NCBI GenBank assembly: GCA_017654855.1
Contig: CM030337.1
Span: forward strand, 2,046,001 to 2,110,000
DNA length: 64,000 bases
Direction of reading: 5' to 3'
Source: Podospora anserina
Lineage: Eukaryota
This document shows positions 1 to 64,000 of this stretch, in pieces. The first letter of the stretch is position 1. The number at the start of each line of letters is the position of its first letter. The translations under genes and the position numbers were made by a program. The notes under the pieces were generated by a model. The model was not told the origin of the DNA. It made no database searches and worked only from the letters and a program-made list of their open reading frames with translations.

Positions 1-2890
1 TGAGCTCAGCAAGACCGACACCAAACCGCTTGCGGAGACGGTCGAGTTCCTTGGAGCGGTGTTCCTGCTCCCTGCGCATCTCTGCCGCTTCAGCCGCAAT
101 GTACGAGTCAACACCGGCACCATCACGGCGACCAGCCAGCCGCCCGTGAACATCATTGTGACGAGGGCGACGCTTGCGTCCAGTGACTTGGTTGGTAGAG
201 CTGTAGGTCCAGTATCGCAGAAATGTACCAAACGCAAGGACACCACGCAAGGCCGTCGGGTCAGGGTCCAAAAAAATGGCACCGACCTTGTAGAAGTTGG
301 CGTGCTGGAGAGCAGGGTTCGATTGGAGAATGTGGCGTGGAATGCGTCCCGAGGGTCTGGCGTTGAGCGTTCTTATGGGCTCAAGCGTCGAGGCCAGAGG
401 GTCCCATGCTTGCACGAGCCCGTCACTACCTCCGTGAACTACATACAACGCCGACACACCCAGACTGGAGATCTCAGGCGAGTCGGTCTGAATGACTCTC
501 ACCGGCTTCACCACGGGGGACGCGTCTCGCGCATTCCACAGCACAATCGACCCGGTGCTGGTGCCAATGGCCAACAAGCGCGCGCGGCGGCCCGGAATCT
601 CACCAGAAGCATGCCCAGAAGTAGGCGTGCCAGGAGGGTCAGCGAGCTGCGAGCCAGAATGCAGAGGATCTTCGAAAGGCGCCATGACCGCAAAGGTGGA
701 CAGGTCCATGGAGCTCGCCGTAATCTCGGTACTGGCATTGCTCTTGAAAGTGAACTCGGTGAGCTTCCATTCCTCAGAGTCCGGTTTTGCGGCATTCTCC
801 TCGGTTCGAGGAGTGTTCAGACCAGAGCCGACTGGTGTTTTGCCCGGTCCATTCGGAACCACCTGATCACCGAAAATGGACGAATGAAAAGGCTGAGCCA
901 GGGGTGTCGTCGGTCCTGAAGGCGTAGTCACCAGAGGCCGACTCTCTGCCCGGACAAGCCTGAGGACAGATGCCTGTTCGCCCCTGCCATGACCCATGGT
1001 GACCACATAAATGCCTTCCCCAGCTCTGTTTTCATCCCCCCCAGCAAAGTCGACCTCGAGCTTGCGCAGCATGTCCCAGCCGAGGCACGCCTTCCGCCAA
1101 TGTTCAGGCTTGTACCGAAAGAACTTTTCGATTTCCTTGGACTCAGCAATGATCTGGTCTTTGTTCAATCTCATAGAATTGCAAGGTGATCGGGGTGAGT
1201 AAGAGCCACGGACGACATTCCTATCAAACTCATCAGGTCTAGCCGTACGGCGAGTGGCCTCGATGAGTTCCCAGTAGGCAGTCCGACCAGAGTACCAGGC
1301 GTGCCTGACCATCTGTTCGAGTTTGCCTTTGACCAGGGGCGGCGTGGGAACATCCCGAAGGTAGAATACCTCACCCAACGCGTTCAAAGCAACGGCCCAA
1401 ACTCGACCCAGAGCTTTGCGCTTCAAGCTGTAGTTATCATCCACCTTGATGTCGACAACGGGAACACCTGGGCAGAGAACCCAGCGAGCGGTCATGTCGC
1501 CCTTGGAAAACCGAGGCCCAGTTGAGTCAATGCCCAGTGTGTAAGCAGTTACAACACCGAGCGTAGAACCAGTCATGATGCCAACCATGGAGTTTGTCAC
1601 CTGCATGGGGTTGGGCGTCTTGGCGATCCAAACAGCAGAGACGGCCTCCATGAGCTCCGGGATCTTGGGAATCTCGGGTTCCATGTCAATAATGACATCG
1701 TCCTGGCCCAGATACTTGCCACGCAAGTCTCCAGCACCCTTGAAGTACACCCGGCCACCAGGAAAGCCTTCTCCACCAACCAATCCATACTGCTGGCTCA
1801 CATCCAAAACATTTGGAACCGCAGCCAGGCCGTCATCCAGACCCCAAAAGTCAAGGTCGGGGAAAACCTCATCCAACTGCTGAAACGAAAAGGGGTCGTC
1901 GAGCCCGACCTTGTCCAGTCGACCCGTAGTCGGATCGCTGGCCGTGGCGATACCGAGGTCGCGAGAGCCATGAATGACCTTGGGTCCTTGCCTGCCACCA
2001 GTGAAGTTGGCATGAACGGTCGATATCATCCACGGCAGTTTCGAATTGTACGTCAACACAGCACCGGACTTCTTCTGGCTGGCTTTCGTAGACGTCCCAA
2101 CACCACCACTACCCGGCTTTCCACGAACCACGCTCCTGAGCAGACGAGTGCGCAACAAGTACTCGCTGCGCCACGAGGCAGACGTGGTCAGCCGAGTGAA
2201 GAATCGAACCTCGGACCTGATGACATCATGGTGAGATTCGCCCTCCTGTTCCTTTTGACCAGACTTCTTCGATTCTGCCAAGGCATCACGCCCAGGGAAG
2301 TATCGCAGGAAGGCAGTCCGCCAGGCATAAGGGGTCGTAACAAGCGCATAAAACCGCTTCGACACTAAAGCCACAGCGCCGTGCGAGTCGGGATGGAGGT
2401 GGGAGAGGACTTGGGTCAGGAGTTCTACGCGGTGGTCAAAGTCAGCCGCCGGCACCTACGGCTGGGGGCACGGTATCAACCAACCATTGGGAAAGTCAGT
2501 CAGCTGGGCACTCTTGAAGGGCACGCCATTGCTGGTGGGCTTCGAGTCGGAAGCCGGGCGAGGACTCTGACGGTTCGAGAGCATCACTGATGATGCATTT
2601 TCATATTCCGAGATGCGCTGGCCGGCGACCAGCTCATAGCTTGGAGCAGTATCAACATCGACTTCAACACCAGCGACGTTCAGTCGGTCCAGCTTGTGGT
2701 CGAGCTCGCTGACGTCAAGCTCGCTGCCCCGCGCACCCGGAGAGGGGCTCCGAGCACGGCGCGGGGACTGGCTGCCTGGCCGAGGCTGAGAGCTGGGGCG
2801 ACGTATGCCATGTTGGGAGGCGGTGGACGGGGTAGAGTCGGCGGGTTTGTGAGTCTCGCTGTTTGAAACTTCAGAAAGCCCTGATTGCAT
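1..2890 (-). CDS. F-box protein, Pof10-like (F-box/WD-type fungal family); 3' end lies outside the window
   Basis: ATG 2890; intron 2425-2484 (GTTGGT..GCTGAC..TAG). Splicing gives an F-box (LTDFPNELLTQVLSHLHPDSHGAVALVSKRFYALV). The frame appears open to base 1 (no ORF-track stop in that frame), ending ...SKELDRLRKRFGVGLAEL. The Pof10 assignment is from recalled family resemblance. Confidence 0.8.
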
Positions 2891-5064
2891 AAACCTAGTT
2901 TTCCGTGGGAGCCAAGAGGGGGTTCGTTCGGCTGTGCAAGTTCAGGTAGCACAGTCGTTGAGAGTAGTGAGAGAGTGAGATGTGCGGATAGCGTGCGTGG
3001 TATCGCAGTGATGCTTGGCTCTAACGGTATTTCCTTGTCGTCGCGGCAATTGATTCCAGAGTGACGTGTTTCTGGGGAGAGAGAGAGAGAGAGATTTTTT
3101 CGCGTCGCCAACTTCGGCCGTTGCGCTGTGGGTGAGTTCGGGAGAGTCGCAACGTCCAATTGGCAGGTGGCCCGACCGGGAATCCGCCGGATGCCCACGG
3201 GGGCGCTCTTCTTGGCAACGTTTAATATCGGAAGCTATCCGAGCACCTAGGTAAAAAGCCATCCTTCAATTCTCAACTCCAAAACATTCGATATTGAGAA
3301 TATGGAAATTCGATTCTTCAACAACCGGTGATGCCGAACAAGCAGTCCCTCCATCATCCAACGTCTCACTTGACAGCACAGACCTTCAACCTCCTGTTAT
3401 GAAAGCTGCCTGCCGCCATGACTAGAAGCCTGTCTTCCTGCTTCCCCTATCAACATTACACTAATATCCGTACTATCAAACAAGGACCAACACGTCAGTC
3501 ATCACCCCTTGAAGCTCATCCCCCGTGCTTTATCCACACCATAGTATCGGCCAAAACGGATCCCCTTCTCGGATCACATCCCGAAAGCTCATTATGGAGC
3601 TTCAGCACGGCATCAACAGATTTTCCCCCATCGCTGGCACCGTTTGGACAGAAACCCCCGCCCGACTCCGACGTCCCTTCCATTTCTGCTATGTCAGTGG
3701 CTCAGAGGAACAACGTTGACCCTCTGCTTTCTCGCCCACTTCTCTAAACCACCGGTCTAAACTATAGGGGCCATGTAGGTATCTCACCTCTCATGATGGC
3801 AATCAAGCATAAGAGCGATCATTCCAGCTCCCAACTTCGTATATGTAGATTACGAGGCATGCTCGATAGACATCAGAGCGATCACTTGCTTGCTTGCTTG
3901 CTTGTCCGCAGGTCATCTTGATTTTATTCATACCGTTCTCAAGAGTGTGGACATGCACGCGGAACAATCTCCAATTTCTCAACGGCCACCCAACACAACC
4001 CTCCAAGTCTCACCCCTTCTCCACTGAGACATATGGCCCACCGCAACTGTGAAAAAGTGATATATCACATATCCGAATTCCGAGTATGGGATGTTGTGTT
4101 TTGCAGCCAGAAATCAGAGACAAATATCCGACACCACGCAGAAGAGACCGGCCCGATAGGATTTTCGTTGCTTGGAAGAAACACGCATTGTACAAATCAT
4201 GCAGGATACGTGCCATCCCGTTCATACACACATGTTATGCTATGCTATGGCTTCCCTACCTCAAACCTGGACCAACAACAAGCACAACAAGCTTTGTGAT
4301 GAGCTGGTAGTCCAATATCCCACACGAAACGTATCCCTTCCATGGTTCAGTAAACAGTGGATAGCCAGCCAGCTAGGCATGCGGTCTTCTGCGGGCCGCC
4401 CCTTGAAAATTCCCACACTTGTTGCTCGCTCCGAGCGGACAGGCTCAAGTCTTCCGTTGTTCCCCGGCCAGCCAGCCGGTGGGAGATTCCCATAGATGGT
4501 GTTATCACCGACAACCGTCTCCATAGAACTAGTTAGCCTGTCGGGTTTTACAGAAATGTGATTACCTAACCCCCGTCTTGAACCCCCTCCCCCCCAACCC
4601 AAGCCAAAACCACTATCACACAAAACCCCCCACCACTATTGAACTGCCAAACTTCCCTAGATAGAAAGCTTGGTTTAGAGGACCGTCCAATCTACCAAAT
4701 CAGGCCATTTTGCCAGGTTGTTCCTTTCCTTGCTTCTCTACAGGAGGAGCCTTGTCACCGACCAGTCAAACCTAGCACAAAGGGGTAATTAACCCCCTGT
4801 GGTGCTGGCACGCCCATTCCCTGAGGTCTGTAATGTCAATCAACCGCGGTAATGAACACTCACTCCCTCACTGACTCAAGAACCCCCCCCCCCCCAGGGG
4901 GGCAAAACCTGACGACGGCTGCTGCTGCTACGTGGGAATAAAACGGGGGAAAAAAAAGTAACAGGTATGTAAAACGGGACCTTGTCCACTCCTCCTTCCG
5001 ACCATCCGACCATCACAAAACAAGAGAGCACATACCACCTGCTCATTTCACACCCAACCCCCTC

Positions 5065-5107
5065 CTCTCTCTCTCTCTCAAAAAAAAAAAAAAAAAAAAA
5101 AAAAAAA
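5065..5107. repeat. (CT)n followed by a poly-A tract (A28)
   Basis: Directly visible. Confidence 0.9.
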
Positions 5108-5747
5108 CCAGGATAGAGAAAGAAAAAAGCGGGAGGATTTTGACACCCGGCGGGTCTTCCCGTCTCTTCGCCCCTCCCCCCCCGCCAGATCACCTAGCCC
5201 CCCAAGACTTCTGCTGTATGGGGAACATATTCTTTCTTTTGGTCAGGTTTGTTGTTGATCTCTCCTGTCGACTTCGGTGAAGTGCAGCCACCCTCCCTCT
5301 TCCAAGAAGCAGGTTATGACGATGACATGTGTGTGTAGCCCTCGTCCGACAACCGGACACCGATATCCATCTGCACGTCGTCCTACCCTAAAAGTACTTG
5401 CCTACTTTGCTGCTTGTGCCATCCCCGAGAGAGACACCAACACACAGACGTAACCAAACCCATCATCATTGACAATCCCAACCGACCGGTGGGCTACCTA
5501 CCGTTACTCCGTACCTTGAGCACAACAAAAAGTTGTGTATCTCTAAAATCTCGCCCTTTCGAAAAAGTCGTCAACACACACACACACACACATCGGTAGG
5601 TTTCCGGAAAAGTAGAAGCAGCGACCACAGGCTTGCTCCCAGCTTCAATCCCAGTCATCGATCTAGAAAAAGGTGAGCAAAAAGCCCCTAGATAAAAAGA
5701 AAGCTGCAACCCTTTCTGCATCAAGACGCATTAGTCCATCACCAGCA

Positions 5748-5780
5748 GTCCACTGTGTCCACTGTGTCCACTGTGTCCAC
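5748..5780. repeat. 9-bp tandem repeat (GTCCACTGT) x3.7
   Basis: gtccactgtgtccactgtgtccactgtgtccac. Confidence 0.9.
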
Positions 5781-8700
5781 AGTACCAAGCAAAAAGGAAA
5801 CAGGATCAAAACAACAGGGGCCGGGGAAGCAAGACAGACAGCACTTCTTGCAGCTGCTTTCTCAGAAAGAAAAAGACTGCCATTCCAATTGGTGTGGGTA
5901 GCATCGACTTGCCTCCGCGGCACCAAATATTGGGCAAGGGTTTGTTAGGTAGATGGTTGAGATGGGTAGTCAAAAAGTCTTGGGAGTCAGTAGTCACATA
6001 TCTGTAATCCTTGGAAAAACCCCCATGAGAAAACGAAAAAAAAAAACCATCACAAATTCTCAATAACGGCCCACTTTCTGGTGATCAACCAAACAAGAAA
6101 AAAAAAGACCACGAAAAAAAAAAGAAAGAAAGAAACCTACCCGCAAGTACAACCCTGGCTCCGCTGTTGTCGGATGATGCGCGTCTCGTCTCGAGAGATC
6201 ACCGTCCTGGCCAGTGCGTCCCGTGGTCCCGTAGTGCTAAATGTTCGGCAGGTGGACCACCCCCCCTCCCCTGGGGAATGGTGGGACGAAAGAGTGTCAT
6301 TGGGCGTTTCGATCATCCCGTTCCCCTTGCTGCTCGAGGGGTCCGGTCCTCTCTTCCCCGTGAGCCCATCTGGAAAGTTATGCCAGTTGCTGCCGTCTTC
6401 TTAATGAAAAAAAAAAGCTTGATATCTTTCGCCACGGCAAACCATGATTACTGTGTGTTGTTCCCAGATTTGCGGCCGATTCTGCAGCTCTCAGAGCCGT
6501 ATTTTCATGTGGTGAACCGCTGCGTGAAATGGAAATCAGGTTCAACCAAGTCCAGAGGGTGTCACTTGGCGAGGTTCCGGCGTGTGCTTCCGGCAAGCCG
6601 AGTGAGGGGTAATCGCTGTTGTGTGTGCATCGGGGCAACATCAACAAAGCAGGATTAGACCACTGCCGGGGCTTGCTTGCTTCTGGTAGCATTTCGAATG
6701 GAGAAAATAAACGGTGAAAGCTGGCTTCGGGGCGGTCCTTGAGCCCGTCTTTTTTGCTGGGTGATGATGGCTGCAGGTTTGGTCGAATGATGGTGATGCA
6801 TGGCGCTCGAAAATGCCGTCGCATCGGGATGGAAAAGTTGCCTGACACCGGCCCTCGAATCCCGCAGGGTGACGTGGTGAGAGGAGCTTGTCTCATCAGC
6901 TCGAACCCGCAGCGAGCGAAGCGGTGAAAAACCCGGGCCACCACACAGGCCGAAAGACCACTGGGACCCGACAGCCTGGGACGAGCACCTCCACCACCGC
7001 CAACTGTTGGACTGCCGCAGCAGGTTAGACCACACAACACTATCTCGGTTGGGAGGCCAGCGGGCGTTTGTCCAAAACCAACTCATCACTCTTTTGTTGC
7101 TGCTTCTTTGACGCGGTGTGATAATTGAATGCGACCTTCTCGTGGAAGGAATTCCAAAAAGACCTCGGCCCCACTTCGGTTTTGATTTTCTTCAAGCAAC
7201 AGCAAGGAAGCCAAGGTTCCAGCCCGTCGGTGCCAGTGGAATCCTCAAAGCGGGGGCGCGTTCCATATTCTAGAGTGAGCGGCCCATCCCGTCCACAAGC
7301 TCCGTTTTGGACAACGGCGAATGGACGCCGCCCTCTGCCCACCGCACATCCATCGGCATCAAAAACCACACCATGACGGCATTGCAAAACGAGACCCTTA
7401 AAACGAAGGAACTGGGTCGATCCTCTTGACAGGCAATCGGATCTCAACCGGCAGTTTTTGTTTTGTCAGACTGTCAAGGGCCCGAACGAACGACCAGCTG
7501 TTGCTGAGGCTGGTGCTGTGCTTGGCAGCATGGAAAAGCATCTTGTCTGACGGACTTACCGACAAAAACTGTCGTGCCGGCGAGACGAGACACTGCGGAG
7601 CACAATTTGTAAGGCAGCGCAGATCACGCCAGTCGCAGCGGTCCATCAGTCGTCCTCGTGGCTCTTCGGTTGGTTGCAAGGTTGCGGCCGTCTGTCGACT
7701 GCTGTTTCTGGTAATGTAGATTGACGCGGACGGACATGCTGCGATGGCAACGTTTCGCCGGCGACTCGGTTGTGATATCTGCAGTGTGTGTCCCTCTGTC
7801 TGTGTCGTGTCAGCACTCAACTTCCATGTCCCCAGCGCTGTGGGGGGCGCTAAATCGCGCAAAACCGATCCCTGGGGGAAACGGAGGGTGCGGCCCGGAT
7901 TGGTTGGAGGGTTTTTATCCGGTATTTCGGGACACCCGACGTCGGCGCCAATAAGCATCGTCTTGTCTACACACCGGCACATGCAGTCGAGACTTATTGC
8001 AGGTCGCTGCTTGGTAGACAGGTACCTGCCAGAGAGCCGGGCCAAGCGTGCCAACCAGCTGTTCGCATGGCTCCCAGTGACATGTCACCCATTAGCCTGC
8101 ACCAGGCCGTACAACCACCTCAGGGACTTGCTTGATTAGGCTGGTCCAACATGAACTGGCATGCACCTGCAGTGGATGGCGCACCAATGGCTTCATGACC
8201 AAGCAGAATCTGTGGACGGTGAGGTCGCCTGGGACCACGCGTCTGGACAAGCGGCCATGCTATGCCACATGGTTGAGCTGTGGTCGAGTTGATACGAAGT
8301 AGGTAGTTCCACGTCCTTGAGAGAGAAGAGATGGTGGGTGTCCGGCCCAGCAGGTGGCTTTCTCGGTCCCCAATGATACGGCGTTCCTGGTTTCTGGTTT
8401 CGGGGTCGGAGGCGCAGATTACCGCTCCCAGTCCGGGGGAGAGGGCCGGCCTCTCACGCCGCAAAACTGGGAAATATCGTGATCAAATGCCGACGACAGT
8501 GGTCGTCGGGACGCGTAACGTTCCTCACGGCATCACTCATCATCGGTACTTGTCAGTTTGGCTCGGAGGTGATCGGCAGCTTTCAGAAGGCTGGACGACG
8601 TCGTGCTTGCACAATTGCCCAGGCACTGGATAGGTGCCGCTGGTGGTGTGTTGTCAAACTTCCAGTGGAAACGGAGGGACCTACAAGAAACGGTTGCTGT

Positions 8701-9782
8701 CCTGGATTAAAGCCAGGGTCTGATGTCTTGGTTCTGAGTGGCTGCTGGGGGTTGGGAGGGCTCCACACCTGAAAATTCTGGGAGTCGGGCAATTATCCCG
8801 TTTGGACGAAGACATGGGGGTCTGCCCCGCACCAACCCCGGTCTCTTGGTCTTCCAAGGGAGAGGCAAGCGAGGTGACTGGCCGGCCGCCAAATGCTGCA
8901 CGCTGCCCCAAGCACCTGGGAAATGTGAGTGAGCATTTGCGTGCCGCTCTGTAAGTCCCGTTCCAGTTCCTCCCAGCAAAGGGAGCAGTTCCCCTCTCGA
9001 GCCACTCCATCCTCGAGCCATTGCATCGGGACCAGCCAGTGGCAAAGCAATAGACTGCTCGGTGCACTAAATACCAACTGGTTTGTTCGCATCCATCAGG
9101 TGTCTGGGGTTCTCTCACGCTATTGATAAGCTGGTGTCCTCTGCTCTGGTGCTTCCAAGCCCCATGTTCCCACATTTGGCGTGGACCTTGCCTGTCCTGT
9201 CGACAGTACGGCGCTAGCTGCACGCTCCCTCGTTTCCATCTGCTGGTTCTGCTGGAGCTAGTCTAGCCTGTTGCACCACTGTGCCCGAGCTGGTGGCTCC
9301 GAACCACAGTCCACCGTCCCAGCTTTCTCCTCTTCTTAGCCCACTCCCTCCCCAGCCAACCTGCCCGGCTCCACGGTCTCCTGCTCTGCTCTCTTCTCTC
9401 CCCTTTCCTTTCGACAGAGCACCGGAGCATTGGCACGCAGCACTCGACTTGCTGCCATTGCTGTGTCGAAAACAACGACCCCGAGGACGACAGGAGTTGT
9501 CCCATCAATCCATCGCTCGCGCTGCATCCACGCCGCAGCTGTTTTGTCAGAAACAACGACGGGAGACGAACGACCAGGGTTGTCGAGAGGGATTCCCATT
9601 CAAGTGGTTGTTTAACTAACCAACTGGACCACCACCACCACCCTCACCCAGCCTCGCAAATCATTTCGACCGAACTGAGTTTCGCGACCTTCAGACTAAA
9701 CGAATTGACAGCCAGCTGTCATCCGAACTGATCGACATATCAACTTAAACCAACGACACAGTACCACCACACCACCGCCAAC

Positions 9783-10919
9783 ATGAGTTCACCAGCACAA
9801 GGGGGACCGTCGATCCCAAAGGAGAAGGACAAGAAGGGGCTTGGAAAGGTTCTGTCTAGGATGAAGACTGTTCTCAAGAAGGCCGACCCGTCACGCCGTC
9901 TTTCGACCTTGGGCGGCTCCAAGGCTGCTGGACCTTCCTCTGCCACTCCTGCTGCACCCGCCGATGAGCCTGCCGAGGAGTTGATCCCCATCAGGTAGGC
10001 GTTCACATCAATTCCAGTGGCAGTAGCAGCAGCGTTGCTAACATTGAAAACGCAGTCCTCCTGCCCAGTCTCTGGCGGCCAAGAAGCCCGATGATCCCAA
10101 TGCCATCAGGGTTCCTAGGTCTCAGCTCTTTGCTGAGAGGGCGAAGAAGCTCGGCGAGCTGTATGGTTTGGAGCTGAAGCCCAGCGAATGGCACTCGACT
10201 GAAGGACACGCCCTGCGTGTCGAGAAGCCGATCAAGATGCGCGTGCACAGGAGATGCCATCTGTGCAACACCTCTTTCGGACTCGGAAAGGAATGCCCCA
10301 AGTGCAAGCACCCTCGCTGCAAGACTTGCCCACGCGTTCCTCCCAAGAGGACCGAGGCCGAGAGGGAGGAAAGCCGCAAGAAGCGCGCGGCTCTCATCAA
10401 GGAGCGCGAGGCGAACGCCCCCATCATCCCCGATTGGGACACGACAGCTAAGAAGGTCGTTCTCAAGAGACCTGCGAAGACGGGAGGACAGGATCGCATC
10501 TACCAGAAGCAGAGGCAGCGCATCAGGAGAACCTGCTGTCAATGCCAGAAACTGATCCCTGGCGGTACCAAGACGTGCGAGTGTTGCCAACACACTCGCT
10601 GTACCGATTGCCCTCGTGACCCGTACGTTGTGGCTCACCTTTTTCTTTTCCTGCTTTCCGATGCTAACAAGTCGACAGAGCCAAAAAGGACAAATATCCG
10701 TTTGGTTACCCAGGTGACGCCCCTGGTACCAAGGTCGGTCATTACACGTGCCTGGACTGCAAGCACAACTTTTCTGAAGAGCCTTCGGACGACAAAGTTT
10801 GTCCCAAGTGTTCATGCAGAAAAACGGAGCGCTTGACACCGCGGAAGGTCCAACCAGAACCAGATCCAGAGGTGGTTAAAAGCCTGGCGGCCAGACTGGA
10901 GAACATTGGGATCTCTTGA
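9783..10919 (+). CDS. Uncharacterised Cys-rich putative zinc-binding protein with three CxxC..CxxC modules
   Basis: ATG 9783 in gccaacATG context; introns 9995-10055 (GTAGGC..GCTAAC..CAG) and 10623-10678 (GTACGT..GCTAAC..CAG); TGA 10917-10919. Modules: CHLC..CPKCKHPRCKTC, CCQC..CECCQHTRCTDC, CLDC..CPKC. Confidence 0.85.
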
Positions 10920-11662
10920 CGCCAACCATCAGATTTACAAAAGGGGCCTTGACGAGCGGCGAGTCGGAGTAGGCGCGTTTTCTTTGGATCACCTTCTCGG
11001 TGCATTTTTTTTTCTTTTGATCATTTCACATTCAATATGAGCCCCATTTGTCACGAACATTCTTAGCAGCATTTACGGAGATTCCACCATCGATTCTCAC
11101 TTTTCGTCTTTCCTCGGCCATCACAACACACCCACGGACACACTCACTACACGGCATGTCAGAGACGTACCCGAACGACACTCGATGCATGCATTTAATC
11201 AACCCCCCAGGGCACGACAACGACTATCACTTTCTTACGCCGACGACACTGCATTTTAGACGGCACAAAATTCTGCATTCCGACTCTTCTCGAATAAACT
11301 TGTTCCTGCAGAAAGGAGGGTGTGGCAAGGAAGGAGAACACAACCAGGACCAAGGGATCGCTGTGCATCTGGAAATGCGCCGAAGTCGGAAAGCGGAGGA
11401 TTTGGAGGATTTGGAGGTTTCAATATAGGGCAGCCGGTGTTATGGGGGGAGCTTGATGCATGATCACGGCGTGGGTCATCCAACTCGGTTACATTGCGGA
11501 CCACGGTACCGATTACGTTTGCAGCCTGTCAGCACCAAAGGTTGTTGAGGGAGGGGTAGGGAAAGGAGGGGGTGATTTCAGTCAAGACACTCAATCACAC
11601 ACAACATGAACGCACACCTCGCACCCACAAATTTCACGAAATGCTCCCTAGGAACACCCTAC

Positions 11663-11726
<64 letters not shown>

Positions 11727-11731
11727 ACACA
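11663..11731. repeat. Compound microsatellite (AGAC)n(AC)n
   Basis: Directly visible. Confidence 0.9.
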
Positions 11732-14700
11732 TATTTTGAGCGAAATTTACATACATACGTTTTATACGGGCAGGCATTATGCCCCGTTTGACACACGCTT
11801 TGTTTTCCCTCGTCCTTGTTCTTTGTGTGAATGATCTATCTCCGATGCTTTTTGATTTTGATTTTTTCCCCAATCGCCGAAAGGCGGGTTTCGTGTACCA
11901 TTGTGGCCAAAGCCCCCCGCCCTCCTCTTTCTCAAATCTGAGTGGTCTGTCTTAAGCCGTCCAATAAGACTTGATACCACCACCGAGTTTTGGTGTACCT
12001 ATCATGTACCGACAGAGTGGTAAAGCGGTCAGCAAGTTCATCATGGGACATGTGGTTGGGTTTTTTTCTCATTCCCCACTGTTTACCAGCAAAGCGGTTA
12101 ATGCGCATAAAGAAAGGGGGGACAGACAGAACCGGTGAACCGGTTTGGCGGGGCGGAGCGGGGGCGCCGAGGAGTGGACGGATTGTCGGGATTTTTGTTT
12201 TTTTGTCCAAGCGACAAAGAAGAAAGAAATGAGACAAGTTTTTTCTTCTTTTTTTTCCCCTCTTTTTTCTTTTTATTTTCTTTTTTTTAGGCTTTTGGGG
12301 CTTGGTTGGGTAAGGGCCACGATACGAGGGGTCTGGCGGTTTAGTTGTTGGGTATGGGGTTGGCTGGGGGTCAACGGGGGTTGGAAGGTAAGGGAGGGGG
12401 ACGATCTTCTCCTGAGAATTTGATGTTGGGTAGGCGGGTGCGAACCCGAGGGTTTGGGTTCCTCCAAGCTTTTTCCATGGATCGGGGATTAATCAGAGAG
12501 ATGGGTTTTGGGAGGCGGATACGCGATATGATGAAAGGGACTGAGGGGATGGGGAAGTCTTTGAAGGACAAAGTGATACCTTTTGCCAAGTTACCAAACC
12601 CATTACTTCGTCGATGCACAAAAATGGCTTTTCAGCACCAAGAGAACAATGAAACTCGCTGCATTAAAACCACCTCTTCAACATATCACCAGCGTTCACG
12701 AACCCGCCAGCACGGAAAGGGAGGGTCGCGCTCCCATCCGACAGGTTCACGTCCTCCACAAGCGCTGTCTCACACAGCCTTTCCTTCCTTCCTTCCTTTC
12801 CCTCCCGTTTTTCTTTGCCCTAGCTAGCTTTCCTGCCCGTCATCCATCCCTCCCGATCCTTTCCCGTCACGTCACGGAGCCAACGACCGCCCAACTGCCA
12901 GTTTGGATGCTCGGTCACGAGCCGTGTTTATGCCTGGCTGGCTAGCTGAGGACCATCATGCCAGCCAACCAAGCCTGCATTTGCTGTGAGGTAGGTATCA
13001 GGCGATCCCAACTCTTGAGGGGCGGGACCAAACAGCTCGAGGTAAAAATCCAGCCGAAGGGTCGCGGCCAGATCTGTGTACCAACATGGTGGGCGGTAAG
13101 TGAAATCTGTGGCGCGTTTTTCTGGAGGGGTCGTCATTGTGCAACCTAACCGCCAGCCCAGCCTGTTCGGAACGTTGAAGGGTGTTGACAAACACCAATC
13201 CAAACCTTCCTTCTTTCAAAACCGGCCCCCCTCTCTCCGACCATCATCATCATCACCACTTACCATCGTGTTCAACACTGTGATATCTTCTGCAGCAGTA
13301 CCTAGCAGCAAAAGAAGTCGGGGTCGCTATACCCATCACGCTGCTGCCCCTACAGCCGGAACTGTCAAAATATCGAGATCTAGACCACCCCCCAACCCTT
13401 CCTTCCCTTCAAGATTCCCGATCGGGAACCAACGGTGCTACGTATGGATGCCACCCAACAGAGTAGCAGCATAATTACCTGTGCGTTTGCATTTGCGAAA
13501 CATGGTGTATTCACAGCGATACACCTTGCCTGTTGGTGTTTAGCCTCACGATTTGGGGAGCTCCACGTTGCAAAGTTCTTTCTTGGGAAGTCTTGGGAAG
13601 GAGGTTTACCAAGATTTCGGTTTCGCTTGGGGGGCTTGGGGGGAAAAAGGTGCTTTGGTGTTTTATGCGCACGGGTGCTGGGTTCAGATGGCTGGGTTGT
13701 TATGCCCAGGGGTTCTAGACATGGGAGTTGGGGGGGGGCTGTGGTTAGGCTTGCGAGCTGTGCCTAGGTATGGTGGTTTTGCTTTGGGCATCCTGCGTAC
13801 GCAGTGCACGCCGGGTGATCGAAAAAGAGGTCATCACGAAAGTTATTGTGTCTCTTTTCGACACAACAAAGTCAGAGAGTCGAAGTTCTTTTGAGGAGTC
13901 AATGATATTGAACTAATGATTTTATCAACAAGAGCGATGGATATCAGTGCCCTCAGTAAAACCCCACCGATGACTTTTCGTTAATCAAACTTTTGTGTTC
14001 AATCCTCCACCCCAACTTCCCCAGCCGACCCGGCTGGCCGGATCCAGTCCTCTTCAAAGTTCCGAGTCTGTCGGAAATTGATGAGTCCGACAACAGCAAA
14101 ACTAAAATGTTTTGATCTCCGAACCATCAATCCACCAGCATCTACAAAGCTTCCCCTCCAGACAGTCTCCACGTTCTTTCGCTTCTTACCATTTCAGTCG
14201 GGAGGAGCAAAATGTCAGATCTTCCCGAAACTGCGGGGTGATGGATGGATGGTGGTTACCTTAGGTTAACAGCGAATGGTTGTTGCTGTTGGTTTGCTCG
14301 GTACCAGATGGTTTCCTTTCCCCTCCCCGTTTTGACCAACACTTTGCACTAAGGAAACGGAGGGGATGTTTTAATGCTTAGCGCTGAATCTGGGTGCAGT
14401 TGTTGCTCACAGGGCTCTGATTTCCTGATGACATGGAGTACTGTATAAGAGGGGTAAAATGCAAGAGTGCTGCTACGTTGGCAGTCAGGCTAATTCTTAT
14501 GCTGGGTAAAAAGGTGTGTGTGAGAGAGAAGGGGGGGGTCTGTGCGTCCTGCTGCAGTAGTGAGGGTGGTGATTCACGGAGGTGAAAGGGAGTCATGTCA
14601 CAGATTGGGGGGATTTGGAAGAAAAAAAAAGAAGAAAAAAAGTGATGAGATAGATGGTAGGTGAAGGGGGTGGCGAAATGTGAGTTGTTTGGCTGGTCAT

Positions 14701-15459
14701 GGTTGGGCAAGAGTCATCAAGTTGGCTGTGAGGGAAACGTCTTCGGCTGGTGTTGGTGAGGTTGGTGAGCTTTGCTGTCTGTGGTCGACATAGAGGGAGA
14801 GGATCTGGACTTGGAAGCTGGGAACGATGGTGGCTGGCTGAAGTCTTTGTGGTGGTCTCTGCCTGTCAGGCTGTTACTGTCGCATCTGTCTTCAGCCCTG
14901 CCTGCATTTTCGTTGTCCGATGATACTCTATTGGGAAGCCTCAGTGACGTGGTGAGCTGAGCCTAGAACATCGGTATCAGGGGCTACAGCTGTCTCGATG
15001 CCTTGTTCGGCATTGGCCAGTGCGACAACTGGTTGTGATCAGGTCTCTCAACTCATACGATCGATGGACCCTACGAGACAAATTGAGCCGGAGGAGCTTG
15101 AGAGACGGACAACAAGCGCGGTTGGCGTGTCATGCTTCTCAGAAAAGGGCCTCTTTACCATCAAGCAGGTCACAAATGGGCATGATATGAACAGATCTTG
15201 TGCCTGCTAAAAGCTGCGGGCACTTACCTCGCTGACCTTGCAACCTCGCGAAGCAAATGCATTCTCTTGTGGCTCAAAACACAAGGCAATCCCGAGATTA
15301 ATATCTGCTCATTACGAGTGCAGTAACTCCATCAAACCAAAGAAAACCGTCAAAACGCTAACGATAGCAAAACGACCATACCGATACGCTTGTTTCACCC
15401 TCAACGCCGTCCATTTCCTCATGCCCAATTGACGACGTCTTCTTTTTTTTTCTCAACCC

Positions 15460-17226
15460 TCATTGTGTCTCCTCCATCAATCCCCTACTCAGCTTAAACT
15501 CCCCATGAACTGCCAACCCAAACGTCTGCTTCCTCGTCACGCGCTTCTGGATCGACCCCAGATTACCGCTCGCCCCCCGATTGTTCAAGTAGCTCGGCGG
15601 CTCATCCACCTGCCCCCTCTCAACCCACTGTTTGCACAGATCCGCATTGACCAAACTCATGATCTTTGTCGAGACATAAAACCTGCCAAGCACATCTCCC
15701 TCCAGCTTCGTCGTCGTCGTAAACTGCCGGTCCTCCTCTGTAGCAGCGGGCTGAAGCGTCTTCAGCGAAAGCACCACCCAGTACCACGCCATCGACTTGT
15801 TCTTCTCAAATGCGTTCCTCCCCGCAATCTCCTCAGCACACACCGGGCCCAGCGTGTCGGGCGGTGCAGCACCCGGCGGCGGGACGCCAGCCGGGGCGCG
15901 AACCGGACGGATGAGCTTTCCCTGAAATCGCAACACCGGTTTGGAGTTCTGCTGCCCCGTCGGGATGAGATACTGAATCTGCTCCACATGCATGATGCCA
16001 ACCGCCGGAACAGAAGCATCAGCTGGTTGCTGCTGGGAGCCGTCTGCCGGCAGTCCGAGCTGGACCCTGATGGGGTCGTTAACCATGATCATCTCGGCGC
16101 CAAAGTATACTCCCTGAAAACACTTCAGGCGGAAGAGATTATCGTCCGTGGGCGCGTCGTGGATCTTATTGAAGAAGGAGAAGCAGTCGTTGATGCTCCT
16201 GGCTGCGAGTTTGGACGCCTCGAGACCCACGGTTTGCAGCGCCTGTTGCTGTTGGGCAGCGTCTTTGCCGCGACGTTCGTTTTCGCTGAGGGCCAGCCAA
16301 TCGACCTCGTCGAAGGGTTTGCCTCTGAGATGGGCCGGAGAGTCTGGCACACTAAACGTGAGGAACGGGCGCATGGTCGAGGCGTCCTTGACAACGACGT
16401 CTTGCTGAAGCGTCGCGTGGCCCAGGGGCGCGATTTGAAACTCGTAGCTAGTATCTAGTGCACCAGGCTGTGCGCCTGGTCGAAGAGTGATGGCGAAAAC
16501 GATGCCTAGCCGCCAGGCGGTGAACCTGTACCAGACCATCTCCCCAACACGGAAGACATTAGAAAGCCCAGTCGTGCCCGGGGGCATTGGTATCCGTGGT
16601 GGCTGTGCTGGAACCTGTTGCGTTTGTTGCTGTTCGGGGTGGACAGATACCGCTTGTGAGCGAGGAGGTGTTGAGTTTTGCACCGCTGCCGAGCCGGTGG
16701 CAGGGTTGGCTTCCCACGCCGCGATAGCGTCTGGTCGTTTTTTCTGCTGAGCCTCGACATATCTGGCACAAAGATCGCAAGGGCACTGGCTGGGGTCTCG
16801 TGAATCGCTGGCGAGCCATAAAGCGTGACTGGCAAACTCGCCCGGGGTGCGGTAGAGGGACTTTGCACCTGCTGGGTGTCCATACAAGTAATAATCCCTG
16901 GCCCCGTCTTTTCTGATAGCTACTCGCAACTCGTACCCCTTTGGAAATGCCGAAAGTATGAATTGGCGTTCTGTGTAAGGTAGGCATCAGCATCTCCTGC
17001 TCCCACCAACACGCAAAGGGAGCTTACTGTCATCTTTCGGCGCAAGCTGCATCCCAAGATGTCCTCCAATGATCACTTGCCATCGTTCAAGTTGTGTTAC
17101 GTCCTGGTCTTCGCCCATATCAAGGGGCTTCTGGTCCAGGTCTTGGTAACTCTGACCATCACTGCGGGCAATGCTGATGGGCCAGTAGTCGGCGTTCGTA
17201 TCGTCCTTAGCCGCCGAACTCGCCAT
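15460..17226 (-). CDS. clr2: Cryptic loci regulator 2 (Clr2)-family transcription-silencing protein
   Basis: ATG 17226; intron 16971-17027 (GTAAGC..GCTGAT..CAG). N-terminal motif FPKGYEL..DYYLYGHP..YRTPGEFASHALWL..CPCDLC, then FRVGEMVW and GVYFGAEMIMVNDPIRV, typical of fungal Clr2 proteins. Confidence 0.85.
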
Positions 17227-17378
17227 CTTCCTATTACTGTACCTTTGGATAATTCATAAAGTGTTGCTGAAGCTGAGTGGAAGATGCAAGTTGCAAGTTG
17301 GACGACGTAATCCACCCATCTGGAAGCTATGTGGTCCGTGCCATGTTGGCTGTGAGTTTGCTGTTTTGTGGCGCTGCG

Positions 17379-17396
17379 CACGTGAGAAACACGTGA
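17379..17396. promoter_or_regulatory. Two tandem CACGTGA E-boxes upstream of clr2
   Basis: CACGTGA at 17379 and 17390, 11 bp apart, about 150 bp upstream of the ATG. Confidence 0.45.
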
Positions 17397-19834
17397 GTAA
17401 CCGCACTTATACCAAGGATGGCCGTAGCGACTGTCTTCAAGCTCAAGCCATGCGGGGCTATCAGTCTCATGACAGGAATCAGGCCCCAAGTGTCGCTTCA
17501 TGATGTGTTTTCTGTCACAATTTTACCTCGGACACCAGCTGATCGTGTTCTACTTTGTAGGTACCTTCAGTCTGAGAAGGACACATGCTAATGACTGACC
17601 AACCCTCGAGAGGAGCTGTTGCGCCATATGGCGGCGTTTTCCATGGTCTTCATGGACCCGATACCGAGAATTTCAGCACCCCTGATGATAGGGTTGTTTT
17701 TCCGAGGCAAAACAGTGAGCATGCTGTTAACGGGGCCCATTTGAGGACCTGAAGGTATCAGCACCAGATCAACCACAGATCATGATGGACGGTAGGCTGG
17801 TCCTAGTACTGGGAATGACACCGATTCTGGTCTACGCGATTGGAATCACCGGATTCTCGCAGTTGGGGAGGCAGAGAACACAACCTCAAGAGCGCAAGGA
17901 GGGGTTCAGATTGTTGGTATTCTCACAACACATGGCATCCAATCATCCCGTGGTCTCTGATCGATTGCTGCTATCCTTTGTTCTTGCAGCCGTGTACCGG
18001 TAACTACAATTTGACCTGTTGTCCAACTCCAAAAAGAATTTTTTCAGATACCAATTACTGGTTCCATGCTCAAGACTTGCCTCTGCCCAGTACTTTCAAG
18101 CACATGACTCTATGCAAGTGAACTCAACACCTCACATGAAAATGACTTTCACAAAAAGGTCAAGACCAGAGAGGCGTAGAGCAGATTCAGACCGCCTCCC
18201 AAAAAAAATCACCCCATACCACAAGGTACTCGCACAACATATACCAGCACCAATAACACCAGCTCTGCCACCCGGCTGTAAAGCTGCCCAATATGCATTT
18301 CCATGCAAGGCATATATCCGCACACTGTTGCTTACTCATAACAACACAACACATCTCCAAACACGATAGGCCCGAAGAACCGACGAAAGAACGGGTTGCC
18401 CTCCCTTTTCAGCGAAGCACTGAGCAAGACCGAGTCAGTCAGTAAAAGACGGGAAATGATGAAGATCAACAAGCTCGAGGAGAAAGAACAGTTCACCGCT
18501 TAGACACTGGTCTGAGCAGTAATCCATACTGTGAGCTGACCGCTCAAACTGAAGCCTTGTCCGATCTCTACCCTCCATGATGCTGATGGTTGGTTTACAT
18601 GTTTCCACATGTCGTTTCGCGGCACAACACCTGTTTGCTGCCCATCAACCCAAGAATATCTCTTGCCAAACACAAAACCCAAAAAAGAAAAAAAAAAAAA
18701 AAAGAATAGAAAAAAGAAAGAAAAAGAAGGAAAAAGAGAAGAAAAAAAAGAAAAAAGAAAGATTCCTTTGACAACACCGATCGGGAAAAAAAAACAAAAC
18801 GGCCTTGCGTCATGCCGCCGCACGGTTGACGAGGGAATTGGGCTCGACACCTCCCAATCTCCCCTGAGCCACCACACCGCCAACACATCGTTAACGGCCG
18901 ACTCCAAAGTGGATTTTCCCCAGCCGGAAGCACACAACAGAAGAGAGAGAGAAAAAAAAGAAAAAAGAAAAAAAAAGGAAAGAAAAAAAGAGAGTCTCCA
19001 AAAAGGCGGGATGAAATGAGATGAAAGAAAAAAACATGTCTCCGGAATCGAGCCTGAACAGGGATTTCTTTCTCGATTCTCCAGTTTGATTCGATCTGCT
19101 GTCAGGCACGGAAGCTCGCCCGTGCAAAAAGCTCATTTCATCCTGGTTCCCGCTCTGGGCCTAGCGCACTCAATCTCCTCAGCTGCGGCTCCCATTGGCC
19201 AACACGTGCTGTTCCTGACAGCAACCCCTGCGACATTACCCTTACTGCCGAGATGAGCCACACCAGGAACACACCAGGAACCGGATCAAACATGTCTCCT
19301 GATTGGGCCGTCCTTGAGGCTATCGAGAACCGCTCCCATCCCCCCCAGAAAAACGTGGAGACACAAACTCCTCCCCCAACTCCATTGTGGACATCTCTCT
19401 CACCTCTTCTCAGTCCTCAACCTTGCACAACCTTGCACACACAGGGCCGCATCCACATTCTCGTTCTGCATCCAGAACGTCCTCTCCTTTTTTTCGTCTC
19501 TCTTTTCCCTCTTTCCTTTTCCCGGCCCCTTGTCAATCTTTTCGATCTCGATATCGACGACGACGACGACGACAACGACAACGACAAGGTCGGTCGCCAG
19601 TCAAACACATTCGCTACCATCTCGGCCTGGCCTCACACTCTTTTCTGCTATGCGCCGCTGACAGAGATATCTGCGACCATATAAAACAGCCCACAGTTTG
19701 AAAAACAAGGAGCGGTGGAGACGAAGCCCTCCCAGGGGCAACACCGCAACTCGGGTCAACCTTGTGTCGTCTGAGAGACGCCACGAACACACGACTTCAG
19801 ATCTTCAACTCTTTCAACCAAACACACCACAACC

Positions 19835-21398
19835 ATGAAGCTCACAACTACGCTTCAGGCCGTCATCGGCTCGGCCTCGTTTCTCTTCGCGGCCCAACCC
19901 GCTCTTGCAGGCCACGTCCACGGCGGCCACCGTCACGCACACGAGAGATATGCCAGGAGGCAGAACCACCACAGCCACATGGCCGGAGAGGTCATTGGTG
20001 CCTCCAGAATCGCTGCGAGAAAGGCCCCATGCTCCTTGCCAAATGATCCCGACCTCGTGCGCGTTCCCGGTGACGTTAACAACGGCTTTGCCATGAGCCC
20101 TGATGAGCCTTGCGAGGACGGAAAGTGGTGCCCGATTGCTTGCAGGTCCGGAAAGGTTATGGCCCAGTGGAAGCCAAACACAAAATATACCTATCCGGAA
20201 TCCATGGTGAGTGGTCTGATGCTGGCTTCGTAGCGTGTACCGGGTTGGTGGCTGACATCCCCTAGTATGGCGGTCTGTACTGTGATGGCGGCAAGCCCAT
20301 GAAGCCATTCAGGGAGAAGCCATACTGCGTTGATGGCACTGGCGCCGTCAAGGCCGTCAACAAGTGCGGCAAGGTCGTGTCTTTTTGCCAGACCGTTCTT
20401 CCCGGCAACGAAGCCATGATCATCCCAACAGATGTCTCCGACACCATGACCCTTTCCGTCCCAGATGCCTCGTACTGGGCCCAAACCGCCGCTCAGTGAG
20501 TTGCTCCAAATCCAGCCGATCTCTGCCTCATCGTGATGCTAATCCCGGATAAAGTTATTATGTAAACCCCCCAGGAGTCGATGCCTCCAGGGGTTGCGTG
20601 TGGGGCAAGATCACCGAGGCGATCGGCAACTGGAGTCCTTACGTCGCCGGCGCCAACACCCAGAGCAGCGGAGAAACTTTTGTCAAGATCGCCTGGAACC
20701 CCGAGTACATGACCACCGACAACTCCAAGAACACGCCCACCTACGGCCTCAAGATCGAATGCCCCGACGGCGGTTGCAACGGTCTCCCCTGCGTCATCGA
20801 TCCCACCAAGAGCGGAGTGGGTGGTGTGGAAAGCCCCAACACCGCCAGCGTCGATGGCGGCGCCAACTTCTGCGTCGTGACCGTCCCCAAGGGCAAGACC
20901 GCCAACATTGTCGTCTTTAACACCGACGGCTCGACTGGCGAGAAGCCCAAGCCCAAGGAGGAACCCAAGCCCAAGCCCAAGGAGGAGCCAAAGCCAACCC
21001 CCAAGCCAGAGCCAACCACCGTCGCCAAGGTCCCCAAGACGACCGCCGCTCCTCCAAGCAGCACCACCGAGGCCGCCTTCTCCATCAAGAAGGTCAACCC
21101 AACAACCTCCAAGTCATGGTCCTCCGAGTCCACCTCGGACCCCTACTTTATGGGTGGTATCTTCCTGGAAAGCACAGCCGTTGGTAAAACCAAGACCTAC
21201 TCCGACATCGAACCGACCGCCACTGCCGAGACCGTCACCACCACCGAAGCCGACGGAGCCGATTCCAGAGCCGCCGCCGCCGCCGCTGCTGCTGCTGCTT
21301 CAAATTCCCCAAGCAACGAAGGGGGTGCTGCCGACCACGGCGGAAGCGCCATTGCCGGCCTTGTCGTCGCCATTGTTGCTGCTGCTGCCTTGCTTTAA
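19835..21398 (+). CDS. SUN-family (GH132) beta-glucosidase/glucanase, secreted, probably GPI-anchored
   Basis: Signal peptide; GFAMSPDEPC..WCPIACRSGKVMAQW; introns 20207-20265 and 20496-20554 give ESMYGGLYC and TAAHYYVNPPG; GNWSPYVAGAN; Pro/Lys/Thr linker; hydrophobic C-terminus (GGSAIAGLVVAIVAAAALL). Confidence 0.92.
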
Positions 21399-23068
21399 AG
21401 CCGTCCTTTCGACGACATGTTTCTTTTCGCTCAACAAGCGACCCTCTTTTTTTTTTCTCCTTTCGATTCGATTGAACAGATACGACTTTCACCCCCTTCT
21501 TTTAAAGCCGACGAAGACGACCCTAATCCGCCAGATACAAAGCGCCTAATGACTCGTCAGCTGAACTTGTACATACTTTTTTTGTTCGATCTTCTTCGCC
21601 AAAACACTTTACACCGGCGGCCTAGTGTCTATTATTATTCCTTTTCACCGGAAGCGACCAACCATCGACGACTGGTTCGATACACTTTTTGTTTTTTTTG
21701 CTTTGTCGGCATTCACTCTTGCCCATCGACATTTCTTCGAAGAGAGTTCAGCGAGCGAATATTTGTTGATATTTCGACACACATCTGGGTTGTTGCTTTT
21801 TTTTTCTTTTCTTCTGCTATTTGTTGAGCCAGAGTTTTTTTCTTGCGCGATATACCCCCATTTTTTGTTTTTGCTTACTTACAATGGTTGGGCCCGTTTT
21901 CGAGGTCATTTTGCTTTTTTGCTTGCTGAAAGGAGTTGCTGTGGTTGTTTTTGTTATTACGAAGTAGGCAAACATGATGGATGGGATGGTTGGTTGGTTG
22001 GGGGGTTGGCGGGGGGGGGGAGGGGGAGGGGGGAGAGGTTAGGGAAAATACATGATGGGAGGGGGAGGAAGGGGAAGTGTCATGTCTGGCTGGGAGACCT
22101 TCAGCTTGGAAGGGTTGGAAACGAACGGACTCTGTATGTTGGGAGGGGGAAAGGCTGGTTTATCAATGATGGGCGGTTTTGCCAACGAACTGGACGCGGA
22201 CCAGCTTTTTATGCCCCTCATCTCCCTTTCTGAGCAGGGGGTGGCGGACAGACAATGAGGTATATAAGGGAATGAAAAATGAAGATGATTTGACGATGGT
22301 AAAAATAAAAATAAAAAAAAAGGCAGAAAAAAAAGATAACACTTGCTCCTGTTTCCGTGCTGCTGGTTGTGAATGTGTTAGTTGAATGATGGTTATCTTG
22401 ATGACGAAAGCTGGGTTGGTTGGTGGAGGAAGAAAAGAGCAAACACCTGATTTTCTGGGGAGGAGGAGGAGGAGGAGAGAGAGGGGGGCGGGCGAAAAAG
22501 AAAAGAGGAGGAGGGGCCACGACCAAAGTTTTGTTGAAGCAAGTGTAACGGCTCGCCGGCTCGCCGGCCGCACTCTCCCTTCTTATTAACCCACATTTCA
22601 GACACGACACGACTCAGACATTTTTTCTCCCTCGGGTATGACGACAACCCTTTGTGGCACATTCTCATTTCATGAATACCACGAGATGAATGTGTGAATG
22701 GCTAAACGGTAATTCTTCACATGTATGTTCACATACTTTGTCGGATAGAGCAAGGGCACTCTTTAGTGCGGTGGTGGGCTCGAGAAGCGCTCTCACCAAG
22801 TTCTAACTGTGGTGGTGTATGGATTGCACAAGGGACATCTGCCGTCAGGGAATTTTTATTTTTCTTCAGTAGACAAACCAGAAAATGAGACAGAAAATGA
22901 GAAACAAAACCACACACGGTATATATCCAAAAACAATTCCCATGTCTTGCTTTAGCACAACTCTTCCACCACCACATCCCACCCTATCCTAACAAACAGG
23001 CCTCTCCCTCCTTCCACTACCCCCTACCCCTAACCACCAACACCTTTCACCAGCACAACAAAACACCC

Positions 23069-24244
23069 TCAAGCCCTCCACCCCAGAAAAAAGAACTGCA
23101 CCACCAACCAACCCCCCATAACGGCATACAACCCCACCATCACCCCCAAAATCTTAACCTGCTGCCCATACAACCTAACCCAACTCCCCCAGCTCACCGT
23201 CTTGAGCGCATTCCTCAAACTCCCAAACCCCCTCCCATTGATCACCTCAGCCTCCACACTCCCCCCAAAAGTCCGGTCAAACGGCACGATCGTCTCCTCC
23301 TCATGCGGCAACAGCGTGGCCTGCACCCTCACCAAAGCAACATGAGCAGGCACAACAAGCAACAAGTTCAACCCGACAAAAACCCCAAGCACACAAACAA
23401 GCTTGGCGACTTCCGACCCTGAGATCCCCTCCTTGAGCTGGGAGTTATCATCATAAGGGGAGAGGCCGATGAGGCCCGCCAGGAGTCCCGGGAGGATGAG
23501 AGAGGCGTGGATGGCGATCCAGTAAAAGAGGATGGGCTGGTAGGTTGCTACCAAGTTGCGACGCCAGGAGGGGAGGCGGGAGAAAAAGGTGCGCCCGTGG
23601 GGGGTGTTGGCCGGGCGGGGGGCCGAGATGATGATGTGGGTTAGGGCGGTCATGAGTTGGGAGGTGAGGAGGAGGACGACGAGGTTGCCGAGGATGGGGA
23701 TGAAGGAGAAGATTCCTGAGAGGATGCTCGTTGTGAAGGCGAGGAATAGGAAGCACCCTAAACCGCGGAATTGAGACCGGAAGCCGGAGATGGATTGGAG
23801 GGTGCGGTGGGTGGCGCGGAGGGAGGAGGTGATGGGTTTGGTCGGGAGGGGGGCGTCACCGTTGGGGGAGGAGGAAGAGCCACCGTTGATGTTGTTGTTG
23901 TTGTTGTTGTTGTTGTAGGCAGGGGGGGGAGCGTTCTTGTTGGTGTTTGCCTTGTTGATGTCGCCATCTTCGTTGGTGGGCTCGTTGATAGGGATGGCGT
24001 CGTAGGCGGGGAGGGGGTCCTCGACGATGGCGAGGGTTGGGTAGATGTGGGTGAGGGTGTAGCCGATGTAGAGGAACATGGGGAGGAAGAGGAGGATGTT
24101 GATGAAGAGTTGGAGTCCGCCATAAGGCGCCCACTTGATAGGGGGTCCTTGAGGCTCATCGGGCATGTCTGAGGAGCTGTCGGCCAAGTTGGAGTAGGCC
24201 CGCTTGGCGAGCATGCCGCCCGCGTGTACAACGGGGGAAAGCAT
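23069..24244 (-). CDS. Conserved fungal multi-pass membrane protein of unknown function
   Basis: Single exon; likely ATG 24244 (MLSPVVHAGG). About 6 hydrophobic segments, with motifs YPTLAIVED and LVRVQATLLP..EETIVPFDRTFGG; poly-Asn tract. Confidence 0.8.
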   Translation of the reverse strand: MLSPVVHAGGMLAKRAYSNLADSSSDMPDEPQGPPIKWAPYGGLQLFINILLFLPMFLYIGYTLTHIYPTLAIVEDPLPAYDAIPINEPTNEDGDINKANTNKNAPPPAYNNNNNNNNINGGSSSSPNGDAPLPTKPITSSLRATHRTLQSISGFRSQFRGLGCFLFLAFTTSILSGIFSFIPILGNLVVLLLTSQLMTALTHIIISAPRPANTPHGRTFFSRLPSWRRNLVATYQPILFYWIAIHASLILPGLLAGLIGLSPYDDNSQLKEGISGSEVAKLVCVLGVFVGLNLLLVVPAHVALVRVQATLLPHEEETIVPFDRTFGGSVEAEVINGRGFGSLRNALKTVSWGSWVRLYGQQVKILGVMVGLYAVMGGWLVVQFFFLGWRA

Positions 24245-25135
24245 TCTTGGGATAATCTGACAAATGAGAACTCTCAGGTATAACTGGTGATGATGGAAAA
24301 GAAAAAAAAGAGGGGAAAAACAGTAAACGATGGTAAAAAGACTGGTGGTGATCGAGATGGTTGATAAACAGACCACAACCCAGGAAATGAATGAGAGTTC
24401 CCGGGGCGTGGCAGGCGGCGCTGAACGTTTATTATAGTGGGATCCAACAGCCTGAAGGGGCGTGCAACCGCCAAAGAAATGCGGAGCATTAAGCGTTTGG
24501 TGCCTCGTCTGACTGCGCCAACAGCAGGCTGTGATTGGACGCCCCTTCAATACGATCAAGCACTGCGCCACTCGCGGGGTGTTCTGCCTGGTGGTCATCC
24601 CCAGAGACTGTACGGAGACGGATTGTCTCCCTTTCCGTGGAATCAGGCGTTCAAGACGTTACATAAGGTGACCAGATCCTCAAGCACAAGGCCCTTGCAG
24701 TCATGATTCAAGGCTCGAGGATACCACACTTCTTATTTTGGCCCAAGGCTCTGAGGTTTTTATCTACTCGGCGCATGGACGCGTGTGCTCTCGAGAAACG
24801 TTCAAACTGAGGAGAAAGAAGGCATCTCATTTGTTCATGTTGGGCCTCCAAATACTATACATCTTGTGCTACCAACCCTAATCCTCTTGATATCGATCTT
24901 TCAGAGCGCCATTGTGATAAATTGCCGTCGCAAAGAAAATCCATGACGCAAGATATCGTGGTGGTAGAGATTGATCTTTTGAGAAGTGTCGTTATAAAGG
25001 GAATGAAGTGCAAGAGCGTTGGTTCGACACTAAAACATAGCAGCAACAAATAAGACTCGATTATTGCGTTATGCAGCTCCTAATCCATTGATCATCCAAA
25101 CTGCAATCTCACCGAACTAGTTCGACCAGTTGACC

Positions 25136-26012
25136 ATGCCGTCGACCGACCAACCCCTGACCTTCTTCTCGGCCATCATGGTCGGGTTGAGCTGAGTACT
25201 GGCTTGGATAGACTTTGGAGTTCACTACACGAGCAACTACATCCTCTACCTCTTCTTTGGCGGTCTCAAACCTCAAACTCACACCAGACCTCAAAGATTA
25301 AAGGATGGCCGTGTGTGCTCGCCAAGCGTTGTCATGACTGATGCCATTGAAGGTGAGTATACCTTCCCTTTGACACCCTTACCTTCCCTTCAGCTCTCGT
25401 GCCCCGTTCCATCTCTCACCTACCTCTGAACTGCCCTTGCTTGCCTTCTCGTCGCCTTTTGCTTACCCCTTACTCACCCCTGATCCAGGAATCGGCCTCG
25501 CAACAGCCTGCCTTGACCAGATCGCTCTCCAGCTCTCCTCGACAACAGATAACCCCCTCATCGCAGTGGTGAACAAATGCCTGCAGTTGCATGATGTCAC
25601 CAATGGAGCTCGCCCCCGACTCTGACGTCCGCCGGATATTCGAACTCGACTTCTGGGCATACATCTCGGTGGTCCGGGCTTTCCTGCCGACGATCAGGCA
25701 GAATAAGGGGCGGTTCATCAGTGTTGGAAGCTTTGGGGGGTATGCCAACCCGCCGTTGTGGCCGCCGTATTGTGCTTTGAAGGCTGCGGTGGAGGCTATG
25801 ACGAGGAGCTGATGCCGTTTGGTGTTGGGATGACTACTGTCCGACCTGGTTGGACTAGGACGGGTGGGATAGGACCGAAGATTAGAGGTGCGTGGGAGAG
25901 GTATTTTGATGATATTCCGAAGGGAGCGGTGGGGGTCGATAGCTTTGGGAATTTGATCAAGACGGATGTGAGGGTGGGGAGGCGGAGGAGAGGGTTTATC
26001 GGCCTATGGTTA
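25136..26012 (+). pseudogene. Short-chain dehydrogenase/reductase pseudogene
   Basis: ATG 25136; in-frame TGA 25193; intron 25353-25488 joins a degenerate TGxxxGxG motif (TDAIEGIGLATA); apparent internal deletion; +1 frameshift in VVNNA at ~25575; catalytic YCALK at 25768-25782; second frameshift at ~25808 before ELMPFGVGMTTVRPG. Confidence 0.85.
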
Positions 26013-26592
26013 ATATATGATATGTTTTGGTTTCTTTGTGAACAGTGTTCTCCTGGAGGTGCCAACCGTGTTCTAGGCACAAGCTGACCATTGTAGGTAG
26101 GCCGTCGAAGTGTTTCAACGATTTTTCAAGTCCTCGGTTTCCAGATCGGAATCTAGAGAGGATCTGGATGCGGCAAACGATGAAAGAAATCTTTTTTTTT
26201 TCAAGAATATCCCTGATATCCCTAAGTACGTGAGAAAACCCATCGCTGTATATTCGACTTTTCCCCGTTTTATGCAGCGAGGTAGAAAGTGGATGAACAT
26301 GCGAGCAAACAGTTACTAACCCCCACTAAAAAGATTGCGTAGCTTGCAGCTATTCTGTTAGCAGTTTGAGCCTATTTTACCGCCAAAACTGTTAAGAACG
26401 CCCAACACTTGACCCCACAACACCTCTTGAGCTTGTCATGAGCCTCACCAACGTCATCCCAACACACGGCAACACAACGATTTCTGGCAATCTGATATCC
26501 CGATATCCTCTGGCGAGAGCGGAATGAGAGGCTTTTCATAGCGCTCGGGTTGTTCATCACACTCACCGATCCACCAAACTCTTTACCGAACC

Positions 26593-27750
26593 ATGTCCGC
26601 CCCATCAATACCCAACCTTCTCACCCTCCGCGGCAGCCGTGGAGGATCCCGAGGCCGGGGCCGGGGCGGCTCACACCGGGGTAGCTCCTCCGGGCCATCA
26701 GCCAGCCATGACACCACAATCCAGGGAACCGACGCCGACGCTGCTGTCTCCCGCCTCAGCGCCGTAGAACTAGACTACCTCATCGACCCCTTCGCCAGCT
26801 ACTTCGTAGCTCCCTCACCACCACCGTTCCACTCCGGTCCAGGCCCAGGACTACCCACACCCCGCAGACTCCCAATAATAAACAGAGGAACATACACCCG
26901 CACGACAGCGATAGACATTCTCATCCACCGCTTCCTCTCCAGCACTTTCTCCACCGGCAAACCCCGGCAGATAGTCTCCCTCGGAGCAGGAACAGACACC
27001 CGCTGCTTTCGATTATTCACCTCGTCTCAAAAACACCAAAACATCCACTATCATGAAATCGACTTCCCGGTTATCATCTCCAAGAAGAACACCCTCATCC
27101 GGACAGTCCCAGCGCTGAACGGCATCCTCTCCCCGCCAATGCCACTCCCAAACCCGGCCACGAACCAGTCTTATGTCTCGAAGCAGCATGCGAACCCAGA
27201 AACAGGCAATACCCTCACTCTCCACCCGCTTGATCTCCGGTTTTTTCCATCTGCTCCTTCCTCCCTCCCGGGACTATCACAGGAGTGCCCGACACTGCTG
27301 CTGTCCGAATGCTGCCTTTGCTACCTCCCACCTTCGACAGCATCGGATATAATCACCTCTTTTACGTCTTGTTTTCCTAGTTTGGGGCTGGTGATTTACG
27401 AGCCGATTTTGCCGGGGGATGCGTTTGGACGGATGATGATTTCTAATCTTGGTGCGCGGGGGGTGACGATGCCGACTTTGGCGGTGTACCAGACGCAGGA
27501 GGACCAGGAGAGGAGGTTGCTGGAGGCTGGGTTTAGGGAGGTGAGGAGTAGGACTGTGGATCAGATTTGGGAGGAGTGGGTGGGGGAGGGGGAGAGGGAG
27601 AGGGTAGATGGGTTGGAGAGGTTGGATGAGGTGGAGGAGTGGAAGTTGTTGGCCGGGCATTATGTGGTTGTTTGGGGGTGGAATGAGGGGGAGGGGGTGA
27701 GGTTGGAGGTGGGGAGGGGGGATGATGACGAGGGGGATGAGACGGAGTAG
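26593..27750 (+). CDS. PPM1: Leucine carboxyl methyltransferase 1 (PP2A methyltransferase)
   Basis: 385-aa single exon; IQGTDADAAVSRLSAV, PIINRGTYTRT, QIVSLGAGTDTR, LLSECCLCY, DAFGRMM, LDEVEEWKLLAGHY. Confidence 0.95.
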   Translation: MSAPSIPNLLTLRGSRGGSRGRGRGGSHRGSSSGPSASHDTTIQGTDADAAVSRLSAVELDYLIDPFASYFVAPSPPPFHSGPGPGLPTPRRLPIINRGTYTRTTAIDILIHRFLSSTFSTGKPRQIVSLGAGTDTRCFRLFTSSQKHQNIHYHEIDFPVIISKKNTLIRTVPALNGILSPPMPLPNPATNQSYVSKQHANPETGNTLTLHPLDLRFFPSAPSSLPGLSQECPTLLLSECCLCYLPPSTASDIITSFTSCFPSLGLVIYEPILPGDAFGRMMISNLGARGVTMPTLAVYQTQEDQERRLLEAGFREVRSRTVDQIWEEWVGEGERERVDGLERLDEVEEWKLLAGHYVVVWGWNEGEGVRLEVGRGDDDEGDETE

Positions 27751-29056
27751 GGTGAGGGATGTCTACAAGGTCTGATAAGCTGAGAGATGCGTATCAAGGT
27801 CCGATGAACGCCTGAAAGATGGATGGATAACTTGTAGGGGACCGTCTGATACATCATTTCATCTTCACGATAACGATACTTGATGTGTATCAGTCTTATC
27901 CTGGTTTCGGTCTCGGCATCTCAGCTTGGCTTCAAGGTTGTAGATGCTTCTGATCATGTAGCCCCCCGGTCAGAGCCCCAAGACAAGCTTTTCTCGAACA
28001 TGCCAAGTGCTTCTCAAAATCGGACACATCCCTGATGTCTGCAATAATGTCTCGACAAGACCATCTTCCTTTTAAGCTTAATGAGACGACAGAGGATACC
28101 CAAAAAGTCAACATATGGATCATAATAGACTCTACACATACGAATACCCGAAGTGATACTGTGGGTTAGTGTCTAGCATTCTGGCAACCTATGTGAATAC
28201 TATCGTGGGGCCTTTTTTTCATGGTCAAACATACCCGACCGAGTAAACCCGACGGGCTTCGCATGTTCCTCCGAGTCCACACGTTTCAGAGCTCTCACCA
28301 TGTTCTAGAACACTGACACTATGAACACCCAAGATGAGGAATAGGATATTTAGGTAACACGATGGGTTGGGCTGGTATCGTTATGTAATTTCGAGGGGGC
28401 GTGGTGGTGTTGTTAGGTAAAGTTTCCCCTGTGTTACGCAATACCAAGCTATCTGCAGTGTCTCACATGAACACATGCCACAGGCACATGGCAGGTGGTC
28501 AGGCAACAGATCCCGAGATTTGGAGCGTCTGAGGCGGTATCGTGGTTGTGTCAGAGGCACAAATGTGTAGAGCATACAGCTCATAAAACCAGGCAATGCT
28601 GAAGTTGATTCAACTGGCGAGAGTTTGTGTAAATGATAAGAATGTTCTTATCGGATCATCCCAGTGGGTGTTTGAGGCCATTCCACCAATCACAGTCGCT
28701 ATAAGCGAACGGTTACGCAACGGGCAGAACCGATCTCCACTGCTTGTTTGGCGGCTGTCACAGGGGTCAAAGGGCACCCCCCCGGCTGCTCGCCTTATCT
28801 TGGCAAGGGGATTCGAAACAACGACAACCGCCGTCATCCCATCCCCCCATCTTTTTGTTGATTGTAATTCTGTCTGTACCGTTTTTCGCAATCGTCTTTT
28901 TACTCTCCTCTCACGCCCGCTCTTTTCCCGCGATGCCCTGAGCGATCGACTTCTCTCTCCTCCTATCGCATCTCGAACCCGCCGGGATGCTTTTCCGCTG
29001 ACATCTAGAAAATACATCATCGCCGTGCTCCGCTATCGCAGCACCCCGACGAAACA

Positions 29057-30924
29057 ATGCTCGACCAACAACTACACCGCGCGCGCATGGTTTCCAGCGT
29101 CGCCGCGACAGTCATATCGCTCGCGTGCGGTACCAACGTATGTGATTCCATGGGAGGACATTTGGCAGGCTGTTGGGATTTGGTTCGGTGACGGGAGCGC
29201 TGACGGTTGTAAACCTTCGTGGTTCAGTATGTGTACTCGGCCTGGGCCCCACAGTTCGCCGATAAGCTCAACCTCACGACAACGGAGAGTAACCTGATCG
29301 GAGCGGCGGGTAATCTGGGCATGTATTCGATGGGCGTACCTATCGGGTTCTTTGTCGATAACCGTGGACCCCGACCAGCCGTGGCAGCCGGCGCGCTTCT
29401 CCTCGGCCTCGGGTACTACCCCTTTCGCGCCTCGTACGAAAACGCGGCCGGTTCGGTTCCGCTGTTATGTTTCTTTTCGTATCTTACCGGCCTGGGCGGA
29501 TGTATGGCGTTCCAGGCGGCAGTCAAAACGTCGGCGCTCAACTGGCCACACCATCGGGGCACCGCCACGGCCTTCCCGTTGGCTGCCTTTGGCTTGAGCG
29601 CATTCTTCTTCTCCCAGGTCGGATCGCTCTTCTTTCCCGGAGACACCAGCGCGTTCTTGACTGTTCTGGCCGCCGGTACCTTTGCTCTGATCTTCACTGG
29701 ATTTTGCTTCCTCAAGGTCTACCCCCACACTCCGGCCTACCATGCGGTACCTAACGGGGGTTCCGGCTCGGACACGCAGCGGCTGCGGCGGACATCGTCA
29801 TCGGAGGACGGCAAGGCTAGAGGAGCGCGAAGATTCCCTGATGTAGAACCTGGTATGTCGACGCCCACCACCTACACGACTCCCGCGACGTCGACGCAGG
29901 CACAGACAGACGCAGAGGCTCCCGGACCGTCGTCGCCGTCAGCCAGCGCCCAGCTCCGTGACCAGACCGATGTTGAATCCGCCCGCCCCCCCTCGGACGA
30001 GGCACCCGATAGCGACGTTGACGAGACCTCGTCCCTCATGTCAAAGTCGTCCTCGCTGCCTGGTGATGTGTTAGTGCAGAGCAGTGTTGATATGGATCGT
30101 TCCCATCGTGTAGATATCCGTGGCTGGCGCTTGTTGTCCAATGTCGACTTTTGGCAGCTGTTTACCATTATGGGGATTCTGGCTGGCATTGGTCTCATGA
30201 CTATCAAGTGAGTTCTCTCGCTTTCTTTGAGGAGAAACATTGCTAACCCTTTCCAGCAATATTGGACACAACGTCAATGCTCTCTGGAGGCGTTTCGATG
30301 ACTCTGTTCCCGAGTCTTTCCTCGTACAGCGTCAGCAGATGCATGTCTCCATTCTGTCCATTGGCAGTTTCGGAGGGAGATTGCTGAGCGGTGAGCCTTT
30401 CCCTGGGTGGTCATTTCGCTCTTTGTGCTGACAAATCTACAGGTGTCGGATCTGATTTTCTTGTCAAGGTCGTAGGTGCCAGCCGCGCCTGGTGCCTCGT
30501 CGCGGCTAGTCTCGTATTTTGCATTGCCCAGCTCTTTGCCCTCAACGTCTCGAACCCGCACTACCTCGGTTTTGTTTCTGGCCTCTCAGGTGTCGGATAC
30601 GGCTTCTTGTTTGGTGTCTTTCCCTCGATCGTAGCTGAGACGTTCGGTATCCACGGACTTAGCCAGAACTGGGGGTTCATGACACTCAGCCCTGTCATCT
30701 CGGGCAACATTTTCAACCTGTTTTACGGTGCCGTCTTTGACAGTCACATCATTGTTAGTCCTGATGGTGACCGGTCGTGCTATGACGGTATCGACTGCTA
30801 CAGGAATGCGTATTTTGTCACGCTGGGTGCTTGTGGGCTGGGGTTGATTGTGACGTTGTCGACGATCAGACATCAGTATGTTGCGAGGTTGAGGGAGGCG
30901 GGGAAGGGCGCGGCTGAGGATTAA
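29057..30924 (+). CDS. MCH1: MFS transporter, Mch1/nodulin-like
   Basis: ATG 29057; introns 29138-29227, 30208-30256, 30391-30442; ISLACGTNYVYSAWAPQFA, KTSALNWPHHRGTATAFPLAAFGLSAFFF, GIGLMTINNIG, SQNWGFMTLSP. Confidence 0.88.
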
Positions 30925-31027
30925 GGGGATGTCTCGACTGGATGGATAGTTGGTGGGAGGAGGAGTTTGAACTTGTGGGCATTTTTACACGGCTAGACAC
31001 ATCGCACATGGATGGAGAAGGATACCA

Positions 31028-31029
<2 letters not shown>

Positions 31030-31069
<40 letters not shown>
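31030..31069. repeat. Poly-T tract (T40) in the MFS gene 3' region
   Basis: Directly visible. Confidence 0.9.
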
Positions 31070-31070
<1 letters not shown>

Positions 31071-31479
31071 GATGACGTTGTTTTCATGTTGTTAGAGATA
31101 GGCGTTGCATGAGAGAGGCGTTGGGTATGGATACAGCAGTTTATATTTGCGGTAGAGCTCCAGTAACGAAGTAATAATGTCACAATACAATTTTTTTGGT
31201 CCTATTTTTCCATGACCCCCGTGATCTCATGTTGAAATGCTGGGTTCGCGGCTGTTATCAGATAACAGTTGAAACGCGCACCTTGATGGCCACCCATTTT
31301 TTCGAGTTCAGCACTCAACCCTAACCCTGTTAATGCCAAGGTCCCTGTTCGCGCCGCGACCTCGGGGGTCAGCTCTCTTATCGATTATCAACCACATCCA
31401 TCCCCTGACCTTCAGCACGCGCGACAACACCAATCCACGGCGACAAAGATAATCTCATCGCGCCGCCGCCGTCGCCGAA

Positions 31480-32050
31480 ATGTTGAACTTTATCCTCATC
31501 CAGAACCGACAGTACGTTTCCTCCTGCTCCCCCTCTTTTCTGTCTCCCTCCCATTGGTAACCAACCGACCACCTTTTGGAATAGGGGCAAAACCCGCCTA
31601 GCAAAATGGTACGTCCCCTACAGCGACGACGAAAAAGTCAAGGTCAAGGGCGAGGTACCTCTTCCACCCCTTCCTCCCCTCTTCTTCCCCCATCCCATAT
31701 GCTGACCCCATGTCTGAAAGGTCCACCGCCTCGTCGCCCCCCGCGACCAAAAGTACCAATCCAACTTTGTAGAGTTCCGCAACCACAAGATCGTCTACCG
31801 CCGCTACGCCGGCCTCTTCTTCTGCGCCTGCGTCGACACAAACGACAACGAGCTCGCCTATCTAGAGGCTATCCACTTTTTTGTTGAAGTCTTGGATGCA
31901 TTCTTTGGCAACGTCTGCGAGCTGGATCTGGTGTTTAACTTTTACAAGGTGTACGCCATCCTGGACGAGGTCTTCCTCGCAGGGGAGATTGAGGAGACGT
32001 CGAAGCAGGTTGTGTTGACTAGGTTGGAGCATTTGGATAAGTTGGAGTGA
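31480..32050 (+). CDS. APS2: AP-2 adaptor complex sigma subunit (not represented in the ORF track because it is spliced)
   Basis: Introns 31512-31584 and 31655-31720; spliced product [102 protein letters not shown]. Confidence 0.96.
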
Positions 32051-32529
32051 GAGGGGCGAGGATATACGGCGAAAAAGATATCGATTGTGCGCGTGGAAAG
32101 GAAGATGAATATCCCCGTGGCTGAGCGGGAGAGTCTATATCGTCCGATGTCGGGAAGAAGGAGAGACGGGCAGGCCACGGGATGTTGAGCAGGGCAGAGC
32201 GGCCATGTAGGAGGGATTACAGAACCAGGGCCACATCAACATCTCAAAAGAAGCAGGTTCACCATCGGGCAGACAGAAATGTCAATAATCATCGCATTTG
32301 TCTGCTGGCGAAATCTAGATAAAGGAACGGATGCAATAATAGTACAATATAACACAGAAAACAAGTCAAAACTCCAGACCACCGCTAAAATTCCCCATGT
32401 GAGGCACGGGCTCACGGGAAAAAGCTCTAGGCCCCAGCTTAAGCCAGAGATAATGATGAACAATCCCCAAAATAAACAAGAACCCAACAGATAAGCACCC
32501 CAGAGCCGACATGGCAGGTGTTGGTGGAT

Positions 32530-35145
32530 CTAATCATCAACCACCACAATGTGGCTCTGGGACTCGCCATCAGATAGCCCAGTGAGGTCGGTAACGTCTC
32601 CCAACCCGCTGACAATGACAGACGACCTAGCCTCAGTCATGACAACATCATCATCCACGTCGATGACACCGTGGAGGTGTTGGATGACAGAAGAATTAGT
32701 CGCCTGCTGTGGCTCGTCCACCGAGGGCCCAGGCGAGAGCCGGCTCTTCAGCTGGGCGGACATATCGCCTTGCTCATTCTTGACAGAATCTTGAGCCTGG
32801 TCAATCTCCATGGCATCGTCATCGCCCCCCTCACGCTCGGAGGGCATATCAATAAAGTCAATTGCCACTGGACGCTTGGCCTTGGTCCTGCAATAGACCT
32901 TCTTGCCCAAAAACATCTTGAAGAACGAGGGGATCAAGTCGTTCTTGTCCTTCTCTTCCTCAATCATTTGGCCGACCTGCTGTGGGCCAACTCGAATTCT
33001 GGGGGGCGGCGCATTGGCGATACGAATAGGGGATCTCTCGAACTTGGGCACAACCAGCTGCGTTTTCTTCGGGGGCGTCTTCTTCTTCTTATTCTTCTTC
33101 AAAGTGGAGTGCTCGGGCTGCGCGTCTTCAGATGGCACATCATAATACGAAAGCCGTCCCTCCTCACGGGGGTCCGGGCTGACGGGCGGAGGCCTGCGGT
33201 TGGTGTAGACCTTGGTGGGGGGTTCGTCACCAACCGGCTTGTCTGGATCGAGATAACCCACGATGGAAGACTTCAAATCACCCCAAGGACTGTCGTTCGT
33301 ACCAGCCCTTCCCCGAATAGACACGTTGCTCTCTGGGTCATCATCTGCACGCCGAGACTTCCGGCCCCTCGTCCCACGGCGGTGAGGTCTCGAGGCCAAA
33401 TAGCCATCATCGTCAAACTCACTGTCCATACTGCGATGTCGCTTGTGGGAGCGGGGCTCGGGTCGGTAGGAGTCTATGACGGAATCTCGGATGGTATCAC
33501 TGACGACTCTCCGAGGCGCGTCACGCTCAGTTTGACCGTTGCGCGAGCCTTTCGAAGGCTTCCGCGGGCAGTCATCAATATAGTGATCTGCCTGTTTTCC
33601 ACAAAAATTGCAAGTGTAGTCCTCGGGTGCTTTGACGGCATATCGCCAGTCCCCGTTCGTTGGGCAATCTTGAATAAGATGGCCTAATAGGGTTAACAGC
33701 AGTAATATCATGCCTGGGGGTTCATACTTACCACGCACGTTGCAACGGTTGCACACATAGTTTCCCGGTATGGTAAACTCCTTGTCACCATTGGTAGCCG
33801 ATTTGGCGTTTCCCACGTCAACCGGGCTCTCACCGTACTCCAAAACTAGCTCAGTTTGCGCGGCCTTCTTCTTTTTCTTCTTCGTTCTGGCCAACGCCCA
33901 GTCATCACCGAACACCATTCGGTTGGAACCGGTAAGAAAGGAGAGATCCTTGTCTTTCTCCTTCTCCTTCTCCTTCTCCTTCTCCTTCTCCTTCTCCTTC
34001 TCCTTCTCCTTCTCCTTCTCCTTCTCCTTCTCCTTCTCCTTCTCGTTCTCGTTCTCGTTCTCGTTCTCGTTCTCCTTCTCCTTCTGCTTCTGCTTCTGCT
34101 TCTCCTTTTGCATCTGCTTCTGCTTCTCCTCCTGCTCCCACTTTTCCCACTCCTGCTCCTGCTTTTTCTTCTCTCTCAGCCTCACCAAGTCTTCCATGGC
34201 CATTGCATTTGCTCCTGATAAAAACGGCAAATCGGGGCAGGCAGGATCAAATGTGTTACTCTTGCCCTGTCTTCCTGTTCCCGTTCGAATGCAGTCAGCA
34301 GCGGGAACTACCTTTTCAATCAGCTCTCCAGGCTCAGGAGCAGCCTCTCGAGAAAACTTCATCCTATCAGGATGCATGCGGCCATACATGATCTCGGGAG
34401 CAGGAGAGGAGTGGCCCACCGAGACAGATGCAGCCCTATCCGGGTGCATATGAGCCAATGTTGGCGGCGGAGAATCATGTTTCGGAGACTCTTGTGGTGT
34501 GCTGACAAGAGCCCTTCTTCCAGGATGGATATAATCGCTCATGTCTCCTTCAAAGGCAGCGGTAGAGTCATTGCGGGCCGGTGGGCCTGACAGTCTTCTA
34601 TCCGGATGGGTGTAATCTTTCGTTGACTTTGAAGGGTCAGGGCCAGCAACAATCCTCAGGACTGACACCCGCCGATTGAGATGCTTGTGTTCATCCATGG
34701 GCTTGGACAAAGTGCCCGAGAGCTTTTGAATCTTTTGAGCTGTTGAAGTTTTGGATGGAGCTGGGGGCAGCGAGGCCGTAGTCCTGATTAGTTCCCGCAA
34801 CTCAGTTTCCACGATGTGAAGACGTCTCGCGTCGAGAGGGTGCTCTGAGACGTGGGTCTGCTCTAGCTCGACAAAACCATCAATGATGGTCTGGTCGTCA
34901 ATGCGGCAGCTCTTGAGCAGCTGATACCACTCTTTGAGTTCGGATTCAGCGCTTGATGGGTTGGACACGTCCTTGTCAATCAGGCGTTCGATAAGCCATA
35001 TGACAAAGCTGTTGAGGGTACGCTGTTTGTTGACCTTGACAGGAAATGCCCGGCCGAGAGTCTCAAAGAGCTTACGGGCGGAGGGACATTTGCGAAAATC
35101 ACCAAGTGGCGGTTCGCCCTGGTTCTTCTTCTTACTCTTGCCCAT
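32530..35145 (-). CDS. Zinc-knuckle (2x CCHC) protein with KE low-complexity tract; likely RNA-binding
   Basis: Probable ATG 35145 (MGKSKKKNQ); 48-nt intron 33684-33731 (GTAAGT..TTAAC..TAG). Splicing gives CNRCNVRGHLIQDCP; second knuckle CNFCGKQADHYIDDCP. Confidence 0.8.
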   Translation of the reverse strand: MGKSKKKNQGEPPLGDFRKCPSARKLFETLGRAFPVKVNKQRTLNSFVIWLIERLIDKDVSNPSSAESELKEWYQLLKSCRIDDQTIIDGFVELEQTHVSEHPLDARRLHIVETELRELIRTTASLPPAPSKTSTAQKIQKLSGTLSKPMDEHKHLNRRVSVLRIVAGPDPSKSTKDYTHPDRRLSGPPARNDSTAAFEGDMSDYIHPGRRALVSTPQESPKHDSPPPTLAHMHPDRAASVSVGHSSPAPEIMYGRMHPDRMKFSREAAPEPGELIEKVVPAADCIRTGTGRQGKSNTFDPACPDLPFLSGANAMAMEDLVRLREKKKQEQEWEKWEQEEKQKQMQKEKQKQKQKEKENENENENENEKEKEKEKEKEKEKEKEKEKEKEKEKEKEKDKDLSFLTGSNRMVFGDDWALARTKKKKKKAAQTELVLEYGESPVDVGNAKSATNGDKEFTIPGNYVCNRCNVRGKYEPPGMILLLLTLLGHLIQDCPTNGDWRYAVKAPEDYTCNFCGKQADHYIDDCPRKPSKGSRNGQTERDAPRRVVSDTIRDSVIDSYRPEPRSHKRHRSMDSEFDDDGYLASRPHRRGTRGRKSRRADDDPESNVSIRGRAGTNDSPWGDLKSSIVGYLDPDKPVGDEPPTKVYTNRRPPPVSPDPREEGRLSYYDVPSEDAQPEHSTLKKNKKKKTPPKKTQLVVPKFERSPIRIANAPPPRIRVGPQQVGQMIEEEKDKNDLIPSFFKMFLGKKVYCRTKAKRPVAIDFIDMPSEREGGDDDAMEIDQAQDSVKNEQGDMSAQLKSRLSPGPSVDEPQQATNSSVIQHLHGVIDVDDDVVMTEARSSVIVSGLGDVTDLTGLSDGESQSHIVVVDD
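33956..34105. repeat. Coding hexanucleotide microsatellite (TTCTCC/TTCTCG/TTCTGC)n encoding (KE)n/(NE)n/(KQ)n
   Basis: Directly visible inside the zinc-knuckle gene. Confidence 0.92.
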
Positions 35146-35914
35146 TCTTTCCAAACAGGAGACACGGGCTCCTTGAGCAAGTAGACCGGCAGGCTTCCGC
35201 AATGTGGCAGCCTTAAGGCCGGGAACAAACGGCCCTCTGCGAGTTTCCTGTAGCCGTGCAAGAGGATGGGTCAGTTTCGGTATTTGCACATGTGTTCGTG
35301 AATTTGTCCTGAAAAGTACCTCTCGAAAGGACCAGAATATTGTCGGCCAGGGGCTGCGAGTAATTGCAATGGATCGCAAGCCCCTGGAGAAGAGAGTTGA
35401 CCAGGTGCTACGATCGAGCCGAGATCAGAAAACCAATAAAACCAAGCTGCGACCCGTTCAGCAGATTGGCTTGTTTGACAGTTCTTGGTCGAGACAAAAG
35501 AAGCTGGGTACCTAAAAGAGCGGTTTTGGTTGATCAGTACTCACGCAGGTAGCCGAAGAAAAGATGGGTGGAAGACGTTGATTTGAAGGAAACCATCAGT
35601 GGTGCAGATGGAAGCATTTGACAAGTCCCGTTCCTGTGACGTGTTTTGTGTTGAATTTCCCAGAAAATAAGGCAGGAGCGAAGGGCTACTGTTGTGTGCA
35701 TCCCGTTCCAAACGGAAGGAGCAGCTCAAGGTCACATCTGACGCAATTATCACAGCACCTGGATGCTCCATAGGTAATTATTCCACCTGAAGGGTGTTGT
35801 TCTCTGTCAAAAAAAATTGCATGATAGGAATGAGCAACAGATATCCCAAAACCAACCCGCCAAGCTCCCGAGCCCAAGGAAGTAGCAGTATACAAATGAA
35901 AAGGGGGCTAGAAA

Positions 35915-36898
35915 TCACCTCTTCAGCTGTGCAAACCTCTTTGCAAGCTCATCCAGATCTGGAACCCCATCCCCTTTCTGCTCCGAAGGCTTTCTCGTCA
36001 CAGCAGCCGGCTTCTTGGTTGGTGTTGTCAACTCCTGTCTGTTGAGAGTGACTTTGGGGTGTATGTTATCAGTGGAAGCACTAGGAGGATTGACATGAAG
36101 CGGGCTAGCCGGCCCAAAAGATTTTGGGGGTGTAGCTTTGCTCAGGTCTTCCTGTGCCTTGAGCTCAGCAGCAGCTTCCTCATCCACACCAACCAGCGGT
36201 TCCTCCAACACTCTTTGTGCCTGGCCTCCACTTGGGTTCTCATCATCATCATCATCATCCATAAAGTCAGGAGGATCCCCCAGCTCCTTATTCTTCCCTT
36301 TTGGCCAGTCAACGCCGTATGCCCGCGCAATCTCCTCAAGGTAACCCTGCACCAGCTCGTCTTTTGGTGGTGTGACGCTCAGCTTCTTGACCACCCCTTC
36401 GCTTACTTTCCCGTCGCTGTTTTCTGTAGCCTGTAGCACAAATTCTTTCCCAAACTTCTCAGCCAACAACGTCCTCACTGTTTGAAGCTCTTTTATTTCT
36501 GTCTTGGGAGCGGCGTAGATGATGGACTTGACAGCCTCTTCGAGGCCGGGATCGCATGTTGGTGATGCCTCTAGCAAGCCAGCGCGGGCTAGTAGAAGCT
36601 CGCAGTAGAGTTCTAGGATTTCGTGGAGCTCGGTGATAATGTCGGATCTGATGATGTTCTCGACGCGGATTCGGGCCGAGTCAACCTTGTTCTGCTCGAG
36701 GAGCTGGGCCATGGCTCTGCGCTGGGTCTTTGCAAGGGCCTCGTCACGCTTCTGAACCATACGAAGGCGGGCTATGGCTAGTTTGAGCTGGACTTTGATT
36801 TTGGTCTGGTGGTGACCTGTTAGATACTCTTTTACTTGCGATGTAAGGTGACAAGGAAGGAGCCATACCACAAGGACCGGGGATGTTGGAGGAGGCAT
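35915..36898 (-). CDS. IST1: Ist1, ESCRT-III-associated regulator of Vps4
   Basis: ATG 36898; 63-nt intron 36806-36868 (GTATGG..CTAAC..CAG); KIKVQLKLAIARLR, ARIRVENIIRSD, EILELYCELLLAR; C-terminal MIM motif DLDELAKRFAQLKR. Confidence 0.95.
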   Translation of the reverse strand: MPPPTSPVLVVWLLPCHLTSQVKEYLTGHHQTKIKVQLKLAIARLRMVQKRDEALAKTQRRAMAQLLEQNKVDSARIRVENIIRSDIITELHEILELYCELLLARAGLLEASPTCDPGLEEAVKSIIYAAPKTEIKELQTVRTLLAEKFGKEFVLQATENSDGKVSEGVVKKLSVTPPKDELVQGYLEEIARAYGVDWPKGKNKELGDPPDFMDDDDDDENPSGGQAQRVLEEPLVGVDEEAAAELKAQEDLSKATPPKSFGPASPLHVNPPSASTDNIHPKVTLNRQELTTPTKKPAAVTRKPSEQKGDGVPDLDELAKRFAQLKR

Positions 36899-37629
36899 TT
36901 TGGTATCTGGACTGGCTCAGTGTCCACGGGAAGGGTAGGAAACAGGAGATCTTGGAGTAGGCGAGGACTGGGTGATGTCTAATCAATGAACAAAGCTCCA
37001 GGCTCCAGTATTCTGAATAGGGAGAGGTTGCGAATGCGCAAGGCGGGATGCGGCTGAGAGCTTGGTGGCTGATGGTGGGGTTGGAAGTGCGTTGCATGCG
37101 GGGTAGCACGCTAATCAGCCTTTAACAGTTTGCGACAGGGTCTTGGCTGTCGTCGTTGTGGAGTCGATCTCCATACATGTCCATCTTGACAGCAGTTGGC
37201 TCGTGCGTTCTTCAACCTCATGTCTTGAGACGTAGGTAGAGAGCAGCTTGACCAGTGCCTCATGGGATGTGAGAGGAATCAAGGTATGCAAAAATAAAGA
37301 CAATTTAAACAGCTTTCTTTCAATAGCAACTTTCAAGTTCAATCTAAACAGATAATTGAGCTCCTGAAACTCACAGTCACGTGGGATATATGGTCCGTGC
37401 CAGATATCAACGGACTTGTTGGAGCCTCGCGCTTGGCAACTTATTCCGCCAGTCAACACCTGTCCAGCATTGACAGCAACATATCTATTTCTTGTTTAAC
37501 ATCACGGTAGACCTTCATCGCTTCCAAATTCTCTACACCATAGCCATAATTACCTCTCGTTGGAAACAGCTTTTTTGGAAGACATCAACAACCATTCAGC
37601 ACCGTTAATCCATCCTTCAAACCATCAAA

Positions 37630-40600
37630 ATGGCGGACAAAGATAAACAGTACAAGTATCGTCAAGAGATACAGCAGGTTCGTTATGACTCTCTCTTTTG
37701 TTTGCTAGGTTGTATGACAAGTTGGGAAGTGGATGGAATGGACTGGGTGGGAAATGGAATGGGTTGATGGAGAAAGGACATCATGTGGGCATTGAGCATC
37801 GATTCAGGGACAAGAGCTGGATGCAGCAAGACGGCTTGACAGAGGGGATAGCCGGGCAGGGAATGCATAAAGCCAGATGATGTGACAAGTCACATTTGAA
37901 GGAGATAAAGAGATGGTACTCTCTGTCAACAGCGCGGTGAGAAATCTATTGGGAATGGGTATCTTATGACTTGGAAGATCTCTTGACTCTGGAGGGGTCT
38001 GTGGGGGGATGTCAGGAAAACTGGTGCTGGCCCCAACAGCTTTCATGTCTCTCACAGTGAAAGTCATCATGGGGGTGAAAACAGCTATACCGGTATTGCT
38101 CCCGGGCAGCGGCGGCGACGACATTCTGGGCCATGGCAACGGCAACGGCAACACTACATAAGTTCCCCATGTTTTGTTCTACTCACAAAATGACGCTTCC
38201 CTCAACCACTTTTCGACACGAGACCCAGAAGAAAAGACATCGAGATTGTCATAATGATCAGCACTTCTCCCTCCACACAGCCTGGTAAAAAGGGGCAGTC
38301 AGGTTGCCCACCCATGACGGAGCTGCCGCTCGCTCACCCTTCTTTGCCGACGCCAGGAAACTCGCGACTACCACCCCTGAACGCTCGACCTGGATGGAGA
38401 GCATCCGCTCCTGAGCGCCCTTCTCGCCGGACAGCACCGCCTGCGAACCCAACACACGGTCCCACCGTGAGCAAGATTCTTGCTCCCTCTTGGACTAATT
38501 TACAGGCAGAGCAGCCACAGCAAGAGGTGCGGCTACAAAAGACAGAAGAGGCACTGCTGCTTGAGAAGAGAGACCAGCTTCTTTGCTGGATCGAGCAGCT
38601 TGAGATTGAGATTGAACAGTGAAAACTGCCAACCTCGCCAAAGTCAAAATCTCAAGAGTCGCAGCCACAGGCCATTTCTCAAGAGAACCCATCGGAGTTA
38701 GTGCCAGAGCTGTCTTCCTTGCAGCCAGAGTTGAGAACTCAAGAGAGATCACCTGCACCAGAGTCGCAGCCCGCAGCCATTTCTGCGACTTTTCAGGAGC
38801 AACCATCAGAGTCGAAACCTCAAGACACATCACCACACTCTGAGTTGCAGCAAACAGTCAAAGAACTCGAGATCTCGAAACAAGAATTGCCAGTCTCACA
38901 GCCGGAGTCGACACTCCAAGAAATCTTGCTGCATCCTGTGCCAGAGTCGCAGCTGTCACCACAGGCACAAGGGGCGCAGCCAGAAATCATGCCACGAAAG
39001 ATACTGCCCAAAGAAACCCCAGAGTTATATACAGCCCATCAACTTCAACCAGTGCCGCCTCGTCAAGTACCAGAGGTGCAGCCACAGCTTGAGAAGCAGC
39101 CTGAGTCTGAAAGGCAACCCGAGCCAGAGCCGCAGCAGTTGCGACCCATTCCGATGCTTCAGTCAGAGCAACCTCGTGATTTTGCCCCCCATCGAGGAAA
39201 TGAGCAGGTCCAGCAGCAGAATGATGGCCAGTCCATGAAGGGGGCGACCCCCCCGACTCGACAGCAACAGGAAGATGACACCCCCATGTACTTTCAAGCC
39301 TCCCTTCACGAGCTCTATCCCGTCAGGCTTGTCAATCCGCGGTGCGCCAAATTCAAGAAAGTGTTTCAGAGGCCACACTTCTTCACCCCGTCCCCGAGTT
39401 ATGCAATCGGATACACTCCTGTGCCGCCACCGCAGCCCGGAGCTGCTACTGGTAGTACTGCTGTCAATGACTCCGCGCCCCCTGTCATTGACGTCCCGCG
39501 CTCTGCAGTCAAAGAAGCCATTGCCAGTCGTAACGACGTCTTCAAGGGAAACCCCGCGCTGTTTGACGAGGTCATGATGAATGGCCAACCACTTGACCTT
39601 AGTGGCTACGACCTTGAGCAGAATGAGGAAGGCACTGCCAATTTGATCCCGCTTAACCTTGACCCGGCTGCGTTTATGCTCAAGGATTTCCTCACTCGGC
39701 CTGATCCGATGGAAACGGGGAAGGGGAAAGAGGGGGGGACTGGACGGGAGGGGGAGAGGGAGGAGGTTGCTTTTGAGGTTGAAATTGATCCCAGCGACTG
39801 GATTGCTGACATTGTTACCAAGATGATGTACGTCTCTGGTGAGACGGGCGAGCCATCGGCCGAGACGACGGGGATTATCGAGGATATCGTGAGGCAGCAG
39901 GTTATTGAGATTGTGAGTTTGTGTCCATTCAATGTTTCTCCCGTCCGAACTAACCACCGTCCCAGCTCCGCAACTGCACCGAACTCGCCGCCCGCCGCGG
40001 CGCCCGCGCGATCACTATTAATGACCTGATTTTCCAAATCCGTGATGACGCCCCAAAGGTTTCCCGTCTGCGGACATTCCTCTCCTGGAAAGACGTCCGC
40101 AAAAACGTCAAGGATTCCGACGACAAGGGAGGAGAGGGTGATCTTGGTGCGGGTGAAGACCCCGTCGGTGGTGTAGTTCCCGGCGGGCCAGTCGACGACA
40201 CGGCCAAAAAGAACAAGAAAGCCAAAGTCGGCCTCCCCTGGGAACCATCGTCTTATTTCGCCGTTGAAGTCCCAGAGAGAGAAGACGAAGAAGACGAGGA
40301 GGAAGAGGAAATGAACCACATCACCCTCCAGCGCCTCCGCAAGGCAGACGAGCGGACCAAGGCCATGACGCGAGAGGAATACGTCACCTGGTCTGAGTTT
40401 CGCCAAGCATCGTTTACGTACCGCAAGGGAAAGAGATTTAGGGAATGGGCGGGTTTTGGGATCGTGACGGATAGCAAGCCGAGTGATGATATTGTGGATA
40501 TCTTGGGGTTTTTGACGTTTGAGATGGTGCAGACGCTGACGGAGGAGGCGTTGAAGATCAAGGAGAATGAGGACCAGCATAGGGAGAGGACGGGAGGGGG

Positions 40601-40808
40601 GGAGCAGGCGGCGGGGAATGCGGCGAAGAAGAGGAAGATGGGGGGGTTGGGTGGGGGGTTGTTTGATCCGCCTAGTGAGGGGAGGACGCCGGTTGAGCCG
40701 AGGCATATTCAGGAGGCTTTTAGGAGGCTGCAGGGACGGAGTAAGAAGAGCAGGGCTATGTTGAACGGGACGAGGATTCAGCAGAGGACGAATCTGAGGT
40801 TGTTTTAG
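37630..40808 (+). CDS. SPT3: SAGA complex subunit Spt3 (canonical isoform)
   Basis: Exon 1 37630-37677 ([16 protein letters not shown]); intron 37678-39822 (GTTCGT..GCTGAC..AAG); exon 2 39823-39912 ([30 protein letters not shown]); intron 39913-39965; exon 3 to TAG 40808 with [63 protein letters not shown]. Confidence 0.93.
38254..39822 (+). CDS. Reading frame nested in SPT3 intron 1, in frame with exon 2 (putative alternative N-terminus); one in-frame TGA at 38620-38622
   Basis: ORFs 38254-38622 and 38701-40029 share one frame and 38623-38700 is stop-free. P/Q/E/S-rich repeats preserve the frame, which runs through ..WIADIVTK into MMYVSGE. Confidence 0.6.
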
Positions 40809-43051
40809 GGGGAGGATGGGGGTGTTTTTGTGGGCTTTGGACGATACGGGGGAGGAAATCCTTGCGTTATGGTTTCCGCGGTGTCGTCTCTATGACTTGG
40901 AGGGGGGTTAATGGAAGATTGGATGGGTTGGACAGCGGAGGAAATTCTTGTGTTTTGGTATCCCTGCCACCTAGTAATGGAAGATGGGGGAGGTAGGATG
41001 AGGTATGGAGTTTTTCGTTGTAGCGTTACGTTGGGGGGTTTTGTACTTTTCACTATTTTATATGGAGTTTGGGGCATGGATAGAGTTTCGGGGAATGTTT
41101 CTGGGTTGATAATACCCTTGTTGTCTTGTTTACAAGACGTAGTTAGATGATTAAATAGATGCATTAACTTTATAAACTTTCTCGTGCTATGCTGAGGTAG
41201 ATATGAGATGGCTATGTTTGGATATTGGGAGGGTGTTATAGTGAATTTCGTCCGAGCTTGAGTTTTAAGATTTTCGTTTGCAAGCGCTACTGTATGGAAA
41301 CTCTTGAGGGCCTCTCATTCTCTTCAGCCATCTACTCTATTGCAAACCCTCTTCAGGCCTCTGCCAGCTTTGCCAGCTCACCGGCTCTATCCTCCATGCC
41401 CGCTCTGCCTTCAAGCATCACACCGCGCCGTTGCAGACAACGACCAGCATCCAATCAAGGGCAGCGAGCTCGGTACTCCTCTGGAGAAGCAACTGGCACA
41501 GTACAGATCCACGAGGATCGCTCGCTCGCAAGTGGTACAAGATAAGCTCACGGCTTGTTACGACCAGACCAGGAAACCATTTCTCTCACGCCGCCCCGTT
41601 CGCTCGCGAGCGCTGCCAGGCGTCCCATCAATATGCCCGGTTCACCTAATTACTATATGTAGCAGATCCGCGAGGATCACCAGCTCACAAGCGCTCCACG
41701 GGAAGCCAACAGCCATGTACTACAAAAATCCGCCACGCACAATCTCACAAGAGACAACCCGCAAAGATTGCCTGACCGGGTCTGGTCCAGGGAGTCACGA
41801 GATTGCACCACGGCTGCAATACCTCTGGACCAGGCGCCTTCCTCGTTCGCGAGCGCTGCTGACTTGAGGTGTCGCGAGCTTACCTTTTATATCCGTGCAG
41901 GATCTTCCCATGGAAATATGGGAGTCCGCAAGAATATTACGACAGCCCTCGAACCGGCGTCGACTGGCCCCTAAAATATCATCCCAATAAATACGTACCT
42001 ACCAGTGCCAGCGCCGGTACAGCCCCCATCACGTTGATGACCGGCGGCTCTCTGGTGGCGCTTCGAGGCGGAGTGTCCACCTGAAAGACGAGAAACAAAC
42101 TCAACAGCAACGAGTACATCGAAGGACAGGTTTAGGATCCCGTGTCCAGACGTATTACCGTGGTAAACCACCAGAGACAGCGTTGAACTCCCTGTCAGTC
42201 TTTCTATAACTCGTCGTGACTAGATGTGTGTGGGTGTGCAGGAGGAGGTATATGAGTTTTGCAATAGAGATGTGAGAGGACTGCCCACCTACCTTTGGTC
42301 AGCTGCAACGCCACATCCTCATCAGAGCTTTTGGCCTTGAGACCTATCATCTTCCTAATTCCTCTTGGCCAGTCCCCTTTTTGCAAATCTAGATAGGTGG
42401 TTATCTACCAAACTTTCGGTAAGAGTTGTCTAGGTTCTTGATCAAGACTTCTCCTAGCTTGAACAAAATGTCTACTAGTCGGCCCTATAGACTTCCCCCA
42501 TTCCAATTCCAGTAATAAACCGCCCATTTCCCCCTAATCTAAAAGCTCAAAATTCCACCCCCAAGTCTAACTCGTATTTACCCCAGCCCTAGATCCCTTC
42601 AACCCTCACCAGCCTAGTCCACACAACTTCAAATCTTCCAACTATAACTGTCCAGATCAATAATCCCCTCTAACAACCCACACGACTTCCCTTCCTTATC
42701 ACTATCAACCATTAGACCAACCGGGACAAATGGATAGCCACAAACTCAGTATACCCCCAAACGTTAGGTTAATCCCATCTTCCGCCCCACCATAACCTAT
42801 TGGACGGTGTTGCTGTTGATTTATTTCGAGTCTTGGGGGCATTTTTGATGGTTTTGTCACGGTGACATGGCAAGTTGGGTTGCTTTCATAGGGATTTCCG
42901 GAGGATTTCTGTTGAATCTGAAAATGCTTTCCATGGCTGTAAACATACACAAATTACATGCCTGTTTAGATTTGTTCTCAGTAATACACATACGTTACCA
43001 TCTATTTTGCTCAGTAAGCCCTTACACCCCTATCCAGTCCAGACCCTTCCA

Positions 43052-46000
43052 TCACCCAGCCCTCTGTTTCCCCTTCCCCCCCCTCAAAAACACCCTCCAA
43101 TCCACCTTCCCCCCCTCCTGCCACGTCCTCCCCTCAAATGCTCCCCCCAACCCACACAAATGCCTCATCGTCGGCCTCCCATGCGGACAATTCCACGGCT
43201 TCTCCATCCCCCCCATATTCCTCACCACCCTCTCCATCTGCCTCCCCGACAACGCCCTCCCAATCATGATACTACTCCTGCAAGCCCTCATGGCAAACAT
43301 CTTCCTCACCTTTGACGGTCTCGGGATCGTCGTAGCCGAACTGCTCGGGTTATCCCCCAGCAAAAAGATCAACTCCTCCAAATCCGTCAAATCAAACGTT
43401 GTCTCCCTCGACAAAGGTAGAGTGACGAGTTGACACCTCGATCCCACCGGGGAGTCCCCAGACGTGTCGACTGATACCACAAACCCGTTGCGCTCGAGAG
43501 AGACGAGGTTCTCGAGGATTATCTCCTCTTCTAGGGCGGTCAGAGTCAAGGGTTTGGGCTGGACAAGACGCTGGGATTGGACCGTGGTGGTGGATTGGAG
43601 GCGCTCAAAGTTGTATTTCTCGTCCGAGGCGTGTTGGTCGATTATGAAGAGCTCGTCGTCGTCGTCTGAGGGGGAGGAGGAACCCTCCCGGACGGCGAGG
43701 ATGAAGCCTAGGTTGAATTGGCCGATGATTTTCATTTTGGCAAAGTCAGTTTTGGTGATTTTTAGGGAGAGTTTCTCTTCGGGGTTGGCTGCGTCTAAGC
43801 CGTCGTCGTCTTGGGAGGGAGGTGGTTTGCTTTTCCGGGGTGGGAGGTGGTTTGAAAGGGAGATGATTTGCTGGCTAATCTCCATTTCGTTGGTTCTGAC
43901 CCTGTGGATGAGGTTGAGGGTCATGTCTTTCCGCTTTGGACGGCCTTTGAGGAGCATCTGGGAGCGCTTTTCGCTTTCTTCTGATGCTTCGGCAGCGGTG
44001 GCCTGGGCGGCGTCGATAAGGGCTTGTACCTTCTTTTCTTCTTGTGCCTTCTTTTCTTCCTCGTCGATGTACTCGTCGTCGGCTGAGTCATGGTCACAGC
44101 ATTCGTCTTGCTCGACAGAGGCTCTTGGGCTGTCTGCTTCTGAAGGCATCTCCTCATTCCCTTCATTGTCAGCCCGGAGGTCCTCCTCCTCCTCCTCCCC
44201 TTCTTCGTGAGAGGAACGAGGCATCTCAGGTTCTTCCATGTCCACATCATTATCCTCTCCTTGAGACACAAACAAGGACTCTTCGATGTCATCGTCCTGG
44301 CCCTCTGCCGATCCAGCGGCGTCCGAAGCTTCCTCATCCACCTCAATTTCCTCATCCTCAATGTCCACCTCTTCTGTAGTAATCTCGAGATCTTCTGTCG
44401 AGCCTCCCTTACTACTCGCCGCAGCAGAAAACATTTGAGTGAGACGTCCGCCAAAGGATGGCACAGGTGCGGTCTTCTTCCCGGCCTTAGCAGCGCCAAG
44501 CTTTTGGGAAGGCCTGGAAGGCTCCTCAATTCTTGATCGTTTCAGGGGACTCCTGATCACGCTCGTCACGGTGGAGTCGCCTATGGTGATCGTAGCCACT
44601 TCTTGAGTTGACCGTTTATACCGAGCTGGAGCGATGGGACTAGATCGTGGAGCTGCAGGTTGCGACGGTGGCGGAATCGCCGGAATTGAAGACTGTGGTG
44701 GCTCGTCTTCTGCATCTTCCATTGCGACCTCTGTCTCGTCTTTCTCTGGGTTCTCGACCATCTCAGAAGTTTCCTCTTCCTCTTCATCCTGATCATCGAC
44801 CGACGCTCGTCTCTGTGTAATCGATGAGTCTGATTCGGACGATTGATGTGACAGTGTGGCTGTCCTCCTGTTGCTTACAGAAGCAACAGAGACCGGTGTC
44901 TGTGAGCGAACAAGCGTCGGTTTCTTAAACGGCGTCTGCCTCAGCCCTCGGGCTTGGGATGTCGGAATGGTGACATCCTGCGTCTCGAAGAGTTCAATCA
45001 AGGACTCCCGCAGATTGTCAAGCATTTGACCTTGGTCGTGGAGCAAGATGGTGCGCTTGTCTGGACTGACATTGACATCGTAAAGATGAGTGTCGAGTTG
45101 AATGTCTGCAAAGATGAAAGGCAACTGTGAAGCATTGTAGGAGCGATACACCTCGTTGAAAACCTTGACAAACTGGGGTAGACCGCAAGGCCGCCCATTG
45201 ACGTAGAACATTTGACGATCTGGCGTTTGTCGGCCTTCACCAGGTGTCGGCCGGGAGACATGCCCGAGCACCCTAACCTCGGTATTGCTCCCGTCAGCTC
45301 TAGCTTTACCCTTCACGAGAGGACCGGCGGTAGGTGTGAGCTGCAGCTTGAGATCCATTGTGATCAAAGCATTCATCGTCTTGACGCCAAACACATTGAT
45401 GATATTCTCGCGTGTTGTGGGATTACCCTTGGTTGAGAACAGAACCATCCTCTTCCCTTTGGTGGGCTGCTGGGAAACGGTGAACTTGACGCCCGTTTGG
45501 ATGCAGGCATATTGGTTGAGCAGGCTGATAACCTTGCCCCATTCCCTCTTGATGTTTCTCTCCAGCTCACGACGGCGTACTGGGAGGTTGCGGAAGAGGT
45601 CCTCTACAATTACAGAAGTACCACGCTGGCCCGAAACAACGCTGGTGCTCTTAAGCTTCCCAGACATCTCGAACTCGAGCTTCGCTGCGCGAGGGACCTG
45701 CTCCTTGGTGCAAGTTATAACAGAGAATTTGGATAGTGCGCAGAGGGAGGACAATGCCTCCCCACGGAAGCCAAACGTCTGAAGTGTGGAGAGATCATCA
45801 TATGTTGAGAGCTTGGACGTGTAATGCTTTAGGGCGACTGATTGGTAGTTGTGTGGTGCAATTCCGGCTCCATTGTCTTGGACCTCGATGGAGTCAAGAC
45901 CTTGGTTTTTGAACCGTACCTCTGCAGCATGATTAGCATCCTTTACTGGAACAGGTCTGAACATATCTGAAGATATTTATTCGTACCGATGGTGGTTGCC

Positions 46001-46125
46001 CCGGCATCCACACTGTTCTCCACGAGCTCTTTGGTTACAGAGCACAAATCGACAATAACCTGACCAGCTTGGATCTGGTGGACTGCACTCGAGTCGATGG
46101 CCTTGATGGTGACGTTGGATGCCAT
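43052..46125 (-). CDS. PMS1: DNA mismatch repair MutL-alpha endonuclease subunit Pms1 (human PMS2 orthologue)
   Basis: ATG 46125; intron 45922-45986; GHKL motifs KELVENSVDAGA, VQDNGAGI, TFGFRGEALSSL; endonuclease motifs DQHASDEKYNFE, ACR and CPHGRP. Confidence 0.97.
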
Positions 46126-46318
46126 AGTATGTGATGATACCCTCCCGCCCTCAACAACGTCGGTTATTGTCTCACAAATACGGCCCAGTTGGGATAGGTA
46201 TCAGGTCATCTCATATTGGCGCTGATGTGTGTGTGTGATAGGGAGAGAGAGTGAGAGAGAGTGTGTGTTACTCCTGGTGTGTTACACCAGGAAAATCAAT
46301 TAAACTCGAGAAAGGAGG

Positions 46319-46329
46319 ACGCGACGCGT
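46319..46329. promoter_or_regulatory. Overlapping MCB-like elements (ACGCGA/ACGCGT) in the PMS1 promoter
   Basis: acgcgacgcgt about 195 bp upstream of the PMS1 ATG; MCB boxes are typical of G1/S DNA replication and repair genes in ascomycetes. Confidence 0.55.
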
Positions 46330-48408
46330 TCCTGCCTGCGGTGACACGCGCACTAGTAAATTAAGGCTGTCGTGTAACGCCCCCTACCAGAACACACGGT
46401 CAATACCGCCAATGTTACAATGCCATGAGTACTACACCGTAAACCCCCACGAACTGCCACATTGCTTGGACGTTAGCCGTGCCACGTCGGATCTCCTGCC
46501 TGGGCATTCGCTGGAAGCTTTCTTGAAGGAATTTAGCGCTAAAACTTTAAGCTTTCTCGACGTTTTGAACAGTCCAAAAGATTCAAGGGTCCAGATGTTA
46601 TGCAACACGACAGAAAATCCATGCAGAAACGACTCTCCTCTCTCGTCAGCACAGCCTGACTTGGCACATCTGTAGATGTTATTCTGTAAAAGACCGATCT
46701 CGGCACAAGGTAACAACGGCATCCCAATCCGTAGCCTTTAATGCAGGTCGGTTATTTCCAGATGACGTTATGCTTGGCCGCTGTGGTAGCCAATTGAGCA
46801 GCTCGGCATATCAACATTCTGAAGGGAGCATTGCAGCAAAAAGCGAAATCACTCCAGCCCGTTTCCAGGAATTGAACCCTGTCAACTTGTCAAGACATGT
46901 CCAGAACCAAGGTTTCTAACAGCCAAAGACTGCCGCGATAAGAAGAAAAGGGCCACCACCAGCACATGTGCATCGTCCACGAAAGATGCATACTGTAGGA
47001 GCTGTTGACCCACATGCTGCCAACATTTTTGTCGGTTTTCGGTGCAGAGTTCCGCCTTTTCTGGGACCAGCCGCTGTTGCAGAAGTTGAAAATCCTGAGG
47101 ATCGTCCATGTGAGAAACACAGCTGCCTTTTTCTGTTGGTTCCTATGTCGGAAGGATTGCGTATGGCTCGCCTGGGCGCATCGCCAGCAACTGGACTTTG
47201 TATCTCACCTCACCTGATCTCGGTATAGAGACATGTAACAAGGAGAATGGCCATGTAAACCAGCGAGGCCCACCGGATTGCCGCAAGCCAGCCACCTCGC
47301 GACGACCTGAAAAAAGTCCCGGTCAATAAAGCAACAGGTGTGAGGTGGTGCATGCTGCAGGAGGGAAATAATTCCCAGCTTTGGAGAGCTGGGTTGCAAC
47401 AGCTTGCCGCCCACTGCCGCTCTGGAGCTTATATTCCGCAGATTCCGCCCATCCCAGCCTCACCACCCCCAGCTTCAGGTTTCTCTTCTTCTTGGACGGA
47501 ATCAGGAAGCACTCGTTTATTCTGTCGCCTGAGACAAAGTCGCTCGTTCGCCATACCGTCAAACAAAAACACGCAGTAGATGTCACAGACGTCACCTGAA
47601 TCCTGGCACCGAAAACGTTTTGTGCCGATCCGGAAGAATCTGGGATCCCCTCGTTGCTCTCTCACACCCTGAACACCCTTATCAAGGGTTCTCGCGTTAT
47701 TGTTGGTTTCATCCGCCGTGCGACCTCTGCCTTGGACCCCACCGCCGCTGAGGATCATCATACGCCCTATGCGATATCCATATCTGTATTCACAGGGCAT
47801 TCCAATATTCGGACTCGAAGAGAAGACAGTGCTGGAGTGGAGGGTTGCTATCAACCTGAGGTGGAAATTCCCCATCCAAAAGAAGCCACTGCGGCACCTG
47901 CGTCGAATCATCTCGGCCCGTTTGGAGGCTGGTCGGAACGCTTGTTTCCAAGCCATAGGCGGCCAATAGCGGGCTGCAGCGCTGTGCACCTGCTAGCCTG
48001 CCACAGCCTAGCGCTGGGATTCAAGGGTGGGCTCCCCGAATCGAACCTGCATCGACCACCCAGAGCTCGTGGTTTTCACATCAATTTTGTTTTTTTTCTT
48101 TAATCTTGCCAGTTCAGAGGCTCGACGGCGATAGGGAACAAGCAGCTTGGTGATACTATTACGAGTAGATGCCCAGCCTCTGTCCGGCTCTAACTACCGT
48201 CCCCACCAAAACGAAAAAAAGTCTGCCAGCGCCGATTCATGCCCAGCGTTTTGTCGCTGTCGCTGTCGCGCCCCGTCAAAGTCCGTTCCCTCCCGCCTCC
48301 GTCTCCCTTGACCTCGAGCTGCCAAGGACCGCACCGCATCGAGAAGCGCAACCTGCCATAACGCACATCCCCAAAGGCAGGAGTCGTCCGCCAACCGACC
48401 CTGCTGGG

Positions 48409-51400
48409 ATGACGAGGCACTCATCAGGATCCTCCGAAGACGGTGACACTTTGCACGTCGAGGTTCCTCATGTCAGTTCGTCCAACCAATCCGCCCTGAG
48501 GCCACAGGCCGCCGCACAGCCTTCCACCTCAACTAGCCCAGACAGCACCGCCAGCCATCACCACCAACGTCGCAGCAGCGCTGACCCGCGAACCTCGTCC
48601 TCGATCAGTCGGAGGTCAACCAGCATCAATTGGAAGCCTACCGAGACCAGGAATGGCTCACTAGAGAAGCCCCCATCGCCGACGCGCCCAACAACCCCCT
48701 CTCCACTCGGCCTGATACCGACCGCGAATGGGTCACATGCAAAGAAGAGAGAGATGGAAAAGGCGCACGAGGCCATGTTTGCCGTCCGGCATCAGCGATG
48801 GCGAAGCCCGTGGGCAATTGGCCTTCTTGCGCTTGTCGCATCCATCACCGGTATCGCCTTGCTGCTGACGGTGGTTCACTCGTCGGTAACACGACAAATT
48901 GATCCAAAGGGCTGTCGAATGTCTTACTTGCGCCCGTCATACGCCAAGCTCAACGAGTTCGATACGGAACACACCCGTCTCGCAAGCAAATATTCGCTGT
49001 ACATGTATCGCGAACAGGGAATTGACCATGACACAAGGGTTCGGATCCCCCATCCTATGTCTTGGTATATGTATGCCAAGCACCTTTGCTAATCCACTGC
49101 TAACGTCAACTGCGCGCAGGTACGAGGAGTCCCCGTTCTCTTCATTCCTGGCAATGCCGGGAGCTACAAGCAAGTCCGACCCATTGCCTCTGAGGCAGCA
49201 AACTACTTCCACGATGTCCTGCAGCATGACCCCGAGACATACAACGCCGGCATCAGAAGCCTCGACTTCTTCACCGTCGATTTCAATGAAGATATCACGG
49301 CGTTCCACGGGCAGACCCTCCTCGACCAGGCCGAATACCTCAATGAGGCGATTCGCTACATCCTCTCGCTCTACCTCGATCCGCGCGTTTCCGACCGAAA
49401 CCCTGATCTTCCCGACCCGACCTCGGTGATAGTGCTGGGCCACTCTATGGGAGGAATTGTTGCGCGGACAATGCTCATCATGCCCAACTACCAAACGAAC
49501 TCGATCAACACCATCATCACCATGTCGGCGCCTCACGCCCGGCCGCCTGTGTCCTTTGACAGCCAGATCGTCAAGGCATACAAAGACATCAACGATTATT
49601 GGAGGCATGCCTACTCGCAACAGTGGGCCAACAACAACCCCCTCTGGCATGTGACGCTTGTTTCGATCGCGGGCGGAGGACTCGATACCGTGGTCCCTTC
49701 GGATTATGCGAGCGTCGAGTCGTTGGTTCCGGACACGCATGGATTCACTGTCTTCACATCGACCATTCCCACAGTATGGACGAGCATGGATCATCAGGCG
49801 ATTCTGTGGTGCGACCAGTTCCGCAAGGTGTTGGTTCGGACGCTATTTGACCTCTCCGATGTGCACAGGGCATCCCAAACGAAACCGAGGGCGGAGAGAA
49901 TGCGCGTCTTCAAAAAGCGGCTGCTTACCGGCATGGAAACTGTTGCTGAGAAGACGGCGCCTCGATCAGACCCGACGACTTTGCTTACCGTGGAGGACAA
50001 TTCTGACACCATCATTGCTCAGGGGGAGCGGTTAGTTTTGCGGCAATTGGGAACCACTGGCAGGGTTCGCGCCCACCTCATGACCATCCCACCTCCCGGG
50101 CCTCCCGAAGTCAAGCGCTTTACTTTGATGACCGATATCAAGCTCGACCAGCCTGGCGAGAACGGGAAGCTCGAAGTCATGTTTTGCAGCGTTGTCCCAT
50201 CGCAACCGGGCCAAACCGGGGCAGGATTTCCAAGCCAAATCGACCTTTCCAAGGGTACTGCAGGAACTACCCGGCTGGCTTGCCGAAGTGCTGCCCCAGA
50301 TGTCATTCCACTCCCTGGATCAAACAAGACAACCGCCTTTCCATTCTATAGGGACCTAGAGAAGCAGGTCCTGCCCTTCTACTACCTCGAGTACGACCTG
50401 GACGACATTGCTGAACAACAGTTTATTGCAGTGGTGGAGAAGGCAACGAATCCCACCCAAGGTTTCGTGATTGCCGAGTTCAGCGAGCAGTCGCAGTCAC
50501 ACCAAACGGCACAGATCGGCCTTCAACGTCTGCTCACCTCGGGCTTGAAGTTCACCATGCCTGCTGCACGACCGATGGTGACGGAAACCAAGGTGCCATC
50601 CTTGCAGTCGAGCTTGCTAGCCTACAACTTGCGCCTGAGTAGCCACTCATGTGGCAACAAAGAGGAGCTCTTCGCCCCGATGGTGAGGCAGTATCTGGTG
50701 GAGCCGTTTGAGTCGAAGTATTTTGTCAATGTACGCGATGCGCCGATCAGCCTTCACGGTGTTGCTCCCTACGTCCCTCCGCCTCTTGCCAAGAGGTCCG
50801 CCAGCGAGGATGGACTGAGCTTTCAGTTTTGGACCGATCCTACTTGCGATTCCAGCATTGAGGTTGAGCTTGAGGTGGATTTCAGTGGTAGTCTCGGCAA
50901 GCTGTATATGCGCTACCGTACCGTCTTTGCTGCGTTCCCGCTGCTCGTGGTGGCTCTCGTGTTGCGCAAACAGTTCCGCGTCTACGATACCACGGGTGTG
51001 TTCATCACCTTCACAGAAAGCTTGGATCTTTGCCTCAGGCAGTCCATTCCGTTGATGCTTGCGTCGCTCACCATGTTGACCGTGGCCACGGCCAACCCGA
51101 ACCCAGCTGGCAGCGCAAGCTTCTGGCATTGGAACAAGAGCACATCTTCGCTAGTCGATTTCCACCTTAACGACTATCTGATCGGTACTCAGGACCCGAT
51201 GTTCCTGTTCTTGATTCCCATGATTGGAATAATATGCATCGGAGTGTGCACCGTCTTCAACTACATCACACTTGCCCTCACGCACTTGTTGAGCAGCCTC
51301 TTCAACCTGTTGGCATTCCGCCCTGCGTGGGTTCGCAATGATGAACGCAAGAAACAAGGAGGCACCGGGTTTCTGCCGTCATCACCCAGGCGCAGAATGA

Positions 51401-51963
51401 TCACGACAGCCGTCTTGCTATTCCTCGTGTCTACAGCCATCCCGTACCAGTTTGCCTATCTGGTTGCCTGCCTGGTCCAACTGACAACCACAGTACGCGC
51501 GCAGCGAATCGCCCAGGAACTCCAGTCAGCAGCCAACTCGAGCTTTTACAACTACGTCCATTCGATTCTCATCCTCATGCTCTGGATCCTTCCCATCAAC
51601 CTGCCAACGCTCGTGGTCTGGATACACAACCTGGCTGTTCATTGGCTCACGCCCTTCACCTCGCACCACAATGTATTGTCCATCATGCCATTCATCGTCC
51701 TTGTGGAGACCTTGACCACGGGCAAGATGGTTCCTCCGGTCACCGGTCGGATGAAGCACCTCACGAGCATTCTGCTGTTCGGCATTGCCATCTATGCTGC
51801 CGTGTATGGAATCTCTTACGCCTACACATTACACCACCTGGTCAACCTGGTCGCGTTTTGGCTGGTCATCCTTCACTCCACCTCGGACTCTTGGCCAATA
51901 TCGGGGTTAAAACACTTGTACGAAGGAGACGCCGAGGACCGCAAGGGCGGTAAAGAGCCATGA
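48409..51963 (+). CDS. BST1: GPI inositol-deacylase (PGAP1 family)
   Basis: ATG 48409 (alternative in-frame ATG 48169); intron 49039-49119; GCRMSYLRPSY, VPVLFIPGNAGSYKQVR, lipase motif GHSMGG, DHQAILWC; multi-TM C-terminus. Confidence 0.95.
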
Positions 51964-53690
51964 ACAAAACCTCCGATTAGACACCTTTGGAATAGACTAT
52001 CCCAAAAAATTACCTGGACATTCACCAACCTATTCACCTTTTTGATACCCAATCCGAATGGTTCCGAATATCACCAGACCACGATTGTGCATGCCTCTTT
52101 GCCCGCACTGCCGGCCCTCTTTTGGCTGGCTCGCATACTTTCTGTTCTTTTCATTCTCTACGACACACGATTTTATGAGGGTGGTTTCCCGTCTGCTTCG
52201 ACTTTTATAGCACCATAACCAGGGAAATGGGTTTGCTTGGATACACCAGGGGTATTACGGATGGGAGGGAAGATTGATTTTTCTTCGCGCTCCCCTGTTT
52301 CTTCTTTTCGCTGTTCAGTTTACGTCTTGATGGATGGGGATAACACATGTGTTTTTTTTTTTTTTTTTTTTTTTTTTGGGTTCATAAGGAGCGGCAAAAT
52401 TTTTTGGTATTGGTCAAGGGTTGTCGTGGTTTGGGGAAATGGCAGCATGGTATAGGATTGGGAAGGGGAGAAACCCCCGAGCCAGTTTTGGCCGCTGATA
52501 ATGTTTATGTTTCTTTCTTTTTTTTTTCTGCTGTCTCTCGCTTCTCACTTTTTCTTCGGGGGTGGTTTGGTCGTCAGACAGACAAAACACCTTTGCTCGA
52601 TGCCCCTCGTTTCAGCTTAGCAACGCCAGCTCATCACCACAGATGGGCAGACCAAGGAGGAGGTAATGGACGATGACACCGGAGACAATAATGGTGTGTG
52701 TATGTGTGTGGTCTCTGATAGAAGAGACAGATGATCAGAAAGGTTGTCTGTTGGTGTGTGTGGTTTTGATGCTTGTTAGAATAGCGAGATGAGAAAGAGC
52801 CAAGAAAGCGAGAGGGGGGGAGTTGGATTATTACTATAGCCGGGATGGTGTAGATAGAGGGGGATGGAAGAGGTGGGTGGGATGGTTGGTGTATATACCA
52901 CTTGTATTTAATTAGGGAGGGGGAGTAGTGCAGACACAATCTCTTGAGAAGGTTGTGTGAGGCAGAAGGGAAGAATATATGATCAAGTTCAAGTACTTTG
53001 TGCGGGAAGTGAAGCGGGTTCTTGTTGAGCTGTGAACGCTCAAACCAAGCGATAAGGCCTCTTTCACATAGACACGAAGTATTCCAGCTGTGTTATCCAA
53101 AGTCATCTATGGCATCTCCACCAGCATGGGAGATAGTAGTTCGTCAATTTTTTGTCGATCTGAAACACATAGGTACTTATACATGATGTCCTGCACAGCC
53201 TTACACTGCCCTTTATTTCATCTCTACCATGGAGGATACACTTCTTAGGAAGCCAGTCAAATATACCAAGGTCGCCTTGATATACAAAATCGTAACTGAA
53301 AAGCCAAAAACCCTAACCCAGAATCCTGCAGGCCTTCCCCCTGCTGTGGCATCTCCACCAATCAAATGCAGGTACCCCTGCAGAGTCACGTGAACATTGT
53401 CCCCCGTCCCAAGTTTTGTGGCGCAGGTGCAGGAGGCAGGATCCTTGGGCGCTGCGTCACGTAACCTCCAGCCGCCGCAGCCGTTACCGTCGTCGTCGTC
53501 GCAGTTGGCTCGATCCAGTGTTTGCAACATTCAACTACCTCCTAGCTACTGTCAACAAACCCCGACGATAAACCCAACGAACCCCGATATCTTTTTGCGC
53601 ACGATATCCGATCGCACCTAACCACGAAATATTTCTCCCTTTGAATCAACCCGCCTGGTGTGGCCTGAGGGGCTATACTCAACCACCGCG

Positions 53691-55248
53691 ATGGGCGCCC
53701 TCCTCTCCCTCCCGCTGATGGCGGTTCCAAGCCTAGGCACAGTACGCGACCCCCCCCATTATCGCCCCCCCCCCCCAAGAAACATCAACAAAGTGCGATA
53801 GACTGACGATATAACCTTAGCTCCTCTCCTTCGGCGCAAGCTGCTGCGGAGCAGCAACCTGCTCAATGGTCTGCTCCGCCTGCGGAAAATGCGGCAACTC
53901 GGTCGCAACCCGCATAGCCTACGCCCTCATCCTCCTCGTCAACTCGATCCTCTCCTGGATCATGCTCACAAAGTGGGCCATCGAGAAGCTCCAGCACCTC
54001 ATGCTCGACTACGTAAAGATCAAATGCGGCGAGGGCGACTGCTACGGCTGGCTAGCCGTCCACAGAATCAACTTTGCGCTCGGCATGTTCCACCTCGTCC
54101 TTGCCGGACTGATGCTGGGGGTTCACTCCTCCAAGAACCCTCGCGCGGCGATACAAAATGGTTTCTGGGGTCCAAAGATCATTGCCTGGTTGGGGCTGAT
54201 CGTGTTGACTTTTTTCATTCCGGATACGTTTTTCCAGTTTTGGGGGAACTACGTCGCGCTGATTTGCGCGATGCTGTTTTTGATGCTGGGGTTGATTTTG
54301 CTGGTGGATTTGGCGCATAATTGGGCAGAGTACTGTCTTGGGCAGATTGAGGAGTCCGAGTCGAAGACCTGGAGGGTGGTTTTGATTGGGTCGACGTTGG
54401 GGATGTATGTGGCTAGTTTGGCCATGACGGTGGTGCAGTATGTGTTTTTTGCCGGGTCGGGGTGTTCGATGAACCAGGCGGCGATTACGATCAATTTGCT
54501 GCTCTGGCTGGTCATCTCGGTCATTTCGGTGCACCCGACTGTGCAGGAGTATAACCCCAAGGCCGGGCTGGCTCAGGCGGCCATGGTGGCGGTATACTGC
54601 ACCTATTTGACCATGTCGGCCGTGTCGATGGAGCCGGACGAGACGGAGGATAAGCACTGTAATCCGTTGATTGCGGGGCAGGGGACGAGGACTACGACTG
54701 TGGTTATTGGTGCTATTGTTACGATGTTGACGGTGGCGTATACGACCACCAGGGCGGCGACGCAGTCTCTTGGTTTGGGGGGGAAAAGTGGGGGACAGAT
54801 TCGGCTGCCGGAGGAGGACGAGGTTGATTATGAGCACAGCCTCATCACCACGCAGCCGGATAACTCGCGGCGTCAAATGCGTGCCGAGGCGCTGAGACGG
54901 GCGGTGGAGGAGGGGTCCCTTCCGGCGGATGCGCTCTTGTCGGATGATGATGATCATGTTCATGGGCACTCACCCAATGGCGGGACGATGGACGATGAAC
55001 GGACGAGCACGCAGTACAGTTATGCCATGTTTCACGTCATTTTCTTTTTGGCGACGGCGTGGGTGGCGACGTTGCTGACGAGCGATTGGGATGATGGGAA
55101 GGTGGCGGATGGGGGGGATTTTGCTACGGTGGGGAGGACGCTGTGGGCGAGCTGGGTCAAGATTGTGAGCGGGTGGGTTTGTTATGGGATGTATACTTGG
55201 ACGCTCGTGGCGCCGATTGTGCTGCCGGGGAGGTTTGAGTTTGAGTAG
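53691..55248 (+). CDS. TMS1: Serine incorporator (SERINC/Tms1) membrane protein
   Basis: ATG 53691 (MGALLSLPL); intron 53742-53820; SCCGAATCSMVCSACGKC, CYGWLAVHRINFALG, IQNGFWGPK, YTWTLVAPIVLPGRF. Confidence 0.95.
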
Positions 55249-56562
55249 GTAGGGGGAAGATGAGGGTTGAGATTGGGAAGAGAGGAGGGTGCCGAGAGGG
55301 AAGGGGTCAGGGAGGGTGTATTGCATAGGACAGCAGAGCTACTACGGCTGCAGATTCTGGGTTTTTTTTTGGGTGTTTTGGAGTTTTTGGGCAAGTGTTT
55401 TGGTAGCAAGCAAGGGTGTGGTTGTTCTTGTTTGTGGTGAATATATGGATAGGACCGAGACCATTCCCTCTGTGGCCAACTGCTCCTTATGTTGAATGAA
55501 GAAAGTGTGAATATCTCCCAATAGGGACGCGGTGTCAGTCGTGGAAGATCACTGTTCTTCAGCCTCATATAGCTCAGGACCTTATGTACCATCCGGCTCT
55601 CTCAAAGTCTTGATTCCACCTTACAATCTCAATCAAACGTGATGGGCTAGGTGGGATAGCAGGAACGGTGACGGGGAGCCTCGACTCTCCGAATCCTCCC
55701 CTAGGCCGCCCATTTATCCCCCCTCTACCCTTTCCTGTCTATCGACTTCTTTCTCCCCACTGTCTAAGCTAGTTCAGGGGTGTGTCTGTCTATCTGCAGA
55801 TATGATGCCGCTTTGTTACACAGATTTACCCGTCAAGATTCTCAGCCCCGTCTCACAATGCTGCAATGACGGAGAACCCTCTCTCCGCGCTGGTTAGATT
55901 AACATGGTCTCTGCTGAATACTGTAGGAAGCCGTCACCGAGGCCAAGGGAGCTCTGGAAGTATGCACTGTACTCTCTACCTGTGTGTTCCACCAAATAAC
56001 CCCCCTCCCCCCAATCTCTTCATGCCGTGCATGTCAATTGTGTTTGCCAAAAAGGCAATCTCGGCGAGATACCGAAAGTGAGCGAGGCCATTCCACAACC
56101 TTCTCACCATCGTGGGGTAAAATGACTTTTGTTGGTGTAGGTGCCGGTATTACATCATCCATGTACCTGCCCTTCTCTTCTCCATATCAAGACACATAAG
56201 GTATGTTCCCCCCTATCCCGAGACGAGCCGTCTCGTCCCGAACCTCCTTCACACCATCAGCCGAAGAGGGTGGTGTGTAGGACCCGATACGGCGGAAAAG
56301 GGGGGCGTGTAATCTTGGGGGTCCAAGACGCATGTGGGAGAGGACATATGACCTTGTGATGGCGTCCTGCAAGCAGGGGAAAGTGAGGTAGGTGTGGTTG
56401 CGGCTTGATATCATGGTCCGGTGAGGCATCTAAAGTGCATGTAGATTATGCCCCCAAAGAACGACAAGCCCGGAAAACTATCGCGATGGGCTGGGCTCGG
56501 TACCTTTGCGATTATCTTGCTGAGTTGCGTGTAGGCCTTGCCGCCCAGCCGGCGTATGTCGC

Positions 56563-56615
56563 TCCTGCTGCTGCTCAGTCTCTGGTTCCTGCTGCTGCTC
56601 AGTCTCTGGTTCCTG
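56563..56615. repeat. Perfect 24-bp tandem duplication (CCTGCTGCTGCTCAGTCTCTGGTT x2)
   Basis: Units 56564-56587 and 56588-56611. Confidence 0.92.
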
Positions 56616-57042
56616 TGCAGGAACGAAAGCAAAATGTTTGCTCCCCCATATACCTACTCCCCCAACTGCCATCCGTCAAAAGTGTGCAAGAAGAACTGTG
56701 TTACTCCCCATGCGCATGAGAGAAGAGAGGATCGTAGAAATGGCGCAATCTTTCAGAGCTGCCCGACATGTAACCCGGCAACGAGTGAGCGGGCCAAACT
56801 TCCTCACCTAGAAGTAATCCAACAACAACCCAACCCAAGGTGATAACTAATCCTAATTCCGAGATCTACGGCCCGAATCTCGGCCGGAAGAAACTACCTT
56901 CCACGCATCGCATCAGGCCCAGACCTACCTAGCTTTTTGACAGGGAGGGCGCATGGAACAAAAAAACCTCCTTAAGCGAACTGCTGCTGTCAAACACGAA
57001 ATGATAGGTGTCGTGCAAGTCTCACCCCCCCACCCCCCCTCC

Positions 57043-57111
57043 GCCTACCTGCCTACCTGCCTACCTGCCTACCTGCCTACCTACCTACCTACCTACCTAC
57101 CTACCTACCTA
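57043..57111. repeat. Tetranucleotide microsatellite (CCTA/CCTG)n
   Basis: Directly visible. Confidence 0.9.
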
Positions 57112-59482
57112 CCACCCACCCCCAGAGCAGGAGATAGGAGAAACCGTCCCAGCGGTGCAACAACAACTGGGTCAAGACCAGGACGGAGACCATGCACCCA
57201 AGTGGCCTGGGGTAACTAGGCCGCCGCCGCCGTGTTTGTACAACAACAAAAAGGGTTACGCAAGAAAAAGCGAGCAATATCCCTCCCTCTCCTAGCATTC
57301 TTCACCCCCAGCGGCGGCCGAGTCGCATCTTTCCCTTAGGTACACCAAAAAGATCCTATCACCAACCCCCTTCCATCCATCCATCCATCCATCCATCTAT
57401 CCGACACCCACCCCATCACCCTGGGCAGCATGTCGGCACCTCGTTCAAAAGATTGGGGGGTTGGGTGGGGTGTCAAACCACGAGCCTTGTCACAAGACCA
57501 CTCAATTAGCCAGCTATCGTGCAAGGTGGCTTCGAACAAACGGGAAGCTGCAGCCGCATAAAGGGAGGAAGAGTTGGGCAAAGCAGAACAAGGCCCAAAC
57601 ATCCACCGCTTTTCTGCGCTGATTCCGTCAAGATGCTGAACCAGGATAGCCGCTTTGGAAGTACAGCGCAGGAAATGTAAAATGCTGTGTGTGGTGTTGG
57701 CAGCAGAAAGAATAATATCTCGTCGAGATCGAGGAGAAAGCAGGACTCAAGGTTCCCCCCCGCAACACCAAGATGGTATTGTCATGATAAACGAGCATGC
57801 AAAAGAAGAAGACCCCGAGGCCACAGGAATCTCGCTGCAATATCTTGCAGCAGCGCATAACCCACAAAAGAAGCCAAGTGCTCTCTGCATGTACGGAGAT
57901 GTCAGCAACTGTCGTGCTTGAGAGAGAAAGCGCAGCTAGACCTCCTGAGCACACTGGCAGCCTGAGGAGTCTGGGCTGCGAGAGTTCCCTCTGTAACCGC
58001 CGCATCCGAAGCAAACAAGCCTTCAACAACTAGCCTCCAGCATACACAGTCTTCTCGGTCTCGTCGGTCTTATCGAGCCGCGTTGCAGATATACAGCATA
58101 CATCTGCACAACCCAAGGCCACAGCTGCGCGGCAATATCTGAGCTCTCTATATCTCGTAGACCGGTTGCCCCCCATGGGGGCCCGACCCTCTCTCGTCCG
58201 GCAGCATGCCAACAAAGCATCGTGAGAAGAAGAAAAAAGGTGTGGTCGTACCATAGTTACTAGCAAACCACCACCGGTCGGAGGGCAGCAGCGAATCGGC
58301 ATCAGACGCAAAACGAAAACACCAAATCCTCGGCTTGTATCAGAGGTCATCATTCTCATGACGCTGACCGATGTCATTTCGTGAGCAGCGCGCTGAGGCG
58401 TCGTTGATGATGCGTGTACCACCGAGATAACATCTTCGGAACAGGGACATGGCCTGAGACCGTGGGTGGGAAAAGTGAGGTGTCATGTCCACACCAAGAT
58501 GGCCCAACGCACATCCAAGCCCCTAGGTGTCACAGCGACTGATCGGTCGCAGCATCCTGCAAAGTGAGCGGCTCAAACATCTGTCCCCGGTCAGTTGGGC
58601 ATGGCGCAATGGTGGAAGTTGTCATGAGTGTAGAGGCAACGCTAGAGCGATCCCCCCGTTCCTTTCTATTCCTCTCGTTCTACCTCAGCGGCCTGGTGCG
58701 CGGGACGTCCCGCAACACCGAGGGCCGTCATCATACAGCTGGTCGTCTCAGGAGGATGACCAGAACATAAAAGCACCATCCTCCCCCGGTTGTGCCATGG
58801 AGCAAGAAGGCTTCCTGTGCACCCGCAACATCACCACTCGAGAAGACCCCATCTGCCCCCACCCAAACCCCCTTGGCCCCAGGCGACCATGCCTCACAGC
58901 GTGAGAGATGACAAAGCTTCTGGGGACCACAGTCAAAGGTTCGTGATACCCAGCCGTTCTGCCGCATATTTTCCGAGGGGACTCCCTCTCACAAGTTCCA
59001 TAGTTCCAGTCGACACCAGGTCACTCCCCCTCCGTCCAGTCAATCTGGGTCCTCCTCACAGGAGGAATCGCCCATGCTGAAGGCTTGGGAAGCCGAGCAT
59101 AACCCCAGCAACCTCACCATCACCGAAACGCTTTTCCAGAGCGGGTTGACGAGGTGAGTCGTGATTGATCCTGTGTCTCCTAGGCAGTTGTTTTAGTAGT
59201 ACTAAGCGATTGTAGTGCCCGCACTGGGGCTTGAAGCACCGCCCGCAGCATCCGTTTGGGGTTGCTTTCGAGGCCGAGAGCGTGTTGTGATGGGGACAAG
59301 ATTTTTGGCGTTCAACGTCTTGACAACGATATCCGTTGTCGTTGTATATTTCATTACTTTTGGTGTATCCCAGATATCCGCCCAGCATGCTTGTAAGGGG
59401 AATGAAACCAGATGAACATCCCAGACGCCCACCGTTTCCCGTGCAGTCCGAAAATCGTCAGTCGTAATGGCTAGGTGCGAGC

Positions 59483-60869
59483 CTAAGCTGATGGTGTCGA
59501 GCTTCCGCCGTTGGCCTCATTTGCGTGAAAGCCATCGATCGTCAGCGTCACAGCGCCGGCTTGCACAAGCTAGAGTCAAGATGTCAGACCGAGCCATGCA
59601 TCAGAAAGCGGTTTGGGAATCACAACTTACAGCACGAGTAAGATCGTCGATGAGATCGTCCACGTCCTCGATACCCACACACAAGCGAATGATGTCCTCA
59701 GGCATCTGCCTCTCCGCCCTTGTCTTTGCGTCGATGCTAGCATGGCTCATACGGCATGGCATGCTGATCAAGCTATTGACACAGCCGAAACTGACACTGA
59801 TGCCCCAGAGCCTGGCAGCTTCCACTATCCTCTCGGAAAGGGCGACATCGCCAGTCTCAAAGGAAAGCACGGCACCGGCACCACGAGCCATGGACCAGTG
59901 CAGATCGTACTGGGGATGAGACCTGAGACCTGGATAGCGAACTTTGAAGCCGTGTGACTCGAGAAACTCGGCAATTCGTTGAGCGCTGGTCTGCTGCTTC
60001 TCCATGCGGATGGCCAGTGTCTTGACACCCCTCATGAGCAAAAAGGAGTCGTTGGGGGAGAGTCCACAGCCGGTAGCATTGATAGTAAAGTACATCTTGT
60101 CTCCGATCTCTGCGTCATTGACGGCAATGACACCGGCCATGATATCGTGGTGACCGGAGAGGTACTTGGTGCCGGACTCGTAGGAAATGTCGGCGCCGAG
60201 ATCCAGAGGGTTGCAGAGCATGGGCGACAGCATGGTGTTGTCGACGACAACCAATGCCTTGCTGTTGGCCTCGTGCGATGCTCTGGCGATCGACGCGACA
60301 TCGACGATCTTGATCAGCGGGTTCGTCGGCGTCTCCAGCAGAACCATGGCCGTCTTCTCCGTAATCACCTCCTTCACGGCGTCGACGTTGGTGGTGTCGA
60401 CGTGATGCACAACAACCCCCTGGTTGTTCTTCAGATATGTCAGAAGCCGGTTCGTGCCACCATACAAATCATCGCCCGTGATAACCTCGTCACCCGGTTT
60501 CAGAAGGCGTGTAATGACATCCAATGCACCCATTCCCGAGCCGACAGCCAGGCAGCGGGTCGCATTCATGATCTTGGCCAGGTGGCGTTCAAGATGGGTC
60601 CGGGTAGGGTTTCCCGATCGAGTGTAGTCATACTCGTTGCCGCCGTTGGAAGACGTTTGCTTGAAGGTGGCCGACTGGTAGATCGGGATGCTCGAGGCAC
60701 CATACTGGTCCTTGGAGTCAGTATAGACGAGCTCGGTTGCGAGAGCATACCGGCGTGACCCAGGGTGCGGACTCGACGGGGCAGGTGATGGGGGGAGAGC
60801 ATGGCCATCGAGATCGACTCTGGAGAGGGCCTTCTTCGCGGCCTGCGCGGGCGTACTTGGGGAAGCCAT
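59483..60869 (-). CDS. STR3: Cystathionine beta-lyase (PLP-dependent transsulfuration enzyme)
   Basis: ATG 60869; PIYQSATFKQ, YDYTRSGNPTR, LETPTNP, PLP-lysine motif ESGTKYLSGHHD, SHASI, IRLCVGIED; intron 59570-59630 and a short last exon LVQAGAV..PSA-TAG (59483). Confidence 0.95.
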
Positions 60870-61838
60870 TGGGAGCGAGTTCCTGTGTGGTGGGTGACAG
60901 GCAGGTGACTCAATATCAGGTTTGTTGGAGGCGGGGTGGTTTTTGCGGGATGGAAGCCGCAAAGGTAAGGTAGGTATCGGAAACACAAGAGGAAGGAGGG
61001 CCAATGCTTTGTGTTGTAGAGTCAAAGAGTCGAGAAGAGGATATGATACGATATGATATGATATGGATTTTCCGGGGAAAACTGGATCAGCGCGGGACAG
61101 CGTTGCGTCTTTTCCCTCCAAGAGTTGTCAGTATTCGATGATATGATTCGGGGATTGGGGGTTGGCTGGTCAGTCTGTAACACACTGCCATCGCGACCGC
61201 TCTTTACTCCGGAGTCGGACAGGAGTTGTTCTGCTAGGGGGGTACTTGGGGTTCTGGTGGCAAACATGTGACAAATCAGGTAGCGCCGTAGCCAACTTAC
61301 AGCAAAAGCGCAGTGGGTCATCCAAATGACGTGCTTGCCTGCCGCGGATGAACCCGTTTTGACAGCAATGTACGAGCTCACTTACATGGTATGATGACTC
61401 TGAGCAAAGAGCGAGGGCACTGTCACGTCAGCCCGTTACCGAAATCTCTTCCTGTCTGCCCTCTCATTCCTATGGGGTAATGAGGGGAACATGGCCATCC
61501 ATCTTGATTTGCCGTGTCAGTGCCCAAGGCTCGGCTCCGGGCCGACAGCAGCCAGCACGCCGGCTAAAGGCTATGCCACGAAGTATCACTATCACCATGA
61601 GATAGAGACCTGTTTCGTGTGTCTGGTTGGTTATCTATTACTCTAAAGCAGACTTTGGAGATATTGGAGATGAAACTCGCTCCCCCCCTTGTCTGTCCAG
61701 CCGGGGAAGCATGCCGCTGTGTCAATCGCTTGTTCCGCCAACCCCCAATCTGTTCGTGATATACGAACAGACACTCTGATCTATCGCTGCTCGTTTATCT
61801 TATCAATGCCATGAACCATGAACCATACACCCATCCCT

Positions 61839-63185
61839 CTATGAGAGCGTGGTAACAATGTCCTCTTCGAGTTCCTCGACATCGCGCCATTCGCTTTCGG
61901 ATTGCCCATTAGTAGCAGCAGGCGGTGGCACATGAAGGACCTGTCCGCCTCGCCGACCGAAAAAGTCATCGGTTCTGATACCGCGGACGCCCTCAGGGGC
62001 TACCCGGGACATGGACGCCCCGGACGCACGATGCTGGCGGATATACTCTCTCATGGGAACCATGGCGGCGTCGCGGCACGCTTCCTTGAGATCGCTTCCA
62101 GACATGCCCGCCGTGACCTTGGCAATATATTCAACATCAAAGTCCGGATCACGCTTGGTATTCCCGAGGATCAATTCGAGAATGCGACGACGCTGCTCAG
62201 TTCCCGGAAGAGAAACAGGGAATTTCTTGGGCATTCTCCTGAGAATGGCCTCGTCGATGGCGTTTATCCTGTTGGTGGCACCGAGCACAACAATGCGTGC
62301 AGGAACACCGGCGGCGTTGGACGAGGTGAGACCATCCCATAGCGTCATGAATCTGGGCAAGGTCAGGAATAAGACGATATCAAACGGCAACAGGGGCCAC
62401 TTACTCAGCCTTGACCATGCCACTGGCTTCGTGCTCGCCATTGTGTCGTTGCCCCAGCACAGCGTCAATCTCATCGATGAAGATGATGGCGGGCTCAAGC
62501 TTGCGCGCCAGAGAGAAGACGGCACGGACCAGCTTGTTGGAGTCGCCATACCATTTTTCCGTAAGTGTCGAGATGTGAAGGTTGATGAACGAGGCACCGC
62601 TCTCGTGTGCCACAGCCTTTGCCAGCATCGTCTTGCCACAGCCTGGTGGGCCGTACAGCAGCACGCCAGATGGTGCAGCCAGGAGAGACCCACCATGCTG
62701 GTACAAATGTGGCATCGTTAATGGGTAGATGATAGCCTCCTTCACTTCTTCAATGATTTCCTCCAATCCTCCAATGTCGTCAAAGCCAACCGGGATGTCC
62801 TCTGGCGCGACGACCTCCAGTGCTACCTGGTTTTCGTACTCGTTCAGAATCAAGTCCTCAACGCTGGTCTTTTGTGATGCATCTGTGTTGGCTGCGTCAT
62901 TTGCGCTGTTCTCGGCAATCTTCTTTCGTATCCTTTGCAGGTTCGCCTGTGCCCTTTTTCGTGTCGCTTCGTTCTTCTCGTGGTCTGGGTCGACTACCCG
63001 CGCAAAGTAGGGGGCGACGACATCTTTGAGTAGCAGGTACGCGGTTAGGGCCTGGGGGACGGAGTCAGCAAACACAAGATCACATATGCGCACGTAGGGG
63101 ACAGCATAGTCCGTACACCAGCTGCAAGGAGCATGCCCGAGGTCAAGCCCGCCCCCAGATCTCTTAAGCGCTTGTTGTCGCTCAT
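61839..63185 (-). CDS. MSP1: Msp1/ATAD1 membrane-anchored AAA+ dislocase
   Basis: ATG 63185; introns 63052-63116 and 62353-62404; N-terminal TM segment, Walker A GPPGCGKT, KWYGDSNK pore loop, Walker B IIFIDEID, KAEFMTLWDGL, ILRRMP. Confidence 0.95.
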
Positions 63186-64000
63186 GCTGTCAGCGCAGCG
63201 GTGCGAGATGTCGCACAGCTGCTAGGTGTCGGTTCAACCAGAAGTGGGGTTTGAGGATTCCTGGCAGGTCAGACAAGGTGATAGCAATGGGTTTACAGGG
63301 TCGTTTATATAGGAGTGCCAATGGGTGATGTGTCGTGGCGAGGGGGAGTTGAATGCACCGAGGAGCAATGGCAGGTGTGCCGACAGCCAGCCCGCCAGCG
63401 GCATGACCCGACCGACGACCATGTGCAAGCGCCACTCAGTGGCTGAAAGACCAGGGGGTTTGTGCGACACTGAGTGGGCCTGGGCCACGTAGCTGGGTGC
63501 TCTAACCGTATCTGTAGTAGTTGCTACCAAGCGGTGGCCCATGCACAATGCCCCTCCTGCGCCAAAGTAAACAAACTGCAAGGGCAACGCGAGCTGAGAG
63601 AGCCGCAAACCTTCCCCCTAACGCGTCGCTACTCAGGGCACTGCGCATCGCCACACTTTTTTTTTTTTTTTTTTTGTTGCGACTGCTGCTTGTAATTATT
63701 GCGTAAGGCTCAGGTGAAAACGGACGCACGGGACTCTTTGTGTCTCGAGCTATTCAACTTTTGGCATTTTTGTTTGAATCCATAAACGTCAAGGAATCCC
63801 AGGCAGGGGTTTGCTCGATGCTAAGAACGAAGATCCGCTCTCAGCTGCTGGAGCTGGTGGATTCGGATTCAGAAGACGGACTGGGTGGAATCGCGCGCAC
63901 ATCATCATCATCATCATCATCAACCTCAACTGCCGCTGCCAACATTGGAAGACCGCGCAAACTAAACTCCAAGAAAACAACCACATCCGCCATCATGCCG

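What the first reader, a model, noticed from the sequence alone, without database searches (positions are those of the whole stretch)
37678..39822. SPT3 has a 2.1-kb first intron hiding a long reading frame fused in frame to the Spt3 core
Seen: the conserved Spt3 start [15 protein letters not shown] is split by a 2145-nt intron, while every other intron I mapped here is 48-136 nt. From 38194 to 39822 one frame is open apart from a single TGA. It is the frame of exons 1 and 2 and reads through the branch site and acceptor (..WIADIVTK) into exon 2. It encodes a disordered P/Q/E/S region, then a more complex segment ([49 protein letters not shown]). The first ~500 nt of the intron have many stops, so plain retention is not coding. 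Established: Spt3 is the TBP-contacting histone-fold subunit of SAGA. Inference: an internal promoter or alternative acceptor makes a long Spt3 isoform in which the first histone-fold helix is replaced or interrupted by a ~280-520 aa extension (candidate ATGs 38254 and 38989), possibly a stage-specific SAGA variant. I cannot tell from sequence whether this is already described.
Basis: partly seen in the sequence, partly recalled or inferred. Interest (0 to 1): 0.85.

Follow-up and report, generated by a model that had tools for sequence, protein, structure and literature searches.

The report
SPT3 intron holds alternative coding exon
The SPT3 gene of this Podospora fungus makes its normal short protein by splicing out a 2.1-kb intron, but that intron carries a conserved reading frame that probably yields a second, longer Spt3 form, and similar long gene models occur in many filamentous ascomycetes.

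Summary
Exon 1 (37630-37677) joins exon 2 (39823) across a 2145-nt GT..AG intron. RNA-like contigs of 4 of 4 runs from 4 studies carry this joint as the deepest form. Inside the intron the exon frame has 1 stop in 543 codons, against 11 and 31 in the other frames, and runs through the branch site and acceptor into exon 2.

The frame is not hidden. Public models in six Podospora species, Cercophora samala and two Triangularia species start at ATG 38989 and give a 515-588 aa "Spt3". These models miss exon 1.

The extension looks coding. Two blocks stay gap-free and 69-85 % identical across genera, all indels are in frame, and codon usage of 39286-39822 matches real exons. Long models reading straight into MMYVSGE recur across Pezizomycotina, and part of their shared tail lies upstream of the branch site.

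Best reading (0.62): two alternative first coding exons, giving a canonical 326-aa Spt3 and a minor 588-aa form from an intronic start. No transcription start, peptide or dN/dS was obtained. The ATG at 38254 is blocked by the TGA. The papers I searched describe no such isoform, and two relevant Sordaria papers were not held.

The parts
37470..37629 (+). 5' untranslated leader of the main SPT3 mRNA
   Evidence: RNA-like contigs of X1, X2 and X4 begin at 37476, 37473 and 37470, and that of X8 at 37571 (table 8). I saw no ATG in this stretch when reading.
37630..37677 (+). Exon 1 coding part, 16 codons ([16 protein letters not shown]): the canonical Spt3 N-terminus
   Evidence: The same N-terminus directly precedes MMYVSGE in 59 of the 120 listed Spt3 proteins. 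It is joined to exon 2 in 4 of 4 runs.
37678..39822 (+). Intron 1 of the short isoform, 2145 nt, donor GTTCGT, acceptor AG
   Evidence: The joint 37675>39821 ('cut +2', GT..AG) has contig depths of 46.9, 91.1, 86.4 and 208.1 in X1, X2, X4 and X8 (table 5).
37678..38193 (+). Stop-rich 5' part of the intron. It is non-coding in the exon frame and is a possible site of an internal promoter (inferred).
   Evidence: It has 7 in-frame stops. The codon log-odds is -0.105. The X1 contig over 37648-38016 has depth 6.1 against 19.6 for 37992-39850, which is only a weak hint.
38194..38622 (+). Upstream open stretch in the same frame, with ATG 38254 and closed by TGA 38620-38622. It is either a 122-codon upstream ORF or decayed former coding sequence.
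   Evidence: The codon log-odds is only 0.094. No plausible intron bridges the TGA. The four runs show no difference from the window here (table 3).
38623..38988 (+). Open stretch without any ATG, rich in P, E, S and Q. It is a likely leader of the long mRNA or a relic of a longer coding region.
   Evidence: There is no ATG in any + frame over 38395-38988. The chance of none is P = 0.0004 by mononucleotide shuffle but 0.11 by codon shuffle. The PESQP-type direct repeats all start in one codon phase, read from the coordinates. The codon log-odds is 0.134.
38989..39822 (+). Alternative first coding exon: a 278-codon N-terminal extension (MPRKILPKE...WIADIVTK) contiguous with exon 2
   Evidence: It is the start of the public models P0009 and P0002-P0004. 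It has 0 stops against 4 and 23 in the other frames. The codon log-odds is 0.184 for 38989-39285 and 0.367 for 39286-39822. Pfam, PDB and Atlas gave no match.
39283..39426 (+). Conserved block 1 of the extension (residues 99-146, [32 protein letters not shown]...)
   Evidence: It has no gap columns. 36, 36 and 33 of 48 residues are identical in Cercophora samala, Triangularia setosa and T. verruculosa. N116 to Q127 are invariant.
39526..39666 (+). Conserved block 2 (residues 180-226, [16 protein letters not shown]...[20 protein letters not shown])
   Evidence: It has no gap columns. 40, 39 and 35 of 47 residues are identical in the same three species. Its LFDEV lies 88 residues before MMYVSGE, near where other Sordariomycetes carry LFQxAFDE.
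39806..39810 (+). Branch-site consensus CTGAC, read in frame as the A-D of WIADIV
   Evidence: [TA][ND] occupies positions -6/-5 in most of the 84 distinct extension tails.
39823..39912 (+). Exon 2 ([30 protein letters not shown]), common to both forms
   Evidence: PF02269 match with E 1.3e-6. Both flanking joints are seen.
39913..39965 (+). Intron 2, 53 nt, GTGAGT..AG
   Evidence: The joint 39912>39966 is present in 4 of 4 runs.
39966..40808 (+). Exon 3: the rest of the Spt3 core (280 codons plus TAG)
   Evidence: PF02269 match with E 1.8e-11. It is 100 % identical to P. comata Spt3.

Best explanation
This is the SPT3 gene of a Podospora anserina-type fungus, and it has two alternative first coding exons.

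- Main mRNA (shown). It starts near 37470, uses the ATG at 37630 and splices the 48-nt exon 1 across 2145 nt to exon 2. The product is the canonical 326-aa Spt3, the double histone-fold subunit of SAGA that contacts TBP.
- Second RNA population. It contains the intron body (shown). At least some of it runs unspliced into exon 2 (shown in one run).
- Long isoform (inferred). A share of these molecules starts at a promoter inside the intron, most usefully downstream of the last upstream ATG at 38394. They would be translated from ATG 38989 into a 588-aa Spt3. Its first 278 residues are a mostly disordered extension with two conserved blocks.
- Helix swap. The last residues of the extension (..DWIADIVTK) replace the exon-1-encoded start of the first histone-fold helix (..KYRQEIQQ).
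- Dual use of sequence. The same nucleotides serve as branch site and acceptor for the short form and as codons for the long form.
- Upstream stretch. 38194-38988 is probably decayed coding sequence that now serves as leader.
- Distribution. The same architecture is suggested by gene models in many Pezizomycotina: exon 1, a long intron, and an in-frame ORF abutting MM[YF]VSGE.
- Function (inferred, speculative). The extension may modulate Spt3 within SAGA, for example its contact with TBP or its incorporation into the complex.
For: 1. The short form is real and dominant. The exon1-exon2 joint is seen in 4 of 4 runs from 4 studies, on the deepest contigs. The canonical N-terminus is present in 59 of the 120 listed orthologues.

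2. The ORF is not a chance feature. Stops per frame are 1, 11 and 31, and 0 of 5000 shuffles were open.

3. Conservation looks protein-like. The intronic ORF used as a query found 4 proteins among 5751 candidates. All four are Spt3 models with the extension, at 95, 69, 54 and 53 % identity. Blocks 99-146 and 180-226 have no gaps and are 69-85 % identical, whereas the linkers are 36-67 % identical and carry gaps. Against C. samala, T. setosa and T. verruculosa there are 6, 4 and 9 indel runs, and all are in frame as modelled.

4. Codon usage is exon-like. The log-odds for 39286-39822 is 0.367, within or above the range of nine Pfam-supported exons (0.165-0.342). The other five frames and the flanking non-coding DNA score lower.

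5. The direct repeats over 38511-39436 all sit in one codon phase (coordinates).

6. RNA evidence. The intron body is covered in 4 of 4 runs. X1 contig 37992-39850 crosses the acceptor unspliced. No contig covers 37400-37470, which argues against DNA contamination.

7. The architecture recurs. 60 of the 73 'longer' Spt3 proteins and 26 of the 120 'near' ones carry a non-canonical extension of 25 aa or more that reads straight into MM[YF]VSGE. These include Neurospora, Sordaria, Trichocladium, Colletotrichum, Verticillium, Sporothrix, Penicillium and Exophiala.

8. The tails share a consensus. The 84 distinct tails give ..E-D-F-[KR]-x-R-[LFI]-[TA]-[ND]-x-[IVL]-x-[QK]. Its F(-11), R(-8) and hydrophobic -7 lie upstream of the branch-site codons.

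9. The motif LFQ[SDTA]AFD[EQDN] occurs in 31 of 105 extensions. In 30 of these 31 it sits 62-85 residues before MMYVSGE.

10. Verticillium dahliae has both a canonical model (P0091, 326 aa) and a long model (P0094, 452 aa).
Against: - No transcription start, cap, poly(A) or peptide evidence was obtained. Contigs cannot show RNA ends.
- Contigs cross the donor unspliced in 3 of 4 runs (X1, X2, X4). Part or all of the intron signal may therefore be retained intron or pre-mRNA started at the upstream promoter.
- In X2, X4 and X8 the intron contigs stop at 39700-39718 and do not reach exon 2. This is probably a G-rich assembly break of the kind seen at 40573-40680 inside exon 3, but in those runs it leaves continuity unshown.
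- The extension has no Pfam, PDB or Atlas relative. The representative search found no relative at all (0 hits). AlphaFold2 gives pLDDT of about 30 for residues 1-287.
- Within the P. anserina species complex the extension differs by 3-5 % while exon 3 is 100 % identical to P. comata. By my recollection of the nucleotide divergence among these species, that could be close to neutral.
- The Podosporaceae extension is not significantly similar to those of other orders (hhalign E 0.1 over 7 columns).
- There is ascertainment bias. Gene predictors that miss a 48-nt exon will extend any open frame, and species with closed frames yield short models that my ORF query cannot see.
- No dN/dS was possible, because no DNA of relatives was available.
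Confidence: 0.62

Rival explanations
1. The intron is an ordinary, if long, non-coding intron. On this reading the in-frame ORF is a relic or an accident. The long public 'Spt3' proteins are annotation artefacts made when predictors missed the 48-nt exon 1 and extended exon 2 upstream. The intronic RNA signal is pre-mRNA or retained intron.
For: - The spliced form is the deepest contig in 4 of 4 runs, and donor-crossing unspliced contigs occur in 3 of 4 runs.
- The donor GTTCGT departs from the GTRNGT consensus I recall for fungi, which could slow splicing (sequence).
- The extension is predicted to be disordered and has no family match.
- 16 of the 120 listed orthologue models simply start at MMYVSGE, which shows that exon 1 is often missed.
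- Codon signal is weak upstream of 39286, at 0.09-0.18.
Against: - Gap-free blocks of 48 and 47 residues with 69-85 % identity across four genera, flanked by variable linkers whose indels are all in frame, are not what a neutral intron gives.
- Codon usage of 39286-39822 equals that of real exons, in this frame only.
- Residues conserved upstream of the branch site across classes of Pezizomycotina, and the fixed-distance LFQxAFDE motif, have no known splicing role.
Confidence: 0.22
2. The long protein is made, but from the upstream promoter rather than an internal one. Transcripts that retain intron 1 would be exported, and ribosomes would reach ATG 38989 by reinitiation or leaky scanning after the short exon-1 ORF. 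In this case regulated intron retention, not an alternative promoter, sets the isoform ratio.
For: - Contigs are continuous from exon 1 into the intron in X1, X2 and X4. In X2 a single contig spans 37648-39700 at 40 against 91 for the spliced form.
- The donor is weak.
- The intron-to-exon contig depth ratio varies between studies from about 6 % to 44 %. The tool warns that contig depth is a poor measure.
Against: - A retained-intron mRNA would carry the exon-1 ATG plus at least 20 further ATGs before 38989, including a 122-codon ORF from 38254. That makes initiation at 38989 inefficient.
- The X8 intron contig starts at 37748 and does not cross the donor. X1 depth rises from 6.1 to 19.6 near 38000.
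Confidence: 0.1
3. The TGA at 38620 is bypassed, either by A-to-I mRNA editing during sexual development (UGA to UGG) or by translational read-through. Translation from ATG 38254 would then give a form of about 833 aa.
For: - The frame stays open on both sides of a single TGA.
- The in-phase repeats span the stop, for example 38511 and 39078.
- Extensions of 389-499 aa exist in Neurospora, Trichocladium and Cercophora sp. models.
- Stop-correcting editing in perithecia of Sordariomycetes is established. I recall this, and PMC9605262 (passages read) mentions A-to-I editing in Sordaria.
Against: - No A>G difference at 38622 appears in the four runs (table 3), although contigs drop rare variants and the tissues are unknown.
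- As I recall, the fungal editing preference is for U before the edited A. Here a G precedes it.
- Codon signal for 38194-38619 is the weakest of the four segments, at 0.094.
- The models for relatives all start at the equivalent of 38989.
Confidence: 0.03

Closest known systems
Spt3 / SUPT3H, the TBP-contacting double histone-fold subunit of the SAGA co-activator (Pfam PF02269, TFIID-18kDa)
   Same: Exons 2 and 3 match PF02269. They are 77-100 % identical to proteins named Spt3 in Sordariomycetes. The spliced short form has the canonical ..[15 protein letters not shown] start.
   Different: The locus also encodes a 278-aa extension with no known family. In the long form this extension replaces the first 16 residues. 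As I recall, yeast Spt3 has no such extension and no intron.
Deposited gene model PODANS_6_1460 (CAP71494.1, 588 aa), its copies in five further Podospora species, and the models for Cercophora samala, Triangularia setosa and T. verruculosa
   Same: It is the same ORF from the equivalent of ATG 38989, fused to the same core. The window differs from the S mat+ protein at one residue (R/H, 39176 G>A).
   Different: These records give only the long form. None of the long records seen here contains exon 1 or the 2145-nt intron, although RNA shows that the spliced form is the main one.
Genes with alternative first exons or alternative promoters that give N-terminal protein isoforms (a general, well-known gene architecture)
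   Same: Two mutually exclusive 5' coding segments join one common body. The downstream segment lies in the intron of the upstream one and is contiguous with exon 2.
   Different: The second promoter is not shown here. Unusually, the 3' splice signals of the short form (branch site and AG) are themselves codons of the long form. The long-form tail also resembles exon 1: [FY]-K-x-R-...-I-x-Q before MM.
Long N-terminally extended Spt3 models in other Pezizomycotina (for example Neurospora crassa 696 aa, Verticillium dahliae 452 aa, Colletotrichum 450-568 aa, Penicillium about 500-610 aa)
   Same: The ORF reads directly into MM[YF]VSGE, the branch-site codons and K/Q lie at the junction, and the extension is acidic and low in complexity.
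   Different: The Podosporaceae extension has its own conserved blocks and only a shortened LFDEV in place of LFQxAFDE. Profile comparison with the others is not significant.
TAF1 N-terminal TAND region, which regulates TBP binding within TFIID (a functional analogy only, recalled)
   Same: It is a disordered N-terminal region with short acidic-hydrophobic motifs, attached to a TBP-handling complex subunit.
   Different: There is no sequence relationship and nothing was tested. This is a hypothesis for function, not a membership claim.

Membership tests
Spt3/SUPT3H (SAGA subunit) | N-terminal TAF13-like histone fold (Pfam PF02269) above the gathering score | tested here: met
   exon 2 part 28.8 bits and exon 3 part 44.3 bits, against a cut-off of 27.
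Spt3/SUPT3H (SAGA subunit) | Second, TAF11-like histone fold in the C-terminal half | tested here: inconclusive
   PF04719 at 14.1 bits and E 0.046, below the cut-off of 27. The AlphaFold2 model has confident helices at 419-517, but no fold search was run.
Spt3/SUPT3H (SAGA subunit) | Orthology to proteins named Spt3, with the conserved start ..K-[YF]-R-x-E-I-[QS]-Q-M-M-[YF]-V-S-G-E | tested here: met
   1205 proteins at E<=1e-60, and many of the 120 listed are named SPT3. 59 of the 120 listed have this start. The window gives it after the splice shown.
Spt3/SUPT3H (SAGA subunit) | Incorporation into SAGA and contact with TBP | not testable with these tools
   No partner sequences of this organism were available, so no complex job was run.
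Alternative-first-exon / alternative-promoter isoform gene | Upstream first exon spliced to the common exon 2 | tested here: met
   the joint that skips 2145 nt is present in 4 of 4 runs.
Alternative-first-exon / alternative-promoter isoform gene | RNA in which the downstream first exon is continuous with exon 2 | tested here: inconclusive
   one contig (X1, 37992-39850) crosses the acceptor. In X2, X4 and X8 the contigs end at 39700-39718 in a G-rich stretch. Whether the molecules are mature is unknown.
Alternative-first-exon / alternative-promoter isoform gene | A separate transcription start for the downstream first exon | not testable with these tools
   All runs were contigs, which cannot show RNA ends. 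The only hints are the X1 depth step near 38000 and the X8 contig that starts at 37748.
Alternative-first-exon / alternative-promoter isoform gene | Purifying selection on the alternative coding exon | tested here: inconclusive
   Conservation at the protein level in blocks, in-frame indels and exon-like codon usage support it. dN/dS could not be computed, because no DNA of relatives was available.

The most novel reading that the evidence does not exclude
Filamentous ascomycetes (Pezizomycotina) in general may make two Spt3 proteins from one gene.

- The canonical form comes from the upstream exon.
- The long form comes from a promoter inside intron 1.
- The long form would carry a different start of the first histone-fold helix and a disordered arm with conserved acidic-hydrophobic motifs: LFQxAFDE in Sordariomycetes, and the [14 protein letters not shown] and GNPxLFDEV blocks in Podosporaceae.

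The arm could act as a built-in regulator of TBP delivery or of Spt3 entry into SAGA. It might be switched during sexual development, when Pa_6_1460 is up-regulated and Sordaria spt3 is required.
Probability: 0.3. Interest if true: 0.75.

Novelty: new variant of a known kind. Interest (0 to 1): 0.55.

Why it matters
- Function. Spt3 is the SAGA subunit that hands TBP to promoters, and deletion of spt3 blocks fruiting-body formation in Sordaria (PMC7162830, passages read). A second, conserved isoform with a swapped first helix and a long regulatory arm would be a new layer of SAGA control in a very large group of fungi. That group includes model species and plant pathogens.
- Testability. The idea is directly testable by 5'-end mapping, tagging and isoform-specific mutants.
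- Annotation. The deposited Podospora, Cercophora and Triangularia models give only the long form and omit the 48-nt exon 1 that the main mRNA uses. Of the 120 closest listed orthologue models, 16 start at MMYVSGE and so also lack exon 1. Databases therefore probably mis-state the main Spt3 product in these species.
- A coding curiosity. The branch site and acceptor of one isoform are read as codons (A-D ... K) in the other. This explains an apparently conserved 'motif' by splicing constraint.

Tried and rejected
- Whole genome: none is held for this window, so I made no search for paralogues of the ORF.
- Representative search with the 400-aa intronic ORF: 0 hits. This is uninformative, because the known Podosporaceae relatives were also not returned.
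- Run search: no RNA holder is listed as such. X1-X14 are only guessed to be RNA, and the splice joints in the four runs laid are what indicate RNA.
- Read laying: uncovered parts and contig stops at 39700-39718 (X2, X4, X8) are treated as G-rich assembly breaks and not as RNA 3' ends. The same happens at 40573-40680 inside exon 3. The X2 joint 40568>40682 (GA..GG) is rejected as an artefact of that stretch.
- Intron bridging the TGA: I examined 25 in-frame GT..AG pairs. Seven share one consensus-like donor (GTGAGC at 38467), and none has a CTRAY branch site 8-45 nt from the acceptor. Rejected.
- ATG-free 595-nt stretch as proof of a selected leader: mononucleotide shuffles give P = 0.0004, but codon shuffles give P = 0.11, so the result is largely compositional. 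I keep it only as a weak hint.
- Homology of the Podosporaceae extension to other extensions: hhalign E 0.1 over 7 columns. Not claimed.
- Rfam over 37400-40000: no family. Tandem repeats: only three trivial arrays.
- AlphaFold2 of the 588-aa form: the extension has pLDDT of about 30, so I ran no fold search on it. Atlas structure rows all have TM of 0.30 or less and are rejected. PDB sequence search: 0 hits.
- Nested independent gene: rejected, because the ORF has no stop before exon 2.
- Papers: Lutkenhaus et al. 2019 and 2021 (Genetics) were not held. Ten searches found no description of Spt3 isoforms in fungi.
Full report
**What is in the sequence**

The + strand carries an SPT3 gene.
- An ATG at 37630 opens 16 codons ([16 protein letters not shown]).
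- These are followed by GTTCGT at 37678.
- 2145 nt further on, CTGAC (39806-39810) and AG (39821-39822) precede MMYVSGE at 39823.
- Exon 2 (39823-39912) and exon 3 (39966-40808) match Pfam PF02269, the TFIID-18kDa/Spt3 histone fold.
- The intron length is 3 x 715, so exon 1, the intronic frame and exon 2 share one phase.

In that phase:
- The first 516 nt of the intron hold 7 stops.
- 38194-38619 is open.
- TGA sits at 38620-38622.
- 38623-40029 is open for 468 codons, through exon 2 and into intron 2.
- Stops per frame over 38194-39822 are 1, 11 and 31.
- None of 5000 mononucleotide shuffles of 38623-39822 was stop-free.

**What the RNA shows**

No run is recorded as RNA. However, 14 holders have transcriptome-sized contig sets. 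I laid four of them, from four studies.
- All four carry a joint that skips exactly the 2145 nt with GT..AG ends. The contigs with this joint have depths of 46.9, 91.1, 86.4 and 208.1.
- All four also carry the 53-nt intron 2 joint.
- Contigs start at 37470-37476 in three runs, and nothing covers 37400-37470. The material is therefore RNA and not contaminating DNA.
- It follows that the main mRNA encodes a canonical 326-aa Spt3 (16 + 30 + 280 codons).

The intron body is also covered in all four runs, by shallower contigs (19.6, 40, 10-13 and 12.5).
- In X1 a contig runs from 37992 to 39850, so it crosses the acceptor unspliced.
- In X1, X2 and X4, contigs also cross the donor unspliced.
- In X8 the intron contig starts at 37748.
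- In X2, X4 and X8 the contigs stop at 39700-39718. This is a G-rich stretch, and the same kind of break occurs inside exon 3 at 40573-40680, so I read it as an assembly break.

Contigs cannot show RNA ends. The data fit an internal start, intron retention, or both.

**The frame is already in the databases**

Searching with the intronic ORF found four proteins among 5751 candidates. They are Spt3 models from Podospora comata (588 aa, 95 % identity in the extension), Cercophora samala (581 aa, 69 %), Triangularia setosa (561 aa, 54 %) and T. verruculosa (515 aa, 53 %).

The 90 % cluster holds 11 members.
- Six are named long models from six Podospora species, including PODANS_6_1460 of P. anserina S mat+.
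- Five are Logan-derived 342-346 aa products that are simply the unspliced ORF running into intron 2.

The P. comata, C. samala and T. setosa models begin at the equivalent of ATG 38989. None of the long models contains exon 1. The public annotation therefore gives the long form only, while the RNA shows that the short form is the main one.

**Is the extension coding?**

Evidence for:
- *Block conservation.* In the five-sequence alignment two blocks have no gap columns. They are residues 99-146 (..[29 protein letters not shown]..) and 180-226 (..[29 protein letters not shown]). They keep 33-36 of 48 and 35-40 of 47 identities in the three other genera.
- *Variable linkers.* The linkers fall to 36-67 % identity and hold the gaps. 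There are 6, 4 and 9 indel runs against the three genera, all in frame as modelled.
- *Codon usage.* I scored codon usage against nine Pfam-supported exons of the same window. The log-odds per codon is 0.367 for 39286-39822, against 0.165-0.342 for the training exons. It is 0.184 for 38989-39285, 0.134 for 38623-38988, 0.094 for 38194-38619 and -0.105 for the stop-rich part. The other five frames score lower in the 3' segment.
- *Repeat phase.* Degenerate PESQP-type direct repeats over 38511-39436 all begin in one codon phase (coordinates). This suggests that the whole stretch, including the part upstream of 38989 and of the TGA, evolved as coding sequence.

Evidence against:
- There is no Pfam, PDB or Atlas relative, and the representative search returned no hits.
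- AlphaFold2 gives pLDDT of about 30 for residues 1-287. It predicts only short helices at 117-122, 190-198 and 268-278.
- Within the species complex the extension differs by 3-5 % while exon 3 is 100 % identical to P. comata.

I read the extension as a disordered arm with short conserved modules.

**Start codon and upstream part**

- ATG 38254 is cut off by the TGA. The four runs show no difference from the window there. Of 25 in-frame GT..AG pairs that bridge the TGA, none has a usable branch site.
- The next in-frame ATG is 38989.
- No ATG occurs in any + frame over 38395-38988. This is rare under mononucleotide shuffling (P = 0.0004) but not under codon shuffling (P = 0.11), so it is only a weak hint of a selected leader.

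**The architecture is widespread**

I used exon 3 as the query and classified the listed proteins.

| N-terminus of the model | 'near' list (120) | 'longer' list (73) |
|---|---|---|
| Canonical ..KYRQEIQQ\|MMYVSGE start | 59 | 1 |
| Canonical start plus an upstream fusion | 0 | 2 |
| Starts at MMYVSGE | 16 | 1 |
| In-frame non-canonical extension | 28 (15 of them 100 aa or more) | 60 (all 100 aa or more) |
| Fusion to the neighbouring LCM gene | 0 | 8 |
| Partial or other | 17 | 1 |

The long models include Neurospora crassa (696 aa), Sordaria, Trichocladium, Cercophora sp., Colletotrichum, Verticillium, Sporothrix, Penicillium and Exophiala.

The 84 distinct tails share a consensus..E-D-F-[KR]-x-R-[LFI]-[TA]-[ND]-x-[IVL]-x-[QK] before MM.
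- [TA][ND] is the branch site CTRAC read in frame, and K/Q is the acceptor AG. These positions reflect splicing of the short form.
- F(-11), R(-8) and the hydrophobic -7 lie upstream of the branch site, where I know of no splicing constraint.
- Together they resemble the exon 1 end ([FY]-K-x-R-..-I-x-Q).

A motif LFQ[SDTA]AFD[EQDN] occurs in 31 of 105 extensions, from Sordariales and Glomerellales among others. In 30 of these it sits 62-85 residues before MMYVSGE. Podospora has GNPALFDEV 88 residues before. Profile comparison of the Podosporaceae tails with the others is not significant (E 0.1 over 7 columns), so I do not claim homology of the arms.

Verticillium dahliae has both a canonical model and a long model (P0091 and P0094), and Mycothermus thermophilus has both a canonical model and an extended one (P0032 and P0022).

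A caveat applies to all of this. These are gene models, and predictors that miss a tiny exon will extend any open frame.

**Mechanism proposed**

- Shown: the short isoform, produced by splicing.
- Shown: RNA that contains the intron, continuous with exon 2 in one run.
- Inferred: a second start inside the intron gives an mRNA translated from 38989 into a 588-aa Spt3. In this protein ..DWIADIVTK replaces ..KYRQEIQQ at the start of the first histone-fold helix, and a 278-aa arm is added.
- Speculative: the arm tunes TBP handling or SAGA assembly.

**Literature**

- Passages of PMC7162830 report that Sordaria spt3 (SMAC_01829) deletion slows growth and blocks fruiting early.
- A passage of bioRxiv 10.1101/2024.12.09.627484 reports that Pa_6_1460 is up-regulated during sexual development.
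- PMC9605262 (passages read) cites the 2021 spt3 study.
- The two Genetics papers on spt3 (Lutkenhaus et al. 2019 and 2021) were not held, and supplements are closed. They may describe the gene structure.
- Searches for Spt3 with isoform, N-terminal extension, intron, Podospora, Neurospora and Sordaria found no description of two isoforms.

**Verdict**

A long isoform from 38989 is likely (about 0.6). The 38254 start, an alternative acceptor and stage specificity are not supported.
- As a sequence the finding is not new, because it is the deposited model. The dual-isoform reading, its spread across Pezizomycotina and the mis-annotation of the main product appear to be undescribed.

Noticed in passing
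window 39176: All four RNA-like runs read A where the window has G. This changes CGT to CAT (R to H) in the extension. The S mat+ protein P0009 has H and the window has R, so the window comes from another strain.
   Followed up: partly
window 39700-39790 and 40573-40680: Contigs of several runs break at G-rich purine stretches (GGGGAAGGGG-type). One of these stretches lies inside exon 3, where X2 shows a spurious 113-nt GA..GG 'joint'. This is an assembly artefact, not splicing.
   Followed up: partly
window 38511-39436: Degenerate direct repeats (CCAGAGTCGCAGCC-type, coding P-E-S-Q-P) all start in one codon phase. They span the annotated start codon and the TGA. This looks like in-frame repeat expansion in a formerly longer coding region.
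   Followed up: partly
window 35918-36916 (-) and 26542-27747 (+): An Ist1 gene (PF03398) lies divergently upstream of SPT3, and an LCM methyltransferase gene (PF04072) lies about 10 kb upstream. The same two families appear fused to Spt3 in mis-merged models of Colletotrichum, Trichoderma, Daldinia and others, so the neighbourhood is conserved.
   Followed up: partly
P0008 (Podospora pseudoanserina, 573 aa): The C-terminal ~45 residues of this model differ from all other Podospora Spt3 models (..[15 protein letters not shown]..). This looks like a frameshift in the G-rich stretch of exon 3, either an assembly error or a real change.
   Followed up: no
P0022 (Mycothermus thermophilus, 388 aa): This model joins the canonical exon 1 to an internal point of the intronic ORF, 69 residues before MMYVSGE. 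That would be an alternative acceptor. No such joint was seen in Podospora.
   Followed up: no
window 37678-37683: The intron 1 donor is GTTCGT, with T at +3, whereas intron 2 has the consensus GTGAGT. A weak donor could favour slow or regulated splicing of the long intron.
   Followed up: no
window 43055-45976 (-), 49093-51960 (+), 53821-55245 (+), 59604-61127 (-), 15463-16986 (-): Other long exons of the window match MutL-type mismatch repair, PGAP1 GPI inositol-deacylase, Serinc, a Cys/Met-metabolism PLP enzyme and Clr2. I used them only as a codon-usage training set.
   Followed up: no
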